DNA of 64,000 nt from a virus. A program made the position numbers and the translations under genes. The stretch lies in IMG/VR virus record IMGVR_UViG_3300016466_000841, positions 13,976 through 77,975 of that record. One strand, given 5' to 3'. This document shows, in pieces, positions 1 to 64,000 of the stretch. Position 1 is the first letter of the stretch; each line of letters begins with the position of its first letter. Under the pieces are notes generated by a model. The model saw nothing but the letters and a program-made list of their open reading frames with translations, had not been told where the DNA came from and ran no database searches.

Positions 1-266
1 CCTACGTCCCATTTGGTTCCCCACTCATTGACACAGAAATCATACCAGTTACCGTAACCGTGTCGATCGAGATTTTCGGCTGTTTGCCGTTCTAGCTCTT
101 TTTGTTCTTCACCGTTGCCCAGCACCCCGGCTGTGATTTTGAGATCCTTGGGTATAGGAACAAACTCATTGAGAAGTTCGCCGCGGCGGAATGCTGATTC
201 GGCACGATCAATCATGGTAGGATCGGTGTGCCTTAGAGTCACGGTATTGTCGCACCAATTAGGCAT
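1..266 (-). CDS. DUF1281/Api92-like phage protein (partial, runs off window start)
   Basis: Manual translation MPNWCDNTVTL...NWYDFCVNEWGTKWDV; the MPNWC and WYDxxxxxWGTKW motifs typify this family; SD GGAG upstream. Confidence 0.75.
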   Translation of the reverse strand, partial: MPNWCDNTVTLRHTDPTMIDRAESAFRRGELLNEFVPIPKDLKITAGVLGNGEEQKELERQTAENLDRHGYGNWYDFCVNEWGTKWDV

Positions 267-292
267 GCTATCTCCAAATATCTAAAAATGTT

Positions 293-530
293 AAAAAAAC
301 TGCTCTGACGGCTTCCGGCTGATCCGCCCACTGCGTCCTGGTTATGAGATCCCGCACCCCATCAGGGCATCACCCACTCAGCAGGAACATCTAAGGCAGT
401 GAAGCGCACGCTCCTCGCAAGGCCCGTTGTCGCATTGCCAGCGCCAGTTTGGTTGGACTGGAACCACCCGTGGCTGTCACACCACTTCTCATCGTCTGGG
501 TCGGACTATCCGGTGACGCCGGAACGTTCT
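293..530 (-). ncRNA. Candidate structured non-coding RNA, family unknown
   Basis: GC-rich intergenic tract. Terminal pairing TTCCGGC/GCCGGAA, hairpins GTGG-TGTGACAG-CCAC, CCAGT-N8-ACTGG and CGC-TGGCAAT-GCG, ending in a T7 run. Confidence 0.5.
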
Positions 531-639
531 GCGGCAAGAGACAATGAAATTTACTGCAATCTCTCCCAAATAAAATTGGCCGTTCCTAAAACAAAACACA
601 TCAAGGCTATCCAAAACAACAGTTCTTCGACAAAGAGTC

Positions 640-792
640 TCATTGTGGAACCTCCTGTTCCTGAAGGCGCAGATACTCGGCGTTGAGTTCAGCGATGCGC
701 CGTTCGTTGCGGGCGTTAGTTTCGAGATCCAGTTCGCCGCGCACTTCCGACAGCAGGATCAGTTCTTCTATCACATCATTCATGGTTCTCAT
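640..792 (-). CDS. Hypothetical small early protein
   Basis: ORF track; start moved to the ATG preceded by SD AAGGA. Confidence 0.6.
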   Translation of the reverse strand: MRTMNDVIEELILLSEVRGELDLETNARNERRIAELNAEYLRLQEQEVPQ

Positions 793-809
793 TGCAGGTC
801 CTTTCAGGA

Positions 810-1022
810 TCAAGATTTGGTGATACGGACATTGGGCACCAGGAACACTAAGAGGATGGCCATGGCCAACCAGGTGTACCAATTCAACACTATGTCAAGC
901 ATCGGGAACAGGGTGTTCAGGCTCCAGATCACCAGCACTGGTGTTATGGCTATGGCAAATATGGCCAATGATACGATCAGCAACACTATCACCCACTCGT
1001 CGGATTTGCGTAGGAATTTCAT
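810..1022 (-). CDS. Hypothetical two-TM membrane protein
   Basis: Two hydrophobic stretches; SD GAGGAG. Confidence 0.7.
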   Translation of the reverse strand: MKFLRKSDEWVIVLLIVSLAIFAIAITPVLVIWSLNTLFPMLDIVLNWYTWLAMAILLVFLVPNVRITKS

Positions 1023-1180
1023 GCTGTCTCCTCTACATTCACTATGTCTTGCGTGACCTGTTCTTGTTGGAAGGCCGCTTCATTGAACAGGTTCGAAGTT
1101 TCGACCAAGGCCTCTTGTTCGCTTTCGGCTCGGACCTCGAAATAATACACAACAGTCCTGGCCACGGTGTAGATGCTCAT
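1019..1180 (-). CDS. Hypothetical 53-aa protein
   Basis: Manual translation MSIYTVARTVVYYFEVRAESEQEAL...; ATGA overlap with the next gene. Confidence 0.6.
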   Translation of the reverse strand: MSIYTVARTVVYYFEVRAESEQEALVETSNLFNEAAFQQEQVTQDIVNVEETA

Positions 1181-1246
1181 TGACGGCTCCAATCTGAGTG
1201 TGGTGGGAGATCGTACTCTTCGTCGGCCGGTGCCGGATTCTTGATG

Positions 1247-1648
1247 TTAGATTGATCCATGGATTTTCAGTCCTCTAAAAATCTTGTTCCAGGCTTCGTC
1301 CATGCACATCTTGGCTCGCACCAAGTCATCCTGGGCCAGCATCTCCTGTGCATCACTGAGATAGGAGTAGGCTTCGCCTTCGGGGTCACCAAAGAAGCCA
1401 CGCTCTTCGCCGGTGTAGAATCGCTGGATGGTGACTTTCACGCGATTCAGGGTCTGGCGGGCATCTTCTAGCTCGCCACGATTGGCTTCGCCCCAGGCCG
1501 ACATGATCATGTCTGTCACGATCCGCTTGGGGCTCTTGAATCGGAGATAACTGTCTACCGCCGCATCTACATCTTCGCGTAGAGCGCCAAACATGCGGAC
1601 CTGGGCTCGCTGGCGCGAATCCATCTCGTCATATGTCATTGTGGTCAT
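1247..1648 (-). CDS. Hypothetical early protein
   Basis: ORF track; start moved to MTTMTYD after SD AGGAG, downstream of promoter 1679-1708. Confidence 0.7.
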   Translation of the reverse strand: MTTMTYDEMDSRQRAQVRMFGALREDVDAAVDSYLRFKSPKRIVTDMIMSAWGEANRGELEDARQTLNRVKVTIQRFYTGEERGFFGDPEGEAYSYLSDAQEMLAQDDLVRAKMCMDEAWNKIFRGLKIHGSI

Positions 1649-1678
1649 TTCTGCTCCTAATTTCTTACTGTATGTGTT

Positions 1679-1708
1679 ATTATACTCGAAATTGGAATTT
1701 CTGGTCAA
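1679..1708 (-). promoter_or_regulatory. Sigma70-type early promoter
   Basis: TTGACC-N18-TATAAT. Confidence 0.75.
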
Positions 1709-1797
1709 CCGCGCACAATCGCTAGGTTAGCAAGCACTAACCTAGGTCCACCATTCTCACTTGGGCATCATATTTGTGACAAAACTCTTGTGTTTCT

Positions 1798-2100
1798 TTA
1801 TCCATTATCACACCCCGAATACTTCAACTCAAACAAGAGATATTTTTGTTCGTCTACTACGGTATAGTAGGGGCTGGGGCCATCCTGTCCCATGGACACA
1901 TCCAGGCCCCACTGTTCTCTCATCCACCGTTCGAACGCCCGCAGTTCATCACTGAAGTCCTTGATGCCGTTGACCCGACAAGGTGGGCGGCTGCTACGGA
2001 AGTCTGCGTTGGCCTGGGCCATCTGACGCCAGTATCGGTATTTTTTCTTTTTGAGTTCTGGGGGATACTGCTCCACCACATGTTCGAAAAAGGTGCTCAT
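1798..2100 (-). CDS. Small phage protein, C-terminal LFxL(K/R)(W/Y)S family
   Basis: Ends ...YLLFELKYS; coupled to the upstream gene by ATGA. Confidence 0.7.
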   Translation of the reverse strand: MSTFFEHVVEQYPPELKKKKYRYWRQMAQANADFRSSRPPCRVNGIKDFSDELRAFERWMREQWGLDVSMGQDGPSPYYTVVDEQKYLLFELKYSGCDNG

Positions 2101-2318
2101 GACCACCTCAGGGCGAACATCACGGCCGCGTACTCATCAGCGAAATGATATCGATAAGCACCAAATCGTTCACGGCCTGCCCAGAAGCAACACCATGTAC
2201 CATGCAGATTGTCCATGGCCGCCCACCTTGCACCAAAATGCTCACGGCACCAGGCTTCGGCATCATGATGCCGAGACTTGTGTATGATCACTTCATGGGG
2301 GAACCGATGGTGTCTCAT
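2097..2318 (-). CDS. Small phage protein, FxLRWS family
   Basis: Ends ...AVMFALRWS; ATGA overlaps. Confidence 0.7.
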   Translation of the reverse strand: MRHHRFPHEVIIHKSRHHDAEAWCREHFGARWAAMDNLHGTWCCFWAGRERFGAYRYHFADEYAAVMFALRWS

Positions 2319-2521
2319 GACCACCTCAGGGCGAATGACATAGCATCTCGTTCGCGGGCGAACCAGATCACTCGCCAGATGTGTCGATCAATGTCCACCC
2401 CGGCGGCATCATAGTCCATGTCGTGGACATGCTGTTGCAGCCACACACGCAGATCCTGCCATTGGCTCGATCCTTGCCATCGCACACGCACCGGGATGTT
2501 GCACCAATCTCGCTTGCTCAT
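2315..2521 (-). CDS. Small phage protein, FxLRWS family
   Basis: Ends ...AMSFALRWS; ATGA overlaps. Confidence 0.7.
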   Translation of the reverse strand: MSKRDWCNIPVRVRWQGSSQWQDLRVWLQQHVHDMDYDAAGVDIDRHIWRVIWFARERDAMSFALRWS

Positions 2522-2721
2522 GACCACCTCAACAAAAACAGACTCAATGTGACATCATCCATGTCCACGGTCATGCCTTGCCGCACAGCCGCATGCTCGC
2601 GGCACCACTGATCCAGGGCCTGTTCATGTTCGGCCCAAAATCCAATATCTCGCAGGATCAGGGTGCGACCATAGCCGCCACGGAAGTGGCCCACGATGAA
2701 TCTACCGGGTGCGTTGGTCAT
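2518..2721 (-). CDS. Small phage protein, FxLRWS family
   Basis: Ends ...SLFLLRWS. Confidence 0.7.
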   Translation of the reverse strand: MTNAPGRFIVGHFRGGYGRTLILRDIGFWAEHEQALDQWCREHAAVRQGMTVDMDDVTLSLFLLRWS

Positions 2722-2972
2722 CCACGCATCAAGGTCTGCACGATGCGCTGGGCCTCCATCTTTTTGATCTGATCTTCCAGATATCGTATCTCACGCTCGC
2801 GATGAGCACGCGGCACTTCCATGAGCAGGCGTTTGACCATGCTGGACCACCAGCCCGCTTCGTAGGCATAGTTGGTGTTGCCGTTGATCTGGCAGGCTCG
2901 GCTGAAGGCGTCCACGGTGTCTGATACGGTGTCTTTTTCCCGGTGCCAGCGATCCCAGTCGTGTACTTTCAT
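2718..2972 (-). CDS. Hypothetical protein
   Basis: ORF track; ATGA coupling. Confidence 0.65.
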   Translation of the reverse strand: MKVHDWDRWHREKDTVSDTVDAFSRACQINGNTNYAYEAGWWSSMVKRLLMEVPRAHREREIRYLEDQIKKMEAQRIVQTLMRG

Positions 2973-3166
2973 TCTGTGATCCTTACAGGTTTGCAGTCCA
3001 GTTTCACCAAGGATTGATTGGCTGTTTTAAGCAGGCGCAAGAGGTCAGTCTGGCACTCACCGGCGGTGGCATAATAGCCCACGGTTTGGGAACCAGCGGG
3101 TCCACCCACTTCTGGGGTGCTCACAGCAGTGGCCACCAGCGCAAATATCACAACAGGTCCTGTCAT
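2969..3166 (-). CDS. Hypothetical protein with N-terminal signal/TM segment
   Basis: Hydrophobic N-terminus, two Cys; ATGA coupling. Confidence 0.6.
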   Translation of the reverse strand: MTGPVVIFALVATAVSTPEVGGPAGSQTVGYYATAGECQTDLLRLLKTANQSLVKLDCKPVRITE

Positions 3167-3396
3167 TCTAGCAAGGTCCTTTCTTGTATGGCCCAGTAAT
3201 TCTCGACGGCCCGGCGTGCATGGTCGTGCCCGATGAACTGGCCCAGATAGTGCTCATCTGAATGACCTCGTATGATCTTAGCCAACCAGATCTTGGTGTG
3301 TGCCATCTTGTGTATCTGGGCCACGATGAGGCCATCTTCTTGATTGTAGAAATAATAGGTATCATGATCCGCATCCATCCACAGTCGTGGCGTCAT
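3163..3396 (-). CDS. Hypothetical protein
   Basis: ORF track; ATGA coupling. Confidence 0.65.
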   Translation of the reverse strand: MTPRLWMDADHDTYYFYNQEDGLIVAQIHKMAHTKIWLAKIIRGHSDEHYLGQFIGHDHARRAVENYWAIQERTLLE

Positions 3397-3569
3397 TCTA
3401 GAGTGTCCTCGACATAGCCGTTTACCCGGGCAAATTCAGACACTTCCTGTTCGCTCATCCATGTGAGAGCATCACGGGCTATGGTCTCCCAAGAGAGCAC
3501 CCCTTGTTCGGCCAGATCTAGCACTTCTGTGGTCACAGGGCGACTTTGTTTATGGCTGAAGGCTATCAT
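3393..3569 (-). CDS. Hypothetical 58-aa protein
   Basis: Manual translation MIAFSHKQSRPVTTEVLDLAEQGVLSWETIARDALTWMSE...; fills the gap with ATGA coupling. Confidence 0.65.
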   Translation of the reverse strand: MIAFSHKQSRPVTTEVLDLAEQGVLSWETIARDALTWMSEQEVSEFARVNGYVEDTLE

Positions 3570-3572
3570 GAT

Positions 3573-3797
3573 CTAGCCCCAGTCTTTCTTGTCACCAAAC
3601 CGCTCATTGTCTTCGTAGCCGGCCATGTAGGCTTCCCACTCTGGAGAGCCGGGTTGGACCTCGACTTCCTCGCTCTGGTAAGTGTCGCCGACGAAGTAGT
3701 GCGGGCGAGCGGCACGATGGTAGTAAGAATCGGCCGATCCACGGTCGTAGGCTCCACCATGCCGGGTGTCGTATTCAGTTTCCTGGGCTACAGTCAT
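3573..3797 (-). CDS. Hypothetical phage protein (HGGxYDRGSADSYY motif)
   Basis: ORF track; SD AAGGAG; directly after promoter 3826-3854. Confidence 0.75.
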   Translation of the reverse strand: MTVAQETEYDTRHGGAYDRGSADSYYHRAARPHYFVGDTYQSEEVEVQPGSPEWEAYMAGYEDNERFGDKKDWG

Positions 3798-3823
3798 TTT
3801 GGGCTCCTTGTATCATTGTTCCA

Positions 3824-4231
3824 CTATTGTAGCAGGTCGGGATTTTCTGGTCTATCAACTTCGAACAAAATCAGCTGATCCTTTTTAAATGGCGTGATCC
3901 ATTCCGTTATAACCGAGATCCGTCGTATCCGGTGCCCTTCTATGAGACCGCCCACGGCCAGGAACGGGCCGCCGCTGGGATCCACGAAACCCAGATCAGT
4001 CATGTCCACGTCCGACACACCTTCATGTCCACCGAACCGCCAATACCGGAGATCACCCCGGATGGTGTACACGCCGGCACTGATCTCTTCGAACCGATAT
4101 TCCACACCGTGGCGGTTTTTCATCGCTCGATCCACCACGATATGATCGTGGGACCAAAGATCGCTAGAACAGCACCGACATACATGATCAGTTCTTGTGA
4201 GATATACATCGTTCCACTCCAAAATGTTCAA
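3824..4231 (-). CDS. Hypothetical protein (start uncertain, possibly the internal MKNRHG)
   Basis: ORF track; FVDPSGGPF motif. Confidence 0.6.
   Translation of the reverse strand: MNILEWNDVYLTRTDHVCRCCSSDLWSHDHIVVDRAMKNRHGVEYRFEEISAGVYTIRGDLRYWRFGGHEGVSDVDMTDLGFVDPSGGPFLAVGGLIEGHRIRRISVITEWITPFKKDQLILFEVDRPENPDLLQ
3826..3854 (-). promoter_or_regulatory. Sigma70-type early promoter
   Basis: TAGACC-N17-TACAAT. Confidence 0.6.
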
Positions 4232-4400
4232 AGATATTTAATGCTTCGTTGAGGGCGACTTGACGAGCACACTCCTCAACGATCAACTCTGCAAATACTT
4301 CGAGTGATACATTTGGATCACCACACCATCCTTCTCCCCCTCCCCATCTAGTCTTTTTCCATCCGGCGGTTTCAGCGAGTTCTCGGATTCTCTCGTTCAT
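4188..4400 (-). CDS. Hypothetical phage protein (MNERIRELA...FAELIVEEC family)
   Basis: ORF track; motif common in phage early regions. Confidence 0.65.
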   Translation of the reverse strand: MNERIRELAETAGWKKTRWGGGEGWCGDPNVSLEVFAELIVEECARQVALNEALNIFEHFGVERCISHKN

Positions 4401-4405
4401 GCTGT

Positions 4406-4699
4406 CTACAATTCTATCACGTGAGTGGGATACCGGATCTCACCGTCGAACAGAAGTTGATCCCGCTCGAAATCGGTCTGAAAATCGTCCTCAACCAACT
4501 CCCAGTCCAGGATGTATTCTTCGTTCATAGGACCGGCATACTCGATCCGATCACGCACCTTTTCGACTAGAACACCGGGTGCGGTCTTGAGTGGGTCTAC
4601 GCCAAGGATGTAGTATTCGTCGCCGCCCTTGAACTTCCAGTAAGGATCGGACTCGGTGCCGTAGTTTTCGCGGTATTGTGTGGTGATCAAGATCTTCAT
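4406..4699 (-). CDS. Hypothetical phage protein (TQYRENYG...YWKFKGG motif)
   Basis: ORF track; SD AGGAG; after promoter 4729-4758. Confidence 0.75.
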   Translation of the reverse strand: MKILITTQYRENYGTESDPYWKFKGGDEYYILGVDPLKTAPGVLVEKVRDRIEYAGPMNEEYILDWELVEDDFQTDFERDQLLFDGEIRYPTHVIEL

Positions 4700-4728
4700 G
4701 TCTGCTCCTGTTCTTTCACTGTACCCTT

Positions 4729-4758
4729 ATTATAGCCGAAACGGGGTTTTTTGGTCAA
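4729..4758 (-). promoter_or_regulatory. Sigma70-type early promoter
   Basis: TTGACC-N18-TATAAT. Confidence 0.75.
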
Positions 4759-4779
4759 CCAGCCGAGTCCGTCACGATG

Positions 4780-4980
4780 TCATGCCCTCACGTCGATTCG
4801 TTGTCCGAGGTCTAGGTTCAGTTCACGGGCCCGTTGGATCCGATCTGCGTGTTCTGAAGCCAGGGCCTGCCTGGTCGCATCTAACCTCTGATCGCGATAT
4901 CGATCCTGCAAGAGATCCAGATGGGCTACATGGAGTTCTCGGTACCGTTGACTGTAATCTGAAGAAACTGGGTCCGTCAT
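4780..4980 (-). CDS. Hypothetical protein
   Basis: ORF track. Confidence 0.5.
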   Translation of the reverse strand: MTDPVSSDYSQRYRELHVAHLDLLQDRYRDQRLDATRQALASEHADRIQRARELNLDLGQRIDVRA

Positions 4981-4984
4981 GATA

Positions 4985-5185
4985 TCACGCTCTCAATCTG
5001 TCAAATATCTGTCGCTGGAGTCGATCCACTTCCTCGTTGTCTACATAGAAATCCGTGCGTGGATCCCAGTACCGACCCTCCCGGGCATCATAGTACAGCA
5101 CCGCGCCCGAGGGGTAGTGGAACGGTCCCTCCAGGCCCTCACGCGGACCGTATCGGGTGTCCCGCTGGAATACTGTATAGGCCAT
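4985..5185 (-). CDS. Hypothetical phage protein (GLEGPF...YYDxxEGxYWD motif)
   Basis: ORF track; start moved to MAYTVF. Confidence 0.7.
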   Translation of the reverse strand: MAYTVFQRDTRYGPREGLEGPFHYPSGAVLYYDAREGRYWDPRTDFYVDNEEVDRLQRQIFDRLRA

Positions 5186-5187
5186 GC

Positions 5188-5475
5188 TCAGGAACTCCAA
5201 AAAGTTTCGCTTCGGGGCGAGGCGTAGTAGGGTGTGTCGTAGCGTTCTTGAAACGCCTCACCAGTCAAGACATTGTGTCGGGTGACCCAGGTTTCAAAAA
5301 ACTCTAGGCGGAACTTGTCTTGGGGATACAGTCTGGATCGCAAATCCTTGATCTCATCCATCATCGCGTTACCTGAATAATTGGGGTAGTCATACTTGCC
5401 TACCAACTTCTCGCCGGATTTGGTACGAGCGTCTTTTTTGTAGACTTCCAGGGTGTAACCATATTTGGACATCAT
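5188..5475 (-). CDS. Hypothetical phage protein (TPYYASPRSETFWS motif)
   Basis: ORF track; after promoter 5505-5533. Confidence 0.75.
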   Translation of the reverse strand: MMSKYGYTLEVYKKDARTKSGEKLVGKYDYPNYSGNAMMDEIKDLRSRLYPQDKFRLEFFETWVTRHNVLTGEAFQERYDTPYYASPRSETFWSS

Positions 5476-5504
5476 CTCGCTCCACTTGTTTACTGTATGT
5501 CTAC

Positions 5505-5533
5505 ATTGTAGCGAAATGGGAATTTTAGGTCAA
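5505..5533 (-). promoter_or_regulatory. Sigma70-type early promoter
   Basis: TTGACC-N17-TACAAT. Confidence 0.75.
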
Positions 5534-5568
5534 CCGCTTAACAAACCGCCGAGTTAGCAAGCACTGAC

Positions 5569-5793
5569 TTATCTTTGGAACATCCATATAGATTTTTGTA
5601 TCTGTGCTTCTTTGTCTCGTCGCCGCTGTTCGACTTGTTGGCGATAGCGGAATTCCCTGCGCAGCCACCACCGGAATTTCCGAAAATATTCTCGTTCATT
5701 GAGACGCGGCTCGCCAGACCAATCCCGTTCGTCACAGTTGTCTAACCAAAGCTGATGCACCCAAGCACGGAATGGTAACCAGGGCTTGGGCAT
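5569..5793 (-). CDS. Hypothetical Trp/Arg-rich protein
   Basis: ORF track. Confidence 0.65.
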   Translation of the reverse strand: MPKPWLPFRAWVHQLWLDNCDERDWSGEPRLNEREYFRKFRWWLRREFRYRQQVEQRRRDKEAQIQKSIWMFQR

Positions 5794-5796
5794 GAT

Positions 5797-5946
5797 TTAC
5801 TCTTGACCTCTGGGATCTAGATACTGCTTGAGTGCTCGCATGGCTTTGCGAGCTGTGTCGAACACGAATTCCTGATCTTCGTCTTCGGTATGTATTACCA
5901 AGATGAAGCCATTGGCGGCTCGTCGGATTTCGATACTTTCAAACAT
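5797..5946 (-). CDS. Hypothetical 49-aa protein
   Basis: Manual translation MFESIEIRRAANGFILVIHTEDEDQEFVFD...; SD GAGG; promoter TTGACA-N17-TAATAT at 5981-6009. Confidence 0.65.
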   Translation of the reverse strand: MFESIEIRRAANGFILVIHTEDEDQEFVFDTARKAMRALKQYLDPRGQE

Positions 5947-6015
5947 CTTTGATTACCTCACATTGATTGAAGATACTCGTATATTAACAAATAAAAACTT
6001 TATTGTCAACCGCTG

Positions 6016-7197
6016 TTATTCTAAAAAATATGGGGGTGAGATCATGCCTTTGAGCCCTTCCTCGATGTTGCTGGTGTTGCGATGCCAGTAAGGATCAAGA
6101 CTGGCAAGATGCTGTGTGAGCCGCTGGAAAGGTTGATCAAAAATTATGTCCTTTCTCCAATATTCGTCTCGCAGGCTACGGAGCACGCTCATGGGCTTGC
6201 CTAGGCTGAAAGTATAGGGATTGAACCCAGGATAGATCAACCAGTTGAGTATTTCTCGATAGCTGAGTCCATCGGATGTGCCGGGACGAGTAAAGTCCTG
6301 CTCGATCATGGGAATACGTATTTTTTTTGAATCGTCCCGTATATCGCGATTTACGTCTATCAGCTCTTTGTTCTTTTTCAAAAATCGCATGAGCACATGT
6401 CCTTGCTTGCATATCATATCGCAGGCATCCGGACTCCAGTAAAACAGTTCGTCGTATTCCCAGGGTCGATCCATGATCTGTGTGCGTATACTAGGGCCAT
6501 TGTCGATCATGTCAATGAATCTCAGGCAATATCTTCCATCCTCGATGTACACTCTGGGCTTCTCGATACCGTAAACGAATGCATGTTTCAGTCCTTTGTT
6601 GATTAACTCAAGGTAGTCGGGATCTGTCTCCCGGATATATCCTACTGCCAAGTGAGTGATGCCATAGTTAGAATTGGTCCAATAGGCAAGGTTGTTTTCC
6701 AATTTCGGGTCTAATAGTATCTTATAAACGATTTCACTGAGATCTATTATTTTGTGTTTGAATTTTATTCCGCGGGCATGTAGTTCTTTGATCTTAGGGT
6801 AACTTACCTGATATTGCTCGGCATGAAAAAAATTATTTTTTCTAGGATCAATCGAATGGAAATTGTAGGTCACTATTTCGTCAATTGGTATCCCGTTGTT
6901 GACAAACGTATCAACTATGTTGCCCGAGTCCGCGCCACCACTATAAAAAATCGACACATAGTCGTATTTTTTTCTTATTTCTCGGGCACGATGGGCATAG
7001 AGCTCTTCCAAGGTCTCTATGGGTTCCACTCGCCAATCGTAGGACCCAAACACTGTGTCGTTGAAATTCCAGTGTGGATGTATACCTGTGCGGGCATGTG
7101 CTTCAATGGCTTCGACTTTGCTGTAGGTCTTGAAATCGCCCACAGTATAGTACCCAAGGTGGTCTCGCGAATTGTCCAAGATGTGATTCTCTAACAT
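6016..7197 (-). CDS. PP-loop (adenine nucleotide alpha-hydrolase-like) protein, paralogue 1
   Basis: YSGGADS PP-loop motif; homologous to 7191-8366 and 13127-14293. Confidence 0.7.
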   Translation of the reverse strand: MLENHILDNSRDHLGYYTVGDFKTYSKVEAIEAHARTGIHPHWNFNDTVFGSYDWRVEPIETLEELYAHRAREIRKKYDYVSIFYSGGADSGNIVDTFVNNGIPIDEIVTYNFHSIDPRKNNFFHAEQYQVSYPKIKELHARGIKFKHKIIDLSEIVYKILLDPKLENNLAYWTNSNYGITHLAVGYIRETDPDYLELINKGLKHAFVYGIEKPRVYIEDGRYCLRFIDMIDNGPSIRTQIMDRPWEYDELFYWSPDACDMICKQGHVLMRFLKKNKELIDVNRDIRDDSKKIRIPMIEQDFTRPGTSDGLSYREILNWLIYPGFNPYTFSLGKPMSVLRSLRDEYWRKDIIFDQPFQRLTQHLASLDPYWHRNTSNIEEGLKGMISPPYFLE

Positions 7198-8366
7198 TCA
7201 ATTCTATGGCTGGTGTAAAATGTTTTTAATCCGTCGCACGGCTGTTTGACATCTCTGAGCCAATGCAAAGGCACACCACGATAGTGTTGCGCTAAAAAAT
7301 CGTGTTGCACCCGAAATAAGTTATCTTTGGTCCAAGATTCATCACGCTGGCTGTATACTGTAAACAGACCGGGCTTGCCAACAGTGAACATATCAAATTG
7401 AAAATTTGGATATACCAACCAATTTACTATGTTTACATATTTGAGGCCGGTGGTAATTCCTTTGGACTTGAAAAAAGCCAACAGATCCGGTTCAACTACG
7501 GGATCATCCGATGTGATACGTTCTAGTTTCAAGGAAGGAAATTTTTCAACAAACTTACGCACTGTATGTATCTGCTTACAAATTAAATCACAACAGCTCG
7601 GATCCCAGTAAAATAATTCATCATGCTCCCAGGGCCTATTTTCAATCTGAGTTCGTGTTCCCATTGCCGCACTAATATAATCTGCGAATTGTACTACCAG
7701 TCGATTATAACGATCTCGTTTCAGTCGAGGCTTATCGGCTCCCCACACAAAAACTAATTTTTTTCCTTGTTCTATTAGATCCAAATAATCTCGTGTGCGT
7801 TCTCTGATGAATGTTTTAGCCAGATGCATCGTAGATGAATGACTGTTTCCATAGTAAGCTCTTTTAAGGTTCCATGAGGAATCAGTCAGGATATCGTGTG
7901 CGATCTCAGAGAGGTCAATGGCACGATGAAGAAAATCTATTCCTTTTTCCTTGAGTGATCGTATTTTAGGGAAACTTACCTTTGTTTGCTCGGCATGGAA
8001 ATAAGTGTCGGGCCTCGAGTCAAGCCCGAAATAGTTCATCGTGGCCAATTCGTCGAAAGGTATGTTGTTTTCTACAAAGGTATCAACGATATTTTCAGAA
8101 TCTATACCGCCACTGTAAAAAATAACCACATGATCGTATTTTTCACGTATTTCTCTGGCACGGCGAGCGTAGAGTTCTTTTAAAGTTTCAACAGGCTCAA
8201 CCGTCCAGTTGTAACTAGAATACTCCAGATCATTGAAGTGCCATCTTGGAAGTTTTTTTAGTTGATCAGCCAGCTCAATGGCTTCCATCTTGCTGTAGGT
8301 TTTGAAATCGCCCACAGTATAATATCCAAATTTGTCTTTGTTGTTATCTAAAAAAAAAGATGTCAT
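7191..8366 (-). CDS. PP-loop protein, paralogue 2
   Basis: YSGGIDS motif; shared GYYTVGDFKTYSK N-terminus. Confidence 0.7.
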   Translation of the reverse strand: MTSFFLDNNKDKFGYYTVGDFKTYSKMEAIELADQLKKLPRWHFNDLEYSSYNWTVEPVETLKELYARRAREIREKYDHVVIFYSGGIDSENIVDTFVENNIPFDELATMNYFGLDSRPDTYFHAEQTKVSFPKIRSLKEKGIDFLHRAIDLSEIAHDILTDSSWNLKRAYYGNSHSSTMHLAKTFIRERTRDYLDLIEQGKKLVFVWGADKPRLKRDRYNRLVVQFADYISAAMGTRTQIENRPWEHDELFYWDPSCCDLICKQIHTVRKFVEKFPSLKLERITSDDPVVEPDLLAFFKSKGITTGLKYVNIVNWLVYPNFQFDMFTVGKPGLFTVYSQRDESWTKDNLFRVQHDFLAQHYRGVPLHWLRDVKQPCDGLKTFYTSHRIEC

Positions 8367-8398
8367 TGGATTTGAAAAGTTTTGATTTAAAAAATGTT

Positions 8399-8474
8399 TG
8401 GTGCCCCCACCATGATTCGAACACGGGACCTACTGATTACAAATCAGTTGCTCTACCAGCTGAGCTATAAGGGC
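8399..8474 (-). tRNA. tRNA-Thr(UGU)
   Basis: Cloverleaf; loop TT-TGT-AA; TTCGAAT; CCA. Confidence 0.95.
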
Positions 8475-8486
8475 ATGTATTGATGC

Positions 8487-8663
8487 TTAACCTAAACCTG
8501 CGCCGTCACCGACATCACGGAGTTCGTTTTCGATATCAATATCATCGTCTTGAGATGTCGATGTATCTATAGACTTTTTTGGTCCAAAAATTCGATCAAA
8601 GTTTTCGGCGAACTCTTCTTGGCTAACGGAAAACGGTCTCGGGGTGGATCCTTTACCGGACAT
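8487..8663 (-). CDS. Small phage protein (GKGSxPRPFSV...FDRIF motif)
   Basis: Manual translation MSGKGSTPRPFSVSQEEFAENFDRIFG...; SD AAGGAG. Confidence 0.7.
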   Translation of the reverse strand: MSGKGSTPRPFSVSQEEFAENFDRIFGPKKSIDTSTSQDDDIDIENELRDVGDGAGLG

Positions 8664-8678
8664 AATTAATTTATCTCC

Positions 8679-9251
8679 TTAGTCAAACCAGATGTTGTTA
8701 TTTACACTCACTTGAAAACTCACACGCACAGTTTCGATGTCTTGTACACCGTGTAACACCATGGCATTGAGAATCACCCAGCGACCAGTGGGGAATTGCA
8801 CACGTTCCAACACACGCAGTCGACTGAAGTCGTTGCATACTGCCTGGCGTTTGGTGCGTACAATAGGCTCACCTTCTTCTTCGTAAAAGTATGTGGCGGT
8901 ATTGGCTCCACCTGGCTCGATCAAGTATAGCATAGTAAAATCTCTTGTCAAGTCCGTGTGTGGGCCTTGATGTCGTCCCAGCCGTCCATTGGTGAAACTC
9001 ACACCACAGTCAAATCCTTCGGGATGGATATTTTCATGCACCCAATCATAAAACTCTTGATTGATATCCAAACGAGTTTGGTAAGTGACCGGTTCTTCTC
9101 GGCCGTCAATGATGAGCTTGCGGCTCTTGTACCAGTCGTCAAGATTGTCTTCGGGTCGATCGGTATCAACAAACTGTTTAAGGTCTAAGGCCGCATCAAC
9201 GAAGTGTTGTGGCACCGGGGGAAGATTTTTTAGCACTACATAGGTAAACAT
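8679..9251 (-). CDS. 2OG-Fe(II) oxygenase-like protein
   Basis: HTD...LHGV...RVSFQ facial-triad pattern; tandem paralogue of 9268-9861. Confidence 0.6.
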   Translation of the reverse strand: MFTYVVLKNLPPVPQHFVDAALDLKQFVDTDRPEDNLDDWYKSRKLIIDGREEPVTYQTRLDINQEFYDWVHENIHPEGFDCGVSFTNGRLGRHQGPHTDLTRDFTMLYLIEPGGANTATYFYEEEGEPIVRTKRQAVCNDFSRLRVLERVQFPTGRWVILNAMVLHGVQDIETVRVSFQVSVNNNIWFD

Positions 9252-9267
9252 TTTAAAATCCTTCGAT

Positions 9268-9861
9268 CTAGTCAAACCAAACATTGTCAGCGATGCTGAC
9301 TTGAAAACTTGTTCTTATAGTTTCGATGTTTTCTACTCCATGCAGGATCATAACATTGAGAATGACCCATTTAGCGATGGGAAATTGTGCTCTTTCTATC
9401 AATTGCAGCCTGCTATAGTCATTGCAGACTGCTTGTCTGTCAGACCTTACTATTGGGTGCCCATTTTCTTTGTAGAAACAGGTGGCGGTATCGGGGCCTC
9501 CGGAATCTAGTAGATATATCAATGCAAAATTTCTTTTTAAATCAGTATGGGGGCCTTGATGACGGCCAAGGCGGCCATCGGTGAGGCTTACTCCGCAAGA
9601 TCGTCCTTGGGGATGAATATTTTTATGTACCCAATTGTCAAATTCTTGCCCAATATCTTTGCGTCTTTGATATGTGGTAGGTTCTTCCTTTCCGTCAATC
9701 AATAATTTTCGATTTTTGTACCAATCGTCGTCGGAGGTCTTTTCAGATTTCCAGCCTAGGTCGAGCTCTTCGAGGTCTATGGATTTCCTTAGGTCGTAGG
9801 CGATGTCAACAAAATGCTGCGGCACAGGAGGAAGATTTTTGAGCACCAAATAAGTAAACAT
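9268..9861 (-). CDS. 2OG-Fe(II) oxygenase-like protein
   Basis: HTD...LHGV...RTSFQ. Confidence 0.6.
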   Translation of the reverse strand: MFTYLVLKNLPPVPQHFVDIAYDLRKSIDLEELDLGWKSEKTSDDDWYKNRKLLIDGKEEPTTYQRRKDIGQEFDNWVHKNIHPQGRSCGVSLTDGRLGRHQGPHTDLKRNFALIYLLDSGGPDTATCFYKENGHPIVRSDRQAVCNDYSRLQLIERAQFPIAKWVILNVMILHGVENIETIRTSFQVSIADNVWFD

Positions 9862-9873
9862 TCACGCATCCTT

Positions 9874-10155
9874 TTAAAACCAGGCCATGGCCCGGCTGAA
9901 TCCTAGTATATTAGCAGCTACAAAGTAACCTGTCAACAGCATGGGCCAGGCCAAGCGGCGGCGATAATAAGCGATAACAGCGGCCACCGACCCAACAAAA
10001 AATCCCGGATATACCAAACGCATGTCGGGGCTGGCTGCGCTCCATGCCAGGCTCATACTGGCAGCAACGGTGAATACAAAACTGATGATTTCAAGGTAAA
10101 AAGCTGTCTTATCACTGTGATAGCTTTGTTTCCAAAAATTTAATATGGTCTGCAA
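9874..10155 (-). CDS. Hypothetical membrane protein
   Basis: Three hydrophobic segments. Confidence 0.7.
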   Translation of the reverse strand: MQTILNFWKQSYHSDKTAFYLEIISFVFTVAASMSLAWSAASPDMRLVYPGFFVGSVAAVIAYYRRRLAWPMLLTGYFVAANILGFSRAMAWF

Positions 10156-10223
10156 AAGGAATTTCCGATATTGTGTGCCGTGTTTTTGACAAAGTCAATA
10201 AATACAGAAAATGGATTGAAAAC

Positions 10224-10391
10224 ATGGACTATAACATCTACATCAACAATCAGCTCTATAAAACAGTTTCTGGCGGTAATGGTTACAACTATGTTGAAAT
10301 CATACAGGATATACAACGTGCTCGAGATGCCGGTGAACTGAGTTTATTTAACTTGGATTCTGGGTTGGCTGTTCGAGTCGAGCAACAATAA
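10224..10391 (+). CDS. Hypothetical small protein
   Basis: ORF track, start moved to MDYNIY; TAAATA late promoter upstream. Confidence 0.55.
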   Translation: MDYNIYINNQLYKTVSGGNGYNYVEIIQDIQRARDAGELSLFNLDSGLAVRVEQQ

Positions 10392-10495
10392 CTCGCTCTC
10401 AGTATTTAGTCCAACAATTGGGTTGAGTTTATTTGACCCACCATCAATGACAATTAAATAATAGTATCAAATTGTTATTCTACGATCAAAACACC

Positions 10496-11086
10496 ATGAA
10501 CAAAAACTTTACCTACAGGCTCATGCCTGAACTTCCGGCTCCGCCACAGAGTCTCATTGACCTAGTGGATTTTGGTTTCCGCCCTGAATCCAATAATACA
10601 TCCACCATGGGAACTCGAGAGCTCAAGGATTGGAAAGGCTACAATGGTCCTGCGCTAAGAAACATGCGCAGGATCGAAGAACCCTTCCAATCTGCTTTTG
10701 ATACGTGGATCAAGGAAAACATAACCAAGAACTATCAGAACTCCAGTCTCATGTATTGCCACGGTGGCGGCTTTGCTGCCGGAGCTACCAGCACCGGAGC
10801 ACACACAGATTTCACCAGAGACTATGTGCTCATGTACAATCTTGACACCGGTGGCGACGATGCCGAGCTGTTTTTTTGGAAAGAAAAAGGTCATGATCTA
10901 ATCCGTCCTCGCGCAACACAATGCGGAGATTATCAATCCCTGGAAATGGTCGATAGCGTCCCGGGTCCTGCCAATGTCTGGTATCTCACCAATACCAGGA
11001 TCCTGCACAGCACCGAAAATGTCACTGGTGTGAGATTGAATCTGCAGATCAGCTTCGACAATGAAGTTCCGACAGAACTGCTATGA
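10496..11086 (+). CDS. 2OG-Fe(II) oxygenase-like protein
   Basis: AHTD...LHS...RLNLQ; same family as the 8679-9861 pair. Confidence 0.6.
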   Translation: MNKNFTYRLMPELPAPPQSLIDLVDFGFRPESNNTSTMGTRELKDWKGYNGPALRNMRRIEEPFQSAFDTWIKENITKNYQNSSLMYCHGGGFAAGATSTGAHTDFTRDYVLMYNLDTGGDDAELFFWKEKGHDLIRPRATQCGDYQSLEMVDSVPGPANVWYLTNTRILHSTENVTGVRLNLQISFDNEVPTELL

Positions 11087-11631
11087 AGATAGCGATAACC
11101 GGTTCTACCTGGGGTATCGGAGAATCCATTAGAAAAAAATTTCAAGCTCACGGACACGAAGTCATTGATTTCAGCCGTAGCCAAGGCTGGGACATCGCGG
11201 ACCCTGCCATACAAGATCGCATAGTTCAGGCGATCGAAGACTGTGATGTCTTTGTCAACAATGCACACGCAGGTTTCGCGCAGGTCGATTTACTTTTCAA
11301 AGCACAGGAAAGTTGGCGCGGCAAAAAGAAAACCATAGTCAACATTGGCAGTTCTATCACCATGCGATGGGACACCCGCAATCGCGATCCCAGATACCGT
11401 AACGAAAAATTGGCACTGGATGATGCCTGTGAGTTTCTTTGGAATCGCGATGCTTGGCCGCAGATCATGTTGTTCAAACCCTGTGCCGCAGATACTGCCA
11501 GGATGGCACATTGGTCAGGAGAAAAAGTGTCTCCGGAAGAATTTGCCGAGTTTCTTTACCTTTGCTTGAGCCAAAAAAAATTCAGGGTCCAGCAGGTAGG
11601 CATTGCCATTAATCCCGCTGACCCTGAATAG
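11083..11631 (+). CDS. Short-chain dehydrogenase/reductase (SDR)
   Basis: TGSTWGIG Rossmann motif, NNA, YxxxK (YRNEK). Confidence 0.85.
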   Translation: MKIAITGSTWGIGESIRKKFQAHGHEVIDFSRSQGWDIADPAIQDRIVQAIEDCDVFVNNAHAGFAQVDLLFKAQESWRGKKKTIVNIGSSITMRWDTRNRDPRYRNEKLALDDACEFLWNRDAWPQIMLFKPCAADTARMAHWSGEKVSPEEFAEFLYLCLSQKKFRVQQVGIAINPADPE

Positions 11632-11637
11632 ATCTGT

Positions 11638-11796
11638 TTAACTTGGTACCAGTCGTGGCAAGTAAGGCACCGACCTAGGACCGTATAATTCCTGCAATCT
11701 ACGACGTGCCTCTTGGGCCGAGTCGGCACCGATTCGAACTTTTATCTCTTCGGTGCCAGGTCCTGGTTGCCTCACAGTGGCTTCCCATAATTTCAT
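11638..11796 (-). CDS. Hypothetical 52-aa protein
   Basis: Manual translation MKLWEATVRQPGPGTEEIKVRIGADSAQEARRRLQELYG...; SD AAGGA. Confidence 0.6.
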   Translation of the reverse strand: MKLWEATVRQPGPGTEEIKVRIGADSAQEARRRLQELYGPRSVPYLPRLVPS

Positions 11797-11807
11797 AATT
11801 ATTTCCT

Positions 11808-12422
11808 TTAATCCACTATGGGACCGTTTCCGTTACGGAACCCAACGACACCACCCTCCTCTTGGATCCTCTTTATGACATCTTCAAATAGGATGGGAGC
11901 GAAGTCGGGTGTTTGCTCCACGCACACACAGTGATATCTCGGGTCAATCTCTGTGCTAGAATACAACACTTCGCCGGTTCTAGCGTCAACACCTCTCGCC
12001 TTCATAACTCTGTTGGCATGTAAGTGCCCATGGATGTTCACACCAAAACGACCAAGGCTGGCTTCATGTACAGGGATGTGACTTAAGATCATTCCGTTCA
12101 TGACATGGTAAGCACGTAACTCTCTGAAGTACTGCCGGTACTCATCGTCACGGAAGATGTCATGATTACCGCGGATGAGAACTTTGTCACCGTTGAGGCG
12201 GCTGAGCGTTTGCAATGCTCGTCTATTGATAACAACATCGCCTAGGTGATAGACTTTGTCGTTGGGCTTCACACGGGCGTTCCATGCGGCAATCATGGCT
12301 TCGTCCATCTCTGCAGGATCATCCCAGGGACGCAGTTTGGTCACACCATCATTGCGGGTAAAGCGACACACGCCTGCGTGACCAAAGTGCGTGTCACTGA
12401 CTAAAAATACCGCCGGCATCAT
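11808..12422 (-). CDS. Calcineurin-like metallophosphoesterase
   Basis: SDTHFGH, LGD, GNHD and HGHLH motifs. Confidence 0.9.
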   Translation of the reverse strand: MMPAVFLVSDTHFGHAGVCRFTRNDGVTKLRPWDDPAEMDEAMIAAWNARVKPNDKVYHLGDVVINRRALQTLSRLNGDKVLIRGNHDIFRDDEYRQYFRELRAYHVMNGMILSHIPVHEASLGRFGVNIHGHLHANRVMKARGVDARTGEVLYSSTEIDPRYHCVCVEQTPDFAPILFEDVIKRIQEEGGVVGFRNGNGPIVD

Positions 12423-12433
12423 CGCCTCCTTTC

Positions 12434-12961
12434 TTAAACGTCTTGGTTGTTATTAAAACGATATTTGCGTCTTGCATCAGCAAGTGTAAACACCTTTTCG
12501 TTGTCGTTGGTCCAGTCTTCGTCGACAGGAGACCCGTTGATCGTGTGAGGCTCCTGTTCGTCATAGGTCCAACCTAAGGCCTTCATCATACGATGTTTGA
12601 CTACTAGATTAGGGCTACGAAAAACTTCAGTATCATTGAACCCCATCATGACACCTACTTCGCAGACTGCCCCAGATCGGCAGATACCAGCATGACAATG
12701 TACCACAACGTGCATACGCTTTTCCAGTGCATGTTGTAATAGTTGCACCAGTTGATCAGCTTGTGCCTGAGTACAGGCAAACTCATGATCGTGTTCTTCA
12801 ATATCAAGAAACTCAAATTGATGAACTTCCTTAAATTGTTTCAAGGGAGCAGGGAACTCGTATGCTGGATCTACAATTTGGATCAGCATACTGTTTTCTC
12901 CTGCATCGAAGTGACGAGCACTTTTGATATCGATGATCGATACATTTTGTATCCAAGGCAT
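12434..12961 (-). CDS. Cys-based (PTP/dual-specificity-like) phosphatase
   Basis: VHCHAGICRS CX5R motif. Confidence 0.85.
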   Translation of the reverse strand: MPWIQNVSIIDIKSARHFDAGENSMLIQIVDPAYEFPAPLKQFKEVHQFEFLDIEEHDHEFACTQAQADQLVQLLQHALEKRMHVVVHCHAGICRSGAVCEVGVMMGFNDTEVFRSPNLVVKHRMMKALGWTYDEQEPHTINGSPVDEDWTNDNEKVFTLADARRKYRFNNNQDV

Positions 12962-12979
12962 AGGTTACTCCTAAAAATT

Positions 12980-13055
12980 TGGTAGCGGGGGCAGGATTCG
13001 AACCTGCGATTCTCGGCTTATGAGACCAAGCGGATAACCACTTCCATACCCCGCG
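12980..13055 (-). tRNA. tRNA-Met(CAU), initiator-like
   Basis: Loop CT-CAT-AA; C1:U72 mismatch; CGCGGGG acceptor; own promoter TTGACT-N18-TATAAT at 13084-13113. Confidence 0.9.
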
Positions 13056-13126
13056 TCTCGGGTTCGTCGCTAAATAATTTTATATTATATTTCCTAAGTT
13101 GTAATCCAGTCAACCATACAAATTCA

Positions 13127-14293
13127 ATGAATAAAATATTAAACCCAAAAAAAGATCGTTTTGGTTTTTATCTTGTCAACGGCTTTAAAACCTACAGCAA
13201 GGTCGAGGCTCTCGAAATAGCGACAGCGACCAATCATCCAGTAAAATGGATTTTCAATGACCTAGAATTTTCATCTCACGATTGGACCAAAGAACCAACC
13301 GAATCTCTGCCGGAATTGTATGCCGCGAGAGCTCGGCAGATTAGAGAATCCTATGACCACGTCGTGATATTCTATAGTGGCGGAGCCGATTCAGGCAATG
13401 TAGTCAACAGTTTTGTAGACAACGGAGTTCCATTTGAAGAAATAGCCACTTACAACTATTGGAAGGCCGATCCAAGAAAAGATACATACTTCCACGGCGA
13501 ACAAACAAAAGTCAGCTATCCCCGTATCAAAGAACTGCAGGACCGTGGTATTAAATTTTTACATAGACCCATCGATCTTTCTGACATAGCCTATGACATC
13601 TTCACGGATGATTACTGGTCGACCAATCGGGCTTATTATGCCAATGGCCATTGGGGAATGACTCATCTAGCAAAAAGTTATATCAGAGAACGAGTCGACG
13701 ATTATAAAAAAATAATTGAAAGCGGAAAAAAATTGGTATTTGTTTGGGGCAGCGAGAAACCCAGGATAACCTATAAACAATCCACAGACCAGTATTTTTT
13801 TAGATTTGTCGACAACATCGACAACGGAATAAGCACTCGACAATTGCTACTATCTCGGGAAGAGGAACATGACGAATTGTTTTACTATAATCCCAATTGC
13901 GCCAAGCTACTTTGCAAACAAGGACACACGATCATGAATTTTTTTCGACAACACAAACAAATGGAAGTAGAGCAATTATACACAGAAACAAAATTACCCG
14001 ACATAAACTTCATGTTCGACAATTCTGTCACCGACGATGGTCTCTTCTATAGAAATTTATTGAATTGGTTAATATATCCTAAATTTGATTTCCAGATGTT
14101 TACCTTGGGAAAACCATGGAGTGCAGTCTACAGCCCCAGAGATGAAGTTTGGAGCAAAGACATAGTTTTTTCTTCCCAGATCAACAACCTAGCAGGACAT
14201 CTTTCAAGTCTTGATAAAAAATGGTGGAGAGATCCCAACGATATCAACAAAGGGTTAACACACATCATGTCGCGACCATATGCTTTGTGCTGA
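13127..14293 (+). CDS. PP-loop protein, paralogue 3
   Basis: YSGGADS motif; aligns by eye with the 6016-8366 pair. Confidence 0.7.
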   Translation: MNKILNPKKDRFGFYLVNGFKTYSKVEALEIATATNHPVKWIFNDLEFSSHDWTKEPTESLPELYAARARQIRESYDHVVIFYSGGADSGNVVNSFVDNGVPFEEIATYNYWKADPRKDTYFHGEQTKVSYPRIKELQDRGIKFLHRPIDLSDIAYDIFTDDYWSTNRAYYANGHWGMTHLAKSYIRERVDDYKKIIESGKKLVFVWGSEKPRITYKQSTDQYFFRFVDNIDNGISTRQLLLSREEEHDELFYYNPNCAKLLCKQGHTIMNFFRQHKQMEVEQLYTETKLPDINFMFDNSVTDDGLFYRNLLNWLIYPKFDFQMFTLGKPWSAVYSPRDEVWSKDIVFSSQINNLAGHLSSLDKKWWRDPNDINKGLTHIMSRPYALC

Positions 14294-14296
14294 TAT

Positions 14297-14491
14297 GAGT
14301 TAGAGTCAAAGGCACCGTCCTGTGTTTAAAAGGGTTCACTCATCGTCGTCCCTTCCCCACGAACATACTCATCCTGTAGCCAGCAGGCACGCCCGGATAA
14401 TGGGTGTAGCGGCCCGGGGTGGATCTCTCCCCTAACGGTTGGGGTATGGCTGGCTAAGCCGTTCTTTCGCTCACGCCTTTGACTCTAACCC
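14297..14491 (-). ncRNA. Candidate ~195-nt structured RNA
   Basis: Closing inverted repeat GTTAGAGTCAAAGGC/GCCTTTGACTCTAAC; inner stems TAGCCAGC/GCTGGCTA and CCCGG/CCGGG; directly 3' of tRNA-Leu(UAA). Confidence 0.65.
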
Positions 14492-14496
14492 ACGAT

Positions 14497-14581
14497 TGGT
14501 GCGACTGGCCAGAATCGAACTGGCACGCCCGAAAGCGAGAGATTTTAAGTCTCTTGTGTCTACCGATTTCACCACAGTCGC
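14497..14581 (-). tRNA. tRNA-Leu(UAA)
   Basis: Loop CT-TAA-AA; variable arm; CCA. Confidence 0.95.
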
Positions 14582-14582
14582 T

Positions 14583-14665
14583 TGGTGCCCCAGGAGAGAC
14601 TCGAACTCTCACGCACTAGGCACCGGTTCCTAAGACCGGCGTGTCTACCATTCCACCACCAGGGC
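14583..14665 (-). tRNA. tRNA-Leu(UAG)
   Basis: Loop CT-TAG-GA; CCA. Confidence 0.95.
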
Positions 14666-14729
14666 ACGGTGTATTCTCTGATTATACAGCAAAGAAAAAA
14701 AGAAAACAATCAAATTGGATGGGAAAATA

Positions 14730-14852
14730 CTAAAATAACCAATCACAGGATTTGCTGAAAGTGATCATGTAATAGCATCCAAGAAATTCTCCGGTATAAT
14801 AAAGCACGACCATCAGCAACGCCATCGCTGCTATTATGAATTTTTCTTGCAT
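14730..14852 (-). CDS. Small hydrophobic protein (40 aa)
   Basis: MQEKFIIAAMALLMVVLYY...; SD AAGGA. Confidence 0.5.
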   Translation of the reverse strand: MQEKFIIAAMALLMVVLYYTGEFLGCYYMITFSKSCDWLF

Positions 14853-14867
14853 GACATTTTCCTTGAT

Positions 14868-14946
14868 TGGTGCCGACTCCTGGAATCGAACCAGGTTCCC
14901 GGGCTCTTCAGACCCGTGCTGAAATGACCACACTAGCTCAGTCGGC
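14868..14946 (-). tRNA. tRNA-Phe(GAA)
   Basis: Loop CT-GAA-GA; CCA. Confidence 0.9.
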
Positions 14947-14957
14947 AAATTATTTTT

Positions 14958-15034
14958 TGGGGTGAAGGACGAGAGTTGAACTCGCTCTACCTGTTTCACA
15001 GACAAGTGTGCTGAACCGTTACACTACCAACACC
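14958..15034 (-). tRNA. tRNA-His(GUG)
   Basis: Loop CT-GTG-AA; G-1:C73; CCA. Confidence 0.9.
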
Positions 15035-15049
15035 ATGGGAATCTTCTGT

Positions 15050-15124
15050 TGGCCTCGCTGCCCAGAATCGAACTGAGATCTTGACCTTAGGAGTGTCGTG
15101 TTCTATCCGTTGAACTACAGCGAG
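15050..15124 (-). tRNA. tRNA-Arg(CCU)
   Basis: Loop CT-CCT-AA; weak anticodon stem; CCA. Confidence 0.85.
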
Positions 15125-15125
15125 A

Positions 15126-15365
15126 TCAAGCCCAAGTCATCACAAACAATAATCTATCTTGATCCCATCTAAATCCCACGCCGATTCGGTGGGTGTAACC
15201 AGAGTCTGCCCATGCCCAATGGCTGAAGTGTGGCCCGACATTGAGCAACAGCCAATGCTCTATCGTCTCCACTCCTTGTACCCAATCGAGCTGATCTCGA
15301 TCAGTCATGGGCCAAGGTACCGAAGCCAAATGATCAAACCCAGAATGTTCGACCAACATGCGCAT
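15126..15365 (-). CDS. Small phage protein related to the FxLRWS family
   Basis: Ends ...RLLFVMTWA; TAAATA 5 nt before the ATG. Confidence 0.65.
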   Translation of the reverse strand: MRMLVEHSGFDHLASVPWPMTDRDQLDWVQGVETIEHWLLLNVGPHFSHWAWADSGYTHRIGVGFRWDQDRLLFVMTWA

Positions 15366-15377
15366 GCAAATATTTAT

Positions 15378-15454
15378 TGGTCCGAGTGGAGAGATTCGAA
15401 CTCCCGACCCTCTGCTCCCAAAGCAGATGCGCTACCAGACTGCGCTACACTCGG
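15378..15454 (-). tRNA. tRNA-Pro(UGG)
   Basis: Loop TT-TGG-GA; CCA. Confidence 0.95.
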
Positions 15455-15460
15455 ATGGGT

Positions 15461-15534
15461 TGGTGCCCCGGCGGTGAATCGAACACCGGACTCATGCTTA
15501 CAAGGCAAGTGTTATACCACTTAACTAACAGGGC
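15461..15534 (-). tRNA. tRNA-Thr(UGU), second divergent copy
   Basis: Loop CT-TGT-AA; CCA. Confidence 0.9.
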
Positions 15535-15538
15535 CGGA

Positions 15539-15589
15539 CCATATAGAAACACACTCATTGACGTTGATCTCAAATGTGTTTTTATATGG
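15539..15589. repeat. Spacer hairpin, copy 1 of 3
   Basis: ccatatagaaacaca...tgtgtttttatatgg; related to 20696-20779 and 20781-20818. Confidence 0.75.
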
Positions 15590-15661
15590 TAGGGGCGGGG
15601 AATTTCGAAATCCCGACTCTCTGGTTAAAAGCCAGATACTCTGCCTCTGAGTTACGCCCCC
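15587..15661 (-). tRNA. tRNA-Lys(UUU)
   Basis: Loop CT-TTT-AA; CCA. Confidence 0.95.
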
Positions 15662-15716
15662 AGAAATTTACCACTCTTGTCACTGGACATGACAGTCTCT
15701 CCTTTGAAAAAATGTA

Positions 15717-15792
15717 TGGCTGGGGATGATGGACTCGAACCACCGAATGCCGGAATCAAAATCCGGTGCCTTACCAACTTGGCGAATCCCCA
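15717..15792 (-). tRNA. tRNA-Gln(UUG)
   Basis: Loop TT-TTG-AT; CCA. Confidence 0.95.
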
Positions 15793-15797
15793 ATGTA

Positions 15798-15873
15798 TGG
15801 TGGAGCCGACAGGGATCGAACCTGCGACATTCTGCTTGCAAAGCAGACGCTCTCCCAACTGAGCTACGGCCCC
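15798..15873 (-). tRNA. tRNA-Ala(UGC)
   Basis: Loop TT-TGC-AA; G3:U70; CCA. Confidence 0.95.
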
Positions 15874-15886
15874 ATATTTTAGAACA

Positions 15887-15961
15887 TGGCCCGACCGGAG
15901 GGAATCGAACCCCCATTATGGGCTTAGAAGACCCTTGTATTATCCATTATACGACGGTCAG
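15887..15961 (-). tRNA. tRNA-Arg(UCU)
   Basis: Loop CT-TCT-AA; CCA. Confidence 0.9.
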
Positions 15962-15967
15962 ATTGTT

Positions 15968-16042
15968 TGGTGCGGGATCACGGTTTCGAACCGCGGACCC
16001 TCTGAATGTAAATCAGATGCTCTACCCCTGAGCTAATCCCGC
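15968..16042 (-). tRNA. tRNA-Val(UAC)
   Basis: Loop TT-TAC-AT; CCA. Confidence 0.95.
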
Positions 16043-16057
16043 TTTATATTTTTATTC

Positions 16058-16132
16058 TGGAGCGGGTAGTCGGATTCGAACCGACGGCATTTTCCTTGGC
16101 AAGGAAACATTCTACCCCTGAATTATACCCGC
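16058..16132 (-). tRNA. tRNA-Gly(GCC)
   Basis: Loop TT-GCC-AA; U73; CCA. Confidence 0.95.
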
Positions 16133-16138
16133 ATCGTA

Positions 16139-16369
16139 CTATTTGACTTTATTGAGATACTCTCGACCATAACGGCCTTCCTGCAATTCCAACAATGCTG
16201 TTACCACAGGCAATGCATGACTGGTCAGCTGGCTTTCTTTGTGATGACGAGAGATTTCTCTGGCTCTCGCTGATGCCATAAGGATCATGTCATATTTGTT
16301 GCCGGCATTTTCTGAGCAACGTTGTATGTCAAGCAATGGTGTGCGACTGGGTATGAGTTTGTTAGACAT
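16139..16369 (-). CDS. rpoZ: RNA polymerase omega subunit-like protein
   Basis: GNKYDMILMASARAREI...PVVTALLELQEG matches the omega pattern NrYdLvliAarRARql...kPvviALrEiaeG. Confidence 0.75.
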   Translation of the reverse strand: MSNKLIPSRTPLLDIQRCSENAGNKYDMILMASARAREISRHHKESQLTSHALPVVTALLELQEGRYGREYLNKVK

Positions 16370-16386
16370 GTTGTTTCCTTTGTGTG

Positions 16387-16950
16387 TTATTTTAAAATGA
16401 ATCCGATTCTGTCACCGCATCTGCTTTCGTAAAAATTTTCTTTCCAGACTGGCACAATCTCTTCACTGTCATGGTTGCTAAAATCATCATTGTAACGCAG
16501 GTGTGCTTCGATTACTTTGTCGCCGATCACTTCTACATTAAACCACTCATATCTGTCGGCCACTTGTTGCAGGCTGGGTGGAAGATCAAATGTGTCTGAG
16601 ATTTTTTTCCATCTAGAAAATCGATCTAATCTTTCGGGATCGTCCCGGAACCCTTCTGCTGCCAAGGTCTGTTTGCCATAATTATAATCAAAGGTCATGT
16701 GCCTACCAAAAAACAGTTCGCACCAAAAAAATCCATCTGGCACTTGGCTTTCATGATCTATGTAGACTACACCAGCACCGCGGCTCATCATCCTGAAGTT
16801 CACACAAGGTCTCACGATGTATCGTCCAGGTCGGGGCGGTACAGTTCCTGCGGGGCCGCAATCGTAACCCAGGCTCTTGGACAGTATGAATTTGTCATAG
16901 ATCCAAAGATCTCTTGGCTGGATAAAGTCTAAAACATCAATGTCGTCCAT
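16387..16950 (-). CDS. Conserved phage protein, possibly ATP-grasp-like
   Basis: YIVRPCVN...G, FWCE, NVEVIGDKVIEAHLR pattern. Confidence 0.6.
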   Translation of the reverse strand: MDDIDVLDFIQPRDLWIYDKFILSKSLGYDCGPAGTVPPRPGRYIVRPCVNFRMMSRGAGVVYIDHESQVPDGFFWCELFFGRHMTFDYNYGKQTLAAEGFRDDPERLDRFSRWKKISDTFDLPPSLQQVADRYEWFNVEVIGDKVIEAHLRYNDDFSNHDSEEIVPVWKENFYESRCGDRIGFILK

Positions 16951-16963
16951 GCATGCCTCAATT

Positions 16964-17037
16964 TGGAGCGGCGAGCGGGAATCGAACCCGCGCGATCAGC
17001 TTGGAAGGCTGAAGTTCTACCATTAAACTACCGCCGC
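16964..17037 (-). tRNA. tRNA-Gly(UCC)
   Basis: Loop CT-TCC-AA; CCA. Confidence 0.95.
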
Positions 17038-17039
17038 AT

Positions 17040-17618
17040 TTATTTGAATCTTGGTCCTGCTACCCACCCCACCAAACTCATTCGCTGACCCGACGTCACT
17101 GGTGTGACTTCGTGCAACACCCAGCTGGGAAAAAATATCAATTTTCCTCTTTCTTTTGGCGCTACGGTTGGCTGTTCTCCAAAATAAAGTTTCAAGTCAC
17201 CGCCCTCATAGTCGTTGGGATTTGATAATTGTAAAACAAAACTCAATTTTCTGCAACCACCTATTCGCTCACCTATGTCGAGATGTGGACCATACTTTCC
17301 ATTCGCTTGCCCAAAATACTGAGTAAATTGTAAATCTTCGATGTGAGTGAGGTCATAATGGAAATATTTGTCATTTACTGTTTTGATGTTCCAGGTCAAG
17401 GTGTTGTAGATCCAAGAACAGTCTGGGTCAGTGGACTTTAACCACGCGATATTACTGAGCCTATGACCTGGCGAGGCTGCGATCGCCTCGCCAGGTATGC
17501 CTGGCATTGACCGCCCTAGGTCAATGATTTTATCAAGTTCGTCGTTGGAAAACATGTCGGCTCTCCAAGTCCAGAACTTGTTGTCGGGTGGCGGATCTAA
17601 CAGCCAGGTCATTGTCAA
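17040..17618 (-). CDS. 2OG-Fe(II) oxygenase (PKHD/prolyl-hydroxylase type)
   Basis: HLD, RKLS, YEGGDL, FPSWVLHEVTPVTSGQRMSLVGW. Confidence 0.9.
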   Translation of the reverse strand: MTMTWLLDPPPDNKFWTWRADMFSNDELDKIIDLGRSMPGIPGEAIAASPGHRLSNIAWLKSTDPDCSWIYNTLTWNIKTVNDKYFHYDLTHIEDLQFTQYFGQANGKYGPHLDIGERIGGCRKLSFVLQLSNPNDYEGGDLKLYFGEQPTVAPKERGKLIFFPSWVLHEVTPVTSGQRMSLVGWVAGPRFK

Positions 17619-18085
17619 GCCACTCGTGTGATACTCTTTAGACGATCGGCAGCATAACTGGCCGCGAAGGCTCTAGGCTTGACCATGGGTATCACATTGC
17701 ATGTTCCACGTATGTAACCAATAGCTTGACCAATCACACAACTCGATCCGTGCATTTCGTCGGGGTTGATGTCAAGATGCACTTCCACTTCACGATCTTC
17801 CAATGCCGGGGCAAGCCGTTGGAACATTTCTGATACACGGTACACTTCGTTCATGAGCCGCATGCTGGGACGATCGGCTTTTTGATCGTAGTCTCTTTCT
17901 CTGGAAACTTCTCCAAAAATCTTGCAACCGTGGCGCCCGCCGATGTGCACCACTATGGCCACTGTGTATTCGGCCCACCATACTTTGTCAGACTTGTAGC
18001 GTTCTGAGTCAGCGCCGAGATAGACACGAGTACCTGGAGGTTGAGCTTGTATGAATCCTACCACTTGATCGATGTCAATTTTCAT
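17615..18085 (-). CDS. RNase H-like YkuK family protein (DUF458)
   Basis: YLGADS, RLMNE, EVHLDIN, KPRAFAASYAAD. Confidence 0.85.
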   Translation of the reverse strand: MKIDIDQVVGFIQAQPPGTRVYLGADSERYKSDKVWWAEYTVAIVVHIGGRHGCKIFGEVSRERDYDQKADRPSMRLMNEVYRVSEMFQRLAPALEDREVEVHLDINPDEMHGSSCVIGQAIGYIRGTCNVIPMVKPRAFAASYAADRLKSITRVA

Positions 18086-18116
18086 GATATCCCTTTGCTG
18101 TATTTACATTGACTCT

Positions 18117-18193
18117 TGGCCGGTCCGGCAGGATTCGAACCCACGACCTCCTGTTTCGAAGACAGGCACTCTGTCCAACTGAGTTACGGACCG
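18117..18193 (-). tRNA. tRNA-Arg(UCG)
   Basis: Loop CT-TCG-AA; CCA. Confidence 0.9.
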
Positions 18194-18197
18194 CCGA

Positions 18198-18289
18198 TGG
18201 TGGAGAATGTGGGATTCGAACCCACGGTACTGGTTACCCAATACGACGGGTTAGCAACCCGCTGCCTTCAGCCTCTCAGCCAACTCTCC
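18198..18289 (-). tRNA. tRNA-Ser(GCU)
   Basis: Loop TT-GCT-AA; long variable arm; CCA. Confidence 0.95.
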
Positions 18290-18305
18290 AATTTGAAAAA
18301 TATGA

Positions 18306-18380
18306 TGGTACACCGTAGGGGAATCGAACCCCTCTTACCTGCGTGAAAGGCGGGTGTCCTAACCGATAGACGAACGGTGC
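18306..18380 (-). tRNA. tRNA-Glu(UUC)
   Basis: Loop CT-TTC-AC; CCA. Confidence 0.95.
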
Positions 18381-18421
18381 CTAGTACTTTAGTACAACTA
18401 GATTCGGTAAATAGCTAAACA

Positions 18422-19024
18422 ATGCAGTTACAATTTAATAAAATACGCGATTTTGTTTATTCTGTCAACCTCGATGTGCAGGTCGACCATGCCACTGTTT
18501 CAACAGCCCTAGAAAAAGAAACTTGGATTCCAGATCGGGCGGCCTACGGACAGGCCGATTTCGCGAGCCGATACTATCTTGAATGGAATAAAATTTCTGG
18601 TCCTGTGCTACGAGATCTGCAAGGTTGGGCCTGCTCGGACTCGTTCCGTAGGAGCGTGATCGATCAGCTCTACAGCGAACCTACTTTTGCCGAGTACTGG
18701 AGCATTGATCCCGAAACCATGTTTGGCATCACGTCAAGCTCGGGTCAATTCCTCAAAGATTTACCGGGATTCGGAGCCGGAATACACCTTGATAATCGAT
18801 TACAAGTCGCCTCGGGCATGATCTATTTCATCAATGGCGACGACGAAAATCAAAGCACGGTTTTTTATCGCGACCAAAACAAACGCTCACCGGCAAGGAT
18901 ACCCACCGGTCATGGTCGAGGTTGGATCGCTGCCAACATGCACGACAGCTGGCACGATGGATGGAATCACAGTGATCAACCGCGCTACAGCATGATCTTA
19001 AGCATTGGTCTCAGGATCAATTAA
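18422..19024 (+). CDS. 2OG-Fe(II) oxygenase-like protein, antisense within the tRNA array
   Basis: IHLD...WHDG...RYS; TAAATA at 18408-18413. Confidence 0.6.
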   Translation: MQLQFNKIRDFVYSVNLDVQVDHATVSTALEKETWIPDRAAYGQADFASRYYLEWNKISGPVLRDLQGWACSDSFRRSVIDQLYSEPTFAEYWSIDPETMFGITSSSGQFLKDLPGFGAGIHLDNRLQVASGMIYFINGDDENQSTVFYRDQNKRSPARIPTGHGRGWIAANMHDSWHDGWNHSDQPRYSMILSIGLRIN

Positions 19025-19027
19025 ATC

Positions 19028-19104
19028 TGGCTACGGCGGAGGGATTCGAACCCCCAACATACAGTTTTGGAGACTGTCGTTCTGCCAGTTGGAACTACGC
19101 CGTA
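19028..19104 (-). tRNA. tRNA-Trp(CCA)
   Basis: Loop CT-CCA-AA; CCA end. Confidence 0.95.
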
Positions 19105-19111
19105 ATGTCAT

Positions 19112-19199
19112 TGGAGGAAGAGGTGGGATTCGAACCCACGGACCCTTGCGAGCCGCTGGTTTTCAAGACCAGAGCCATAGACCACTCGACCACTCTTCC
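19112..19199 (-). tRNA. tRNA-Ser(UGA)
   Basis: Loop CT-TGA-AA; variable arm; CCA. Confidence 0.95.
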
Positions 19200-19204
19200 A
19201 TTAT

Positions 19205-19290
19205 TGGTGCCATGCTCTGCTTCGAAACAGAGCTCTCGTTGCAGTTTGAGAGGCTTCGTGGCTAGCATCGAGAGGCCGTCCTGCCACAGC
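19205..19290 (-). ncRNA. tRNA-like RNA without a canonical D arm or anticodon loop
   Basis: GCTGTG/CATGGC acceptor-like stem + ACCA; T arm CTCTG-TTTCGAAG-CAGAG; stem CTCTCG/CGAGAG enclosing ~30 nt. Confidence 0.6.
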
Positions 19291-19311
19291 GTAAGGCGAC
19301 GCTGTGCATCT

Positions 19312-19392
19312 TGGTGCCCCTAATCGGATTCGAACCGATAGTTATGACACTCCTTTTGAGAGAGCCGCCTTTACCAATTTGGCCATAGGGGC
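19312..19392 (-). tRNA. tRNA-Leu(CAA)
   Basis: Loop CT-CAA-AA; short variable arm; CCA. Confidence 0.9.
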
Positions 19393-19394
19393 AT

Positions 19395-19471
19395 TGGTGG
19401 TGATGGAGGGATTCGAGCCCCCGATCTTCCGCGTATGAAGCGGCTGCATTCACCAGCTATGCTACATCACC
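19395..19471 (-). tRNA. tRNA(CAU), elongator Met or Ile2
   Basis: Loop TT-CAT-AC; paired G1:C72; CCA. Confidence 0.85.
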
Positions 19472-19519
19472 TTATTGTGCATTGTCTTTGATCCATTGCC
19501 AACGTTCTTGTTGAGTCAT
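19472..19519 (-). CDS. Candidate 15-aa mini-ORF between tRNAs
   Basis: AAGGAG-N7-ATG; MTQQERWQWIKDNAQ; the stop abuts tRNA nucleotide 1. Confidence 0.45.
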   Translation of the reverse strand: MTQQERWQWIKDNAQ

Positions 19520-19537
19520 GGTCGTTCTCCTTGTTTA

Positions 19538-19614
19538 TGGTGCCTGTTCGTGGGTTCGAACCACGGACCCCCGCGTTATCAACACGGTGCTCTGACCTGC
19601 TGAGCTAAACAGGC
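19538..19614 (-). tRNA. tRNA-Ile(GAU)
   Basis: Loop TT-GAT-AA; CCA. Confidence 0.95.
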
Positions 19615-19616
19615 AT

Positions 19617-19711
19617 TGGTACTCCCACTCAGATTCGAACTGAGATCATCCCCTCATCTAGAGGCATCGCCGGAGTATAAGGCCGGAGCTTTACCATTAA
19701 GCTATGGGAGC
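19617..19711 (-). tRNA. Atypical tRNA-Ile(UAU) with ~25-nt variable arm
   Basis: Good acceptor, D and T arms; loop CT-TAT-AC; extra arm with CCTC-TAGAT-GAGG hairpin. Confidence 0.75.
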
Positions 19712-19715
19712 AAAT

Positions 19716-19793
19716 TGGAAGTGAGAGTGGGATTCGAACCCACGGTTGTGCTGCTTTGCAGGCAGTTGCCTTGGACCGCTCGGCCATCTCACT
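19716..19793 (-). tRNA. tRNA-Cys(GCA)
   Basis: Loop CT-GCA-AA; U73; CCA. Confidence 0.95.
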
Positions 19794-19798
19794 GTGTT

Positions 19799-19874
19799 TG
19801 GCTGTCCAGGCTGGGCTCGAACCAGCGACAGGGTGATTAACAGTCACCTACTCTACCTACTGAGCTACTGGACA
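19799..19874 (-). tRNA. tRNA-Asn(GUU)
   Basis: Loop CT-GTT-AA; CCA. Confidence 0.95.
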
Positions 19875-19882
19875 ATGAAACT

Positions 19883-19957
19883 TGGCGGTCCCAAGGGGAA
19901 TCGAACCCCTCCATCCGCCGTGACAGGGCGGTGTACTAACCGATATACTATGGGACC
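19883..19957 (-). tRNA. tRNA-Asp(GUC)
   Basis: Loop CT-GTC-AC; CCA. Confidence 0.95.
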
Positions 19958-19965
19958 AAAACTGG

Positions 19966-20355
19966 CTAATTCAAAAGATATTCGTTATATTTCTCCCCAC
20001 CAATATTGATTTGTCCTTTTGTGGTCAATACATTATGGGGTATCAGTGCTTGTTTTCCTGTGACAAGATGATGTAAAAAAATCAAATCCCAATTTTGTTG
20101 TTGGATAGTCTTGGATGGTTTATTGAAAGACATGTTTCCGCCCTTGACGTCGGCATTGAACATCATTATTCCACTTTCTTTGAGTTGGTGCGATGTCTTG
20201 ACTTGGACTTTTTTGAGAATTCCGTCCATTTCCACAATCAAATCCCAATCAGCACTATCTGTCAAAGGAAGTGCTACATCATAACCTTTTGAAGTGAAAT
20301 AGGCAATCGCTTGTCCTAATCCAGCATCACCTTGCTTTTTACTATTTTTGAACAT
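19966..20355 (-). CDS. PD-(D/E)XK endonuclease, probable free-standing homing endonuclease
   Basis: KQGDAG, PLTDSADWDLIV, KVQVKT; AT-rich relative to its neighbours. Confidence 0.75.
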   Translation of the reverse strand: MFKNSKKQGDAGLGQAIAYFTSKGYDVALPLTDSADWDLIVEMDGILKKVQVKTSHQLKESGIMMFNADVKGGNMSFNKPSKTIQQQNWDLIFLHHLVTGKQALIPHNVLTTKGQINIGGEKYNEYLLN

Positions 20356-20400
20356 ATCAGTCTCCTTTGTTTTATTTAGCGGACTGATAGTCTGTTATAT

Positions 20401-20487
20401 TGGTGGGTGCCCACGGATTCGAACCGCGAAGGCCAAAGACAAGAGATTTACAGTCTCCCCCCGATACCGTTACGGGACTAGACACCC
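20401..20487 (-). tRNA. tRNA-Tyr(GUA)
   Basis: Loop CT-GTA-AA; variable arm; CCA. Confidence 0.95.
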
Positions 20488-20492
20488 AAAAA

Positions 20493-20697
20493 TGGCGGTT
20501 CTTGTGGACTTTCACCACACTCTTGCAGTCTGAGAGCTTTACCAGTGTCCCGTATCGTCACCGGTCAGGGCTATTGTCGGGGGTTGCATGACGACCTAGT
20601 CTAGACATTGCGTGTGACTAGCACGCCTGTTTCCATCCTGTCCATCACTACCTGGCAGGGAACTGAGAGCTCAGAAGGAGTACCTTACCGGAGAACC
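20493..20697 (-). ncRNA. 205-nt tRNA-like RNA with tmRNA-like architecture
   Basis: GGTTCT/AGAACC-G-CCA acceptor; GTGG-TGAAAGT-CCAC T-like arm; nested stems ACTC/GAGT, TCTGAG/CTCAGA, CAGT/ACTG, TCCC/GGGA, GTCGTCA/TGACGAT. Confidence 0.65.
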
Positions 20698-20818
20698 ATA
20701 TTGAAACACACTGATTGAACCATTACCTCTTTCGAGTCCGTCCTTACCGTCGGGCGTTAAACAATGTGCTTCAATATGGCACCACAGAACACAGTCTATA
20801 CGAAATGTGTTTTGTGGT
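20696..20818. repeat. Spacer hairpins, copies 2 and 3
   Basis: ccatattgaaacaca...tgtgcttcaatatgg and accacagaacaca...tgtgttttgtggt. Confidence 0.75.
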
Positions 20819-20822
20819 CAAC

Positions 20823-20947
20823 CATAGACAGGATCGTGTCCTGCCCCGGAGTCTTACTGGTGCCGTTTCCGCCAGCACTGTCATGTATCCGGTCCGCCCG
20901 TTCGTCTTTTTATTCTACGCTGACTTGGCCCTCGTTGCCTGGCGTAT
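20823..20947 (-). ncRNA. Structured RNA element directly after the attenuator
   Basis: Stems TACGC/GCGTA, CCGGA/TCCGG, GTGCTG/CGGCAC, GGGCAGGA/TCCTGTCT; no credible ORF. Confidence 0.5.
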
Positions 20948-20982
20948 AAAACAAAAAACCCTGGTATCTTTCGATCCAGGGT
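20948..20982 (-). terminator. Intrinsic terminator of the putative attenuator
   Basis: ACCCTGG-ATC-GAAA-GAT-A-CCAGGGT followed by TTTTTGTTTT. Confidence 0.9.
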
Positions 20983-21025
20983 CCCGGTAGTTTGAACTGA
21001 TTACAACTCGATCTACTCGGACCCT
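20978..21025 (-). promoter_or_regulatory. Antiterminator hairpin overlapping the leader stop codon and the terminator 5' arm
   Basis: AGGGTCC-GA-GTAG ... CTAC-CG-GGACCCT; shares ACCCT with the terminator. Confidence 0.7.
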
Positions 21026-21141
21026 CCATGATCACTATTCTCAATGGCACGGGTATATCCAAAAGAGGGCCATAGTGTTAGGCCGCCCTGTGCTGGACAT
21101 GCATGCATCTTCGATATGAGTGATAAGTGTTGAGTCATCAT
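21013..21141 (-). CDS. Putative leaderless leader peptide (42 aa) of the tRNA array
   Basis: MMTQHLSLISKMHACPAQGGLTLWPSFGYTRAIENSDHGGSE*; ATG 7 nt after the -10 box; stop lies inside the antiterminator. Confidence 0.65.
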   Translation of the reverse strand: MMTQHLSLISKMHACPAQGGLTLWPSFGYTRAIENSDHGGSE

Positions 21142-21148
21142 AGTATCT

Positions 21149-21177
21149 ATTGTATGAGTTTATTTATACCTTGTCAA
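21149..21177 (-). promoter_or_regulatory. tRNA-array promoter: sigma70 with nested T4-type late box
   Basis: TTGACA-N17-TACAAT; TATAAATA in the spacer. Confidence 0.85.
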
Positions 21178-21187
21178 CGGCTTTTGG

Positions 21188-21215
21188 AAAAAACCCTACC
21201 AAAAGTAGGGTTTTT
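21188..21215. terminator. Bidirectional intrinsic terminator after ahpF
   Basis: aaaaaa-ccctac-caaaa-gtaggg-ttttt. Confidence 0.85.
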
Positions 21216-21218
21216 GGT

Positions 21219-22730
21219 TTAATTGCGTATGATGTAGTCAAATGCTCCTAGTGCGGCAGTGGCACCCGATCCCATGGAGATGATGATCTGCTTGTAAGGC
21301 ACATTGGTGCAGTCGCCGGCAGCGAACACACCCGGCATGGTGGTGGCACCATGACCATCCACGATGATCTCGCCGTAGCGTGTGCGGTCCACTGCACCCT
21401 CCAGCCAGTCAGTGTTGGGCACCAGGCCGATCTGGATGAAAACACCTTCCAAGGCCAGATGCTGGTTGATGCCAGTATCTCGCTCAGTATAAGTGATGCC
21501 CGTGACCTTTTCTACTCCGGTTATCTCTGTGACCTGCACATTGGTATAGACGGTGACATTGGACAGACTTTTAAGACGATTCTGCAACACTTGGTCGGCT
21601 TTGAGTTTGGGCATGAACTCAAACACAGTGACATGCCCAACGATACCAGCGAGATCGATGGCTGCTTCCACGCCCGAGTTACCACCACCGATCACTGCCA
21701 CATGTTTTCCTTTAAACAAAGGACCGTCACAGTGTGGGCAGTAAGCGACACCGCGGTTCTTGAACTCTTCTTCGCCAGGCACGCCGAGATTGCGCCATCT
21801 AGCACCTGTGGCAATGATCACTGTCTTAGACTTGAGGGTGGCACCTGACTCCAGTTCTACTTTGATCTGACCGTTTTTCTCGATGCGAGCAGCTCGTTGC
21901 AGGTTGAAGATGTCTACAGGGTACTCCTTGACATGTTCTTCGAGACTGGCAACGAGTTTTGGCCCTTCGGTGTATTTCGTGCCGATTAGATTCTCAATGC
22001 CCATGGTGTCCATGACCTGTCCGCCAAAGCGTTCAGCAACGATGGCAGTGCGGATGCCTTTGCGAGCAGCATACACAGCGGCCGCGGCACCAGCGGGTCC
22101 GCCACCCACCACCAAGACATCATACTCGCGGCCATCGATGTCTGAGACATCTGCGGCACTGCCCAACCGGGCCAAGATCTCTTCTACGGTCATGCGGCCT
22201 GACCCAAAGGCGTCACCGTTGAGCCATACACTGGGAACTGCCATGATGTTGCGATTGGTGGCTTCTTCTTGGAAAGCCGCACCGTCGATCATCACATGGG
22301 TGATGTTGGGATTCAACACTGCCATGGTGTTGAGTGCTTGTACCACATCAGGGCAGTTATGACAAGTGAGACTGATGTAAGTTTCAAAACGATATTCGCC
22401 GCGCAGAGCCTTGATCTGCTCAATGATCCGGTCGTCGATCTTGGGTTTCCTGCCACTGACCTGTAGCAAAGCCAATACAAGACTAGTGAACTCGTGTCCA
22501 GTGGGCACACCTGCGAAAGTGATCCTGTCTCCTACACGGAAACTGGGAGTGCGTGGCAGTTGCCCGGGCTCGATGGTGATGAGGTCTGTCATGCCAGCAA
22601 TCTCATGCAAGAGATCCAACATGGCTTGGCTGGTCTCGTCTACACCTGCTCGCACGGTGATGGCAACAGGTCCTTCCAGTAGTCGTAGATACTGCTCAAG
22701 TTGTTGTTTTATTGATTGTTCTAACGGCAT
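21219..22730 (-). CDS. ahpF: Alkyl hydroperoxide reductase subunit F
   Basis: [42 protein letters not shown]. Confidence 0.95.
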
Positions 22731-22733
22731 TGA

Positions 22734-23354
22734 TTACGCTCTTCCTGATGCTAACACAATGTGACAGATATGCTCTAGTCTTTCTATATGTTCAAACGCA
22801 CGCCAAGGTGTAGTGTCCACGGCTACTACACCGTGTCCTTTGATACCCACAATATCGTAGTCAATATTACCTTCTCTGTCTAATTTTAAAGCACGATGAC
22901 ATTCATCAGCCAATTCCTGACTTATAGGAGGTACATCTCCTACATTGGGCGCCACTCGAGTGTATCTACTGAGTTCAGGAAAGTCTTGAACCAAATCCTG
23001 TAGCACTATTCCTCGATGCATGGCAGCCACGGTATAGGTAGGATGGAAATGCATGACTACTCGAATATCGTTTCGATGCTGCCCCATTTCTCGTTGTAGA
23101 CCAAAATGCAGTGGCAACTCACCACTGGGACGAAGATTGCCACTGAGATCATCCTGTTCTATCGCTTCGGCATGATCCCCCACGATACGCATTTTTTTAA
23201 ACATATCGTACTGCATTTTCTGTTTGCGGACACCGCTAGGCGTGATGTAAAAATGATCACGATCGTGATAGCGTATGCTGACATTGCCGTCACGACTGGT
23301 AATCCAGTTACGCCGATAGGCCTCTACCATGGTATCGCATATGGTTTCTAGCAT
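22734..23354 (-). CDS. Class II aldolase/adducin family protein
   Basis: DGNVSIR, ITPSG, PSGELPLH, HFHP, GHG. Confidence 0.85.
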   Translation of the reverse strand: MLETICDTMVEAYRRNWITSRDGNVSIRYHDRDHFYITPSGVRKQKMQYDMFKKMRIVGDHAEAIEQDDLSGNLRPSGELPLHFGLQREMGQHRNDIRVVMHFHPTYTVAAMHRGIVLQDLVQDFPELSRYTRVAPNVGDVPPISQELADECHRALKLDREGNIDYDIVGIKGHGVVAVDTTPWRAFEHIERLEHICHIVLASGRA

Positions 23355-23357
23355 GGC

Positions 23358-23921
23358 TTAGATTTTGCCTACGAGGTCCAAGCTGGGGGTCAGAGTGGCA
23401 GCGCCTTCTTTCCACTTGGCCGGGCACACTTGACCAGGATTGGCGGCTGTGTACTGTGCGGCCTTGAGCTTGCGCAGGGTTTCGCTGACGTCACGGGCGA
23501 TCTCGTTGCTGTGTACTTCAGCAGTTTTCACGATGCCTTCGGGATTGATCACGAATGTACCACGCAGGGCCAGGCCTTCTTCTTCAATGTGTACACCAAA
23601 GCCACGGCTCAAGGTGTGTGTGGGATCGCCCACCAGGGGAAAGCGAGCCTTGCCCACAGCAGGGCTTGTTTCATGCCAAACCTTGTGGCTGAAGTGTGTG
23701 TCTGTTGTGACGATGTAAACTTCGGCGCCCATCTTTTCGAACTGGGCATAGTTGTCAGCGGCATCTTCGATCTCTGTGGGGCAGTTGAAGGTAAAGGCCG
23801 CGGGCATGAAAATGAACACATTCCACTTACCTTTGATGCTTTCATTGCTGACTTCTACGAACTTTCCGTTGTGGTAGGCTTGTGTTTTGAACTCGGGTAC
23901 TGCTTGATTAATGATACTCAT
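23358..23921 (-). CDS. ahpC: Alkyl hydroperoxide reductase subunit C (2-Cys peroxiredoxin)
   Basis: FTFNCPTE, TDTHFSHKVWH, VCPAKW, PSLDLVGKI. Confidence 0.95.
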   Translation of the reverse strand: MSIINQAVPEFKTQAYHNGKFVEVSNESIKGKWNVFIFMPAAFTFNCPTEIEDAADNYAQFEKMGAEVYIVTTDTHFSHKVWHETSPAVGKARFPLVGDPTHTLSRGFGVHIEEEGLALRGTFVINPEGIVKTAEVHSNEIARDVSETLRKLKAAQYTAANPGQVCPAKWKEGAATLTPSLDLVGKI

Positions 23922-24001
23922 TGTTAAGTTTTCCTTTTTGTTGAGATAATGAAATCATCATCGATTCAAGATCGATGGACGATTTTTATTGCACTGCATG
24001 A

Positions 24002-24087
24002 ATTGTACAGATATTTATAATAGAAATCAACTATTTTTTAGTGATTTTTCATTGTATTTTTCTATGGGATTCATAGGCACAACAAAT
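24002..24087 (-). promoter_or_regulatory. ahpC promoter with OxyR-type operator
   Basis: TTGATT-N17-TACAAT (24030-24002); ATTG-N7-CTAT-N7-ATAG-N7-AAAT at 24051-24087; ATAG-N7-CTAT at 24020-24034. Confidence 0.75.
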
Positions 24088-24159
24088 GATCAACGACTAG
24101 CATCGTGACAATCCAACCGGTGGGAACCTACAATGTTCGCTATGTTTCGTCCGGATGTT

Positions 24160-24432
24160 TTAATTAAATATCGATGACCAAATTTTTAATTTATCAATTT
24201 TTTTCTGCTTGGCTCGTAATAGCATGTCATTGTCAATGACCCCACGAGAGACCAATATGTCGATCATGGCCAACACGTCTCCGATTTCTTGCTCAAGCAT
24301 TTCTTTGTGCTCAATACCGGTCTTGTGATGCTGAGAACTCAATCCAAATCTTCGGCACTTGCTGATCTCGACGATAACTTCGGCACACTCTTCCTGGAGT
24401 ATGTCGAGTATTTCTTGCGTCTTATCGTCCAT
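24160..24432 (-). CDS. MazG-like NTP pyrophosphohydrolase
   Basis: LQEECAEVI...LEQEIGDVL (EExxE/ExxD). Confidence 0.75.
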   Translation of the reverse strand: MDDKTQEILDILQEECAEVIVEISKCRRFGLSSQHHKTGIEHKEMLEQEIGDVLAMIDILVSRGVIDNDMLLRAKQKKIDKLKIWSSIFN

Positions 24433-25180
24433 GGATGATATGTCGTACTGAGTCCCAAAATGCCATTTTATCGTCGATTGATTTATGTGCGGCGTCTTGT
24501 GCTTCTTGATATTTGGCAGTATCGCCGTTGCAGAAGATCTCTACCAGTTCCATAGATGCTGGCCCGTGATCATCGGTGTCGACCTCGATGTGTCGGCGCA
24601 ACCATGCGTAAAACTTGGGGGCTTCTTGCTCAGTGATACCCAACTGTTTGACCATGTTCATGTACATGCCCGGAATCACTGTTTCTCGACCGAACGCGAA
24701 TGCGGCCGCGGCCACATGTGGTTTTCCAGATCCAATGAATCCAAAAGTGCTTTGCATGAATTCGCGGCTGGCGGCTGGTACCACGCTCATGGCTTCAAAC
24801 AATCCCACATCAGGTATGCGACGGACGAACTCTAGAGCACCGGTGGGATCGGCTCCTACTTCTTGCATGGCTTCGAGATAAAGATCAAAATGGCTGACAT
24901 ATCGACCGTCGAAGCTGTCGCTTTCTTCTGCTACCATGATAGAGTTAATTAATCTCGCGGCGCCATTGCGAGTGTGTTGTGTAGGAATCCAAGGCACTGT
25001 GCTGGGTGCGATATAGCTTTGTAGGCATTTAACCAAGCTCATAAAATCCCAAACACAATAGACATGGTGCTCCATGAAAGTGGCCAACTGAGTTTTATCC
25101 GTCATGACATCTGTGGTCAACAAGGGATGATTCTCTAGTCGACTCTGGTGCTCGCGGATCGCGGTTAAATCAACAGCCAT
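24422..25180 (-). CDS. DUF3050 family heme-oxygenase-like helical protein
   Basis: FMEHHVYCVWDFMSLVK, EESD, SHFDLYL, FGRE, RHIEVD..DHGP. Confidence 0.85.
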   Translation of the reverse strand: MAVDLTAIREHQSRLENHPLLTTDVMTDKTQLATFMEHHVYCVWDFMSLVKCLQSYIAPSTVPWIPTQHTRNGAARLINSIMVAEESDSFDGRYVSHFDLYLEAMQEVGADPTGALEFVRRIPDVGLFEAMSVVPAASREFMQSTFGFIGSGKPHVAAAAFAFGRETVIPGMYMNMVKQLGITEQEAPKFYAWLRRHIEVDTDDHGPASMELVEIFCNGDTAKYQEAQDAAHKSIDDKMAFWDSVRHIIHGR

Positions 25181-25183
25181 GAT

Positions 25184-25357
25184 TTAGTCCTGGTTGTCTT
25201 CGCTGGATTTGCGCTCTCGTCTGGGCTGGATAGCAGCGGCCAGCTCACCTTCAATAAAGGCTCTTTTGATAGCGGATTTGTTGGGATGATTCCACAGTCC
25301 TGCCATCAGAGTCTTGACTGCGCGGGACATCTTGTAATTTTTTGTAGGGGTTAGCAT
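25184..25357 (-). CDS. Hypothetical 57-aa protein
   Basis: Manual translation MLTPTKNYKMSRAVK...; SD AAGGA. Confidence 0.65.
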   Translation of the reverse strand: MLTPTKNYKMSRAVKTLMAGLWNHPNKSAIKRAFIEGELAAAIQPRRERKSSEDNQD

Positions 25358-25388
25358 GTGTCGATTCCTTTGATAGTAGATAAAAAAC

Positions 25389-25904
25389 TTAACGCATAAA
25401 ACCAGAAAAATTCACCGTACACAAATCTCGGAGTCCACCGTTGACTGTGACGTGCGGTACCTGGTCATCCCAGATCATTCCTTCACCGATTTCCCACCCG
25501 GCGCTGGCATAAAGAACACCGTCGACTGCATACTGGGTCATTTGTCCCATGTCAAATGGAGTAGCATAAACTACCGCTCGAACCATAGTTCCTGTTTCAT
25601 TAGGAAATTCTGTGCGCAATTTATGGAAGGTATCGCTGTGCGTGGGAATCACAGACCCTGGGGGGATCACTATGCTGGATATGGTCTTGACGTCGAATCC
25701 CAGCTCTTGGCTGATTTCGTCAAGATCAAATTCTTGTACATTCCACCACAGTTGATGTATGCGTGTGTTTTCCAAACAATAACTGGCAGGAAAGTCTCTG
25801 CCATCTTGATAGATCTTGGTACCAATGGAGCTGACTTCATTGGTGCGATGGTCGGCTTCGGCAAATCTTGATAGGTCAAAATTTACCTTTATATTTTTTA
25901 ACAT
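25389..25904 (-). CDS. Cupin/2OG-oxygenase-fold protein
   Basis: PPGSVIPTHSD...PHVTVNGG. Confidence 0.6.
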   Translation of the reverse strand: MLKNIKVNFDLSRFAEADHRTNEVSSIGTKIYQDGRDFPASYCLENTRIHQLWWNVQEFDLDEISQELGFDVKTISSIVIPPGSVIPTHSDTFHKLRTEFPNETGTMVRAVVYATPFDMGQMTQYAVDGVLYASAGWEIGEGMIWDDQVPHVTVNGGLRDLCTVNFSGFMR

Positions 25905-25905
25905 T

Positions 25906-26145
25906 TCAGTGTTTTCCTAATAGCTTGAGATTCAATACAAAGTTTTCTACAGTGAGTTTGACGATCATTGACATCAGAACTGTGTCTCGGTCTTGGTAGT
26001 TGACATTTTCAAAAATTTCAACAAGATTCAGTGCTATCAAACGATAGGCTTCGTTTTCGTTGATGGCCAGCATGCCCCAATCTATGGGATCTTCTGTTTC
26101 AACTTCGCGTGCGATTTCGATCAGTTGATCGACAGAGACCTTCAT
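25906..26145 (-). CDS. Hypothetical protein
   Basis: ORF track; DPIDWG motif. Confidence 0.7.
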   Translation of the reverse strand: MKVSVDQLIEIAREVETEDPIDWGMLAINENEAYRLIALNLVEIFENVNYQDRDTVLMSMIVKLTVENFVLNLKLLGKH

Positions 26146-27270
26146 CTATCGTCGCTCGCGACCAATTCCCTTGTCTGACGTTTTAGTAGATTTTGTTTTA
26201 GGTGTTATGTCTACACGTTTACCAGTGACCACCGACGGGGCTGCCACAGGTTTTGTAGGTGCTGCTGTTCCGGGTTCGGAACTCCCGCCGCCTTGGGGTA
26301 AAAGACTGACCTTAGGCATGGCTTCGGATTCTGGTGCATAGATATATGTGGTGTCAACTTTGATCAGTCCTTTCATGCTAGAATAATCACGGAAGTACTG
26401 AGCTGATTCACTGCGAACATCCATTAATAGTATACCATCAAAATTTGAATAGGCCTTGTAGTTTTCATATCCAACATTGAGTATAGCTTCACGTATATCA
26501 TCGGCTGATCCGGAAATCAGCGCCTGCTGGTATTCGGTGTTGTCGGTGTGATTAAAAAGACCGTCAGCGATGTCTTTGGCAGTTGTTTTTAATAGCTTGG
26601 CGTCAATCAATGGACGTATGTTGTTGACCCATATAGCTGGACTAAGACGAGCAGGTACAGGACCTTCGGGTTTTTTGCCGGTACTTTTAGTGATGGCATC
26701 TACGATGGCTTTTTCTATGCCGGTCATGTTCATGGTAGCCTTGCGAGCATTGATCCACCGACCGCCCGACGAAACAGTAGTCTTGACTTCGACTGCTTGA
26801 TCGCCTACTTGTATGTCTCCACCGCCAGATGCTCGACCGCTCCAGGCGATGTCGGGACTCAAAACTGCCAGTGCCACTTCTCCGGGGCCAACACCTTGAC
26901 TCACCAACGAAGTTGATAGAGACTTGAATAAAGCTACATTAAATCCCGGGCCAACAATGTCGGCAAAACTGTGTCCGTTGCCATCTAGGAGTTTAGCGGT
27001 ATCAACGATACCCTTGGGATAATCCTCAAGGAACTTGTTTTTTTCCTCAATGGGCGCCTTGATTTTGATCACAATTTCAGCGATCTTTTCTAAAAATCTC
27101 TTGGCATCGGCATCTTTGCTGATGACAGCTTCGATGCGGTCTTCAATGTTACCGGCTTTAAGGGTATCAATTACTTTTTGCAATAAACGCTCGTCGTCGG
27201 TGGAACGCACCGCGGCAACCGCCTGTGATTTAAGATCGGGGTCTTCGAAGATTTTTAATAGTTCGCGCAT
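26146..27270 (-). CDS. Late protein with PD-(D/E)XK-like motif
   Basis: GVGPGEVAL...GDI...VEVK; start moved to MRELL after TAAATA. Confidence 0.6.
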   Translation of the reverse strand: MRELLKIFEDPDLKSQAVAAVRSTDDERLLQKVIDTLKAGNIEDRIEAVISKDADAKRFLEKIAEIVIKIKAPIEEKNKFLEDYPKGIVDTAKLLDGNGHSFADIVGPGFNVALFKSLSTSLVSQGVGPGEVALAVLSPDIAWSGRASGGGDIQVGDQAVEVKTTVSSGGRWINARKATMNMTGIEKAIVDAITKSTGKKPEGPVPARLSPAIWVNNIRPLIDAKLLKTTAKDIADGLFNHTDNTEYQQALISGSADDIREAILNVGYENYKAYSNFDGILLMDVRSESAQYFRDYSSMKGLIKVDTTYIYAPESEAMPKVSLLPQGGGSSEPGTAAPTKPVAAPSVVTGKRVDITPKTKSTKTSDKGIGRERR

Positions 27271-27280
27271 GATAGTGTAT

Positions 27281-28048
27281 TTATTCCCAACGCTGGATAT
27301 CGCTTTCCTCACAGGAATCCCCGTATTGTATCTCTACGATCTTACATGGTGTAGTGGACATATTCACCAATCTATGCCATTCTCCGCGGGGAACATGATG
27401 AGATTGATGTTGTTTTAAAACACGCGGTGGGATCACATATCCATCGGGCAGTCTTGCTTCGATCACTACTTCGCCTTCGGCAACATGCCAATATTCGGCA
27501 CGATGTTGATGTCGTTGCAGGCTGATGGATTGTCCGGGTTCTATGGTCAATTCCTTAACTCGAGTCCCCGGAACTTCGTGTAGTACACGATAGTATCCCC
27601 AAGGTCGACGAGTCATTGGAGCTTTCCAATCTTCTAACAACCAAGAACTGGAATTCTTTTTATCATTGCCGCCTACCCCAAACACAAAACTCAGTTGTGG
27701 ATCTTGCACGTCCATTTCCAATATATTATCAGCGGTTCTATCGCCACCATTGGCAAATATTATTTGAGCGTTAGAATAAATTGCTCTAACTTTTCTAATA
27801 GCATCTTTAGCACCACCGTCGGAATCATCGAAATTTATTACTCGATCAACATCATGTAAGTTTGATACAATAATTGCTCGTTCTTCCCAGGACATAAATT
27901 CTTGCCCTTTCTTTCGACGTAGCCATTCGTCGGAATTAATCCCAACAATTAGTGCATCACCTAGTTCACGTGCTGCTTTAAAATAGGCTATATGCCCAGA
28001 GTGTACCGGATCAAACCCGCCAGTGGCCAATACTATTTTTTTCGTCAT
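27281..28048 (-). CDS. Cytidylyl/adenylyltransferase fused to type II mannose-6-phosphate isomerase cupin
   Basis: TGGFDPVHSGH, ANGGDR; RPWG, SLQRHQHRAEYW, EIQYG. Confidence 0.9.
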   Translation of the reverse strand: MTKKIVLATGGFDPVHSGHIAYFKAARELGDALIVGINSDEWLRRKKGQEFMSWEERAIIVSNLHDVDRVINFDDSDGGAKDAIRKVRAIYSNAQIIFANGGDRTADNILEMDVQDPQLSFVFGVGGNDKKNSSSWLLEDWKAPMTRRPWGYYRVLHEVPGTRVKELTIEPGQSISLQRHQHRAEYWHVAEGEVVIEARLPDGYVIPPRVLKQHQSHHVPRGEWHRLVNMSTTPCKIVEIQYGDSCEESDIQRWE

Positions 28049-28788
28049 CGGTATTGGTAAAAGTCTTTGTCGAGCCAAGGGTATATAAGATCTTCCTGCC
28101 TTAGATATCCATAGGTATTAATCGAAGTCTCTGCGCTGGGATGTAACATACCTTCTTCTGCTAAATCGTAGAGAGTGGTGGTCCTATGATCAAATGGTTC
28201 TCGGGTCTTGTACACCGCCGCATAAATCCATCCATTGGATCTATAAAAATAAGCGTCATTGCAGTCAAATCCCGATACAGCCAACATATGTACCAATCCA
28301 ACTATATTGTAATTGAAAAAACAATGACTGTAAGATCTATTCACTATCCTGTTATAAACGGTACCTGAGTACTCGGGCACAGATAACACCAACATCCCGT
28401 TGTCGTTCATTTGGCGATTCCAGGTAGACAGCGTACGAATGGGAGTCATGGCATATTGGAAACTGTCGTGGCTCCAGAGAAGATCGATTTTAACAGGTGC
28501 TATCGCTTCTTCAAAATCTTTTTCGAGTACAACGATGTTACTTGTAGACGCAACACGTTCGTCTAACTTTGACGTATCTCGATCTACAGCAAAAACACGG
28601 TAGTTCCTGGGGTCCGGAGGGTCGTCACGTGTCTCAAGTGTGGCCCACCAAAGAGCATCAAGGCCAGCGCCACAGCCCATGTCGCAGACTGTTTCTATGC
28701 TGTCAAGAAAAGTGTCGTAGCCTTTGATCAGCTCTAACACATAGAGGCTGTGTTCGTGGCTTTTATGACTGCTAGTGAATGGTTCCAT
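28045..28788 (-). CDS. Class I SAM-dependent methyltransferase
   Basis: DMGCGAG motif I. Confidence 0.8.
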   Translation of the reverse strand: MEPFTSSHKSHEHSLYVLELIKGYDTFLDSIETVCDMGCGAGLDALWWATLETRDDPPDPRNYRVFAVDRDTSKLDERVASTSNIVVLEKDFEEAIAPVKIDLLWSHDSFQYAMTPIRTLSTWNRQMNDNGMLVLSVPEYSGTVYNRIVNRSYSHCFFNYNIVGLVHMLAVSGFDCNDAYFYRSNGWIYAAVYKTREPFDHRTTTLYDLAEEGMLHPSAETSINTYGYLRQEDLIYPWLDKDFYQYR

Positions 28789-29044
28789 GATGTAGTGTTT
28801 CTATAACAATTTTCTTCTTGTATTTTTCTAATCTTATTTCAAATTGATAACAAGTTTCTGCTAGGTCAGTTGATGGCTCTTTATCAAAAGAATACCGACG
28901 GAGAAGTACCGCCCAATCTTCAATCTGTTCTCGCAACACTTCGAGGTCCACTGCCGAATCAAGGGTCGTACGAGGGCGGCAAAACTTCACTGTTTCCCAC
29001 TCATTGAGTAAAGCCTGGCTCCAAGACACAAAGTCAGGAATCAT
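28772..29044 (-). CDS. Hypothetical protein
   Basis: ORF track; start moved to MIPDF, ATGA-coupled to uvsY. Confidence 0.6.
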   Translation of the reverse strand: MIPDFVSWSQALLNEWETVKFCRPRTTLDSAVDLEVLREQIEDWAVLLRRYSFDKEPSTDLAETCYQFEIRLEKYKKKIVIETLHHGTIH

Positions 29045-29493
29045 ACAGTGACATCCTCCATGCCGGCCGTGCGCAATCTCACGATATGTCCCAGCATCCA
29101 CTGTTTGTTTTCCAGGCCTTTCATCATGCCTAACCACTTGTTCCGTAGCAAAGCCACTTCATTGATGATGGTTTCAAAGTCAATGACTTCATCTTCTCCG
29201 TCGACATATTTTTCTGCATCTCTGCTGGTTAATGCTCGGGCGTAGCTCTCGAGATACTTTTGGAAATGACGACGACGGATCTTCCTTAATTGTATATTTA
29301 AGAATTCTAAAACTGCTTCAATTTCCTGCAGTTGATTAAAACGGTGCTCGGTGATGCCCGGCATTTCTTTGAGATTTTTTTCTACCAACCCGCCAATCCT
29401 AGCATCACCTTTGGCCAATTGGAGTTCTCCTTCATAATATGATATGAAGTCGGGTATGTTGCCTAGATCTGCGACTATTTTGTTATACCACAT
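29041..29493 (-). CDS. uvsY: UvsY-like recombination mediator
   Basis: Helical 150-aa protein with DAEKYVDGE...KQWMLGHIVRLR; near uvsX and gp32. Confidence 0.7.
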   Translation of the reverse strand: MWYNKIVADLGNIPDFISYYEGELQLAKGDARIGGLVEKNLKEMPGITEHRFNQLQEIEAVLEFLNIQLRKIRRRHFQKYLESYARALTSRDAEKYVDGEDEVIDFETIINEVALLRNKWLGMMKGLENKQWMLGHIVRLRTAGMEDVTV

Positions 29494-30765
29494 TTATATA
29501 TCCAAATAAGAAAACAGTGCTCGCCAATTGGTGCCACGTCGTCGATCTATTTCATCAAGATAGATCTTCATCTTGTCTATCTCTTTGCGATCGGGTGCCG
29601 TGGCATCTAATCTCGCTTTCATGCCTTCCATGCGCTGCCGAGCTTCTCGTTGTTCGAATGTGTCTGCGGGCATGGCTGCAAAAATCTTCTCCCAATCCGC
29701 TTGCCAAAATTCTCCACCAAAGATTTCAGGATGCAAATAACTGTATCCTGTGGCATATTGAAAATAATGACCGATATGCCTAGAGTCATTATTGCTGTAA
29801 AAAGTGATTTTGTCAATGAGATCTGGCATCGTTCTCATGGTCAAAGGAGTCACTGTTTGATTGACATTGAGCGTGATCCATTCCTGTTCTGCCGCCCAGG
29901 CAAAGTTTCGTTCAAATAATTCTAGATCCAATCCCGATCGTGTATATTCAATTTCTGGTCCCCAGGCGTCAATGCTGGCGGTAAAATCAAACCTGTGTAT
30001 CTTATCCTCGCGACAGAGACGCTCGATGCTGCCAATGTGTTTTTGAAAAGCCTTTTCTGGTATACTGAAATTGGAAAAAATACCCAGCTCGAGCTCGGGA
30101 TTGGGATTTCGATCAAATATATCAACCACACGCTCAACAAGATCATGTTGTATCAACGTCTCTCCGCCCAGCAAGTGGAGGCGTCTCAGCTCTCTGCCAT
30201 TCTTTTCCAACCAACTATAAAATCGATCAAGATATTCCTCGTCCAATGGATTCTTGTCAACCTTAGCCGGAATCCAAACACCGTTGCGATAGAATTTTCC
30301 AAATTTAATGTTTTCCTGCTCGATCTTGCTACTGAGATTGGCGTTGCAATACACACAGGAAAGGTTGCAGGTATTCTTGGCAAATATTTCCACGATACGC
30401 GGAGTCACTCGTACCGCCATTGGATCATGATCCAGCTCAGGCGGGGTAAGACCGGGAATCTCTAGGTTGTGTTGTCGATCACTCCAACCACCGGCCTGCT
30501 CGGTGTCACGACAGTATTCACAACCATGGCCAGGCCATTCGCCACGCAACATGGCTTCGCGATCTCTGATCTTTTCTGGGAGATTGTGAAAATCATCGAA
30601 TTGATCTAGTGCCATAGGCCATGGCTGCACACGGTGGCAAGAAGACGAAGCACCTTGGTTTAACCAGATAGTGCTCCACGTCCATTTGCTTTGACATGCT
30701 GTTGCTGTTTCAATCGGAAAGAAGTCTCGATCCGTGAAGATTTTAATGGGCTTGTTGATCGCCAT
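29494..30765 (-). CDS. Radical SAM protein
   Basis: CNLSCVYC (CX3CX2C), GGET, extra N-terminal Cys cluster. Confidence 0.85.
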   Translation of the reverse strand: MAINKPIKIFTDRDFFPIETATACQSKWTWSTIWLNQGASSSCHRVQPWPMALDQFDDFHNLPEKIRDREAMLRGEWPGHGCEYCRDTEQAGGWSDRQHNLEIPGLTPPELDHDPMAVRVTPRIVEIFAKNTCNLSCVYCNANLSSKIEQENIKFGKFYRNGVWIPAKVDKNPLDEEYLDRFYSWLEKNGRELRRLHLLGGETLIQHDLVERVVDIFDRNPNPELELGIFSNFSIPEKAFQKHIGSIERLCREDKIHRFDFTASIDAWGPEIEYTRSGLDLELFERNFAWAAEQEWITLNVNQTVTPLTMRTMPDLIDKITFYSNNDSRHIGHYFQYATGYSYLHPEIFGGEFWQADWEKIFAAMPADTFEQREARQRMEGMKARLDATAPDRKEIDKMKIYLDEIDRRRGTNWRALFSYLDI

Positions 30766-31001
30766 CAATCCTCATCGTAATCGTAGTCTTCTTCGTCCTC
30801 TTCTTCATCTTCGTATTCGCCACCGTATTCTTTCATAGCTCGCTCAAGATACGAATCAACTCCGCTGAACTCTTTAAGCTCTGAGTCGCTGAGAAAATCT
30901 ACCAACACACTGACTATACTGTCGGCGGCCGCTTGTCGCTCTTTGGAAGGAACATATTCCTTCATGATAGAATACAATTCTGCGAGTGCATCTGTGCTCA
31001 T
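30765..31001 (-). CDS. Hypothetical protein with acidic tail
   Basis: ORF track. Confidence 0.7.
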   Translation of the reverse strand: MSTDALAELYSIMKEYVPSKERQAAADSIVSVLVDFLSDSELKEFSGVDSYLERAMKEYGGEYEDEEEDEEDYDYDED

Positions 31002-32084
31002 TTATACTTCCTCTAGTTGAGCAGATTCGTTGGGTGATTCAACGGGATCGGATTCACCTCGATGTGGATTGGCCGAGAAGTCAGTCATAACTCGATCAAG
31101 GATTCCTTCGTCGTTGCGTTCCCAGGCTTTGCGGAACTCTTTGATCTCCTCACCGTCTGCTGTGACATATTTAAGCCTGTTGCCGTCTTTTTGCAACAAA
31201 CCTTTGACCTCAAACAAGTCAACACAACCGCTGTAAGGGTTCATGCCTGTTTCATAAGGAATCTTTACTTGCACACTCTCAAAGGGTTTTGCATAGCGTG
31301 TTTTCATGATCTTACAAGCGGCACGGATACCTTTGACTTCACTGATCTTGTTGCCGTCTTCGTCCTCTTTGAGCTTGAGCTTGCGCATGGCTACCACGAT
31401 AGAACTGGCGTAGATAAAGCCCTGACCACCGGAGATCTTGTCATCGGGGTCAAACATGTCTTGGCTGGCATAGGTATGGTTTGTACAAACCAAACCAAGG
31501 TTTAAACTGCCAAACATGTTCACGCAGTTACGGACCAGAGCTGTCAACGATTTGGCTTTGCGACCCAGGTCTCCCTTCATGTCTCCGCTTTCAAATTGGT
31601 TGACGTCGGTGGGTGTCAGCATCATGCCCAGACTGTCGAGTACAAACATGACTTTGGGACGTTGATCCTCGGGCAAGGTTTTGTACTCTTTGACGAACTC
31701 TGAGATCATTTTGGCCACATCATCAATCATGGCCATGTTTAGTTTCAGCAATTTGTCCTCGCTGGTGTCTACACCAAGTGCGTGTAGCCATGCCTCGTCG
31801 AGTGCGTTCTCTGTGTCGATCAGGATCACATAGATGCCTTGTTGTTGTGCGTGTCGTACCAGGTTGCCGGAACAGATAAATGATTTACCTGCGCCCGATT
31901 CACCGGCGAACACAGTGACTTTACCCAGGGGTACTCCGCGATGGAAATCGCCAGAGATGAGATAGTTGAGAGCATAATTACCGGTGCTGATCCAATCAGT
32001 GGGGTCATTGAAACCCACCGAGATGCCGTCGATGCTCTTAGTGATAGATTTACGGAATTTGCTTACGTCAAATGGTTTGCCCAT
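31002..32084 (-). CDS. uvsX: UvsX/RecA-like recombinase
   Basis: GESGAGKS Walker A, IDTENA, DSLG, SGGQG. Confidence 0.9.
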   Translation of the reverse strand: MGKPFDVSKFRKSITKSIDGISVGFNDPTDWISTGNYALNYLISGDFHRGVPLGKVTVFAGESGAGKSFICSGNLVRHAQQQGIYVILIDTENALDEAWLHALGVDTSEDKLLKLNMAMIDDVAKMISEFVKEYKTLPEDQRPKVMFVLDSLGMMLTPTDVNQFESGDMKGDLGRKAKSLTALVRNCVNMFGSLNLGLVCTNHTYASQDMFDPDDKISGGQGFIYASSIVVAMRKLKLKEDEDGNKISEVKGIRAACKIMKTRYAKPFESVQVKIPYETGMNPYSGCVDLFEVKGLLQKDGNRLKYVTADGEEIKEFRKAWERNDEGILDRVMTDFSANPHRGESDPVESPNESAQLEEV

Positions 32085-32139
32085 AATTGATCCTCATTGA
32101 TAGAAACGGGTGGGAAGGATCCCACCCGGTGTGCTCTTG

Positions 32140-33141
32140 TTATTGCTTTTGACGATTACGGATCATCGCGAGGATGTCTTCGGCTCGTTGGCCACCTGCG
32201 GGTTTAGCGGCTGCTACCGGAGCAGTCGCGGCAGGAGCATCATCCTCGTCGGCGTCAAACGGAGCCGATTGAACAGGGGCCGGTGCGGCTTGTGCCACAG
32301 GCTTGGCAGCAGGAGCATCGTCGTCGGCGGTGGTCGCAGCGGTATTACCACCGGTGAAGCCAGCAGGCTTGTAGTACGCACCCCACTTGTCGGGATCATA
32401 GGCCTGACCATCTACAGAAGCCTCAAACATTTCTTTCATGACCTTGAGCTCGGTGTCATTGGGACGTTTGGGCAAGAAGTCTTGGAGGTCATAGAGGCCG
32501 TACTGCTCGATGGCTGCACGCTCTACTTCGGTCAAGGCTGACTCTTTGCGAGCATATTTGGATGTCGAGTAGTCAGCATAACCACCTTTGCTGGTCTTGG
32601 TGATCAAGAAGTCCAGGCCACGCTCAAAGTCGGTGGGCAGTTCTTCCATCTCGGGATCCATGAGTGCGGCCTTGACGATGTTGAAGATCTGTGGGCTGAT
32701 CACAAAACGACGGATGGGATTCTCGGGCACTTTGTCGTCGCCGAGAGTGCTCTCGCGCACAAAGCCCTGGAACAAGTAGCTTTTCTTTTTCCAATATTTG
32801 CGACCCATTTCTTCGAGACTGGCGTCTTTGAACCAAGTACGCACTTCAGCCAGGATTGGACAGGCATTGGGTTCCCACATCTCGATACAAGGAACTTGTA
32901 CTACCACGGGTTTGGAATCGGCTTGACCCTTGATGCCGGCAAATGGCAGTCGGATCATCGCACGTTCTACCCAAAAGAACGAGTTCTTGGTGTTGGCGTC
33001 GGGAAGGAAACGAATTCGGGAAGTTGAGCCCTCTGGGATGTTCCAGTGAGCAAAAATGGCGTTGTCGCCAGTTGAGTTACCGCCTTGACGGCTTTCTTGA
33101 GCTTGCAGTTTTGCACGGATTTCGGCCAATGTAGTTGCCAT
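32140..33141 (-). CDS. gp32-like single-stranded DNA-binding protein
   Basis: RIRFLP, YWKKKS, YADYSTS, Ala-rich/acidic tail; promoter TTGACT-N18-TATACT at 33209-33238. Confidence 0.85.
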   Translation of the reverse strand: MATTLAEIRAKLQAQESRQGGNSTGDNAIFAHWNIPEGSTSRIRFLPDANTKNSFFWVERAMIRLPFAGIKGQADSKPVVVQVPCIEMWEPNACPILAEVRTWFKDASLEEMGRKYWKKKSYLFQGFVRESTLGDDKVPENPIRRFVISPQIFNIVKAALMDPEMEELPTDFERGLDFLITKTSKGGYADYSTSKYARKESALTEVERAAIEQYGLYDLQDFLPKRPNDTELKVMKEMFEASVDGQAYDPDKWGAYYKPAGFTGGNTAATTADDDAPAAKPVAQAAPAPVQSAPFDADEDDAPAATAPVAAAKPAGGQRAEDILAMIRNRQKQ

Positions 33142-33251
33142 GATGTTTTCTCCTAAAAGTTAAATGTGCCATGATGTTACATGAGATTGTCTCAGTTGCA
33201 CATACATTAGTATATGCTAGTCTATTTATCAAAGTCAAGAGAAAACTGATA

Positions 33252-34661
33252 TTATTTTTGGATGCCAGATAACCATCTTAACATAGCCAGATCTGGATCT
33301 TCGGAAATGGATTCTTGCGCCGCTGTTGATGGTTGCGTTGCAGGAGTAGGTTGCTGTACTGGCATCTGCACAGGTTGAGATTCGGGTTGTTTAACTTCTA
33401 TACCTAATTCTTCTAAGCGAGCGATGACATCTGGATCTTCCCAGATATTGGCTTCAGGGTCTCGGTCAGCCAGGTCACCTAGAATATCAAATAACTGATC
33501 ATCCCCAACGAGATCCCGTAACACAGAAGTGGCCTCTGCATCAACTCCAACTTTGAGTGGCTTGCTCATGAGGTCTTCTAGCTCTCTGAGTTTGTCATCA
33601 CTGTCAGGCAATGCCCATGTTCCTTCGGCGATTCCGTTGGCCCATGATTCGAATTCCTGTCCCATGGCAGTGTGTTGACTGTCAAGATATTGGCTATATG
33701 CCCGGCGCACATAAGGCAATGCTTCCTCTAATCGTTCGTCAAAAATCCTACGTGTAAGGCGATCTTTGATCTCATCTTCACCGATACCGCCAACACTGCT
33801 GTCGCTGCTGAGTCCCGAACCGGTCCAATAGAATCCGTAGCCGCGTGGGCCGCGCATACTCTTGAGACTCTTGCGGACATTCTGATAACGGCGCCGAGCT
33901 GCTTCGATCATCACAGGAGTGACATCATCTTCGAACACTCGGTTGCGTGTGGCAGAAACGAATGTGCGTAGAGCAGCCATTTCTCTCACTAAATCGACGA
34001 TATGTTCGGCACGCTCATCGAACATGGTACCACCCTGGGCGATATGTTGCCCAATGGCGCGAGCACCTGTGAGGTTGGTAAAAGGTAGTTTAAATCTTTC
34101 GCCTTGAGGAGTTTCAACAAAAATACTTTCAATGTTGCGTGTACGACAACCGCGCTTTTCTTCATCAATGGTCGTTGCATGTCTTACGATCAATCTTGTT
34201 TCTCCAACTCGATCGTAACTACTGCGGCGAGTGCCATACATAGAGCTTTCACCAATGGCGATTTCATCAGCTTTGTAACTGGAATCTGATTTGCTCTGTT
34301 GCCGCAGATCATTGATATTGAGAGTTTGCCGAGAAATATCTCTGGTATCAAAGTTCATCATATTTCGTTTTGCGAACAATCGTATACCTTTAAGGAAATC
34401 AAACCATTCATCAAGCTGTGGCTGAGTTAGGTTTTCTGTTATGTTCTTACTGTAGTAAACTTTAACTGAATTTTCATCGATTAGACTCACAGTCACATTG
34501 CCTAGACTTTGTCCGTCTTGGGCCGAATAGTCAAAATTGATAAATCTGGCTTTTTCTGGATCCTGAGTGGCCTTGGCGTTTTCGTCACCGATACTGACTT
34601 TTTCAAATCTTGAACGTATTTTTTCAAACAATGATTCGGCAATTTTATCTAGTTCGCGCAT
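33252..34661 (-). CDS. Hypothetical late protein downstream of terminase
   Basis: ORF track; late promoter upstream. Confidence 0.75.
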   Translation of the reverse strand: MRELDKIAESLFEKIRSRFEKVSIGDENAKATQDPEKARFINFDYSAQDGQSLGNVTVSLIDENSVKVYYSKNITENLTQPQLDEWFDFLKGIRLFAKRNMMNFDTRDISRQTLNINDLRQQSKSDSSYKADEIAIGESSMYGTRRSSYDRVGETRLIVRHATTIDEEKRGCRTRNIESIFVETPQGERFKLPFTNLTGARAIGQHIAQGGTMFDERAEHIVDLVREMAALRTFVSATRNRVFEDDVTPVMIEAARRRYQNVRKSLKSMRGPRGYGFYWTGSGLSSDSSVGGIGEDEIKDRLTRRIFDERLEEALPYVRRAYSQYLDSQHTAMGQEFESWANGIAEGTWALPDSDDKLRELEDLMSKPLKVGVDAEATSVLRDLVGDDQLFDILGDLADRDPEANIWEDPDVIARLEELGIEVKQPESQPVQMPVQQPTPATQPSTAAQESISEDPDLAMLRWLSGIQK

Positions 34662-34671
34662 GATAGTGTAT

Positions 34672-36240
34672 TTATGTGATCATAATAAAAGGCATAGGCT
34701 CGATGTAATCGTCGAGGCTGTCACGCATTTTTTCATCTAGATTGGCATCAAATCCCTGCAATAACTGTACCATCCGTAATGCCAAAATCAAGCTCATAAC
34801 TAGATCATCAGTTTCTCCGGGTTTGGCGGCAAAGCTCATACCATGTGCTACAAAAACTTTGAGTTCAGACACGAGATTTTTGCTGTTCACTGTCAATCGT
34901 TTGCTTTCAATTAATGTTTTGAGTTTAGCACACGCAGTGAGTTTGGGCTTGTGCGTGGTGTTGAATCCTTTGCGGAAACGCCGCACATTGCCGGCACGAA
35001 CTGGTTCGCTGAGGAATGTGCCACGTATATTTTCCTCGCCTACTTCAGCGATGCTGACTAACCCTGCCTCGCCTAGCGTATTATTTTCCAAACTGTAATA
35101 GATGTCGTTTTCGCTGCCAACTATACCATATATGTAATCTGCGATTTCTCTAACTATGGCGATTTGACGTTGTATCACAGTTCTGTTGTGTTTCCACTCG
35201 GCCACCTGTATCATTGAAGGTATTTCTAGTACCTGAATGGCAGCGTTATCTCCGCCGGTGCCCAAACTGGGATCCAAAGCAATCACATATTGTTGTCCGG
35301 GTTCGGGCCTTTTATACCAACGTACTTGCCCTTGTTTTTCTATGGGATCTTGGCCACCAAGGTCCATGAGATGCACGGATGCGATCAGAGTTTCATCATA
35401 GATAACCGGTTCACATTCGTGTTCTCGACGGAATCTTTCTTCACCGATGCTGGCACGCTCTTGATTGGCCCAGGTGTCATCTCGATCGGGGTGTCGGCTC
35501 CATTTGGCTATGTAACCTTTAAACCCATTTTCTCCCAATGGTTGTTCGTTGCCAAAATCATCGAGCGTGCGATTGGCGCCTCGCCACAACAACCAAAACT
35601 GATCTTCGTCGCTGTTGGGGGTGGATGTTATAATGGCCTTACCACCGGTGGCCAAGGTAGGAGATATCGAAGTCCAAAACTCTTTGGCGATAGAGTTGCG
35701 CACAAATGCAAACTCGTCGCAATATAAAAGTGTTATCGACATACCACGTCCTGTTGTTTCTGTGGTAGTAGCTGATACTATGCGACTGCCATTTTCAAAA
35801 TCTATGCTGCCTTTGTTATAACTTACTACGCCTGCACGTATGTGGTTGGGGCACAACTCATAAGCATATCTTATACGTTGCATGATCTCTTGCGCACCTG
35901 TGTATTTGTGTGCAGCGATTAGGATCGTAGAGTCAGGCTTGAACATAGCAAACCAAAGAAGATAGCCGGCTGCTGTTGTTGTCTTGCCCATTTGTCGACC
36001 CAACAAATTAATGCTGAAGCGATAGTTGTGATAGATGTCAATAAGTTCGTGCTGATAGTCGTAGGGATCGTACAGTAACCGACCTTTGGTCGGGTGTTGT
36101 ATGTAAAAATAATTGGCTAGAAAATATTCCGGGCCGGTCACAGGATCAGCACATCGAGCGAACTCAACGATCTGTTCATTGGTATAGATTTCTTTTCGAT
36201 GAGCAGGTTTGACCAGCACACCTTCTAGACTTTTGGCCAT
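34672..36240 (-). CDS. Terminase large subunit (T4 gp17-like)
   Basis: RQMGKTT Walker A, YCDEFAF Walker B, STPN, ALDPS, DDLVM. Confidence 0.95.
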   Translation of the reverse strand: MAKSLEGVLVKPAHRKEIYTNEQIVEFARCADPVTGPEYFLANYFYIQHPTKGRLLYDPYDYQHELIDIYHNYRFSINLLGRQMGKTTTAAGYLLWFAMFKPDSTILIAAHKYTGAQEIMQRIRYAYELCPNHIRAGVVSYNKGSIDFENGSRIVSATTTETTGRGMSITLLYCDEFAFVRNSIAKEFWTSISPTLATGGKAIITSTPNSDEDQFWLLWRGANRTLDDFGNEQPLGENGFKGYIAKWSRHPDRDDTWANQERASIGEERFRREHECEPVIYDETLIASVHLMDLGGQDPIEKQGQVRWYKRPEPGQQYVIALDPSLGTGGDNAAIQVLEIPSMIQVAEWKHNRTVIQRQIAIVREIADYIYGIVGSENDIYYSLENNTLGEAGLVSIAEVGEENIRGTFLSEPVRAGNVRRFRKGFNTTHKPKLTACAKLKTLIESKRLTVNSKNLVSELKVFVAHGMSFAAKPGETDDLVMSLILALRMVQLLQGFDANLDEKMRDSLDDYIEPMPFIMIT

Positions 36241-36255
36241 GCTAGTATTTAAGGA

Positions 36256-36474
36256 TTATTTTTTACCGAAGGGATTTTCGCCTGTGAGCTTGGGCCGAGC
36301 AAACCATAGCCTAAACCATTCATCGGTTCCTGGTTGGATTTTGTGTTTTTTTATGTGCTGGGCTTTTTCTGCGGCTGTATGGGTGATATTAGAAGTTTTA
36401 GTATGATCAACAGTGTCTTTGGGATACACACCTTGACCAACTCCAGCAAGCTGCTTGAGTTCTTCCAATGTCAT
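36256..36474 (-). CDS. Hypothetical late protein (PGTDEWFRLWF motif)
   Basis: ORF track. Confidence 0.7.
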   Translation of the reverse strand: MTLEELKQLAGVGQGVYPKDTVDHTKTSNITHTAAEKAQHIKKHKIQPGTDEWFRLWFARPKLTGENPFGKK

Positions 36475-38414
36475 ACGCGAGACTTTTTATTCTTTTTTGA
36501 TTCAGCTCGGATACCACCGGCCTGCATCCACATAGTTTTTAAAGCACGTTTCATCGCAGGAGCACCAATCGACCCCCCTGCTGCGGCAAACGCTTCAAAA
36601 TCAGACTGTAGTTTTGCTGCAAAATCATTAACGCTTGCCGGTTTAACCGGCTCGGCTGATGTTCCGCTTGCTGTTGTATTATTTTGATCGGTCGCTGCAG
36701 ATTGGGCTCCGCTAGGTTGTTGGACCGATTGTGTATTTTGATCTGGGACGGTGTCTTGACCGGTGAGACCTTTTTTAAGTCCAGTCCAGAACCCTCCCTG
36801 AGTTGCTGTTGGCTGTGCAGTTGACTGCGTAGCGGGAGATGACACTGCCGCGGGCTGACTGGGCTGCACCGGTGCAGTGGCGGCTGCAGGATTAGTTGCA
36901 GCCATGGTTCCTGCTACTGCTGCGGCTGCTGCCTTTCCAGCAGGACTTGCTTGTGGTTGTTTTACTGGAAGGTTGGGTGCAGGTAACTTCATTGATGCGT
37001 ATGACGATTTAATGACTTCGTCATCGACCCCGGCACTTTGGAGGATCTGCGCGATTTTTTCGCTGTCTGTTGGAGATCCTGCTTTTTTCCAGGCGGCACC
37101 TAATTTGCTGTTTGTGACTTTGTTTGTTAAATTTTTGCCGACTTCTGCGGCTTTGGCTCCAACTGCTTGAGCCCCTTGTTTAATAGCACCTCCAACTGCG
37201 GCTGCACCTTTTTTAAGTGCATCCATTGGACCTTCATTGACAGCAAGATCAAACAATGTGTTGATACCGTGTTCATTGAGATGAACACCACCGCGTGTTC
37301 TTCCCAGCGATTCATTTAGTACCCAAGCACGGACAGTTGTGTCACGGTCAATGTATTCGTTAATGGCTTTGCCTGTGCGGATCACGCTCTGTGTCTGAGG
37401 TGTAGGTTGTTGAGCAGGTTGGCTACCTGTGGCAGCAGCAACGGCACCTTGACTGGCTGCTTGTAGGCCTTGTTTGGCACCTTGTATAACGTTATAAAGG
37501 CTGTCGTTGTCTTTGGCCAATGCGCCAAGATCCACCAACATTTGCTTGTAATCATTTGTGTTTATTTCCGCAGATAATTTTGCCAACTTATCAAATGCCT
37601 GCACAGCCTGATCGCCACCTTTGCTGATAGTATCCATCAGGAAGTTGATAGTACGAGCGTCATCGGGCAATACCTGCACATCGATACCTCGGATGTTCTT
37701 GGTCCATTCCCATCCAGGACCACTCATGGTCTTAGTCGCGTCAAAACTAACATCTGCGAATTTATCTCTCATGATCACTTCTGCACGTAGGCCGCCAAGC
37801 CAATTGCCCAGCATTTCAAACGCTTTACCTGCAATGAAACCGAAGGCCGCAGTCTTCATACCCTTACCAACAGCCGTTGATAATTTTTCGCCTTTGATCA
37901 ATTCTGCCGCGCCGCGCAAGATCTGACCAGCGATGGCGCCGCCTGCGGGGCCGCCTGCGAGAGAAGCAATAGCAGTCAACACACCAATGATGGCTGCTGA
38001 CTTACCTGGATTTTCTTTCATCCAGGTTCCCATGGCTGTGAGATTTTGATCTAAATCGGGAAACTTCTGACCAATTGCGGTTTTGAGTTGTTCAAACTTC
38101 TGATCAGCAGCTTGTACCGGAGTGGTGTCCTGCAACCATTTGCCGACATTGTTGATGACTTGGTTTACTTGTCCCGGAATGTCAACTGCTTTACCAACCA
38201 ATGTCCTATTGTTACCGGCGGCCACAGCACCTTTTTCAACTGCGGCAAATAATTGGTTGATTTGATCGGCAGTCAGCTCTGCTTCTGACAGAGCGACCAA
38301 GGGCGATAATGTTTTATATATGCCCTCGACGATGTATCGCTGAGGGGCAGTTAGCCCCTGACAAGATTCCGCTAGAATAGATTTACCATTCAGCGATACT
38401 TCTAACACTTTCAT
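36471..38414 (-). CDS. Hypothetical Ala/Gln-rich virion-associated protein
   Basis: ORF track; low-complexity linkers; late region. Confidence 0.7.
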   Translation of the reverse strand: MKVLEVSLNGKSILAESCQGLTAPQRYIVEGIYKTLSPLVALSEAELTADQINQLFAAVEKGAVAAGNNRTLVGKAVDIPGQVNQVINNVGKWLQDTTPVQAADQKFEQLKTAIGQKFPDLDQNLTAMGTWMKENPGKSAAIIGVLTAIASLAGGPAGGAIAGQILRGAAELIKGEKLSTAVGKGMKTAAFGFIAGKAFEMLGNWLGGLRAEVIMRDKFADVSFDATKTMSGPGWEWTKNIRGIDVQVLPDDARTINFLMDTISKGGDQAVQAFDKLAKLSAEINTNDYKQMLVDLGALAKDNDSLYNVIQGAKQGLQAASQGAVAAATGSQPAQQPTPQTQSVIRTGKAINEYIDRDTTVRAWVLNESLGRTRGGVHLNEHGINTLFDLAVNEGPMDALKKGAAAVGGAIKQGAQAVGAKAAEVGKNLTNKVTNSKLGAAWKKAGSPTDSEKIAQILQSAGVDDEVIKSSYASMKLPAPNLPVKQPQASPAGKAAAAAVAGTMAATNPAAATAPVQPSQPAAVSSPATQSTAQPTATQGGFWTGLKKGLTGQDTVPDQNTQSVQQPSGAQSAATDQNNTTASGTSAEPVKPASVNDFAAKLQSDFEAFAAAGGSIGAPAMKRALKTMWMQAGGIRAESKKNKKSRV

Positions 38415-40414
38415 TTCGAGACCTTGATGCTTTCGTATTCTTTCATGAGGCGACGACCCAAGTTTGCAATAGGGTCGTTGTCTTCAAACTGAGTTGTACG
38501 CATGGCATTGTCACCGTGCCAGTTTGGGTTAGCACCTTTGCTCTTGTGTAGATCGTTGCCCGACGGAACAGCGGCATCAATTCCTGCGGTTTCCTCGTTG
38601 GGAGTATTAGCGTATTCGGGATCGCGCTCTTCTTCAACTTCCTCTTCGGCCATTGGGCGACCAGCAACAATGACCCCAGCTGAGCCATTTTTTTCGGCAG
38701 AAACCTCGCCCATGAGTCCGCTGAGCTTGAGTATCTGGGCCAACGCCACAGCAGAATCGCCTTGAGCCGTCACTGTGATCGACTTGTTGTCGTCGGCTGA
38801 ATTATAGTTTGTAGACACATTGATCTCGGGTTTTTCAGCCGATCCGGTCTGTGTCATTGGGCTCATGGTGCCGCAGCTTTCCTTGAGACCGGCCAAGCGT
38901 GATAGTTCGTTCAAATCCATGTCTGTTTCCTGTGCAATAATTTCTTGTGTTTCATCAAGTCCCAGTTCAGCGACTAGACGTTCTGTGATCCACTCAAAAG
39001 GATCGCCGGTGCGTGCTTTAGCAACACCATAGGGCATCTCACCCGAGCTCATGTAGTAATCAAACAAAGCATCATAGAGATTGTCTTCAAGCTCTTCTCC
39101 TTGTTCAAAGGCCTTGACTTCGGCAGGAAAACGATCCAGGATGTGTTTTAATGTGTTGCCGTCTTCGTCGATGAGTCTTGCTTCACTCATGTTTAGCAAT
39201 TTGCTTTTGCCAGTGAACTTGGCGCCGGTGGCTCTCTTGCTGCCTTTGGGACGACCACGTCCGCGCTTCTCGCCAGGAGCAGCAGGTTTTGCTTTACGAC
39301 CAGGTTTGAGATTGCCCCATTCATCGTAGGCATCATCATCTTCCTCTTCACGGTCGCCACGATAACCGTATTTCTTGTGTATATTGCGATCGCTTTCGGG
39401 ATCATGCGGCATTGTGGCACCACCCTTGGCGATGGCTTTTAGTAAATTGGTATCCAGTGCTTCTTTGACTTTGTAGGTTTTGCCGTCTACTTCGAATTCT
39501 TCGGCGCCTGCGGCTTTGGCTTTGGCCAACGCACCCGAAAACTCATTGCCTTCGCCAACGTCATCTTCTGCTACACCTTGCTTGATAGCATATCGCAGTT
39601 CGTCCATGGCTTCTTCACGACTGTCATAACCACCGAGATCTAGTCCCGAAGCATAATGTTTCATGTAATACATGCCTGCACCGGGGCTTGATTCACGATC
39701 GATACCTATTTCGCCCACGGGTTTACCGTTTTTCTTGACGATCTTGCGCTGCTGGTCAGCGTGACCTTCCGCCACATCTTGCTGGCGTTGATCTAGATAC
39801 CGCTGGCGTTCGGCTGCGATCTTCTTGGCAATGGCCTGTTGTTCTGCAGGCGTGACTCTAAAATGTTCTACTGCTCCGTCTCTCTGCACTTTTGCCAAGA
39901 TTTCTTCGAAGCTGGGACTATCGGGATTGGGATTGTCCTCATCACTTGAGAAATTGAAAACTAAAGGATTACCGTCAACGGCAAACACATAACGCTCTTC
40001 TCCGATGTCGTGATCCGTACCTCGGAATTTTACTCTTTGAACTTCGTTCTGTTCCTCATTGATCTCTTCACATTGGCAAGGCTCGCTGTCGCACTTGGGA
40101 CAAACTTCGCCTTCGGACATGGTTTTGGCAGCAAGCTTGGCCTTGTCAACTGCCCGACGCTCAAGGCGATCCAGTGTTTCGTGATCTGTGGCCAACCACT
40201 TGCGCTCACGCTGGCGATCTGGATCATTGATGCCGCGAGACTCCTTGTCACTCTCAGCACTTTCCTTGAATTCTTGGAATTTGGCCTCCAATCGAGCAGC
40301 GATGCCTTCCTTGATGCTGCCTTTGGCCTGCACTGGCTCGCGGGTTTCTTGTACTTCTTCTTGCTTGGACTCTAAGCTGTTAAGAGTAGAGAGGATGGAA
40401 TAGATCGTTGTCAC
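38411..40414 (-). CDS. Hypothetical acidic protein, possible internal head/scaffold
   Basis: Glu-rich and modular with recurring VAE motifs; late region. Confidence 0.65.
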   Translation of the reverse strand: MTTIYSILSTLNSLESKQEEVQETREPVQAKGSIKEGIAARLEAKFQEFKESAESDKESRGINDPDRQRERKWLATDHETLDRLERRAVDKAKLAAKTMSEGEVCPKCDSEPCQCEEINEEQNEVQRVKFRGTDHDIGEERYVFAVDGNPLVFNFSSDEDNPNPDSPSFEEILAKVQRDGAVEHFRVTPAEQQAIAKKIAAERQRYLDQRQQDVAEGHADQQRKIVKKNGKPVGEIGIDRESSPGAGMYYMKHYASGLDLGGYDSREEAMDELRYAIKQGVAEDDVGEGNEFSGALAKAKAAGAEEFEVDGKTYKVKEALDTNLLKAIAKGGATMPHDPESDRNIHKKYGYRGDREEEDDDAYDEWGNLKPGRKAKPAAPGEKRGRGRPKGSKRATGAKFTGKSKLLNMSEARLIDEDGNTLKHILDRFPAEVKAFEQGEELEDNLYDALFDYYMSSGEMPYGVAKARTGDPFEWITERLVAELGLDETQEIIAQETDMDLNELSRLAGLKESCGTMSPMTQTGSAEKPEINVSTNYNSADDNKSITVTAQGDSAVALAQILKLSGLMGEVSAEKNGSAGVIVAGRPMAEEEVEEERDPEYANTPNEETAGIDAAVPSGNDLHKSKGANPNWHGDNAMRTTQFEDNDPIANLGRRLMKEYESIKVSK

Positions 40415-40425
40415 TTTATTTGTCC

Positions 40426-41007
40426 TTATCTTGCGGCGCTCTTGGGCTCGGGTTTAGAGATTTTAGTTGATCCCACTGGGCTTTTTGTGCCCTGGGGAAG
40501 TTCGTTGGTTGTTTTACCGTCGGCTTTTTCGGTGCCGGCAACTTCGTGCTTGGTCGTTTCAAGTTCTTTGAGGAACGATGTCAAGCGTTTCTCGCCTACT
40601 AGATCTTGTCCCGACTCTGCGGTGAGTTCGGTTTGTTCAAGAACCGATCCTTTGGATTCTTCAGCGATGTTGAGTTCTTCTTGCTCCATCTGAGCTTGTG
40701 TGTACACACAGACCTTGTCACCGGGTATCTGAGCACGCTGTATGATCAGCTGACGTATTTGCTCAGTGATGGTGGGATAACGAACTGCTACATCGAATTG
40801 ATAACACTCGCAAGGCCCAGCTTTAGGGAAGTCACGATGTTCTTGTATAGGTAGCCGCTTGACTTTTCCCACGGTCTCAACTTCATAGGCATTCAGGGCG
40901 TTTTTGATAGACTCCATGATTTCGCCTTTGGGATCAATACCGGCCAATTTGACTCGGAATTCAAAGAGCTTACCTGCTTCGTAAAAATATGTTTGGAATT
41001 TTTTCAT
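40426..41007 (-). CDS. Hypothetical late protein
   Basis: ORF track; late promoter upstream. Confidence 0.7.
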   Translation of the reverse strand: MKKFQTYFYEAGKLFEFRVKLAGIDPKGEIMESIKNALNAYEVETVGKVKRLPIQEHRDFPKAGPCECYQFDVAVRYPTITEQIRQLIIQRAQIPGDKVCVYTQAQMEQEELNIAEESKGSVLEQTELTAESGQDLVGEKRLTSFLKELETTKHEVAGTEKADGKTTNELPQGTKSPVGSTKISKPEPKSAAR

Positions 41008-41028
41008 ATCCGTTCCTGTTCAGTGTAT

Positions 41029-41538
41029 TTATGCTGGTTTGTCTTTTTGATCCCGCGCAGATTCCAACACCTGCCGGAGTATTTCATTGCGATCCAACAC
41101 TATTCCGTGTCCTTGTATAGGTTCATCTTCGGGACGATCTTTATTAATGGTATGATCTAATCGGGCTTTACTGAGTTGCAGTTGTATCATCTTCAGCTTC
41201 TTGTCCATCTTGGCTGTTTTAGCTGTTATAGCATGTCCCAACAAGGTAGAGGCGGTCTGCAGGATCACTCCCGAATATCTGGGTTCCACATTCATTCCCA
41301 AATCCATGAGATCCTTGAATTTTTCTTCGGCTAAATCGGCAAGGTCGTCCATTTCTTTGTCGGCAGCCTCAAGTTCACGTACCATAGGCAGAGCCGCGTC
41401 AATCTTGTCAATGGCATCATCGACCTGCCGTATGATTTCTTGCTTTTCTTGTACCAACAACGACTCATTCCCGGACGACTCCTGTGCGACGTCTTCGATG
41501 GGCGCGAGATTTAATAATTCTTCTAATTTTTTAGTCAT
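41029..41538 (-). CDS. Hypothetical helical protein, possible terminase small subunit
   Basis: Start moved to MTKKLEE; function inferred only from size, helicity and position. Confidence 0.5.
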   Translation of the reverse strand: MTKKLEELLNLAPIEDVAQESSGNESLLVQEKQEIIRQVDDAIDKIDAALPMVRELEAADKEMDDLADLAEEKFKDLMDLGMNVEPRYSGVILQTASTLLGHAITAKTAKMDKKLKMIQLQLSKARLDHTINKDRPEDEPIQGHGIVLDRNEILRQVLESARDQKDKPA

Positions 41539-41575
41539 ATCGTATTTACTCCGCCAAAACACGCGACAATAAAAG

Positions 41576-41604
41576 AAAAAGCTCCTATTAATAGGAGCTT
41601 TTTT
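41576..41604. terminator. Bidirectional intrinsic terminator
   Basis: aaaaa-gctcctat-ta-ataggagc-tttttt. Confidence 0.85.
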
Positions 41605-41628
41605 CGATCTAGTATGATCTATCTGATA

Positions 41629-42576
41629 TTAGCTGTTACGGATAGCAGATACCAGGCCAGCTGTGAAGTAGTCTTCGTATTTGACGTAGACTTCTTTGGT
41701 GGCTTCTTGGAACTTGGCTTTCTCTTCAGCTGTCAGTGTGACAACCTCGATACCGTCCTTGGCAGCACGCTGTTGTGTGGCAGCTACGTCAGCGATGGAA
41801 ATCTCACGCTCGTGGCGGGCAGCAACAATAGCGGCATCAGCAACGACCTTCTGCAGGTCTTCGCTGAGGCTGTTCCAGAACTGCTCACCAACCAGGATCG
41901 ATGTCAGGAACAAGCTGTGCTCGGTGTGGTTGATGACCTTAGAAACAGCGTTCTGTCCCAAGGCATAAACACGGGGGTATGTGCTTTCGCCGATTGCGAC
42001 ATCGGCTTGAGCAAGACCTTCTGTGAGTTCTTCTAGTTCCATGGGAACTACGTCAGCACCGACAGCTTTGAATGTGTCAATGGCAACAGGGGAGAAGCTT
42101 GTGCGGACTTTCATGCCACGCAGATCTTCAATCTTAGACACTGTTTCGTTACCGGGGATGATACGGAAACCACCCGAGTATGTGAAGGCCAGGCCTTTGA
42201 TCTTCTTTTCTGCGCTGAGACTGTTCAGCAAGTTCTTGCCAACTTCACCTTCGAACACGCGGCTGGCGTGATCGTGGCTTTGGAACAGAAAGGGCAAGTC
42301 CAAGGCATAGAAGTCTTTGTTGACTTTGCCCAGTGTGATTGTGTATGTCTGGCTCATTTCGATAGCGCCGCTGTCCAGCAGGTCGACTAGGTCGTGCTTG
42401 CTAACAGCTTTACCACCGTTGTACTTGTCAGCGTACTCAGACAGTGTTAATACTTCGATGTCCAGTGCACCTGCGGCTTTTGCTTCGACTTCAGCGGCAA
42501 AAACTTTAGCGGCACGGATAAAGAGTTCGATAGGCTCGTGCGCAAGAACCCAACGAATTTTCTTAGCTTGTGACAT
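41629..42576 (-). CDS. TRAP transporter DctP-like substrate-binding protein, no signal peptide
   Basis: LDLPFLF, GFR, DLRGMKVR, GADVVPM, TEH motifs. Confidence 0.85.
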   Translation of the reverse strand: MSQAKKIRWVLAHEPIELFIRAAKVFAAEVEAKAAGALDIEVLTLSEYADKYNGGKAVSKHDLVDLLDSGAIEMSQTYTITLGKVNKDFYALDLPFLFQSHDHASRVFEGEVGKNLLNSLSAEKKIKGLAFTYSGGFRIIPGNETVSKIEDLRGMKVRTSFSPVAIDTFKAVGADVVPMELEELTEGLAQADVAIGESTYPRVYALGQNAVSKVINHTEHSLFLTSILVGEQFWNSLSEDLQKVVADAAIVAARHEREISIADVAATQQRAAKDGIEVVTLTAEEKAKFQEATKEVYVKYEDYFTAGLVSAIRNS

Positions 42577-42697
42577 TTAGGAGTCTCCTTAAACTTGAGT
42601 TGTATATACTATATTTATCCGGATTGAGAAGGATTTGGGTAAGATGGCGTGAAACACAAAGGTTTTATCGCGGGATTCTTATCCCGAACTTCACCTA

Positions 42698-43132
42698 TTA
42701 TTTACCTTTTCCTTGGTGGAAAATCTGATCTTCGGTCACTATGCGGAAATTTAATCCCTGCCCTTTGCACCAGGCTCGTGCCGCTTCCCATTTAGCCATA
42801 TTCAGCACCACGAATGCTTGATCACGGGTGCTTTTTGCCGATTCCATAGTGGTTTCCTTCTTGGGCTTGACTTCAATCACATCGCCTTGCTGGTTGCCAT
42901 TTTTGTCCACATAGATAATCAAGAAGTCGGGCACATAGATGGTGTTTTTACCAGTGAGAGGATTGCGATAGTTGATATGCACTGCTTCGCTGGCCCATTT
43001 AAGTATGTTGGGATTATTGTCGCAGAACTGCATGAATACAAATTCCCAGGCACTGCGATATGTGGGAGATTTCTTACCTATATACTTGTCGGGATTTTTG
43101 ATTTGAAACTTGCCTTGCGCATACTTGCTCAT
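42698..43132 (-). CDS. Head completion nuclease (T4 gp4-like)
   Basis: NPDKYIG, YRSAWE, WASE, YVPDF, IEVKP, AKWEAA. Confidence 0.9.
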   Translation of the reverse strand: MSKYAQGKFQIKNPDKYIGKKSPTYRSAWEFVFMQFCDNNPNILKWASEAVHINYRNPLTGKNTIYVPDFLIIYVDKNGNQQGDVIEVKPKKETTMESAKSTRDQAFVVLNMAKWEAARAWCKGQGLNFRIVTEDQIFHQGKGK

Positions 43133-43500
43133 GGTAAAATAGTTCTTTGTACATATTTGTTTCGCACAGGCTGATTGTTGATCCCCAAATAACTTGTTCC
43201 AACTCTATTGAGATTTAAAAACATGCAAAGATAAGCATTTAGCTTGTTTTTTTCCATGTTTGCAAATTCATTCAATATTTCCATTGGATCTGTGCCCTGA
43301 GCTTGACTGGTATAAACCACCGCACTGGCCAATGCGACCGCGCTTTCTCTGTTGTCAGCTATACGTTCAAAAAAGGCTATCAATGCGTCATTGACATTAC
43401 CAGCAACATCAAGAGTTGATGTAAAGTAATTGTTGAAATAATCAGACAGCGGAGTGTCTTTTCTTTCAAAATTAGTGACTGTTGTTCGTAATCTAGCCAT
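43129..43500 (-). CDS. Hypothetical structural-region protein
   Basis: ORF track. Confidence 0.7.
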   Translation of the reverse strand: MARLRTTVTNFERKDTPLSDYFNNYFTSTLDVAGNVNDALIAFFERIADNRESAVALASAVVYTSQAQGTDPMEILNEFANMEKNKLNAYLCMFLNLNRVGTSYLGINNQPVRNKYVQRTILP

Positions 43501-43506
43501 GATCGA

Positions 43507-44637
43507 TTAAAAAGTATCGTTGATTTCCGGAAAGCTGGTATTTTGAGTGCTCGGGGGGTTCTGGGCACCGGTATCACTAACCGACTCTCCGTTGCTTCGT
43601 ACCGCCCGGCCGCCGCCGATGCCAATGGTAGCCAATCCCGATGTGACTTTGTTTGAGATATTTGACACGCTGGGAACGTTGATTTTTGACAGCGGATTGT
43701 TTCCTCTCAATATGTCCATGCCTATGCTCTTTAGTTCAGCACCGGCAATGGCTTTGAGATTGGACCCCCTGAAGTTTTGTCCGGCTCTAGCACCTTTGAG
43801 AGCAGCAGATAAAAAGTTACCGTCAGCCAGATCTGTTGTTATTTCGTCAATGGAATTCAACAGTCCGCCGGGACCAAGTATGCTCCGAGTGCCGCCGCCT
43901 GCTGGGGTAAGAGGGCTCGGTCGATGATCGTAATGAAGATCTGCAAACCCGGTCACAGTATTCTTGCTGACCCATCCGTGAGAGTATTTCACTGTTTCAA
44001 ATTGAACTGTCATTTCGTGAACCATGGTGGCATTTTCGCCATTGACATGGTCTCCGTGCCTGAATGAAGTAATAATAGGATTGATTAAGGTGTACTCGCT
44101 GAATCTTTTTTGATGCAGGCTGTAGATCCTAACTGCTTTCAAAAACTGCTGTGTACCAGGTTGACTGCCGGGATATCCTCGAGGGCTATAACCCCAATCT
44201 TGTGCTTGTCTCTCACTGTATTTGTGGGCGGCAGTGTAGACACTGGGCTGATAGTCGCTGTCGCGATAATAGTAACTGTAGTAGTCGTACCAGAATTCTC
44301 TAACGATGTCAGCTGAATCATCATGGAAAGTGATCGAGACTGGATCGTATTTGATTTTGCTTTGTACTACGTTGACACGATTGTAGGCATTGAGATTTTT
44401 GGTATCTACGGTAAACTTGGGCAACGATGCGGATTTGACCACCATACCCAATTCAAGCATCTTGTCTCGCGGTACGTTACTGATCTCAGCATTTATGTCT
44501 AAGGCCACATGGAATAGAAATCCGTATTTTGGACTTAGTCGATAGTTGTCATCGATGAAGATGCGAGAAGCATGGGCGTAGTCTTTGATGCTGTCGCCAG
44601 TGCTTAACTCTTTGAGAAATTGGTTTATGCTTGGCAC
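43507..44637 (-). CDS. Tail tube-like / baseplate-tube junction protein
   Basis: LPKFTV...YNR...YDPVSITFHDD tube-fold motif; next to the tube gene. Confidence 0.7.
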   Translation of the reverse strand: MPSINQFLKELSTGDSIKDYAHASRIFIDDNYRLSPKYGFLFHVALDINAEISNVPRDKMLELGMVVKSASLPKFTVDTKNLNAYNRVNVVQSKIKYDPVSITFHDDSADIVREFWYDYYSYYYRDSDYQPSVYTAAHKYSERQAQDWGYSPRGYPGSQPGTQQFLKAVRIYSLHQKRFSEYTLINPIITSFRHGDHVNGENATMVHEMTVQFETVKYSHGWVSKNTVTGFADLHYDHRPSPLTPAGGGTRSILGPGGLLNSIDEITTDLADGNFLSAALKGARAGQNFRGSNLKAIAGAELKSIGMDILRGNNPLSKINVPSVSNISNKVTSGLATIGIGGGRAVRSNGESVSDTGAQNPPSTQNTSFPEINDTF

Positions 44638-44668
44638 AAATGTTTCCAGTGTTTGAAATATTTATCAT

Positions 44669-44697
44669 AAAAAAAGCCCGGAATTTCCGAGCTTTTT
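44669..44697. terminator. Intrinsic terminator after the tail tube gene
   Basis: aaaaaaa-gcccgga-att-tccgagc-ttttt. Confidence 0.75.
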
Positions 44698-44740
44698 GTA
44701 CACCACTTGCTACTCTTGTAATTAAATCGTTTCTTCTGGA

Positions 44741-45358
44741 TTATCCAGTTATGGTAGAGCCAATGGTTCTTGCCACCGCAGAGCCAACACCAGTTCCGAT
44801 CGGACTCTGGATGGCATTGTCAAAGCGTATAGTCAAACCAATGGTCACGGGGTCATTGGTTCCATAGTTCATGTCGCCATAGTCAACTTGGCTGATCTGG
44901 CAGCCATACATCTCCCATGTTTCCAACACTGTTGGTTCGTTGGCTCCGTTACCGCCATCCAGCACTTCGTAGCGAAGTATGAACTTGTAGTCAATGCCTG
45001 AAGCTGCTGAACTTTGCTCCATGAAATCAAACTGTTTCTGGATCTGCTCACCAACCAGTTTGGCCACATTGCCAGCGGCGTCATCGCGCAGATTTACAGT
45101 TGTTTCTGCCCACTCGGGTTTGCCTTGCAGATAGACTTTGCTGTTATAAACATCGATGGTAATGGGGTTAAAGTTAACGCTGGGTCTCTTGATGTCAATG
45201 ACCTGCTTGGTCAACTCAACTTTGGGTTGGCTAACACCAAATCCGTCAAAGCTGGCACGGAATCGGAATTTTAACTTTGGCATCAACAGACCTTGTGCGC
45301 TGGCACTTTGGTCTGTGGCTAAAGGTACTGTAAATTTTGTCAACGATGATACTGACAT
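44741..45358 (-). CDS. Tail tube protein (T4 gp19-like)
   Basis: GKPEW, LRDD, WEMYGC, IRFDNA; follows the sheath gene. Confidence 0.85.
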   Translation of the reverse strand: MSVSSLTKFTVPLATDQSASAQGLLMPKLKFRFRASFDGFGVSQPKVELTKQVIDIKRPSVNFNPITIDVYNSKVYLQGKPEWAETTVNLRDDAAGNVAKLVGEQIQKQFDFMEQSSAASGIDYKFILRYEVLDGGNGANEPTVLETWEMYGCQISQVDYGDMNYGTNDPVTIGLTIRFDNAIQSPIGTGVGSAVARTIGSTITG

Positions 45359-45436
45359 TTATATTCTCCTGTTACAGATATTTATCTGTGTCGTGGCAAC
45401 AAACGGAGGGCCCAAACCCTCCGTTATATACCTATA

Positions 45437-48400
45437 TTACCCGCCCAACTTGGCGATATCGCCGGGATTCTTCAAGCGGATGGGGATGTAGATGAACTCT
45501 ACAGCCTTCATGGGCTCAATGGCGATGTCAACATACAGCTCGTTGCGTGTGATACGCTCGGGTGTGTTATTTGTTGAGTCACACACCACCAGGTAATCGT
45601 AGATACCACGCTTGGCTACTAGATCGTTCATGGCGCCTTCGATGATGCTCTTGATCTGGTCACGAGTGATCTTGTCGTTGGGTTCAAACAAGAATCCGTT
45701 GCCCACATTGGCCAATATAGTACGGATGTAGTTAACCAAACGTGCCACATTGATACGATCCATGGAACTTGCGGTCGGGTTGCGTGTTTTCTGTCCCCAA
45801 GCAACCAATCCCACACCGGGTAGGATAGTCAATGGGTTGACACGATTCTCGTAGAGCGCATCACGCATGCCTTGATTGATACCTGAGCGAACAAAACCGC
45901 CCGAAATAGGATTGATATATCCGATGTCTGTGGCATTATCAATCAATCCGCGACGTGTTCCAGCAGGGGCAAACCATGGGAACGAAACATTGTCATTGCG
46001 GATGAATGTACGCAACATCATATGACTGGCCGGAACCACGATGGTGTTTCCTTGTACATCGTTGGTGAGTCCCGAAGGATAGAAAACACCAAGATACGGA
46101 TCAGCTGTAGACAGGCCATCACCGTTGGTATTATTACTCCAGTTTGCCACATCAATGGAATTTGTTGGCAGATACATGGGTGTGTCACCAATAACGAAGG
46201 CTGTGTTTCTGCGATCGTTGTTGAGCGCCACCATATTGGTGATCAGCTCAGGGAACCCAGGAGCTGCAATCAGGTTAAAGAAAAACTGATCTTCGCGTAC
46301 CTGTGTGTTTCCGTCTAATGCGCTGCGCATGGCTTTGACCACCATGTTTCGCTGGGCATTGATTCCCATAAACGGTGCTCCAGAATCTTTGAGTCCGCTG
46401 ACAGAAACCCAGGCAGCTGGCTCATCAGGAAGATCCGAAGGATCAACTTCAGGGAAACTGTCCTCGTTGAAATAATCGCCAACGTATTTCTTGACATTAA
46501 ATCCCGAACGACGTGTGTTAAACAACAGAGTTCCTCTGGGGAATAAACGAGGATTTGGTGCATCCGGATCCAGGTAATCTGACGTCAGAAGACTTATTGT
46601 GCGTGGAAGATCTTCGCCAATTATGTCTGTAGTTCCATCTGCATCCCACCGCGCATCGGCAAAGATAATTCCGTTTTGGCTGATTCTATCAGTGTTATCA
46701 ATAGAAGTCCATTGTCCTAGCGTGTTATAACGATACAGTTTAGGAAAATTTTCAAGATCTGATGTATCTAACCATAAATCACCAGCCGAAAGTGGTGTTA
46801 TACCATCATTTTGGAATCGTGGCTTAGAAGGAGTGATGATCGGTCCTAAAGGGTCCGTCAATGTGAGGTTATAACCGCGGGCATCTGTGGCGACATTACG
46901 GTAACCTCTCCAGGCTGTTCCGGTGTTGATCAGGATGTCAACCTGGGTGGGATCACTGAAATACCATAATGTTCCATCGGCAGGTGCTTTATAAGGAGGT
47001 GTAAAGCTGTTTTCAACTAAAAATCCTGTCTCATTGATACCTACGTAATTACTGATCATTATTTCTGTGCCTAGACCAGTACCACTACCATTGTCACGAG
47101 TATTTGCTATCGTATATCCAGCACTAGTGAGAGGAGTCCCAATAGTGTTGCTCAAATAAATGACTCCGCCTTGAGAATGGATGATAACAGGACGTCCGTC
47201 GCTTAATACGCGAGCAATCACTTCAGGAATGTTTGCCGCTGTGATTGCTGTCACAAACTTAACAACATAATCTTCTATGCTTGTTCCGTTGGGTACAACC
47301 ACGGTTGTATCATTCAGACCAGCGGTTCCCGACTCGGACGATCTGATACGCAGAGTACCACCAGTAAATCCCGTGGCAGTTCTTGTGACTTGGGATTGGC
47401 CGCTTCTTGTGCTAACAAAAAACGAAATAGTGGCTCCAGTTTCAGGAATAATATCATTGGTTAGATACTGAGCATACATCGACCCTTGTGCAATTCCGAA
47501 TCCGCCAGCAATAGGATCAGTACCAAACAGAAAATCCTCTTCGTTATTGTAGACCGGTACAGCATTTACCGTCCACGACGACGACTCAGCTGCAAATCTC
47601 CTGATCACAAAATTCATACCGTTACCAACAGCCGATGTCTTAAAATACACGCTTCCTGTTGGACGAGGATCAGTGTCTCCCCACCGAGGCACATCTACGT
47701 AAGAACCATAGTGTACCTGAGGAGGATAATAAGTACCGGCGATCAATCCCAGGTCAGCAAGAGCTGTACCCGATCCATTGGCTATCAGGAGTTCTCCATC
47801 AATGTCTGCGCCATTGCTCTTGGCATTGTCTGTGACAAAAATTGCTAATTGACCATTGCTGCTGGATGCACGCACGCCAAAAGTATTTTCTTCGTAGAAC
47901 ACAGCATTGATGTCTGCTATCACTTGCTCAAGTGTACCACTGCCGGTGAACGTGATTGTCTGACCATTAATAGATATACTGTCGCCGGCAGTCACAGTCG
48001 GAGAAGTCTCTGTTCCAGTGACCGCGGGCCAAGTACGATATTGCCAATTTGGTTGCCCAACCCAGCGCCATGCATTTGATGAGTCTTTGACATAGATACG
48101 AGCAATTGTATCTCGTATTACTACTGCATAAGAACCAACTCGTCCAATTGAAGTTTTAGGTATATATCGTCCAAAACTAAAAACGGTATCGTCTTCGTTG
48201 GTTATTATTATTGGTTGTTTTTCGGTGAATACTTTGCGCTCATTGTTCCACTCGTAGATTCCCCACGATGTCTCAGCTAGATCCAGCCAGAATGTTCCTT
48301 CGTCGGGATCGCCAATTGGGCGTACCGATGTGGGCTCAAGTTCGTCGAGATTGATGTCTGCGCGGATGGCATACAAACGATTGGCTGTGGCCAAAGTGCT

Positions 48401-48688
48401 GTAAGCTGCCATCAAGCCGTATTCATTGAGTGGGCTACCGTGTATGGGGGTGCCCGATACGCTTTGTTTAAATGTGGGATAACCCAAAGCCGAAACCAAC
48501 TCACGCTGGCTGGTAAACACTTGCAGTCTTCCGGCATTGGCTTTTGAGGTGCCAGTGGAATAACTACCATTGGCTGTTTTGTCTTGTGCTGTGGCCAACA
48601 ATACTAGAGGTGTTGAGCCCACTGCTCCCGGTACATATTGACTCTCATCTGTGACCGAAAGTTGTAATCCTGGTGATATCAGTGCCAT
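45437..48688 (-). CDS. Tail sheath protein (T4 gp18-like) with large insertion domains
   Basis: SPG N-terminus, WFAPAG.RRG, WGQKT, DRINVARL, FEPND, VCDSTNNT, EFIYI. Confidence 0.95.
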   Translation of the reverse strand: MALISPGLQLSVTDESQYVPGAVGSTPLVLLATAQDKTANGSYSTGTSKANAGRLQVFTSQRELVSALGYPTFKQSVSGTPIHGSPLNEYGLMAAYSTLATANRLYAIRADINLDELEPTSVRPIGDPDEGTFWLDLAETSWGIYEWNNERKVFTEKQPIIITNEDDTVFSFGRYIPKTSIGRVGSYAVVIRDTIARIYVKDSSNAWRWVGQPNWQYRTWPAVTGTETSPTVTAGDSISINGQTITFTGSGTLEQVIADINAVFYEENTFGVRASSSNGQLAIFVTDNAKSNGADIDGELLIANGSGTALADLGLIAGTYYPPQVHYGSYVDVPRWGDTDPRPTGSVYFKTSAVGNGMNFVIRRFAAESSSWTVNAVPVYNNEEDFLFGTDPIAGGFGIAQGSMYAQYLTNDIIPETGATISFFVSTRSGQSQVTRTATGFTGGTLRIRSSESGTAGLNDTTVVVPNGTSIEDYVVKFVTAITAANIPEVIARVLSDGRPVIIHSQGGVIYLSNTIGTPLTSAGYTIANTRDNGSGTGLGTEIMISNYVGINETGFLVENSFTPPYKAPADGTLWYFSDPTQVDILINTGTAWRGYRNVATDARGYNLTLTDPLGPIITPSKPRFQNDGITPLSAGDLWLDTSDLENFPKLYRYNTLGQWTSIDNTDRISQNGIIFADARWDADGTTDIIGEDLPRTISLLTSDYLDPDAPNPRLFPRGTLLFNTRRSGFNVKKYVGDYFNEDSFPEVDPSDLPDEPAAWVSVSGLKDSGAPFMGINAQRNMVVKAMRSALDGNTQVREDQFFFNLIAAPGFPELITNMVALNNDRRNTAFVIGDTPMYLPTNSIDVANWSNNTNGDGLSTADPYLGVFYPSGLTNDVQGNTIVVPASHMMLRTFIRNDNVSFPWFAPAGTRRGLIDNATDIGYINPISGGFVRSGINQGMRDALYENRVNPLTILPGVGLVAWGQKTRNPTASSMDRINVARLVNYIRTILANVGNGFLFEPNDKITRDQIKSIIEGAMNDLVAKRGIYDYLVVCDSTNNTPERITRNELYVDIAIEPMKAVEFIYIPIRLKNPGDIAKLGG

Positions 48689-48791
48689 GTTATTTTTCCT
48701 TTATATAACAAGTTATGAATATTTATTGAAAGCGACCAAAATAATGGGCTTTACACTGCCCTTAATTAAGGTATGTGGATTAAATACTTGT

Positions 48792-49142
48792 ATGAAAAAC
48801 AGGAAATTATGCCCGATCTGCAACGAAAGACCAGTGGCCATCAACTGTCACGTCAAGGATCGAGTCTACTACCGATCTTTCTGTGATGCTTGTATCAGGA
48901 AGAAAAAATCCTTGCGGCCAAAGCCACCTCTGTGGTTCAAACAAGGATATAGAAAAAAAGACAGATGTGATCGCTGCGGGTTTAAATCTGTGTCACAGCG
49001 ACAGCTATTTGTGTTTCACGTCGACGGTAATCTCAAAAATGCCGATTGGAACAATTTAAAAACAGTGTGTGCCAACTGCCAGATTGACCTGTTCCACAAC
49101 GGATCTAAATGGTCTATGTCCCCGGTTGTACCAGGGTTTTGA
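48792..49142 (+). CDS. Zinc-finger/HNH-like protein
   Basis: Four CxxC pairs, HVDGNLKN...NLKTVCANC. Confidence 0.7.
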   Translation: MKNRKLCPICNERPVAINCHVKDRVYYRSFCDACIRKKKSLRPKPPLWFKQGYRKKDRCDRCGFKSVSQRQLFVFHVDGNLKNADWNNLKTVCANCQIDLFHNGSKWSMSPVVPGF

Positions 49143-49764
49143 CGATCTGATATAGGTCTTCGATGCTGCTGTTGTTGTCAACGACGTGATCAAACTCGGT
49201 ACCGATCCATGCCCATTCAGATGCATGCACTGAAGGATACTTTTGTGCCATGAGCTCGTTGGCATCTTCCAGCAACCATTGGCTGTCTTCATCGGTGGTA
49301 TTTTCAGTGAGTGCGCAATTGTACCAGTCTGGGAGCTCACCGCGTTGTACCCAAACAACTTTACCCCCCGCATCACGGATGGCTGCGATCTCGTTGGGAA
49401 AACGGCAATCTGAGATCACTATGTTGTCGTTGCTGTTGCGTAGTTTGTTTTCTAGACTAGCGATCCAGATGTCATCGTGGAAAGCTTTGCGGCAGACTTC
49501 AGTGCCCCAATATTGCAGGACCCAGCGAGGAGTAAGAGTGGGCATCGCCAAGCGTTCTGCCCACCACGGATCTACCTGCTCTCGCCACTCACGAGCTTGG
49601 CGAGTGCGGCCTTCGAGCAGATCTCGATCCCAACCAAACACCGCTGCCACTGCATCTTTGAGTGTGCCGGCAAAGCTTTCTCGACGGAATTCGTGGAAGT
49701 TGACGAGATAATCCGCAACTGTGTCTTTGCCTGATCCAATAAAACCGCAAATGCCAATGATCAT
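49114..49764 (-). CDS. Deoxynucleoside monophosphate kinase (T4 gp1-like)
   Basis: GFIGSGKDT, FAGTLKD, PRWVLQYWGTE, SDCRFPNE, HASE. Confidence 0.9.
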   Translation of the reverse strand: MIIGICGFIGSGKDTVADYLVNFHEFRRESFAGTLKDAVAAVFGWDRDLLEGRTRQAREWREQVDPWWAERLAMPTLTPRWVLQYWGTEVCRKAFHDDIWIASLENKLRNSNDNIVISDCRFPNEIAAIRDAGGKVVWVQRGELPDWYNCALTENTTDEDSQWLLEDANELMAQKYPSVHASEWAWIGTEFDHVVDNNSSIEDLYQIVKTLVQPGT

Positions 49765-49813
49765 GATAGTGTATTCTCCTTGACTAGAGTTTACACTATA
49801 TTATCATTGATGT

Positions 49814-50101
49814 CTATCGGAAACGGTTGAGTTTGTTGATCAAACGACTGGCTGTGTTGATTTTTTTGGTACGCTGTGCTCTGCGAGCCTGTGGTTTCTC
49901 AGTGCGAGCCCGGGTAGTCTTCATACGCTCGCGTTTGGCCACATCGATCTGATCGCTGCAATCCGAAACCTTTGGCACCACACGACCTTTTCTGGGCCCT
50001 GATGTACAGCGCCATTTCATTACGGGTTTCCCACTGCGAGCAGTGGTTTTTCTACGAGTCCATACCAACTTGTGTTCTAGGATAAATTCGTAGGCTCTCA
50101 T
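49814..50101 (-). CDS. Hypothetical basic protein
   Basis: RCTSGPRKGRVV motif; start moved to MRAYEF. Confidence 0.65.
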   Translation of the reverse strand: MRAYEFILEHKLVWTRRKTTARSGKPVMKWRCTSGPRKGRVVPKVSDCSDQIDVAKRERMKTTRARTEKPQARRAQRTKKINTASRLINKLNRFR

Positions 50102-50973
50102 CAACCTATGACCCAAGTCAACGGCATTGAACCGTCCACGTAATCTTTGAGCTGTTGCTCGAGTGCATCCATCTCGGCCTGTGCTTCACTCTTTAACGCA
50201 GAACCATTGAGTGCTGTTCCGCCTTGCGGACCTGCGATGGAGGCGAATTTCTCGCGGGCTTCGCCCACGATGCGTTTGGCGAAACTGTAGGCGTAATCCT
50301 GCACCCAAGGAAAAGTCATATGATCATTCAACAACATGATGTCGGGTTTGTAGTTATAGACCCAAAGCATCACGGTTTCACTGCCGGCTCCACTGGGCAA
50401 TTTGCGCACCACTGTGAGTTTTTTAGTGGCGGGGTTGAATGTGTAATTCATGTACCCACCAAACATTCTCATAGCCAATTCTTGATATTGCGAGTACAGC
50501 TCATAGCTGGCAAGGCCGCCGACCCTGCCGGCCACTAACATATAGGTGTTGAGATAGCCTGCGGCAAATGGCTCAAATTGAGTGGCAGTATTGCCGGTGG
50601 CCGAACCGATGCCTCGTCGGAAAATCTTGCGTACAGCCATGATTTCGCGGGGCAATATATATTCTTGTGTTTCGGGTAGTAGTTCCAGGAATGCGTAACT
50701 TTCTTCCTGGCTATTTGATGCACGCTGGCGATATTTAATCAGGGCTTGATCAATGGCGAGATTGTAGTGTTCGGGGTCAAGCTCGACATCAACGATTCCG
50801 TCGGCCAATCGCAACCTGATGTAGTCGGTTATTTCTGCACGTTTGGCTTGTAGTTGTACCAGTTGGCTACTGTCAAACTCGATGGGCCCTGCGCCCGAAC
50901 TGATTGTGGGATCGTAGAGGGTGTCTGCCTGCAATGCGAGATTGGCTGTGAGTCCGGTTTTTAAAGTGGCCAT
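50101..50973 (-). CDS. Neck protein (T4 gp13-like)
   Basis: YIRLRL...VDVELD, KFASIAGPQGGTALNG. Confidence 0.8.
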   Translation of the reverse strand: MATLKTGLTANLALQADTLYDPTISSGAGPIEFDSSQLVQLQAKRAEITDYIRLRLADGIVDVELDPEHYNLAIDQALIKYRQRASNSQEESYAFLELLPETQEYILPREIMAVRKIFRRGIGSATGNTATQFEPFAAGYLNTYMLVAGRVGGLASYELYSQYQELAMRMFGGYMNYTFNPATKKLTVVRKLPSGAGSETVMLWVYNYKPDIMLLNDHMTFPWVQDYAYSFAKRIVGEAREKFASIAGPQGGTALNGSALKSEAQAEMDALEQQLKDYVDGSMPLTWVIG

Positions 50974-50980
50974 TTCGTGT

Positions 50981-51012
50981 GTCCTGTTACCAAGTATTTA
51001 TGGTAACAGGAC
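50981..51012 (-). promoter_or_regulatory. Late promoter in the loop of an RBS-sequestering 12-bp hairpin
   Basis: GTCCTGTTACCA-TAAATACT-TGGTAACAGGAC, with AGGA SD in the 3' arm. Confidence 0.75.
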
Positions 51013-51021
51013 TACGATGCC

Positions 51022-52191
51022 TTACTGTGTTTTCAGTAATAAGATATCGGCGTTGATACGGCCGTTGAGTTTGGATTCTGTGGCTCGTATCTCGTCTAGG
51101 AACTTGCGCAATTGTACCTTGGTGGCTTTGCTGAATTCACGTAGTTTTTCATCGGGTTTGCGCAGAGTTTTACTGACACTGCGAGATTCATCGTATCCTG
51201 TTATGCTGGTGCCCTTGACGCCGAGTTCTTGGAATTGTGCGGCCACATACCTCCCCAATTTGCGAGTTTTGACATTGTAGATCCAAAGCTCTGATGCCCC
51301 AACGATATCAGATGGACTAATAGACATCAGTTTAAGTCCTTTGTCTTCTCGGAGGTATTTGAGCTTGGCTACTACCTTTTCTTTGCTGGGTGCTTTTTTG
51401 ACGCGAGCCTTGCGTTGGGTTTTTTTGACCTTTTCAAAACTGTCGACATCGGCCAGCGCACGATCGATCCAAGACAATATGCGCTTGAAATCGGCAGTTT
51501 TGAGATGGCTGTATCCTTCTTTGAGCTGTTCGTCTTGACCGCTTTTGGCCAGTTCCAGCTCATCTCGTTTTTCTTGGAACACCGTGCGAACTCGGCCGAT
51601 TTGTGCCTGCGGAACTTTTTGCACAGTTAAGAAATCATAAATTTTGTGATCGTCTTTGTTTCCAACAAACACTTCGTCGACCCACCCTTCCATTTCGCCC
51701 AACACATCGGCGAGTTTTTCATTGAGTCGATCTTGTATAGTGGGGCGATAGACTTCGGGTTTCTTGTCTGTTTCGGCAGGAGCATCGTCCTCGTTGGCAT
51801 GCTCGGCCGCCGATTGTATCCAACCTCGTATCTTTTCCAAAGCATTGTCTTTGAGCGGCATACCTTGATCGTGCGCCTTGATCAGGCTACACATGGTCAT
51901 AGGGGTGTATCGATCAGGGCTTTTTAAATAGGCTCTGGCAGTGACTGGATCAATCTTGCCCGAAGTCTTTACCCATTCGTTGACATATTTCCTGAGCTCT
52001 TTGACAGAATAAAAATAATTGTAGTAGCGGAAACTGTTGCGCAAATGGCTATCAAATTCTTCGTTGCTCATGCTACGGGCACGCTCGGCATCCCAGACCG
52101 GTTCGGACCCCATGTGCTTTTCATCAGCAAACAAGGGATTACGAGTGGCTTTGACACGAGCACGGATGGTCTTGCCATTTACTTTTACCAT
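51022..52191 (-). CDS. Conserved hypothetical phage protein
   Basis: ORF track; promoter TTGACC-N17-TATAAT at 52221-52249. Confidence 0.75.
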   Translation of the reverse strand: MVKVNGKTIRARVKATRNPLFADEKHMGSEPVWDAERARSMSNEEFDSHLRNSFRYYNYFYSVKELRKYVNEWVKTSGKIDPVTARAYLKSPDRYTPMTMCSLIKAHDQGMPLKDNALEKIRGWIQSAAEHANEDDAPAETDKKPEVYRPTIQDRLNEKLADVLGEMEGWVDEVFVGNKDDHKIYDFLTVQKVPQAQIGRVRTVFQEKRDELELAKSGQDEQLKEGYSHLKTADFKRILSWIDRALADVDSFEKVKKTQRKARVKKAPSKEKVVAKLKYLREDKGLKLMSISPSDIVGASELWIYNVKTRKLGRYVAAQFQELGVKGTSITGYDESRSVSKTLRKPDEKLREFSKATKVQLRKFLDEIRATESKLNGRINADILLLKTQ

Positions 52192-52238
52192 TTTTGATCC
52201 TCAGATAGTGGAATGCTGTTATTATAAAGGGTCTTGCA

Positions 52239-52499
52239 TTATCGGTCAATGACCAACAGAGCCATTGTTATGTATTGCTCAATCTGGACCAATCGTTCGT
52301 GGGCATTGGCTTGCAATTCTCCCAAACGAGCTGTTGCTCGATGTAGCCTGCGACACTCAACCATTTCTTGGCTTATTTCGGACAGCATTTTTTCAGCCAC
52401 ACGGAACATGCGCTCTAGATCATGCCGCACACAAGGATCCTGTATTTTGGATATCTGTATCCAAATTTCGTTGGCTTTTTGGCGTAGTTCCTGATCCAT
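52239..52499 (-). CDS. Hypothetical protein
   Basis: Start moved to MDQELR, 6 nt after TATAAT. Confidence 0.6.
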   Translation of the reverse strand: MDQELRQKANEIWIQISKIQDPCVRHDLERMFRVAEKMLSEISQEMVECRRLHRATARLGELQANAHERLVQIEQYITMALLVIDR

Positions 52500-52564
52500 A
52501 GCAACATTATATAGCATCTTGAGCCCAATGCCAAATCGCTAAATACTAGGTATAAGGACTCGAA

Positions 52565-53752
52565 ATGCCCAGATTAAGCCTTTGGAAAGACGGAAAAAAA
52601 ACCAATGATTACCGGTTCATGGATCGAAGGATCCATGAGATGTTTACCGTCGGCGGTACCGGGATCAATGTCCACAAATACCTAGGGCCCATTGACCAGG
52701 GTGACACTGGTGATGCTACCCAACCCAGCAATGACCCTGCTTTGAGTCGAAGTGAACAAAATATCCAGGACCTGTTATTCATTGAAAACCGTGATCGCAA
52801 ATACGACAGTGATGTCTATACCATGCGAGGTATCTACAACAGGGGCGACCAGGACTTTGATCTTAGTCAATTTGGTATCTTCCTCAGTGCCGGTACCACA
52901 TTCATGGTGTTCCACTACAACGACATGATCGAAACTCTGGGTCGCAAGCTCATAGCCGGTGATGTCCTAGAATTCCAACATCTCCGCGACGACCACCCTT
53001 TAGATGATAATGTACCAGCAGCGTTGAAAAGATATTATGTGGTTGGTGATGCCAGTTTCGCTGCCGAGGGATTTACTCCCACTTGGTGGCCGCATCTCTG
53101 GCGTGTCAAGCTTAATCCGTTGGTGGACAGCCAAGAGTACAAAGACATACTCACAAAAATCAAGGCCGGCGAAACCAACACCCCCATTGGCGAATTACTC
53201 AGTACGTTCAGTGCCTACGAAAAAATCAATGATGCCATCATCGAGCAGGCCGAAGAAGATGTACCTAAATCAGGCTACGATACCAGCACATTTTTTGAAA
53301 GATCAGATCGAGGTGACCCAGTCAGTGGGGTCACTGCCGACAATCAAAACGTCAAAGCAGATACACAAGCTGTCACAGCCGATTCAGGAGCCGTACCCCC
53401 GACCAAAAAAATCAAAGCTTACCTATCTGGCGATGGCCTACCACCCAACGGGGAAAGCATCTCTGCGGGTATTTCGTTCCCGGAATCACCATTGTCCGGG
53501 GACTATTTCCTGCGACTAGATTATCTTCCAAATCGCATGTTCCGTTACGATGGTCGTCGTTGGGTCAAGGTCGAGGATGTGGTGCGTACATCACTGACAC
53601 AGAATTCTCCTGCCAACAAGACTCTGCGTTCAACCTTTACTCAAAACGTCGACAGTCAAGGAAATCTCAACACCTATGTAGACAGCACCGGCACCGAAAA
53701 GATTTCTCGGCAAAGTCTGTCTCGAGCATTTACTCCCAAGGCTGATAATTGA
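52565..53752 (+). CDS. Neck/head-closure protein (T4 gp14-like)
   Basis: IQDLLFIENRDRKYD, LSQFGIFL, GDV motifs. Confidence 0.75.
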   Translation: MPRLSLWKDGKKTNDYRFMDRRIHEMFTVGGTGINVHKYLGPIDQGDTGDATQPSNDPALSRSEQNIQDLLFIENRDRKYDSDVYTMRGIYNRGDQDFDLSQFGIFLSAGTTFMVFHYNDMIETLGRKLIAGDVLEFQHLRDDHPLDDNVPAALKRYYVVGDASFAAEGFTPTWWPHLWRVKLNPLVDSQEYKDILTKIKAGETNTPIGELLSTFSAYEKINDAIIEQAEEDVPKSGYDTSTFFERSDRGDPVSGVTADNQNVKADTQAVTADSGAVPPTKKIKAYLSGDGLPPNGESISAGISFPESPLSGDYFLRLDYLPNRMFRYDGRRWVKVEDVVRTSLTQNSPANKTLRSTFTQNVDSQGNLNTYVDSTGTEKISRQSLSRAFTPKADN

Positions 53753-55122
53753 TGTCCCAAGATCCCAATTTTTTCTACGATGGCCAAATCCGGCGTTTCA
53801 TAACACAGTTCATACGGATGGTATCTAATTTCCATGTGCAGTTTGGCAAAGACCGCGAAGGCAATATAAGCCTACAGCGTGTTCCTGTTTTTTATGGCGA
53901 TGCCAGCAGACAGGCCAGCCAAATTATTAGAGGAAACAGCGAAAATGCTTTGGCCAATGTACCGGCTATGGCTGTGTACGTGAGCGGATTTGACTATGAC
54001 CGAGAGCGAGTGCAAGAGCCATATCATGTCAGCAAGATGCAGTTGCGTCAGCGACGCTATGATCCCGACACCGGAAACTATGACGAAAATAGATCTGATT
54101 CGTTTACAGTCGAAAGATTGATGCCAGTGCCTTACAAGTTGACACTGAAGCTAGACATCTGGACGTCTAACACAGAACAAAAACTACAGATCATCGAGCA
54201 GATCGCCACCTTGTTTAACCCCGCGCTGGAGATACAAAGCACCGACAATTACATAGATTGGACTTCGTTGAGCGCGGTATTTTTGACTGGCACCAATTGG
54301 GATTCTCGATCAGTTCCTGCCGGAGGCGATGAGCCCATCAGTATTGCATCAATGACTTTTGAATTACCAATTTGGATTTCTGCTCCAGCCAAAGTACAAA
54401 AACTCGGAGTAGTCTACAAAGTGATCAACTCCATGTATGATGCATATGGAAATATTTCCGACTCGGTGTTCGACGACGAAACACAGCTTGCTCGGCCAGT
54501 GATAACACCTTATGGCTACAGGTTAGTGTGCATGGGCGACAAACTCACCTTGGTGCGTAATTCCAGCACCAGCATCAATCTACAAGACATAAACTCAGCC
54601 GGCGACTGGAAATCATTGATCGAAGATTACGGTGATCTCAGAGATGGTCTCAGCGAAATCAGATTACGCCATCATGACAGCCAATACGAAGTGGTCGGGC
54701 GTGTCACTTATAACCCAATCGCTCCCTCTCAGCTGTTGTTTAATATCGACGTTGATACCGTTCCGGCCAACACCATGCCTCCGGTATCGGCCATCATTGA
54801 TCCCTATACCGTAAATGTCGATCAGTTCGATTTGTTAAACCCCGATGCTGGTACACGTTACTTGATATTGAATCCCATTGGCAGTCTCAACAATATCGAT
54901 GCCGCAGTGGTCTGGGGTAATAGATCATTTATAGCCAATGCCAATGACATCATTGAGTGGGATGGGTATGCATGGAAAGTGGTGTTTGACAGCCGTCAAG
55001 AAAGTTCAACTCAGTATCTGGTGAACTTAAATACTAACACACAATACAAATGGTACGAAAATCAATGGTCAAAGAGCGTCGAGGGAATATATCAAGAAGG
55101 GGAGTGGAGTCTCGTGTTGTAG
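53752..55122 (+). CDS. Tail sheath stabilizer/terminator (T4 gp15-like)
   Basis: FFYDGQIRR, VPVFYG, MPVPY, QIIEQI..LFNP. Confidence 0.8.
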   Translation: MSQDPNFFYDGQIRRFITQFIRMVSNFHVQFGKDREGNISLQRVPVFYGDASRQASQIIRGNSENALANVPAMAVYVSGFDYDRERVQEPYHVSKMQLRQRRYDPDTGNYDENRSDSFTVERLMPVPYKLTLKLDIWTSNTEQKLQIIEQIATLFNPALEIQSTDNYIDWTSLSAVFLTGTNWDSRSVPAGGDEPISIASMTFELPIWISAPAKVQKLGVVYKVINSMYDAYGNISDSVFDDETQLARPVITPYGYRLVCMGDKLTLVRNSSTSINLQDINSAGDWKSLIEDYGDLRDGLSEIRLRHHDSQYEVVGRVTYNPIAPSQLLFNIDVDTVPANTMPPVSAIIDPYTVNVDQFDLLNPDAGTRYLILNPIGSLNNIDAAVVWGNRSFIANANDIIEWDGYAWKVVFDSRQESSTQYLVNLNTNTQYKWYENQWSKSVEGIYQEGEWSLVL

Positions 55123-55583
55123 AAAGTTGTGGGGCACTGATTTACTGCGTCAAAACTAAACGATATTTGTTTTTGTTGCGAGACCAAGACCGACACTCAG
55201 GATATTGGGGGTTAGTGGGCGGCAAAGTCGAAGACTGCGAATCTGTAGCCGAAGGACTCCGTCGTGAAATACGAGAAGAAATTGGATCTATCAACTACGA
55301 TAAAATAATACCCATCGAAAAATTCACCAGCGACAACGAACGGTTTTACTTCCATACATTTTTGATACCTGTCAGTGACGAATTTGTGCCGACCTTAAAC
55401 AAGGAGCATCGAGGATATTGTTGGGTTGAATTAAAAGATCACCCCCGGCCTCTTCATCCGGGGGTGTGGCGTAGTTTTAAATTCGATTCAGTGATAAAAA
55501 AGATATCTGCGATGGAACAGGTGTTATCCGATGTCGGCCTCGACAACGAAATCGCGCACAGAGATCACACGCAGATTCAATGA
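55104..55583 (+). CDS. NUDIX hydrolase
   Basis: GGKVEDCESVAEGLRREIREEIG Nudix box; start uncertain. Confidence 0.85.
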   Translation: MESRVVESCGALIYCVKTKRYLFLLRDQDRHSGYWGLVGGKVEDCESVAEGLRREIREEIGSINYDKIIPIEKFTSDNERFYFHTFLIPVSDEFVPTLNKEHRGYCWVELKDHPRPLHPGVWRSFKFDSVIKKISAMEQVLSDVGLDNEIAHRDHTQIQ

Positions 55584-56198
55584 GTTTTTCCACTCATTGG
55601 GCACATAGGCTGCATCAGTTTGCCCAACCAACACAAAATCTACATCAGGGTAAGTGTCAAACACCAATTTCATTGCGTGCGCCCAGAATGGGTGCTCGTT
55701 GTCCATTTCACAGCCTAACAGAAATATCTTGTCGTGTCCATCAAATGCGGCAAGATAGGCTGCAATGGCACCAGAATTCCACGAAGGGTCCTGTGGGATG
55801 AGGTAGAATTTTCCTGGATAGTCCAACACATTTCCGGCGTTGGAGTACACGATGTGATTATTGCAATAACTTCCGCGTGCTATTTCTGCTGCGTTTTCGC
55901 GGCCCACTACCACTAGGAAATCACATTCGATGTCTTTGTAGACATCGTTGCAACCATAGGTCTGCAATTTTGATGCACCCATGAGTCCGCCTCGGTGATT
56001 TTTGATCAAGTTCATGTCAAAATTTTTGCGCATTTCGCCGCCGCCTAACACAACGGCCTGTGTGGTCAAGTGATTGTTGAACACATTGTTGGGAACCCAC
56101 TCGCGTTCGTACTGCTGTTGTGTACCTTGCACGGTCATCTGTGTGGTTACTTCTTCGCCGGTGTAAGTGGCACGGAATTTTTGTTCTATTTTAAACAT
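55524..56198 (-). CDS. Hypothetical Rossmann-like protein
   Basis: AVVLGGG, YGCN, SGAIA, KIFLLG pattern. Confidence 0.65.
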   Translation of the reverse strand: MFKIEQKFRATYTGEEVTTQMTVQGTQQQYEREWVPNNVFNNHLTTQAVVLGGGEMRKNFDMNLIKNHRGGLMGASKLQTYGCNDVYKDIECDFLVVVGRENAAEIARGSYCNNHIVYSNAGNVLDYPGKFYLIPQDPSWNSGAIAAYLAAFDGHDKIFLLGCEMDNEHPFWAHAMKLVFDTYPDVDFVLVGQTDAAYVPNEWKNSLNLRVISVRDFVVEADIG

Positions 56199-56273
56199 GG
56201 TTGGTCTAGCTCCAGATTATATACTATACTTATCAAAAATTGCCATCATGTTGTGCATAGTCCAGGTTATTTG

Positions 56274-56564
56274 TCAACTCACGTACCATATTTGTGATGC
56301 AGTATCAGGATCGTACAGCACAGGTGGTTCTCCGCCCGATATCATATAAGTAGGCGATACCGCTACTGCATTGACTAATCCTGCCGATATAGTTTCTCCA
56401 GCCGATAGTAAAGTAGTAGCGGTCACGGTATTGGATAATACTGTAGATAGGGACATGGCGGGTATATCGTTAGTTGCTGTGATCACCGACATAGATACAT
56501 TAGCTAATCCAACCGAGATGGAATAATCAGCATATAAAATTTGTGATGATAACTCTGCTGGCAT
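56274..56564 (-). CDS. Hypothetical structural-region protein
   Basis: ORF track. Confidence 0.55.
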   Translation of the reverse strand: MPAELSSQILYADYSISVGLANVSMSVITATNDIPAMSLSTVLSNTVTATTLLSAGETISAGLVNAVAVSPTYMISGGEPPVLYDPDTASQIWYVS

Positions 56565-56570
56565 AACGTA

Positions 56571-57953
56571 TTATCTAGCCCTAATTAGGAACATATCTCG
56601 ATATCTTGTATCGGGCCCAGTTACCAATGGATAATATGATTCGCCGTCGACTGTGATGTTGGTTCCAGCAGTGTAATACTCGTTCATCCATGCATCGCTG
56701 CCCGATAGAGATTTAAAAAACCCTGGTAACTTTCCACCTTCGTTCCACCAGGTCCTGGCCGGTAATGTAGCATCATTGGTATGAATTCCTAATCTCATAT
56801 AGATAGGTATTGCACACGGTACTGCTGCACCAGTGTTAACATCAACTGTAGGCCAATATCTCCAACCCAAGGTAGGGGTGTTAGTGGTATCATCTGAGTT
56901 TTCTCGATTACGCAAAAGAAAACTCATATTTGCACATAATCTAAAAAGAGGTGATCCTTGACCGTCCCCGCTGACTCTTATATAGGAACTAGCGTCGTTG
57001 GTCACCCATTCATTATATTGTGTGGTGTGCGTGATAAAATTCATGTTGTCAACTGTGTGAGACCTGCGACACAAATAAGGTTGAGCTCTTACAGCATTAT
57101 TGCCATCCTTGATCCTCATCCAGGCCCAGTGCTTTTTGCCAGTGTAGGTTTCGTAGCCCGAAGTGGTAGTAGTGGCACGCTGCCAAGGCCATAATGGAGT
57201 ATGAAACCCTACTATAGGTGGATTATCATCATAGCTATTTTCCCAAGCATTGGTAGATCTTAGACCAAAATATGTCATCGAAGTCCAAGGTTGTATAAGA
57301 ATAAAATATTGTGCTGTTACTGCCAACCACCATTCAGATCTGCTGACATTGGCGGTTTGTCCCCACGGGTTGATGCCCACACCGGTTTCGTTAGGGCGTA
57401 TGCTGTGCCACGGCATACGTGTACCGTCTTGATATGCTCCAGTAAGGTTTACTGAAGCATAGCCATAACCGCCGCCATTGGTGGCGTCAGTGGTTGGTAC
57501 ATATCCAGTGACTTTGTCATACTGTTTGTCGGTGTGAGCCCCATGTATAATATCAATGAAAGGATAAGTAGTCCAGGTACTCCATACCTGAGGTTGTACT
57601 GTGAATTTGAGGTAAGGCAATTGTGCCTTACCTGAATCTCTCCAAAAATCGGCGCGATAGATACGATTTTGCAGGTTAGCATCGGTGTAGTTGGTATCGT
57701 CGAGATTATGCCCTTTGATAGCATTGACTTCGTCAAATTTAGGAGAAGTCTGCCAGCCGCCGGCCTCGTCGTTTGCGATAACACTAGTTATGAGATTGAC
57801 ATTAGTGTCATAGGTATTAGCTGCGGTTAATGGTCGTACTACCGGCGTAGATCCGGCGGCTGCGGTTGCTACAGCAGTAATAACTCGCATAAAATTATAG
57901 GCACGCAACTGCGAAGTTGATGTTCCTAGTGTTGGGTCAAATTTTACAAACAT
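56571..57953 (-). CDS. Putative virion/tail-associated protein
   Basis: Thr/Asn/Gly/aromatic-rich; in the fibre cluster. Confidence 0.65.
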   Translation of the reverse strand: MFVKFDPTLGTSTSQLRAYNFMRVITAVATAAAGSTPVVRPLTAANTYDTNVNLITSVIANDEAGGWQTSPKFDEVNAIKGHNLDDTNYTDANLQNRIYRADFWRDSGKAQLPYLKFTVQPQVWSTWTTYPFIDIIHGAHTDKQYDKVTGYVPTTDATNGGGYGYASVNLTGAYQDGTRMPWHSIRPNETGVGINPWGQTANVSRSEWWLAVTAQYFILIQPWTSMTYFGLRSTNAWENSYDDNPPIVGFHTPLWPWQRATTTTSGYETYTGKKHWAWMRIKDGNNAVRAQPYLCRRSHTVDNMNFITHTTQYNEWVTNDASSYIRVSGDGQGSPLFRLCANMSFLLRNRENSDDTTNTPTLGWRYWPTVDVNTGAAVPCAIPIYMRLGIHTNDATLPARTWWNEGGKLPGFFKSLSGSDAWMNEYYTAGTNITVDGESYYPLVTGPDTRYRDMFLIRAR

Positions 57954-57959
57954 TATGAG

Positions 57960-59096
57960 TTACTCCGTTATCAATGAATAATTACTGACTGGCACAAACC
58001 TCTTCACTGACGAAGGGCCTGTATATACTGTACCCGGCACTAGAGAATCTGCGATACGGAATAGCCCATAAGTCGCTGCGGCTGGATTACCGTTTTCTCT
58101 TATTTTACCAATGACCGGATTTTCGACGATGGCAATACTTTGATTTGAGCTGGGAACACGAGCAGGTGTTTCATACACAAGATCAACATCGACTATGGTA
58201 CCATAAGTAGAGGTACTGAATTTATAATAGTAAGGTATCTTTATAAACTGCGATCTTAGATCTACTATACCCATGAGCATGCTGTTGGCGTTTTGCTCTG
58301 TGACTCCATTTTTACCAAGATCAAAAATTCCATGTTGCAGTCCGGCCCCGGGCCAGCTTATAAAAAAGAATTTATCGGTTATAACGATGTCTATACCATT
58401 GGGTTGATAACTGCTGTTATAAGCCAATGGAACTGCGTTTAATGCTGTTGTTTCTCTGTTGACTGTACAAGGATAGTTGATGGTCCCGGTCTGCTGAGAT
58501 ATATTTACATAATAATCACCGGTGTTGCCGGAAGTTCCGCTGGACTGAGAGACTATGCGAGTTTGCCTCAACGGCACAGTCAATGAGGGATAGTTTGTGG
58601 TAGGTTCTATACGATCTCCTACTGCCAGTCCCGAAGATTTTCCGTTGTTGACGCCCCAAAATGAGGCATCGGGATTATTAAAATTACTTATTGATGCTAG
58701 ATAAAAACTTATGTTAGATATCGTGATACCATGCACTACAAATTCTCTAGTCATTGACTGACTGTTGATCATGGTATTTGATCCCGCATTCCAGCCAGAC
58801 GATAAACTCACAGTTTGTAATATAGGAGAATCAACATTGAAACCTAATCTAAAATAGTGAGTCACATCAGCATAGACATTGTGTTTTTTACTGTAGGTGT
58901 AGGTACCGGTGCCAGAATTGGCTTGCACTGAAGCATAAACTTCAGCGGGATAGGCACCTTCTATAGAAGAATTAGCCTTGTCACAGCCAGCACTGAAATC
59001 ATTGACTGAAGAAATCTGTCCTGTGAGTATGGCATGAAAGTCGGCCATTAAGTTGGCCGCTGTGATGCTGCTGTTGGTCCTGTATCTAATTAACAT
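57960..59096 (-). CDS. Putative virion/tail-associated protein
   Basis: Ser/Thr/Asn-rich; in the fibre cluster. Confidence 0.65.
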   Translation of the reverse strand: MLIRYRTNSSITAANLMADFHAILTGQISSVNDFSAGCDKANSSIEGAYPAEVYASVQANSGTGTYTYSKKHNVYADVTHYFRLGFNVDSPILQTVSLSSGWNAGSNTMINSQSMTREFVVHGITISNISFYLASISNFNNPDASFWGVNNGKSSGLAVGDRIEPTTNYPSLTVPLRQTRIVSQSSGTSGNTGDYYVNISQQTGTINYPCTVNRETTALNAVPLAYNSSYQPNGIDIVITDKFFFISWPGAGLQHGIFDLGKNGVTEQNANSMLMGIVDLRSQFIKIPYYYKFSTSTYGTIVDVDLVYETPARVPSSNQSIAIVENPVIGKIRENGNPAAATYGLFRIADSLVPGTVYTGPSSVKRFVPVSNYSLITE

Positions 59097-59102
59097 AATT
59101 CT

Positions 59103-59411
59103 TTATTCTCCTCCGGCAGCCGGTTGGCTTTCGTTACTTTCTTCCGGCTCAGCTGGAAGTGGGGACGGTTCTTGATACTCAGGTGGTGCGAGATCCGCAA
59201 CAAAAATAAAATCTGTTTGTTCTTCTCCAAGATCTTGATCCACATAAACAAATTTTTCTTCTTTTATTTCAACTATACGGCTAATAAATGTGTTGTTGCC
59301 AAGTATTGTTGCTAACTTATCTGTCACGGCATTGGCGTCACCAGACTCCAGATAACGATAAACTTTGCCTGAATGTTCTTCAAATATTTTTGTTAATAAC
59401 GCCAAATCCAT
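59103..59411 (-). CDS. Hypothetical protein
   Basis: ORF track; SD AAGGAG. Confidence 0.6.
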   Translation of the reverse strand: MDLALLTKIFEEHSGKVYRYLESGDANAVTDKLATILGNNTFISRIVEIKEEKFVYVDQDLGEEQTDFIFVADLAPPEYQEPSPLPAEPEESNESQPAAGGE

Positions 59412-59422
59412 CAATGTCTCCT

Positions 59423-59926
59423 TTAAGGGGTGTACCCTTCGAACTCTAGTTTTACATGCAGGCCAATGGTACTGACTGCACCGGTGGCATCTAAAGTGAT
59501 ATAATCGGATGCCAACAAATTAATCGATGAGTTGACCATGGTCATGACCGAAGATCCTGATGCGATTTGCAATGTCAGTCCCGTGTCGACTCCGTTTTTG
59601 TTCAACTGAAAGGTGAAATTTCCACCTGTCACCGGCGACGAAACGCTGGCGTAAACTTTGGTGATCGTTATCGGTGTTGGGGGGTAATATCGAGCTACTC
59701 CAGTCACCGGAGGGACTACGTTTCCGGGCATAACGAGATTTATATAATTTTCCCGTCGAGGATTTTCTATTCCGCCATACGGAAGGGCGTTCCATGCTGT
59801 TGCTCCGTCGCCTAGCTTATACGCACGGGTATCGGTTTCTATGCCCATTTCGGCCTGTGCCAGCACAGGATTGGCGCTGGTCCACTCTGCCGCTGTTCCC
59901 CGTCGAAATTGTATTTGTATCGCCAT
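59423..59926 (-). CDS. Tail fibre-type protein with Mtd-like N-terminal domain
   Basis: IQFRRGTAAEWTSANPVLAQAEMGIETDT...KLGDG..WNALPY. Confidence 0.8.
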   Translation of the reverse strand: MAIQIQFRRGTAAEWTSANPVLAQAEMGIETDTRAYKLGDGATAWNALPYGGIENPRRENYINLVMPGNVVPPVTGVARYYPPTPITITKVYASVSSPVTGGNFTFQLNKNGVDTGLTLQIASGSSVMTMVNSSINLLASDYITLDATGAVSTIGLHVKLEFEGYTP

Positions 59927-59940
59927 ATCTTTATTTATTG

Positions 59941-60519
59941 TTAGTTAGTAACTGCGCCGCCGTCAATTGCAGCGATTCCGCCATAGACGCTGCTGGGTGT
60001 TCCACCATCATAATTGCCCGAAACGCCGCCACCGCCTCCTCCGCCGCCACTGACAAAAGGATCGCCATTGGCAAAAAAGTAAGAACTTGCATAAACGCTG
60101 TTTGCGGTTATTGCTGAGTTTGTGGCCAATAAATTTCCGTCCAAGGAAAGATTTCCGGATATATCTGCAGTGGCAGTGGTCAATGCTGTGCTTGTTATGT
60201 TGCCAGCTGTCATTGTTGTTGACACCAAAAGATTTCCGGCGATGTTGGCTGATCCGGTCAGTGTTATCGAATCACTGTTGAAGCTTGATACCTGTATGGT
60301 ATTACCGGTTATCACATTTCCGGTAATGGATTCCACATTGGCTATGGACTCCACTGACAAAGTACCCACTATCGAAACGGTACTGGCTGTGAGTGTGTTT
60401 CCTACCAGGCTTCCGACATTTACAATGTCACCATTGCCGATGTCCAAATTGTCGCCTACCGGAAGCTCCTGTATTTGCTCGGTATCGCTGTTGACTATGA
60501 GTGGTAAACGGTTTGCCAT
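59941..60519 (-). CDS. Putative tail fibre shaft protein
   Basis: Repeated GN(I/L) beta-helix-like motifs, YFFANG, DGG. Confidence 0.7.
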   Translation of the reverse strand: MANRLPLIVNSDTEQIQELPVGDNLDIGNGDIVNVGSLVGNTLTASTVSIVGTLSVESIANVESITGNVITGNTIQVSSFNSDSITLTGSANIAGNLLVSTTMTAGNITSTALTTATADISGNLSLDGNLLATNSAITANSVYASSYFFANGDPFVSGGGGGGGGVSGNYDGGTPSSVYGGIAAIDGGAVTN

Positions 60520-60542
60520 ATTAAGTAATATTTATCGGTATT

Positions 60543-61199
60543 TCACACATCTATACTGATCAAAGTGGTACCACTCCTACCAACAACGGCTATCGTGGCA
60601 CCGCTGGCCATGCGCACAGACATGGGCCCCCCGGATCTTCGTCCCACTCTCAGAGACGCTGCGCTCAGCATGGGATCTCCATTGGCAAAAAAATATGACT
60701 CGGCTTTCACTTCGGTGGCTGTGAGATTACCGGTGATTGTATTGGCTGAATTTGCTGCTTCTGCGATGGCTTCGGCTGATACCTCTCCGAATTCGTCGGT
60801 TTCAACTGTTGATATTCCCCGTTGTCCAACTATGATGGCTTTGGTATTACCTGTGGTGGCTGTTGGAATCAGTGCAATAGTACCTTCTGTGGCATCAGAT
60901 TTGATCTTGGCGCCGCCAAGATCAATGGTGTTACCTGACAAAAACAAATCTCGCCATCGGCTATTGGCTGTTCCTAGATCGTAGACTTCATTGGCTGTGG
61001 GCACGAGATTGCTGCCGACACCAGTCTGCACAGTTAAAGTAGTGAAATTTCCAGTGCTGGGTGTGACATTGCCAATGGGTAAATCGTTGATGGCTCCGGT
61101 GGTGCTGAGTGCCCAGCCCACACCATTCCACTGCCAGGTCTTGCTGCCAAAGCTGTAGGTATCGTTGAGACTGGGGTTGGAAGGAAAGTTCAATGGCAT
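60543..61199 (-). CDS. Putative tail fibre protein
   Basis: LNFPSNP...WQWNG, YDLGTANSRWRDLFLSGNTI, YFFANG. Confidence 0.75.
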   Translation of the reverse strand: MPLNFPSNPSLNDTYSFGSKTWQWNGVGWALSTTGAINDLPIGNVTPSTGNFTTLTVQTGVGSNLVPTANEVYDLGTANSRWRDLFLSGNTIDLGGAKIKSDATEGTIALIPTATTGNTKAIIVGQRGISTVETDEFGEVSAEAIAEAANSANTITGNLTATEVKAESYFFANGDPMLSAASLRVGRRSGGPMSVRMASGATIAVVGRSGTTLISIDV

Positions 61200-61214
61200 A
61201 TGCTATTTACTCGG

Positions 61215-64000
61215 TTAAAGTGTCAAAAATGTTGCCGCGGGCGGCGTGAAGTTGGCGGTGTATCGTGCAACACCTCTGGTGATACGAAGGTCGTCTATGT
61301 AACCTGTCATTTGTTCTGTGTTATTATCAAGACAACCAATTCTAATAATTGGCGTTGAGTAATTTATTGAATCGTTGTATGAAGATCCTTGTTGTACACC
61401 GTTTAAATATCCTTTAAGTACACCATTTGACCGAACATATGCTATGTGAAACCACGTATTCAGAGACATTGATGTACTTCCACGAATACGTTCTGCACCA
61501 TTAGCATACCAAACAATCTGTCCTGCTGATTGTGTACCACAGTTAAATCCGTTGGTGCCTCTTGTTGATGCAACATGGGTTTCATAATCATAAAAAGATG
61601 TAGTGTATACCCAATATTCTAAAGTGAAGTCTCCTGTTCCAAATGCAGTGTCTATAGTTGAAGGCACTACCAAATAATCCCCAGTCCCATCAAACGACAT
61701 TGAACCTGTACCATACTTCTTGGTACCATTGATGATTCTTGCATTGCCCACAGTCTCTAACACATTCTTACCGCCAGCATCGGTAATCGCAGCATTGGTA
61801 CCATTCAGTAACAGAGTAGTACCAGCAACAGGTGATGGAGGTTCAGCAGGTGGTACAAAGGCTGAGGTGTAGAGTGCAGAACCTGTTAATACTCGCATTC
61901 CAGATATGTAACCAATAAAACTGTCTCCCGCAGATACAGCGTCGTTATAAGTTCCTACCCAACACACTCTGTTACCACTGGTATATGTGCTTGACCAGGT
62001 GCCTCTATTTTCACCATTTAGATATAAAGTAGTTGTACCGCTCCTATTAACTACTGCAAAATGATTCCACTGTTGTGGAATTATGCCGGTTGCATTTATT
62101 CTAGCTGACCCATTTACCCACCATGTGAGAGTAGTATTAGCACTAAAATATAAGCTCTCTCTATTGGAACTGTCCACTTGCGAGGCAAAAATGTGTTGCG
62201 GAGATGCTTGGTTTGTAGAGTAAAACCAACCTGTGATTGTAAATGAAATTTCTGACCAATTAAATGAAGATGATGCTGGGATTTTTAAATAATCTCCCGT
62301 ACCATCAAAGTAATATGACCCACCATGATTGGCCGGTGAATATTGAACACCAGTAGTGATTGTCTCACCGAATGGATTGAATTTAGATGGCCGTGCGTTA
62401 CCGTTTACTGTAATTGCAAAAGCGTTGTTGGAATTATCAATAACAGTGGATGATTGACAGGCAAGTAATGAGGTGTTGGCAATGGCGGTAAGAGGTGTAG
62501 TGCTTGGAGTGAAGTTGCTGGTGTAGACTGCGGTGCCCTTTACAATACGGAGATTGCTCATGTGACCTTTGACTGAATAAAAAAAGCCAACAGATGCTAC
62601 GGCGTTAGAAGCAATGCCAACCAATGCTGTGCTATTAAAATTTGTTGAATTTGTTGTAGACCCACTAGAAACACCGTTTCTGTATAATGTTAAAGTAGTA
62701 TTGTTTCTCACCAACGCATAATGCACCCATTCACCTACTGTTGCTGTTCCAGATTCCGTTATAACCGCCGAGCCTGAGGCGTAAACAACTAGCCGTCCAT
62801 TTCCATTGCCTGTTTGCAATAAAAGAGCTCCGGATGCTGCATATCCTTTTTCAAAAGGACTTTGGTAACCTGCAATAGAAAAAAAGTTGATCCAGAATTC
62901 TATAGTGAAGTCTCCAGAATCCATTCTCAAAGCTGCATTGTCCGCAACCGTTAAATAATCTCCCGTACCATCAAAATATACACTATGACTATCTGGCACT
63001 ATGGTATGGGTCTTGAATGGTGAGAATGGTGTTATTCTTGTATCACCATTCCTTGTGATAGCAAATCTATTTGGTCCATCATCAGTGAAGCTAGGACCAC
63101 GAAGGGTTAGCAAGGATGTATTGGCGATGGGTTCTAGAGGTGCGTTAGGTATAGTTAGTGTTGATTGCGTTGGATCATAAACTGATGCACCTTTAATTAT
63201 TCTAAAATTTGACAGATACCCAGTGATAGGTACGAGAGTAGAACTGGCTAGTGATTTTGCACCAATTATAGGATTTGTTGTTGAGTTAAATACTGTACTA
63301 ACTGTGGCTGTAACATCTCTTACACCATTTATAAACAATGAAAGATTACTGGAACTATTTCTTACAACAGTAAAATGATTCCATGTATTTAATGGCATCG
63401 CTATCGTACCTGTAAGAACCGTTGAATTTTCTGTTAACACTTGTATAGTTCCATCGGTCCGAGGTGAAATTAAATATCCTGGAAAAGGTGCAGAGCTTCC
63501 AGATCTTGTATCAATGATACAAGCATTATTATTTAAAGATAGGTTGATCCATCCCTCTATTGTAAATGCTCCACTTCCAAAATCAAACACAGCATTGTCT
63601 GGTATTGTAAGGAAATCCCCCGTACCATCAAAATACGCACTCCATCCTGCTGGTGTATGTGGTGTATACGAACCAACTGATGCATTACCATTTCTGGTGA
63701 TAATATTCTTGACACCACTCTCATCTACTGGTTGACTGTTGTTGTAGCTGATACGATTCTGGAGTGTCAGCAGAGAAGTACCGGAGATTGCAGTGAGTGG
63801 AGAGGTGGGAACGGTATAGGTTGAGCCAGAGTAAACCGCAGTGCCGTTTACAATGCGTGCATTAGCGACATGCCCGCTAATCACTGTGTTATTTGCAATT
63901 CCTAATAAAAACGGAAGATCGGAGCCTGTCAACGGAGTTCCTGTAATTGCAACAAAATTAGACGCAACGCCATTACAAAAAAATCTAATTCCCGATGAGG
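61215..64000 (-). CDS. LamG/concanavalin A-like repeat tail-fibre/adhesin protein (partial, starts beyond window)
   Basis: Four FDGTGD(F/Y)L...FTIExW...WxH...RI.KG..Y modules; frame stays open to 64000. Confidence 0.85.
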   Translation of the reverse strand, partial: SSGIRFFCNGVASNFVAITGTPLTGSDLPFLLGIANNTVISGHVANARIVNGTAVYSGSTYTVPTSPLTAISGTSLLTLQNRISYNNSQPVDESGVKNIITRNGNASVGSYTPHTPAGWSAYFDGTGDFLTIPDNAVFDFGSGAFTIEGWINLSLNNNACIIDTRSGSSAPFPGYLISPRTDGTIQVLTENSTVLTGTIAMPLNTWNHFTVVRNSSSNLSLFINGVRDVTATVSTVFNSTTNPIIGAKSLASSTLVPITGYLSNFRIIKGASVYDPTQSTLTIPNAPLEPIANTSLLTLRGPSFTDDGPNRFAITRNGDTRITPFSPFKTHTIVPDSHSVYFDGTGDYLTVADNAALRMDSGDFTIEFWINFFSIAGYQSPFEKGYAASGALLLQTGNGNGRLVVYASGSAVITESGTATVGEWVHYALVRNNTTLTLYRNGVSSGSTTNSTNFNSTALVGIASNAVASVGFFYSVKGHMSNLRIVKGTAVYTSNFTPSTTPLTAIANTSLLACQSSTVIDNSNNAFAITVNGNARPSKFNPFGETITTGVQYSPANHGGSYYFDGTGDYLKIPASSSFNWSEISFTITGWFYSTNQASPQHIFASQVDSSNRESLYFSANTTLTWWVNGSARINATGIIPQQWNHFAVVNRSGTTTLYLNGENRGTWSSTYTSGNRVCWVGTYNDAVSAGDSFIGYISGMRVLTGSALYTSAFVPPAEPPSPVAGTTLLLNGTNAAITDAGGKNVLETVGNARIINGTKKYGTGSMSFDGTGDYLVVPSTIDTAFGTGDFTLEYWVYTTSFYDYETHVASTRGTNGFNCGTQSAGQIVWYANGAERIRGSTSMSLNTWFHIAYVRSNGVLKGYLNGVQQGSSYNDSINYSTPIIRIGCLDNNTEQMTGYIDDLRITRGVARYTANFTPPAATFLTL

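Follow-up and report, generated by a model that had tools for sequence, protein, structure and literature searches.

In the attenuators of the trp, his, leu, thr, pheA, and ilv operons, the position of the translating ribosome selects either the terminator or the antiterminator, and completed translation of the leader results in termination. The element described here, which is located in a 64,000-nucleotide stretch of viral DNA (referred to below as the window), shares with the amino-acid-operon attenuators a short, apparently translated leader frame, an intrinsic terminator, and an antiterminator competing for one of the terminator strands. It would work like such leader-peptide attenuators (compare PMC1183508 and PMC3082878), but departs from them in its regulatory codons. 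Leaders of amino-acid operons harbor runs of codons for one or a few amino acids and precede biosynthetic genes, whereas the phage leader is free of such runs, specifies 19 to 20 amino-acid types, and precedes tRNA genes; unlike its bacterial counterparts, the element is, furthermore, phage encoded, is mostly leaderless, and possesses no conserved anti-antiterminator of the 1:2 type. In the pyrBI-type attenuator, the leader open reading frame (ORF) runs through the terminator, and termination is averted by a ribosome close behind the polymerase, whereas the ORF of the phage ends 26 to 34 nt ahead of the terminator and of the antiterminator strand overlapping it (X'); a ribosome positioned at the stop codon would favor termination, the opposite of the pyrBI outcome.

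T-box leaders operate in a ribosome-free manner, through the direct binding of one uncharged tRNA, and are marked by a specifier loop and a T-box sequence, both of which are conserved. Their task is one which the phage element would share, namely, that of a terminator/antiterminator switch which reports tRNA charging to genes of translational supply, but the phage element yields no Rfam T-box match and possesses a conserved reading frame instead. Leaderless polycysteine short ORFs of mycobacteria are reported to be cysteine-responsive attenuators (bioRxiv 10.1101/834739). They resemble the proposed phage system in that a leaderless 5' short ORF senses on behalf of downstream genes via ribosome pausing; they differ in that they respond to one amino acid and act translationally, by unmasking a ribosome-binding site, whereas the phage element combines an intrinsic terminator with an all-amino-acid leader. 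Tylosin-dependent stalling ahead of yxjB is reported to induce resistance (PMC6851288). Antibiotic-resistance leader peptides and the phage element would have in common a stalled ribosome that alters the RNA fold so as to switch on downstream genes, and the sensing of a general disturbance of translation; the resistance leaders, however, rely on drug- or peptide-specific arrest and control resistance genes, whereas the phage element displays no known arrest motif, an unusual composition, and a tRNA cargo. In the openly available literature that was searched, neither attenuators preceding phage tRNA genes nor all-amino-acid leaders were found.

The purpose of phage tRNA arrays is an old question, for which codon compensation, the restocking of a host pool that has been degraded, and escape from tRNA-cutting defenses have been considered, and to our knowledge the regulation of such arrays has hardly been addressed so far. 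We propose that the element is probably a ribosome-dependent transcription attenuator which heads a tRNA operon and whose leader samples every, or nearly every, aminoacyl-tRNA.

The window copy of the element extends from position 21177 to 20947 on the minus strand. Directly past the stop codon of the upstream gene, identified as ahpF by a Pfam match, a hairpin and T run (21183 to 21215, minus strand) are positioned to insulate the element from upstream transcription, as the first-pass annotation of this DNA had claimed; the palindrome of this hairpin was also scored on the plus strand (21189 to 21215) in a palindrome scan. The claimed promoter was confirmed as a sigma-70-type promoter on the minus strand (21149 to 21177), consisting of TTGACA (21177 to 21172), a 17-nt spacer, and TACAAT (21154 to 21149); with a score of 11/12, it represents the top promoter match within positions 12000 to 24000 of the window, and a search for TTGAC-N17-19-TAYAAT retrieved no second site on the minus strand between 21149 and 13113. 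The leader ORF (21013 to 21141, minus strand) starts with an ATG at 21141, located 7 nt past the -10 box (the intervening sequence being AGATACT) and lacking an upstream Shine-Dalgarno sequence, consistent with the leaderless start previously assigned to it. Related contigs contain the promoter in combination with AGATACT at 31 distinct sites. The ORF comprises 42 codons (21141 to 21016) and a TAG stop codon (21015 to 21013), and its peptide, its 34 distinct codons, and its 19 amino-acid types, Val being the missing one, were found to be just as first quoted; Ser is specified by five different codons and Thr, Leu, and Gly by three apiece, and ATA, CTA, and TTA are also represented.

The predicted switch is formed by four short strands surrounding the end of this ORF. 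The 5' strand of the antiterminator, X (AGGGTCC; 21019 to 21025, minus strand), coincides with codons 39 to 41 and lies 4 to 10 nt ahead of the stop codon, and its 3' strand, X' (GGACCCT; 20978 to 20984, minus strand), overlaps the 5' arm of the terminator. Between these, GTAG (21016 to 21013) pairs with CTAC (20990 to 20987) to form an inner hairpin (20987 to 21016, minus strand), the 5' arm of which contains the stop codon. The intrinsic terminator (20947 to 20982, minus strand) consists of a stem-loop (20982 to 20958) with the sequence ACCCTGGATC-GAAA-GATACCAGGGT, in which GAAA represents the loop, followed by a T run, the hairpin having a calculated energy of -12.9 kcal/mol. ACCCT is common to the terminator and the antiterminator; the pairing of the stop region and a GAAA-capped terminator sharing this sequence, both asserted in the first-pass annotation, were verified position for position.

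Pattern scans and a structure model (R1) identified, among phage and metagenome contigs, 41 distinct elements related to that of the window, the carriers being a group of giant freshwater phages. The search with R1 returned 59 matches, 46 of which were full length, duplicates from contigs present in two collections included; 12 were reverse-strand partial matches to the palindromic hairpin, and one (L034, 7505 to 7576; E = 0.61) was devoid of frame and terminator, and these were rejected. Also rejected were 15 distinct matches to the promoter pattern, downstream of which the element with its hairpin and terminator was absent, and 14 further distinct chance pattern matches with neither hairpin nor terminator. 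No R1 match was obtained in the isolates whose tail sheaths are closest, Pseudomonas phage PA5oct and Sinorhizobium phage Phosso; a blastn search of positions 19900 to 21300 against the phage collection matched the tRNA-Asp only; and a scan of cellular genomes produced seven chance matches, none with the structure. On the basis of these searches, the element is not known from any cultured phage. The geometry of the element exceeds chance, recurring with covariation in 41 distinct relatives, and the earlier reading of the element as a ribosome-coupled attenuator agrees with, and is supported by, these comparative data.

The tRNA array had been described as directly following the terminator, a claim which does not hold, since about 460 nt of structured RNA (20946 to 20493) intervene. 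The first part of this interval is a conserved structured RNA (20823 to 20946, minus strand), composed of a hairpin with a 7-nt loop (AACGAGG), an A-rich linker, and a ACGGGCGG module, which in about 30 loci precedes the first tRNA and lies downstream of the attenuator or of a small protein gene. Thirty-four of 38 pattern matches resemble this RNA, its stems covary by eye, and no Rfam match was obtained for it; it would be made only upon read-through. The first cargo, as read from the sequence, is a candidate tRNA-like RNA ending in CCA (20697 to 20493, minus strand), which precedes a tRNA-Tyr with the anticodon GTA (20487 to 20405, minus strand) that was missed by ARAGORN and matched the Rfam tRNA-Sec model with 31 bits. 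An endonuclease ORF lies between this tRNA-Tyr and the tRNA-Asp at 19957, where the main array begins (14497 to 19957, minus strand), comprising 26 ARAGORN tRNAs and a few interspersed ORFs; with the tRNA-Tyr included, the tRNAs of the window cover all 20 amino acids. The notion that the window element or the downstream RNA represents an undetected tmRNA was dismissed, as ARAGORN and Rfam find none and the true tmRNA of L010 differs, and resemblances to RNase P RNA, a hammerhead core, and C/D boxes, noted by reading alone, were unsupported by any tool. Permuted tmRNAs were observed near ahpF in relatives. A conserved small protein gene, for which no protein-family match was obtained, often adjoins the terminator downstream.

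Among loci with at least 800 nt of downstream sequence, a same-strand tRNA was located no more than 1.4 kb downstream of the element in 23 of 24 and an opposite-strand tRNA in none, and a consensus promoter between the element and the first tRNA was absent in 22 of those 23 loci; phage-specific promoters inside the tRNA array may exist. The element occurs once in each of the two contigs, of 252 and 300 kb, that are most nearly complete. In the relative L012, whose AhpF is 74% identical, the array is driven by a plain promoter and the element is absent. The one library recorded as a metatranscriptome (X19) contained a 151-nt contig of a relative which covers 20916 to 21052, across the terminator; it may derive either from read-through RNA or from DNA contamination and carries no weight.

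Covariation, which the first-pass annotation had named as a check to be made in related phages, was seen for both alternative stems. In alignment A4, 92.3% of the cells of the antiterminator helix X:X' were paired and 10 of 13 pairs had changed on both sides; 65 cells had changed on both sides versus 19.8 +/- 4.9 in shuffles (0 of 500 reaching 65), and the covariation value was 0.401 versus at most 0.105 in slid controls, counts which are to be read with the proviso that the alignment had been fitted to the antiterminator structure. For the inner hairpin (helix 2), 94.6% of cells were paired, with five of six pairs changed on both sides, and in the terminator stem all 231 cells were paired across 33 relatives, 25 of them changed on both sides, a GC-rich stem and T run being present in all members. 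At the base shared by both structures, three-way covariation was apparent (A-U-A in 18 of 33 relatives, G-C-G in 12, and wobble pairing in 3). When the terminator 3' arm was omitted from the fold, 4 to 7 nt of the 5' arm paired with X in 33/33 relatives, and the antiterminator and terminator, with 4 to 7 nt in common, were mutually exclusive in all 33 that were folded. The forced terminator and antiterminator states differed by -2.9 to +7.4 kcal/mol; local folds preferred the antiterminator in 33/33, and full-length equilibrium folds slightly preferred the terminator in 23/33, so that the two kinds of fold point in opposite directions on the claim of the first-pass annotation that an untranslated leader would be read through.

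The position of the stop codon relative to these strands was likewise constrained. In all 26 placeable rows, X ends 1 to 16 nt ahead of the stop codon, which is inside, or borders on, the region usually covered by a ribosome at the stop, and X' begins 26 to 34 nt past the stop codon, beyond that region; for members of the C and F clades, the distance from X to the stop codon is 15 to 16 nt, at the edge of the footprint of the terminating ribosome. As shown by comparison, both predicted RNA structures are conserved and mutually exclusive, with the stop codon at a fixed place relative to them. A conserved anti-antiterminator was also considered, since X pairs with nt 7 to 19 in many full-length folds, and was rejected because this pairing was no better than in shuffles (z about 0); as a partner of X, the 5' end surpassed all other 24-nt windows of the ORF in just 1 of 33 relatives. 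X may have another, nonconserved upstream partner.

A structured leader of this kind could also be flipped in trans, with an RNA-binding protein of the phage or the host, a small ligand, or, as in T-box leaders, an uncharged tRNA binding to the region of roughly 115 nt, an explanation in favor of which stand the better folding of the window RNA relative to its shuffles (z = -3.0), the recurrence within the leader frame of a short stretch, GAATAGT or a variant thereof, and the small protein gene that often follows the terminator. We consider this explanation highly improbable: the Rfam search of 19900 to 21300, taken up to E = 5, returned only tRNAs and weak chance-level matches, and that of 12 related loci against Rfam 15 at the gathering score returned no match to the element, which leaves a T-box or riboswitch without a match in either; the pairing of the 5' end with X was not found to be conserved; and the reading frame is kept where the sequence is poorly so, although an aptamer would have no need of a frame.

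Conservation of the frame is a further line of evidence for a ribosome-dependent attenuator. All 41 relatives contain an open frame of 36 to 52 codons with its stop codon within the small hairpin, together with an X segment in the final codons that pairs with the terminator 5' arm, and median peptide identity among 15 subfamily representatives is 0.36; in the comparison of relatives proposed in the first-pass annotation, the architecture was thus kept (41/41 frames open and 26/26 with the stop-X geometry) and the peptide had diverged. Over the leader stretch of 33 members, the two alternative frames contain 110 and 125 stop codons, with at least one in each member, against a frame 0 that is stop-free by definition, as the stretch is delimited by its stop codon. 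The frame was also present in 6/6 new members inspected after ATG-independent searches, which employed the terminator pattern and then structure model R1. Sequence and length of the region from the start codon to X are poorly conserved, and its indels keep the reading frame. Changes are distributed over the three codon positions as 44/42/79 (groups A to G; chi-square, 15.7; p about 0.0004), and pN/pS of the leader is mostly 0.2 to 0.4. Four relatives (L032, L034, L036, and L041) have replaced the leaderless start by a 5' untranslated region of about 50 to 60 nt with AAGGAA or AGAGAA. As shown by comparison, the leader frame is evidently translated.

A translated frame may, in principle, specify a product of value in itself, in this case a short protein, about 40 residues long, that has its own function and whose gene would be ended by the terminator, with X:X' serving stability or leakage. 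The values of pN/pS (0.2 to 0.4, and hence below 1), the one Trp shared by nearly all leaders, and a likewise conserved N-S motif would suit such a protein, as would the strong promoter and terminator with which the unit is equipped. Searches of the leader peptides against Pfam-A and PHROGs up to E = 1, however, retrieved no family, save for one chance-level match (E = 0.09), and where RNA and peptide come into conflict it is the RNA that is kept: in L015/L088, a 1-nt deletion inside X has altered the end of the peptide from GGSE to WRSK, the frame upstream remaining open. Moreover, the three-way covariation described above points to selection on both pairings of X', downstream genes and tRNAs are without a consensus promoter of their own in 22/23 loci, and 20 amino-acid types within 38 to 47 residues are rare in real protein segments (0.3 to 1.5%). 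A small functional protein is, therefore, an improbable explanation of the frame.

The composition of the leader peptides is unusually rich. Among the 41 leaders, 20 amino-acid types are represented in 17, 19 in 16, 18 in 3, and 15 to 17 in 5; accordingly, 33 reach 19 or 20 types against an expectation of 16 types, and windows of 38 to 47 residues from the own proteins of the window phage contain 20 types in just 0.3 to 1.5% of cases. At least 19 types are found in 11 of the 15 subfamily representatives, and the probability of at least 19 types is 0.06 to 0.09 even if a 20-type ancestor with 65% of its residues replaced is assumed. With regard to codons, the first-pass annotation had cautioned that 34 distinct codons represent only a modest excess, which is true against uniform draws (z = 1.6) but too modest an appraisal against real genes, since the window leader ranks in the top 0.4% of 1618 42-codon windows taken from the long ORFs of the phage (mean of 27.5 distinct codons; standard deviation of 2.5). 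Synonymous-codon diversity beyond what the peptide demands is weak (mean z of 0.68). The notion of a "pan-codon" leader stands as regards amino-acid types, which are enriched and track the tRNA set, and falls short as regards synonymous codons, the excess of which is weak; "pan-amino-acid" fits better as a label.

The tracking of the tRNA set is seen in the amino acids for which a downstream tRNA is present yet which are missing from the leader, these numbering zero in 15 of 19 loci and one in the remaining 4. The leaders of L053, L052, L068, and L034 are devoid of C, D, E, H, and Y or a subset of these, and the tRNAs for these amino acids are either missing or encoded ahead of the attenuator (Fisher p of 0.0014, 0.032, 0.014, and 0.016, respectively, which are not independent tests, as the signal comes from one related superclade). 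Val is missing from 11 of 41 leaders, even though tRNA-Val is present in the arrays of the window and L059, and L021, L024, L041, and others combine rich leaders with few tRNAs in the available DNA, their contigs possibly being cut. Residues that occur once in a leader are no better conserved within subfamilies (12/54 variable versus 59/231; p = 0.73), so that selection for "one of each" is not visible on a short time scale.

The same attenuator might, instead of single aminoacyl-tRNAs, gauge general translation capacity or the coupling of ribosome and polymerase (for example, ribosome availability, leaderless initiation, or host shut-off), in which case the condition of the translation machinery would time or throttle the tRNA operon, the rich composition of the leader being a by-product. 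Pairing, covariation, and stop geometry apply equally to such a sensor, a leaderless start would render the switch sensitive to initiation, and the absence of single-codon runs, the lack of special conservation of singleton residues, and the frequent absence of Val despite a downstream tRNA-Val are all in keeping with it. We nevertheless regard it as unlikely, because it leaves unexplained both the 19 to 20 types in 33/41 leaders and the match of the reduced leaders to the missing downstream tRNAs; in addition, the four members with a Shine-Dalgarno leader indicate that the mode of initiation is not a conserved feature.

For the proposed attenuator that samples aminoacyl-tRNAs, the following sequence of events may be envisaged. 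Host RNA polymerase would start at the strong sigma-70 promoter, and a ribosome would translate the leader of roughly 40 codons from the 5'-terminal AUG. Should this ribosome have arrived at the last codons or the stop codon while the polymerase synthesizes the next 60 nt or so, it would cover X together with the 5' arm of the inner hairpin, leaving X' free to form the terminator, and transcription would end at about 190 nt. A ribosome that lags or has stalled earlier, owing to a scarcity of charged tRNA, would permit X:X' to pair and thereby block the terminator, so that the polymerase would continue into the conserved RNA and the tRNAs and also, in some relatives, into a tmRNA. Because the leader contains one or a few codons for almost every amino acid with a downstream tRNA, the supply of phage tRNAs would increase whenever any one of these ran short, which would constitute a self-limiting loop. 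The sole Asp codon of the window leader lies five codons ahead of the stop codon, and a stall at this codon would mask X and favor termination. That the ribosome is what flips the switch we infer, as we do the direction of the response and its natural trigger.

If this reading is correct, some giant phages gauge translation by means of a built-in probe rather than expressing their tRNAs constitutively, and the concept of attenuation would be widened from the classical one amino acid and one pathway to one leader and the whole aminoacyl-tRNA pool. Lack of an amino acid represented in the leader would then cause increased read-through, and lack of an amino acid absent from it would cause no such rise. 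Being compact, at about 190 nt, the element could also find use in synthetic biology, where it would report translation stress in general.

More tentatively, the leader may be viewed as a tunable "one codon of each" probe which co-evolves with the tRNA set under its control, such that an array might be split into probe-headed modules, and which might act during infection as a sensor of tRNA loss, through either host anticodon nucleases or phage-caused turnover, inducing replacement tRNAs and tmRNA only upon stalling. One contig harbors two attenuators, each at the head of its own sub-array. The tRNAs following the first attenuator are those for D, E, N, Y, C, H, and V; the second leader is devoid of C, E, H, and Y, and the remaining tRNAs of the contig follow the second attenuator.

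The window is contained in a 78-kb viral contig (22% complete according to CheckV) of a jumbo myovirus, the tail sheath of which shares approximately 40% identity with that of Pseudomonas phage PA5oct and 47% with that of Sinorhizobium phage Phosso. On the minus strand, ahpC, a class II aldolase gene, and ahpF are arranged in this order, ahpF being closed by a hairpin terminator, and the top promoter match of the region, TTGACA-N17-TACAAT, is located at positions 21177 to 21149. AGATACT and then ATGATG follow, and a 42-codon leader frame runs from 21141 to a TAG at 21015 to 21013, succeeded by a hairpin, a terminator, and a T run extending to approximately 20947 (all on the minus strand). The sequence statements of the first-pass annotation regarding this element, proposed there as a ribosome-coupled attenuator, all hold in the window; its claim that the tRNA array directly follows was incorrect, as approximately 460 nt of structured RNA and then a tRNA-Tyr gene without an ARAGORN call intervene. 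This tRNA-Tyr (anticodon GTA, long variable arm; 20405 to 20487, minus strand) is absent from the output of both ARAGORN and the Rfam tRNA model at default thresholds, its sole detection being a 31-bit match to the Rfam tRNA-Sec model. Once it is counted, the tRNA set of the window covers all 20 amino acids.

The first two relatives were obtained from loci surrounding AhpF homologues, and a 21-nt stretch over the -10 box and start, identical in the window and both relatives, was applied together with looser versions as scan patterns for viral contigs, metagenome contigs, and cellular genomes. The pattern scan of cellular genomes returned seven matches, all due to chance, and no members. The promoter plus AGATACT is a promoter type frequent among these phages, 16 of its 31 distinct matches being situated ahead of the element and 15 ahead of other things. 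To avoid choosing members by their ATG, searches with the terminator pattern alone and with a covariance model of the 3' half were added. The covariance model, run on 65 sources (592,720 bases in total), produced 46 full-length matches, including six new members with different promoters or 5' ends. In all, 41 distinct leaders were collected, with one copy of the element in each of the two most complete contigs and two in one contig; neither the element nor its peptide had a match in Rfam, Pfam, or PHROGs.

Segment X, in the last codons of the leader, and its partner X', which overlaps the 5' arm of the terminator, are predicted to form an antiterminator. With the 3' arm of the terminator withheld, the minimum-energy fold paired 4 to 7 nt of its 5' arm with X in all 33 of 33 members. 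In a model-based alignment of 35 distinct rows, 92.3% of antiterminator cells were paired and 10 of 13 pairs were changed on both sides; the cells changed on both sides numbered 65 versus 19.8 +/- 4.9 in shuffles, and the covariation score was 0.401 versus at most 0.105 with the partner slid, all of these figures being flattered by an alignment fitted to the structure. The terminator stem was paired in 231 of 231 cells of an ordinary MAFFT alignment. The clearest sign of a switch is the three-way pattern at the base common to both helices: 18 members carry U there with A at both partner positions, 12 carry C with G at both, and the remaining three keep wobble pairs. Whole-RNA folds with either the terminator or the antiterminator forced differed by -2.9 to +7.4 kcal/mol, a predicted range in keeping with a switch. 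X ends 1 to 16 nt 5' of the stop codon and X' starts 26 to 34 nt 3' of it. The usual ribosome footprint extends approximately 15 nt to either side of the A site, by which measure a ribosome at the stop would cover X and leave X' and the terminator free. No conserved upstream partner of X was found.

A frame of 36 to 52 codons, opened by an ATG close to the promoter and closed by a stop codon within or at the inner hairpin, was present in all 41 distinct members; across 33 members, the other two frames were interrupted by 110 and 125 stops. The six members found by structure alone all possess this frame, which renders the test a fair one since they were chosen without reference to the ATG. Frame lengths differ among members by whole codons. 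Gap-free alignments within subfamilies, from which the misaligned group H was omitted, revealed 44, 42, and 79 changes at the three codon positions (chi-square, 15.7), and leader pN/pS was mostly 0.2 to 0.4. In the related loci L015 and L088, X has lost 1 nt by a deletion that leaves the RNA pairing intact and alters the end of the peptide, the upstream frame being still open. Four members carry a 5' untranslated region of approximately 50 to 60 nt with a Shine-Dalgarno sequence instead of a leaderless start, and one has a leaderless start behind a differing initial sequence. Judging from the open frames, the codon-position changes, the deletion in X, and the mixed start modes, the conserved feature is apparently translation to a fixed end point rather than any one mode of initiation. 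Such a frame could also be read as a stand-alone small protein gene, a doubtful proposition that explains less than the attenuator readings do; involvement of a trans-acting factor, which we consider even less plausible, suffers from the same shortcoming.

The leader of the window comprises 34 distinct codons among 42, a diversity that places it in the top 0.4% among windows drawn from the phage's genes (z = 1.6 versus uniform draws). The amino acid signal is stronger than the codon signal: all 20 amino acids occur in 17 of the 41 leaders, 19 in 16, 18 in 3, and 15 to 17 in 5, compared with approximately 16 types expected from uniform codon draws, and windows of 38 to 47 residues from the phage's own proteins contain 20 types in 0.3 to 1.5% of cases. 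Subfamily representatives have a median identity of 36%, and at least 19 types were present in 11 of 15, a richness reached in only 6 to 9% of trials when 65% of the residues of a 20-type ancestor were replaced by simulation. Cys and similar rare residues, as read by eye, occupy very different positions between subfamilies. Two results count against the composition argument, namely, that singleton residues are no better conserved within subfamilies and that codon choice beyond the demand of the peptide is only slightly diverse. We lean toward, as the best-supported reading, a ribosome-dependent attenuator whose leader is composed so that a shortage of almost any aminoacyl-tRNA can cause the ribosome to lag. 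Smooth translation to the stop would end transcription, and ribosome lag would allow the polymerase to enter the tRNA operon; host tRNA cleavage, phage-caused turnover, or starvation may be the natural triggers. The same device might instead sense general translation capacity, a reading which retains the attenuator and which we regard as unlikely.

A same-strand tRNA gene was located within 1.4 kb downstream in 23 of the 24 members having at least 800 nt of downstream sequence, an opposite-strand tRNA in none of them, and no consensus promoter was present between element and tRNA in 22 of the 23 loci. The minus strand of the window has its next near-consensus promoter at 13113, past the main array. 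Because an array of the same kind is headed by a plain promoter in the related locus L012, the element is an accessory module. Among 19 loci, no amino acid with a downstream tRNA is missing from the leader in 15, and one is missing in each of the other four (Val in the window and L059, Leu in L052, and Asp in L008). One superclade has poorer leaders, from which C, D, E, H, and Y are missing in differing subsets; tRNAs for the same amino acids are absent from the arrays that follow these leaders (Fisher p values of 0.0014 for L053, 0.032 for L052, 0.014 for L068, 0.016 for L034, and 0.15 for L036, the tests not being independent as the lineages are related, and the ARAGORN tRNA sets missing some tRNA-Tyr genes). 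The tRNAs missing downstream in L015 and L068 are encoded farther upstream, following a first attenuator whose leader holds 19 amino acid types. His is present in the leader of L052, where tRNA-His is downstream, as are His and Cys in L034 and L036, where both tRNAs are downstream.

The proposed mode of action is like that of the trp/his attenuators, but the element lacks the codon runs for one amino acid which define that class, and a 1:2 hairpin of their type was not found. Part of the logic is shared with T-boxes, which perform the same task without the ribosome, with leaders responding to inhibited translation, and with mycobacterial leaderless sensory ORFs, although the latter act on translation and sense cysteine; at the level of titles and abstracts, the literature describes neither an attenuator ahead of phage tRNA genes nor an all-amino-acid leader, and the arrangement would thus represent a new form of the known leader-peptide attenuation.

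Immediately 3' of the terminator stands one of two alternatives, one being a conserved RNA: a hairpin with an invariant 7-nt loop, AACGAG(G/A), on a covarying stem (GGC/GCC, GCGA/UCGC, GAGU/ACUC, and others) inside an outer stem, then an A-rich linker and ACGGGCGG...GGAUGAA. This RNA, which had no Rfam match, occurs at 20823 to 20946 (minus strand) in the window, at L002 7966 to 8101, L007 12894 to 13022, and L024 8203 to 8339, and at approximately 30 other loci, in every case following the attenuator (or a small protein gene) and preceding the first tRNA. In many relatives, the window not being among them, the terminator is directly adjoined by a gene with its own Shine-Dalgarno sequence for a small helical protein of approximately 52 to 66 residues (motif L-x-x-K-x-[DE]-R-A; no PHROG family match), as at L016 ~1230 to 1400 (minus strand), L087 ~3080 to 3256, L002 7789 to 7962, L021 ~2969 to 3124, and others.

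Just 5' of the window tRNA-Tyr, an RNA of approximately 205 nt (20493 to 20697, minus strand) can be read from the sequence, with ends GGTTCT...AGAACC-G-CCA and a T-arm-like GTGTGG-TGAAAGT-CCACA. Between tRNA-Tyr and tRNA-Asp lies a 129-residue PD-(D/E)XK endonuclease ORF (Pfam PF11645; 19966 to 20355, minus strand), whose absence from the corresponding place in L002 points to a mobile insertion into this array. Permuted two-piece tmRNA genes are encoded by several of these phages (L010 8752 to 9155, L059 7567 to 7956, L075 12068 to 12571, L087 9903 to 10295, L052 12558 to 12872, and L053 12719 to 13033), some of them lying inside or ending an attenuator-headed tRNA array; their nearest Rfam clan family is beta_tmRNA (70 to 81 bits, under its cut-off), a likeness that may hint at a betaproteobacterial host. 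Copies of the TTGAC-N17-ATACAATAGATACT promoter also head other small RNAs (L029 ~2919 to 3100, L034, L036, and L032), including one in which tRNA-like ends flank a long insert and a second unit, TAGGGCAGTTTATTGTCC.... Inside a phage tRNA array, at L052 5611 to 5752 (plus strand), the Rfam model of the manganese (yybP-ykoY) riboswitch aptamer gave a sub-threshold match of 35 bits versus a cut-off of 45. Absent from the window, a 23-codon ORF (MWTKPEATEMRYGFEITMY...) directly follows ahpF in L004, L005, and L011, approximately 60 to 160 nt past its stop, and presumably resembles PqqA, the precursor peptide for pyrroloquinoline quinone.
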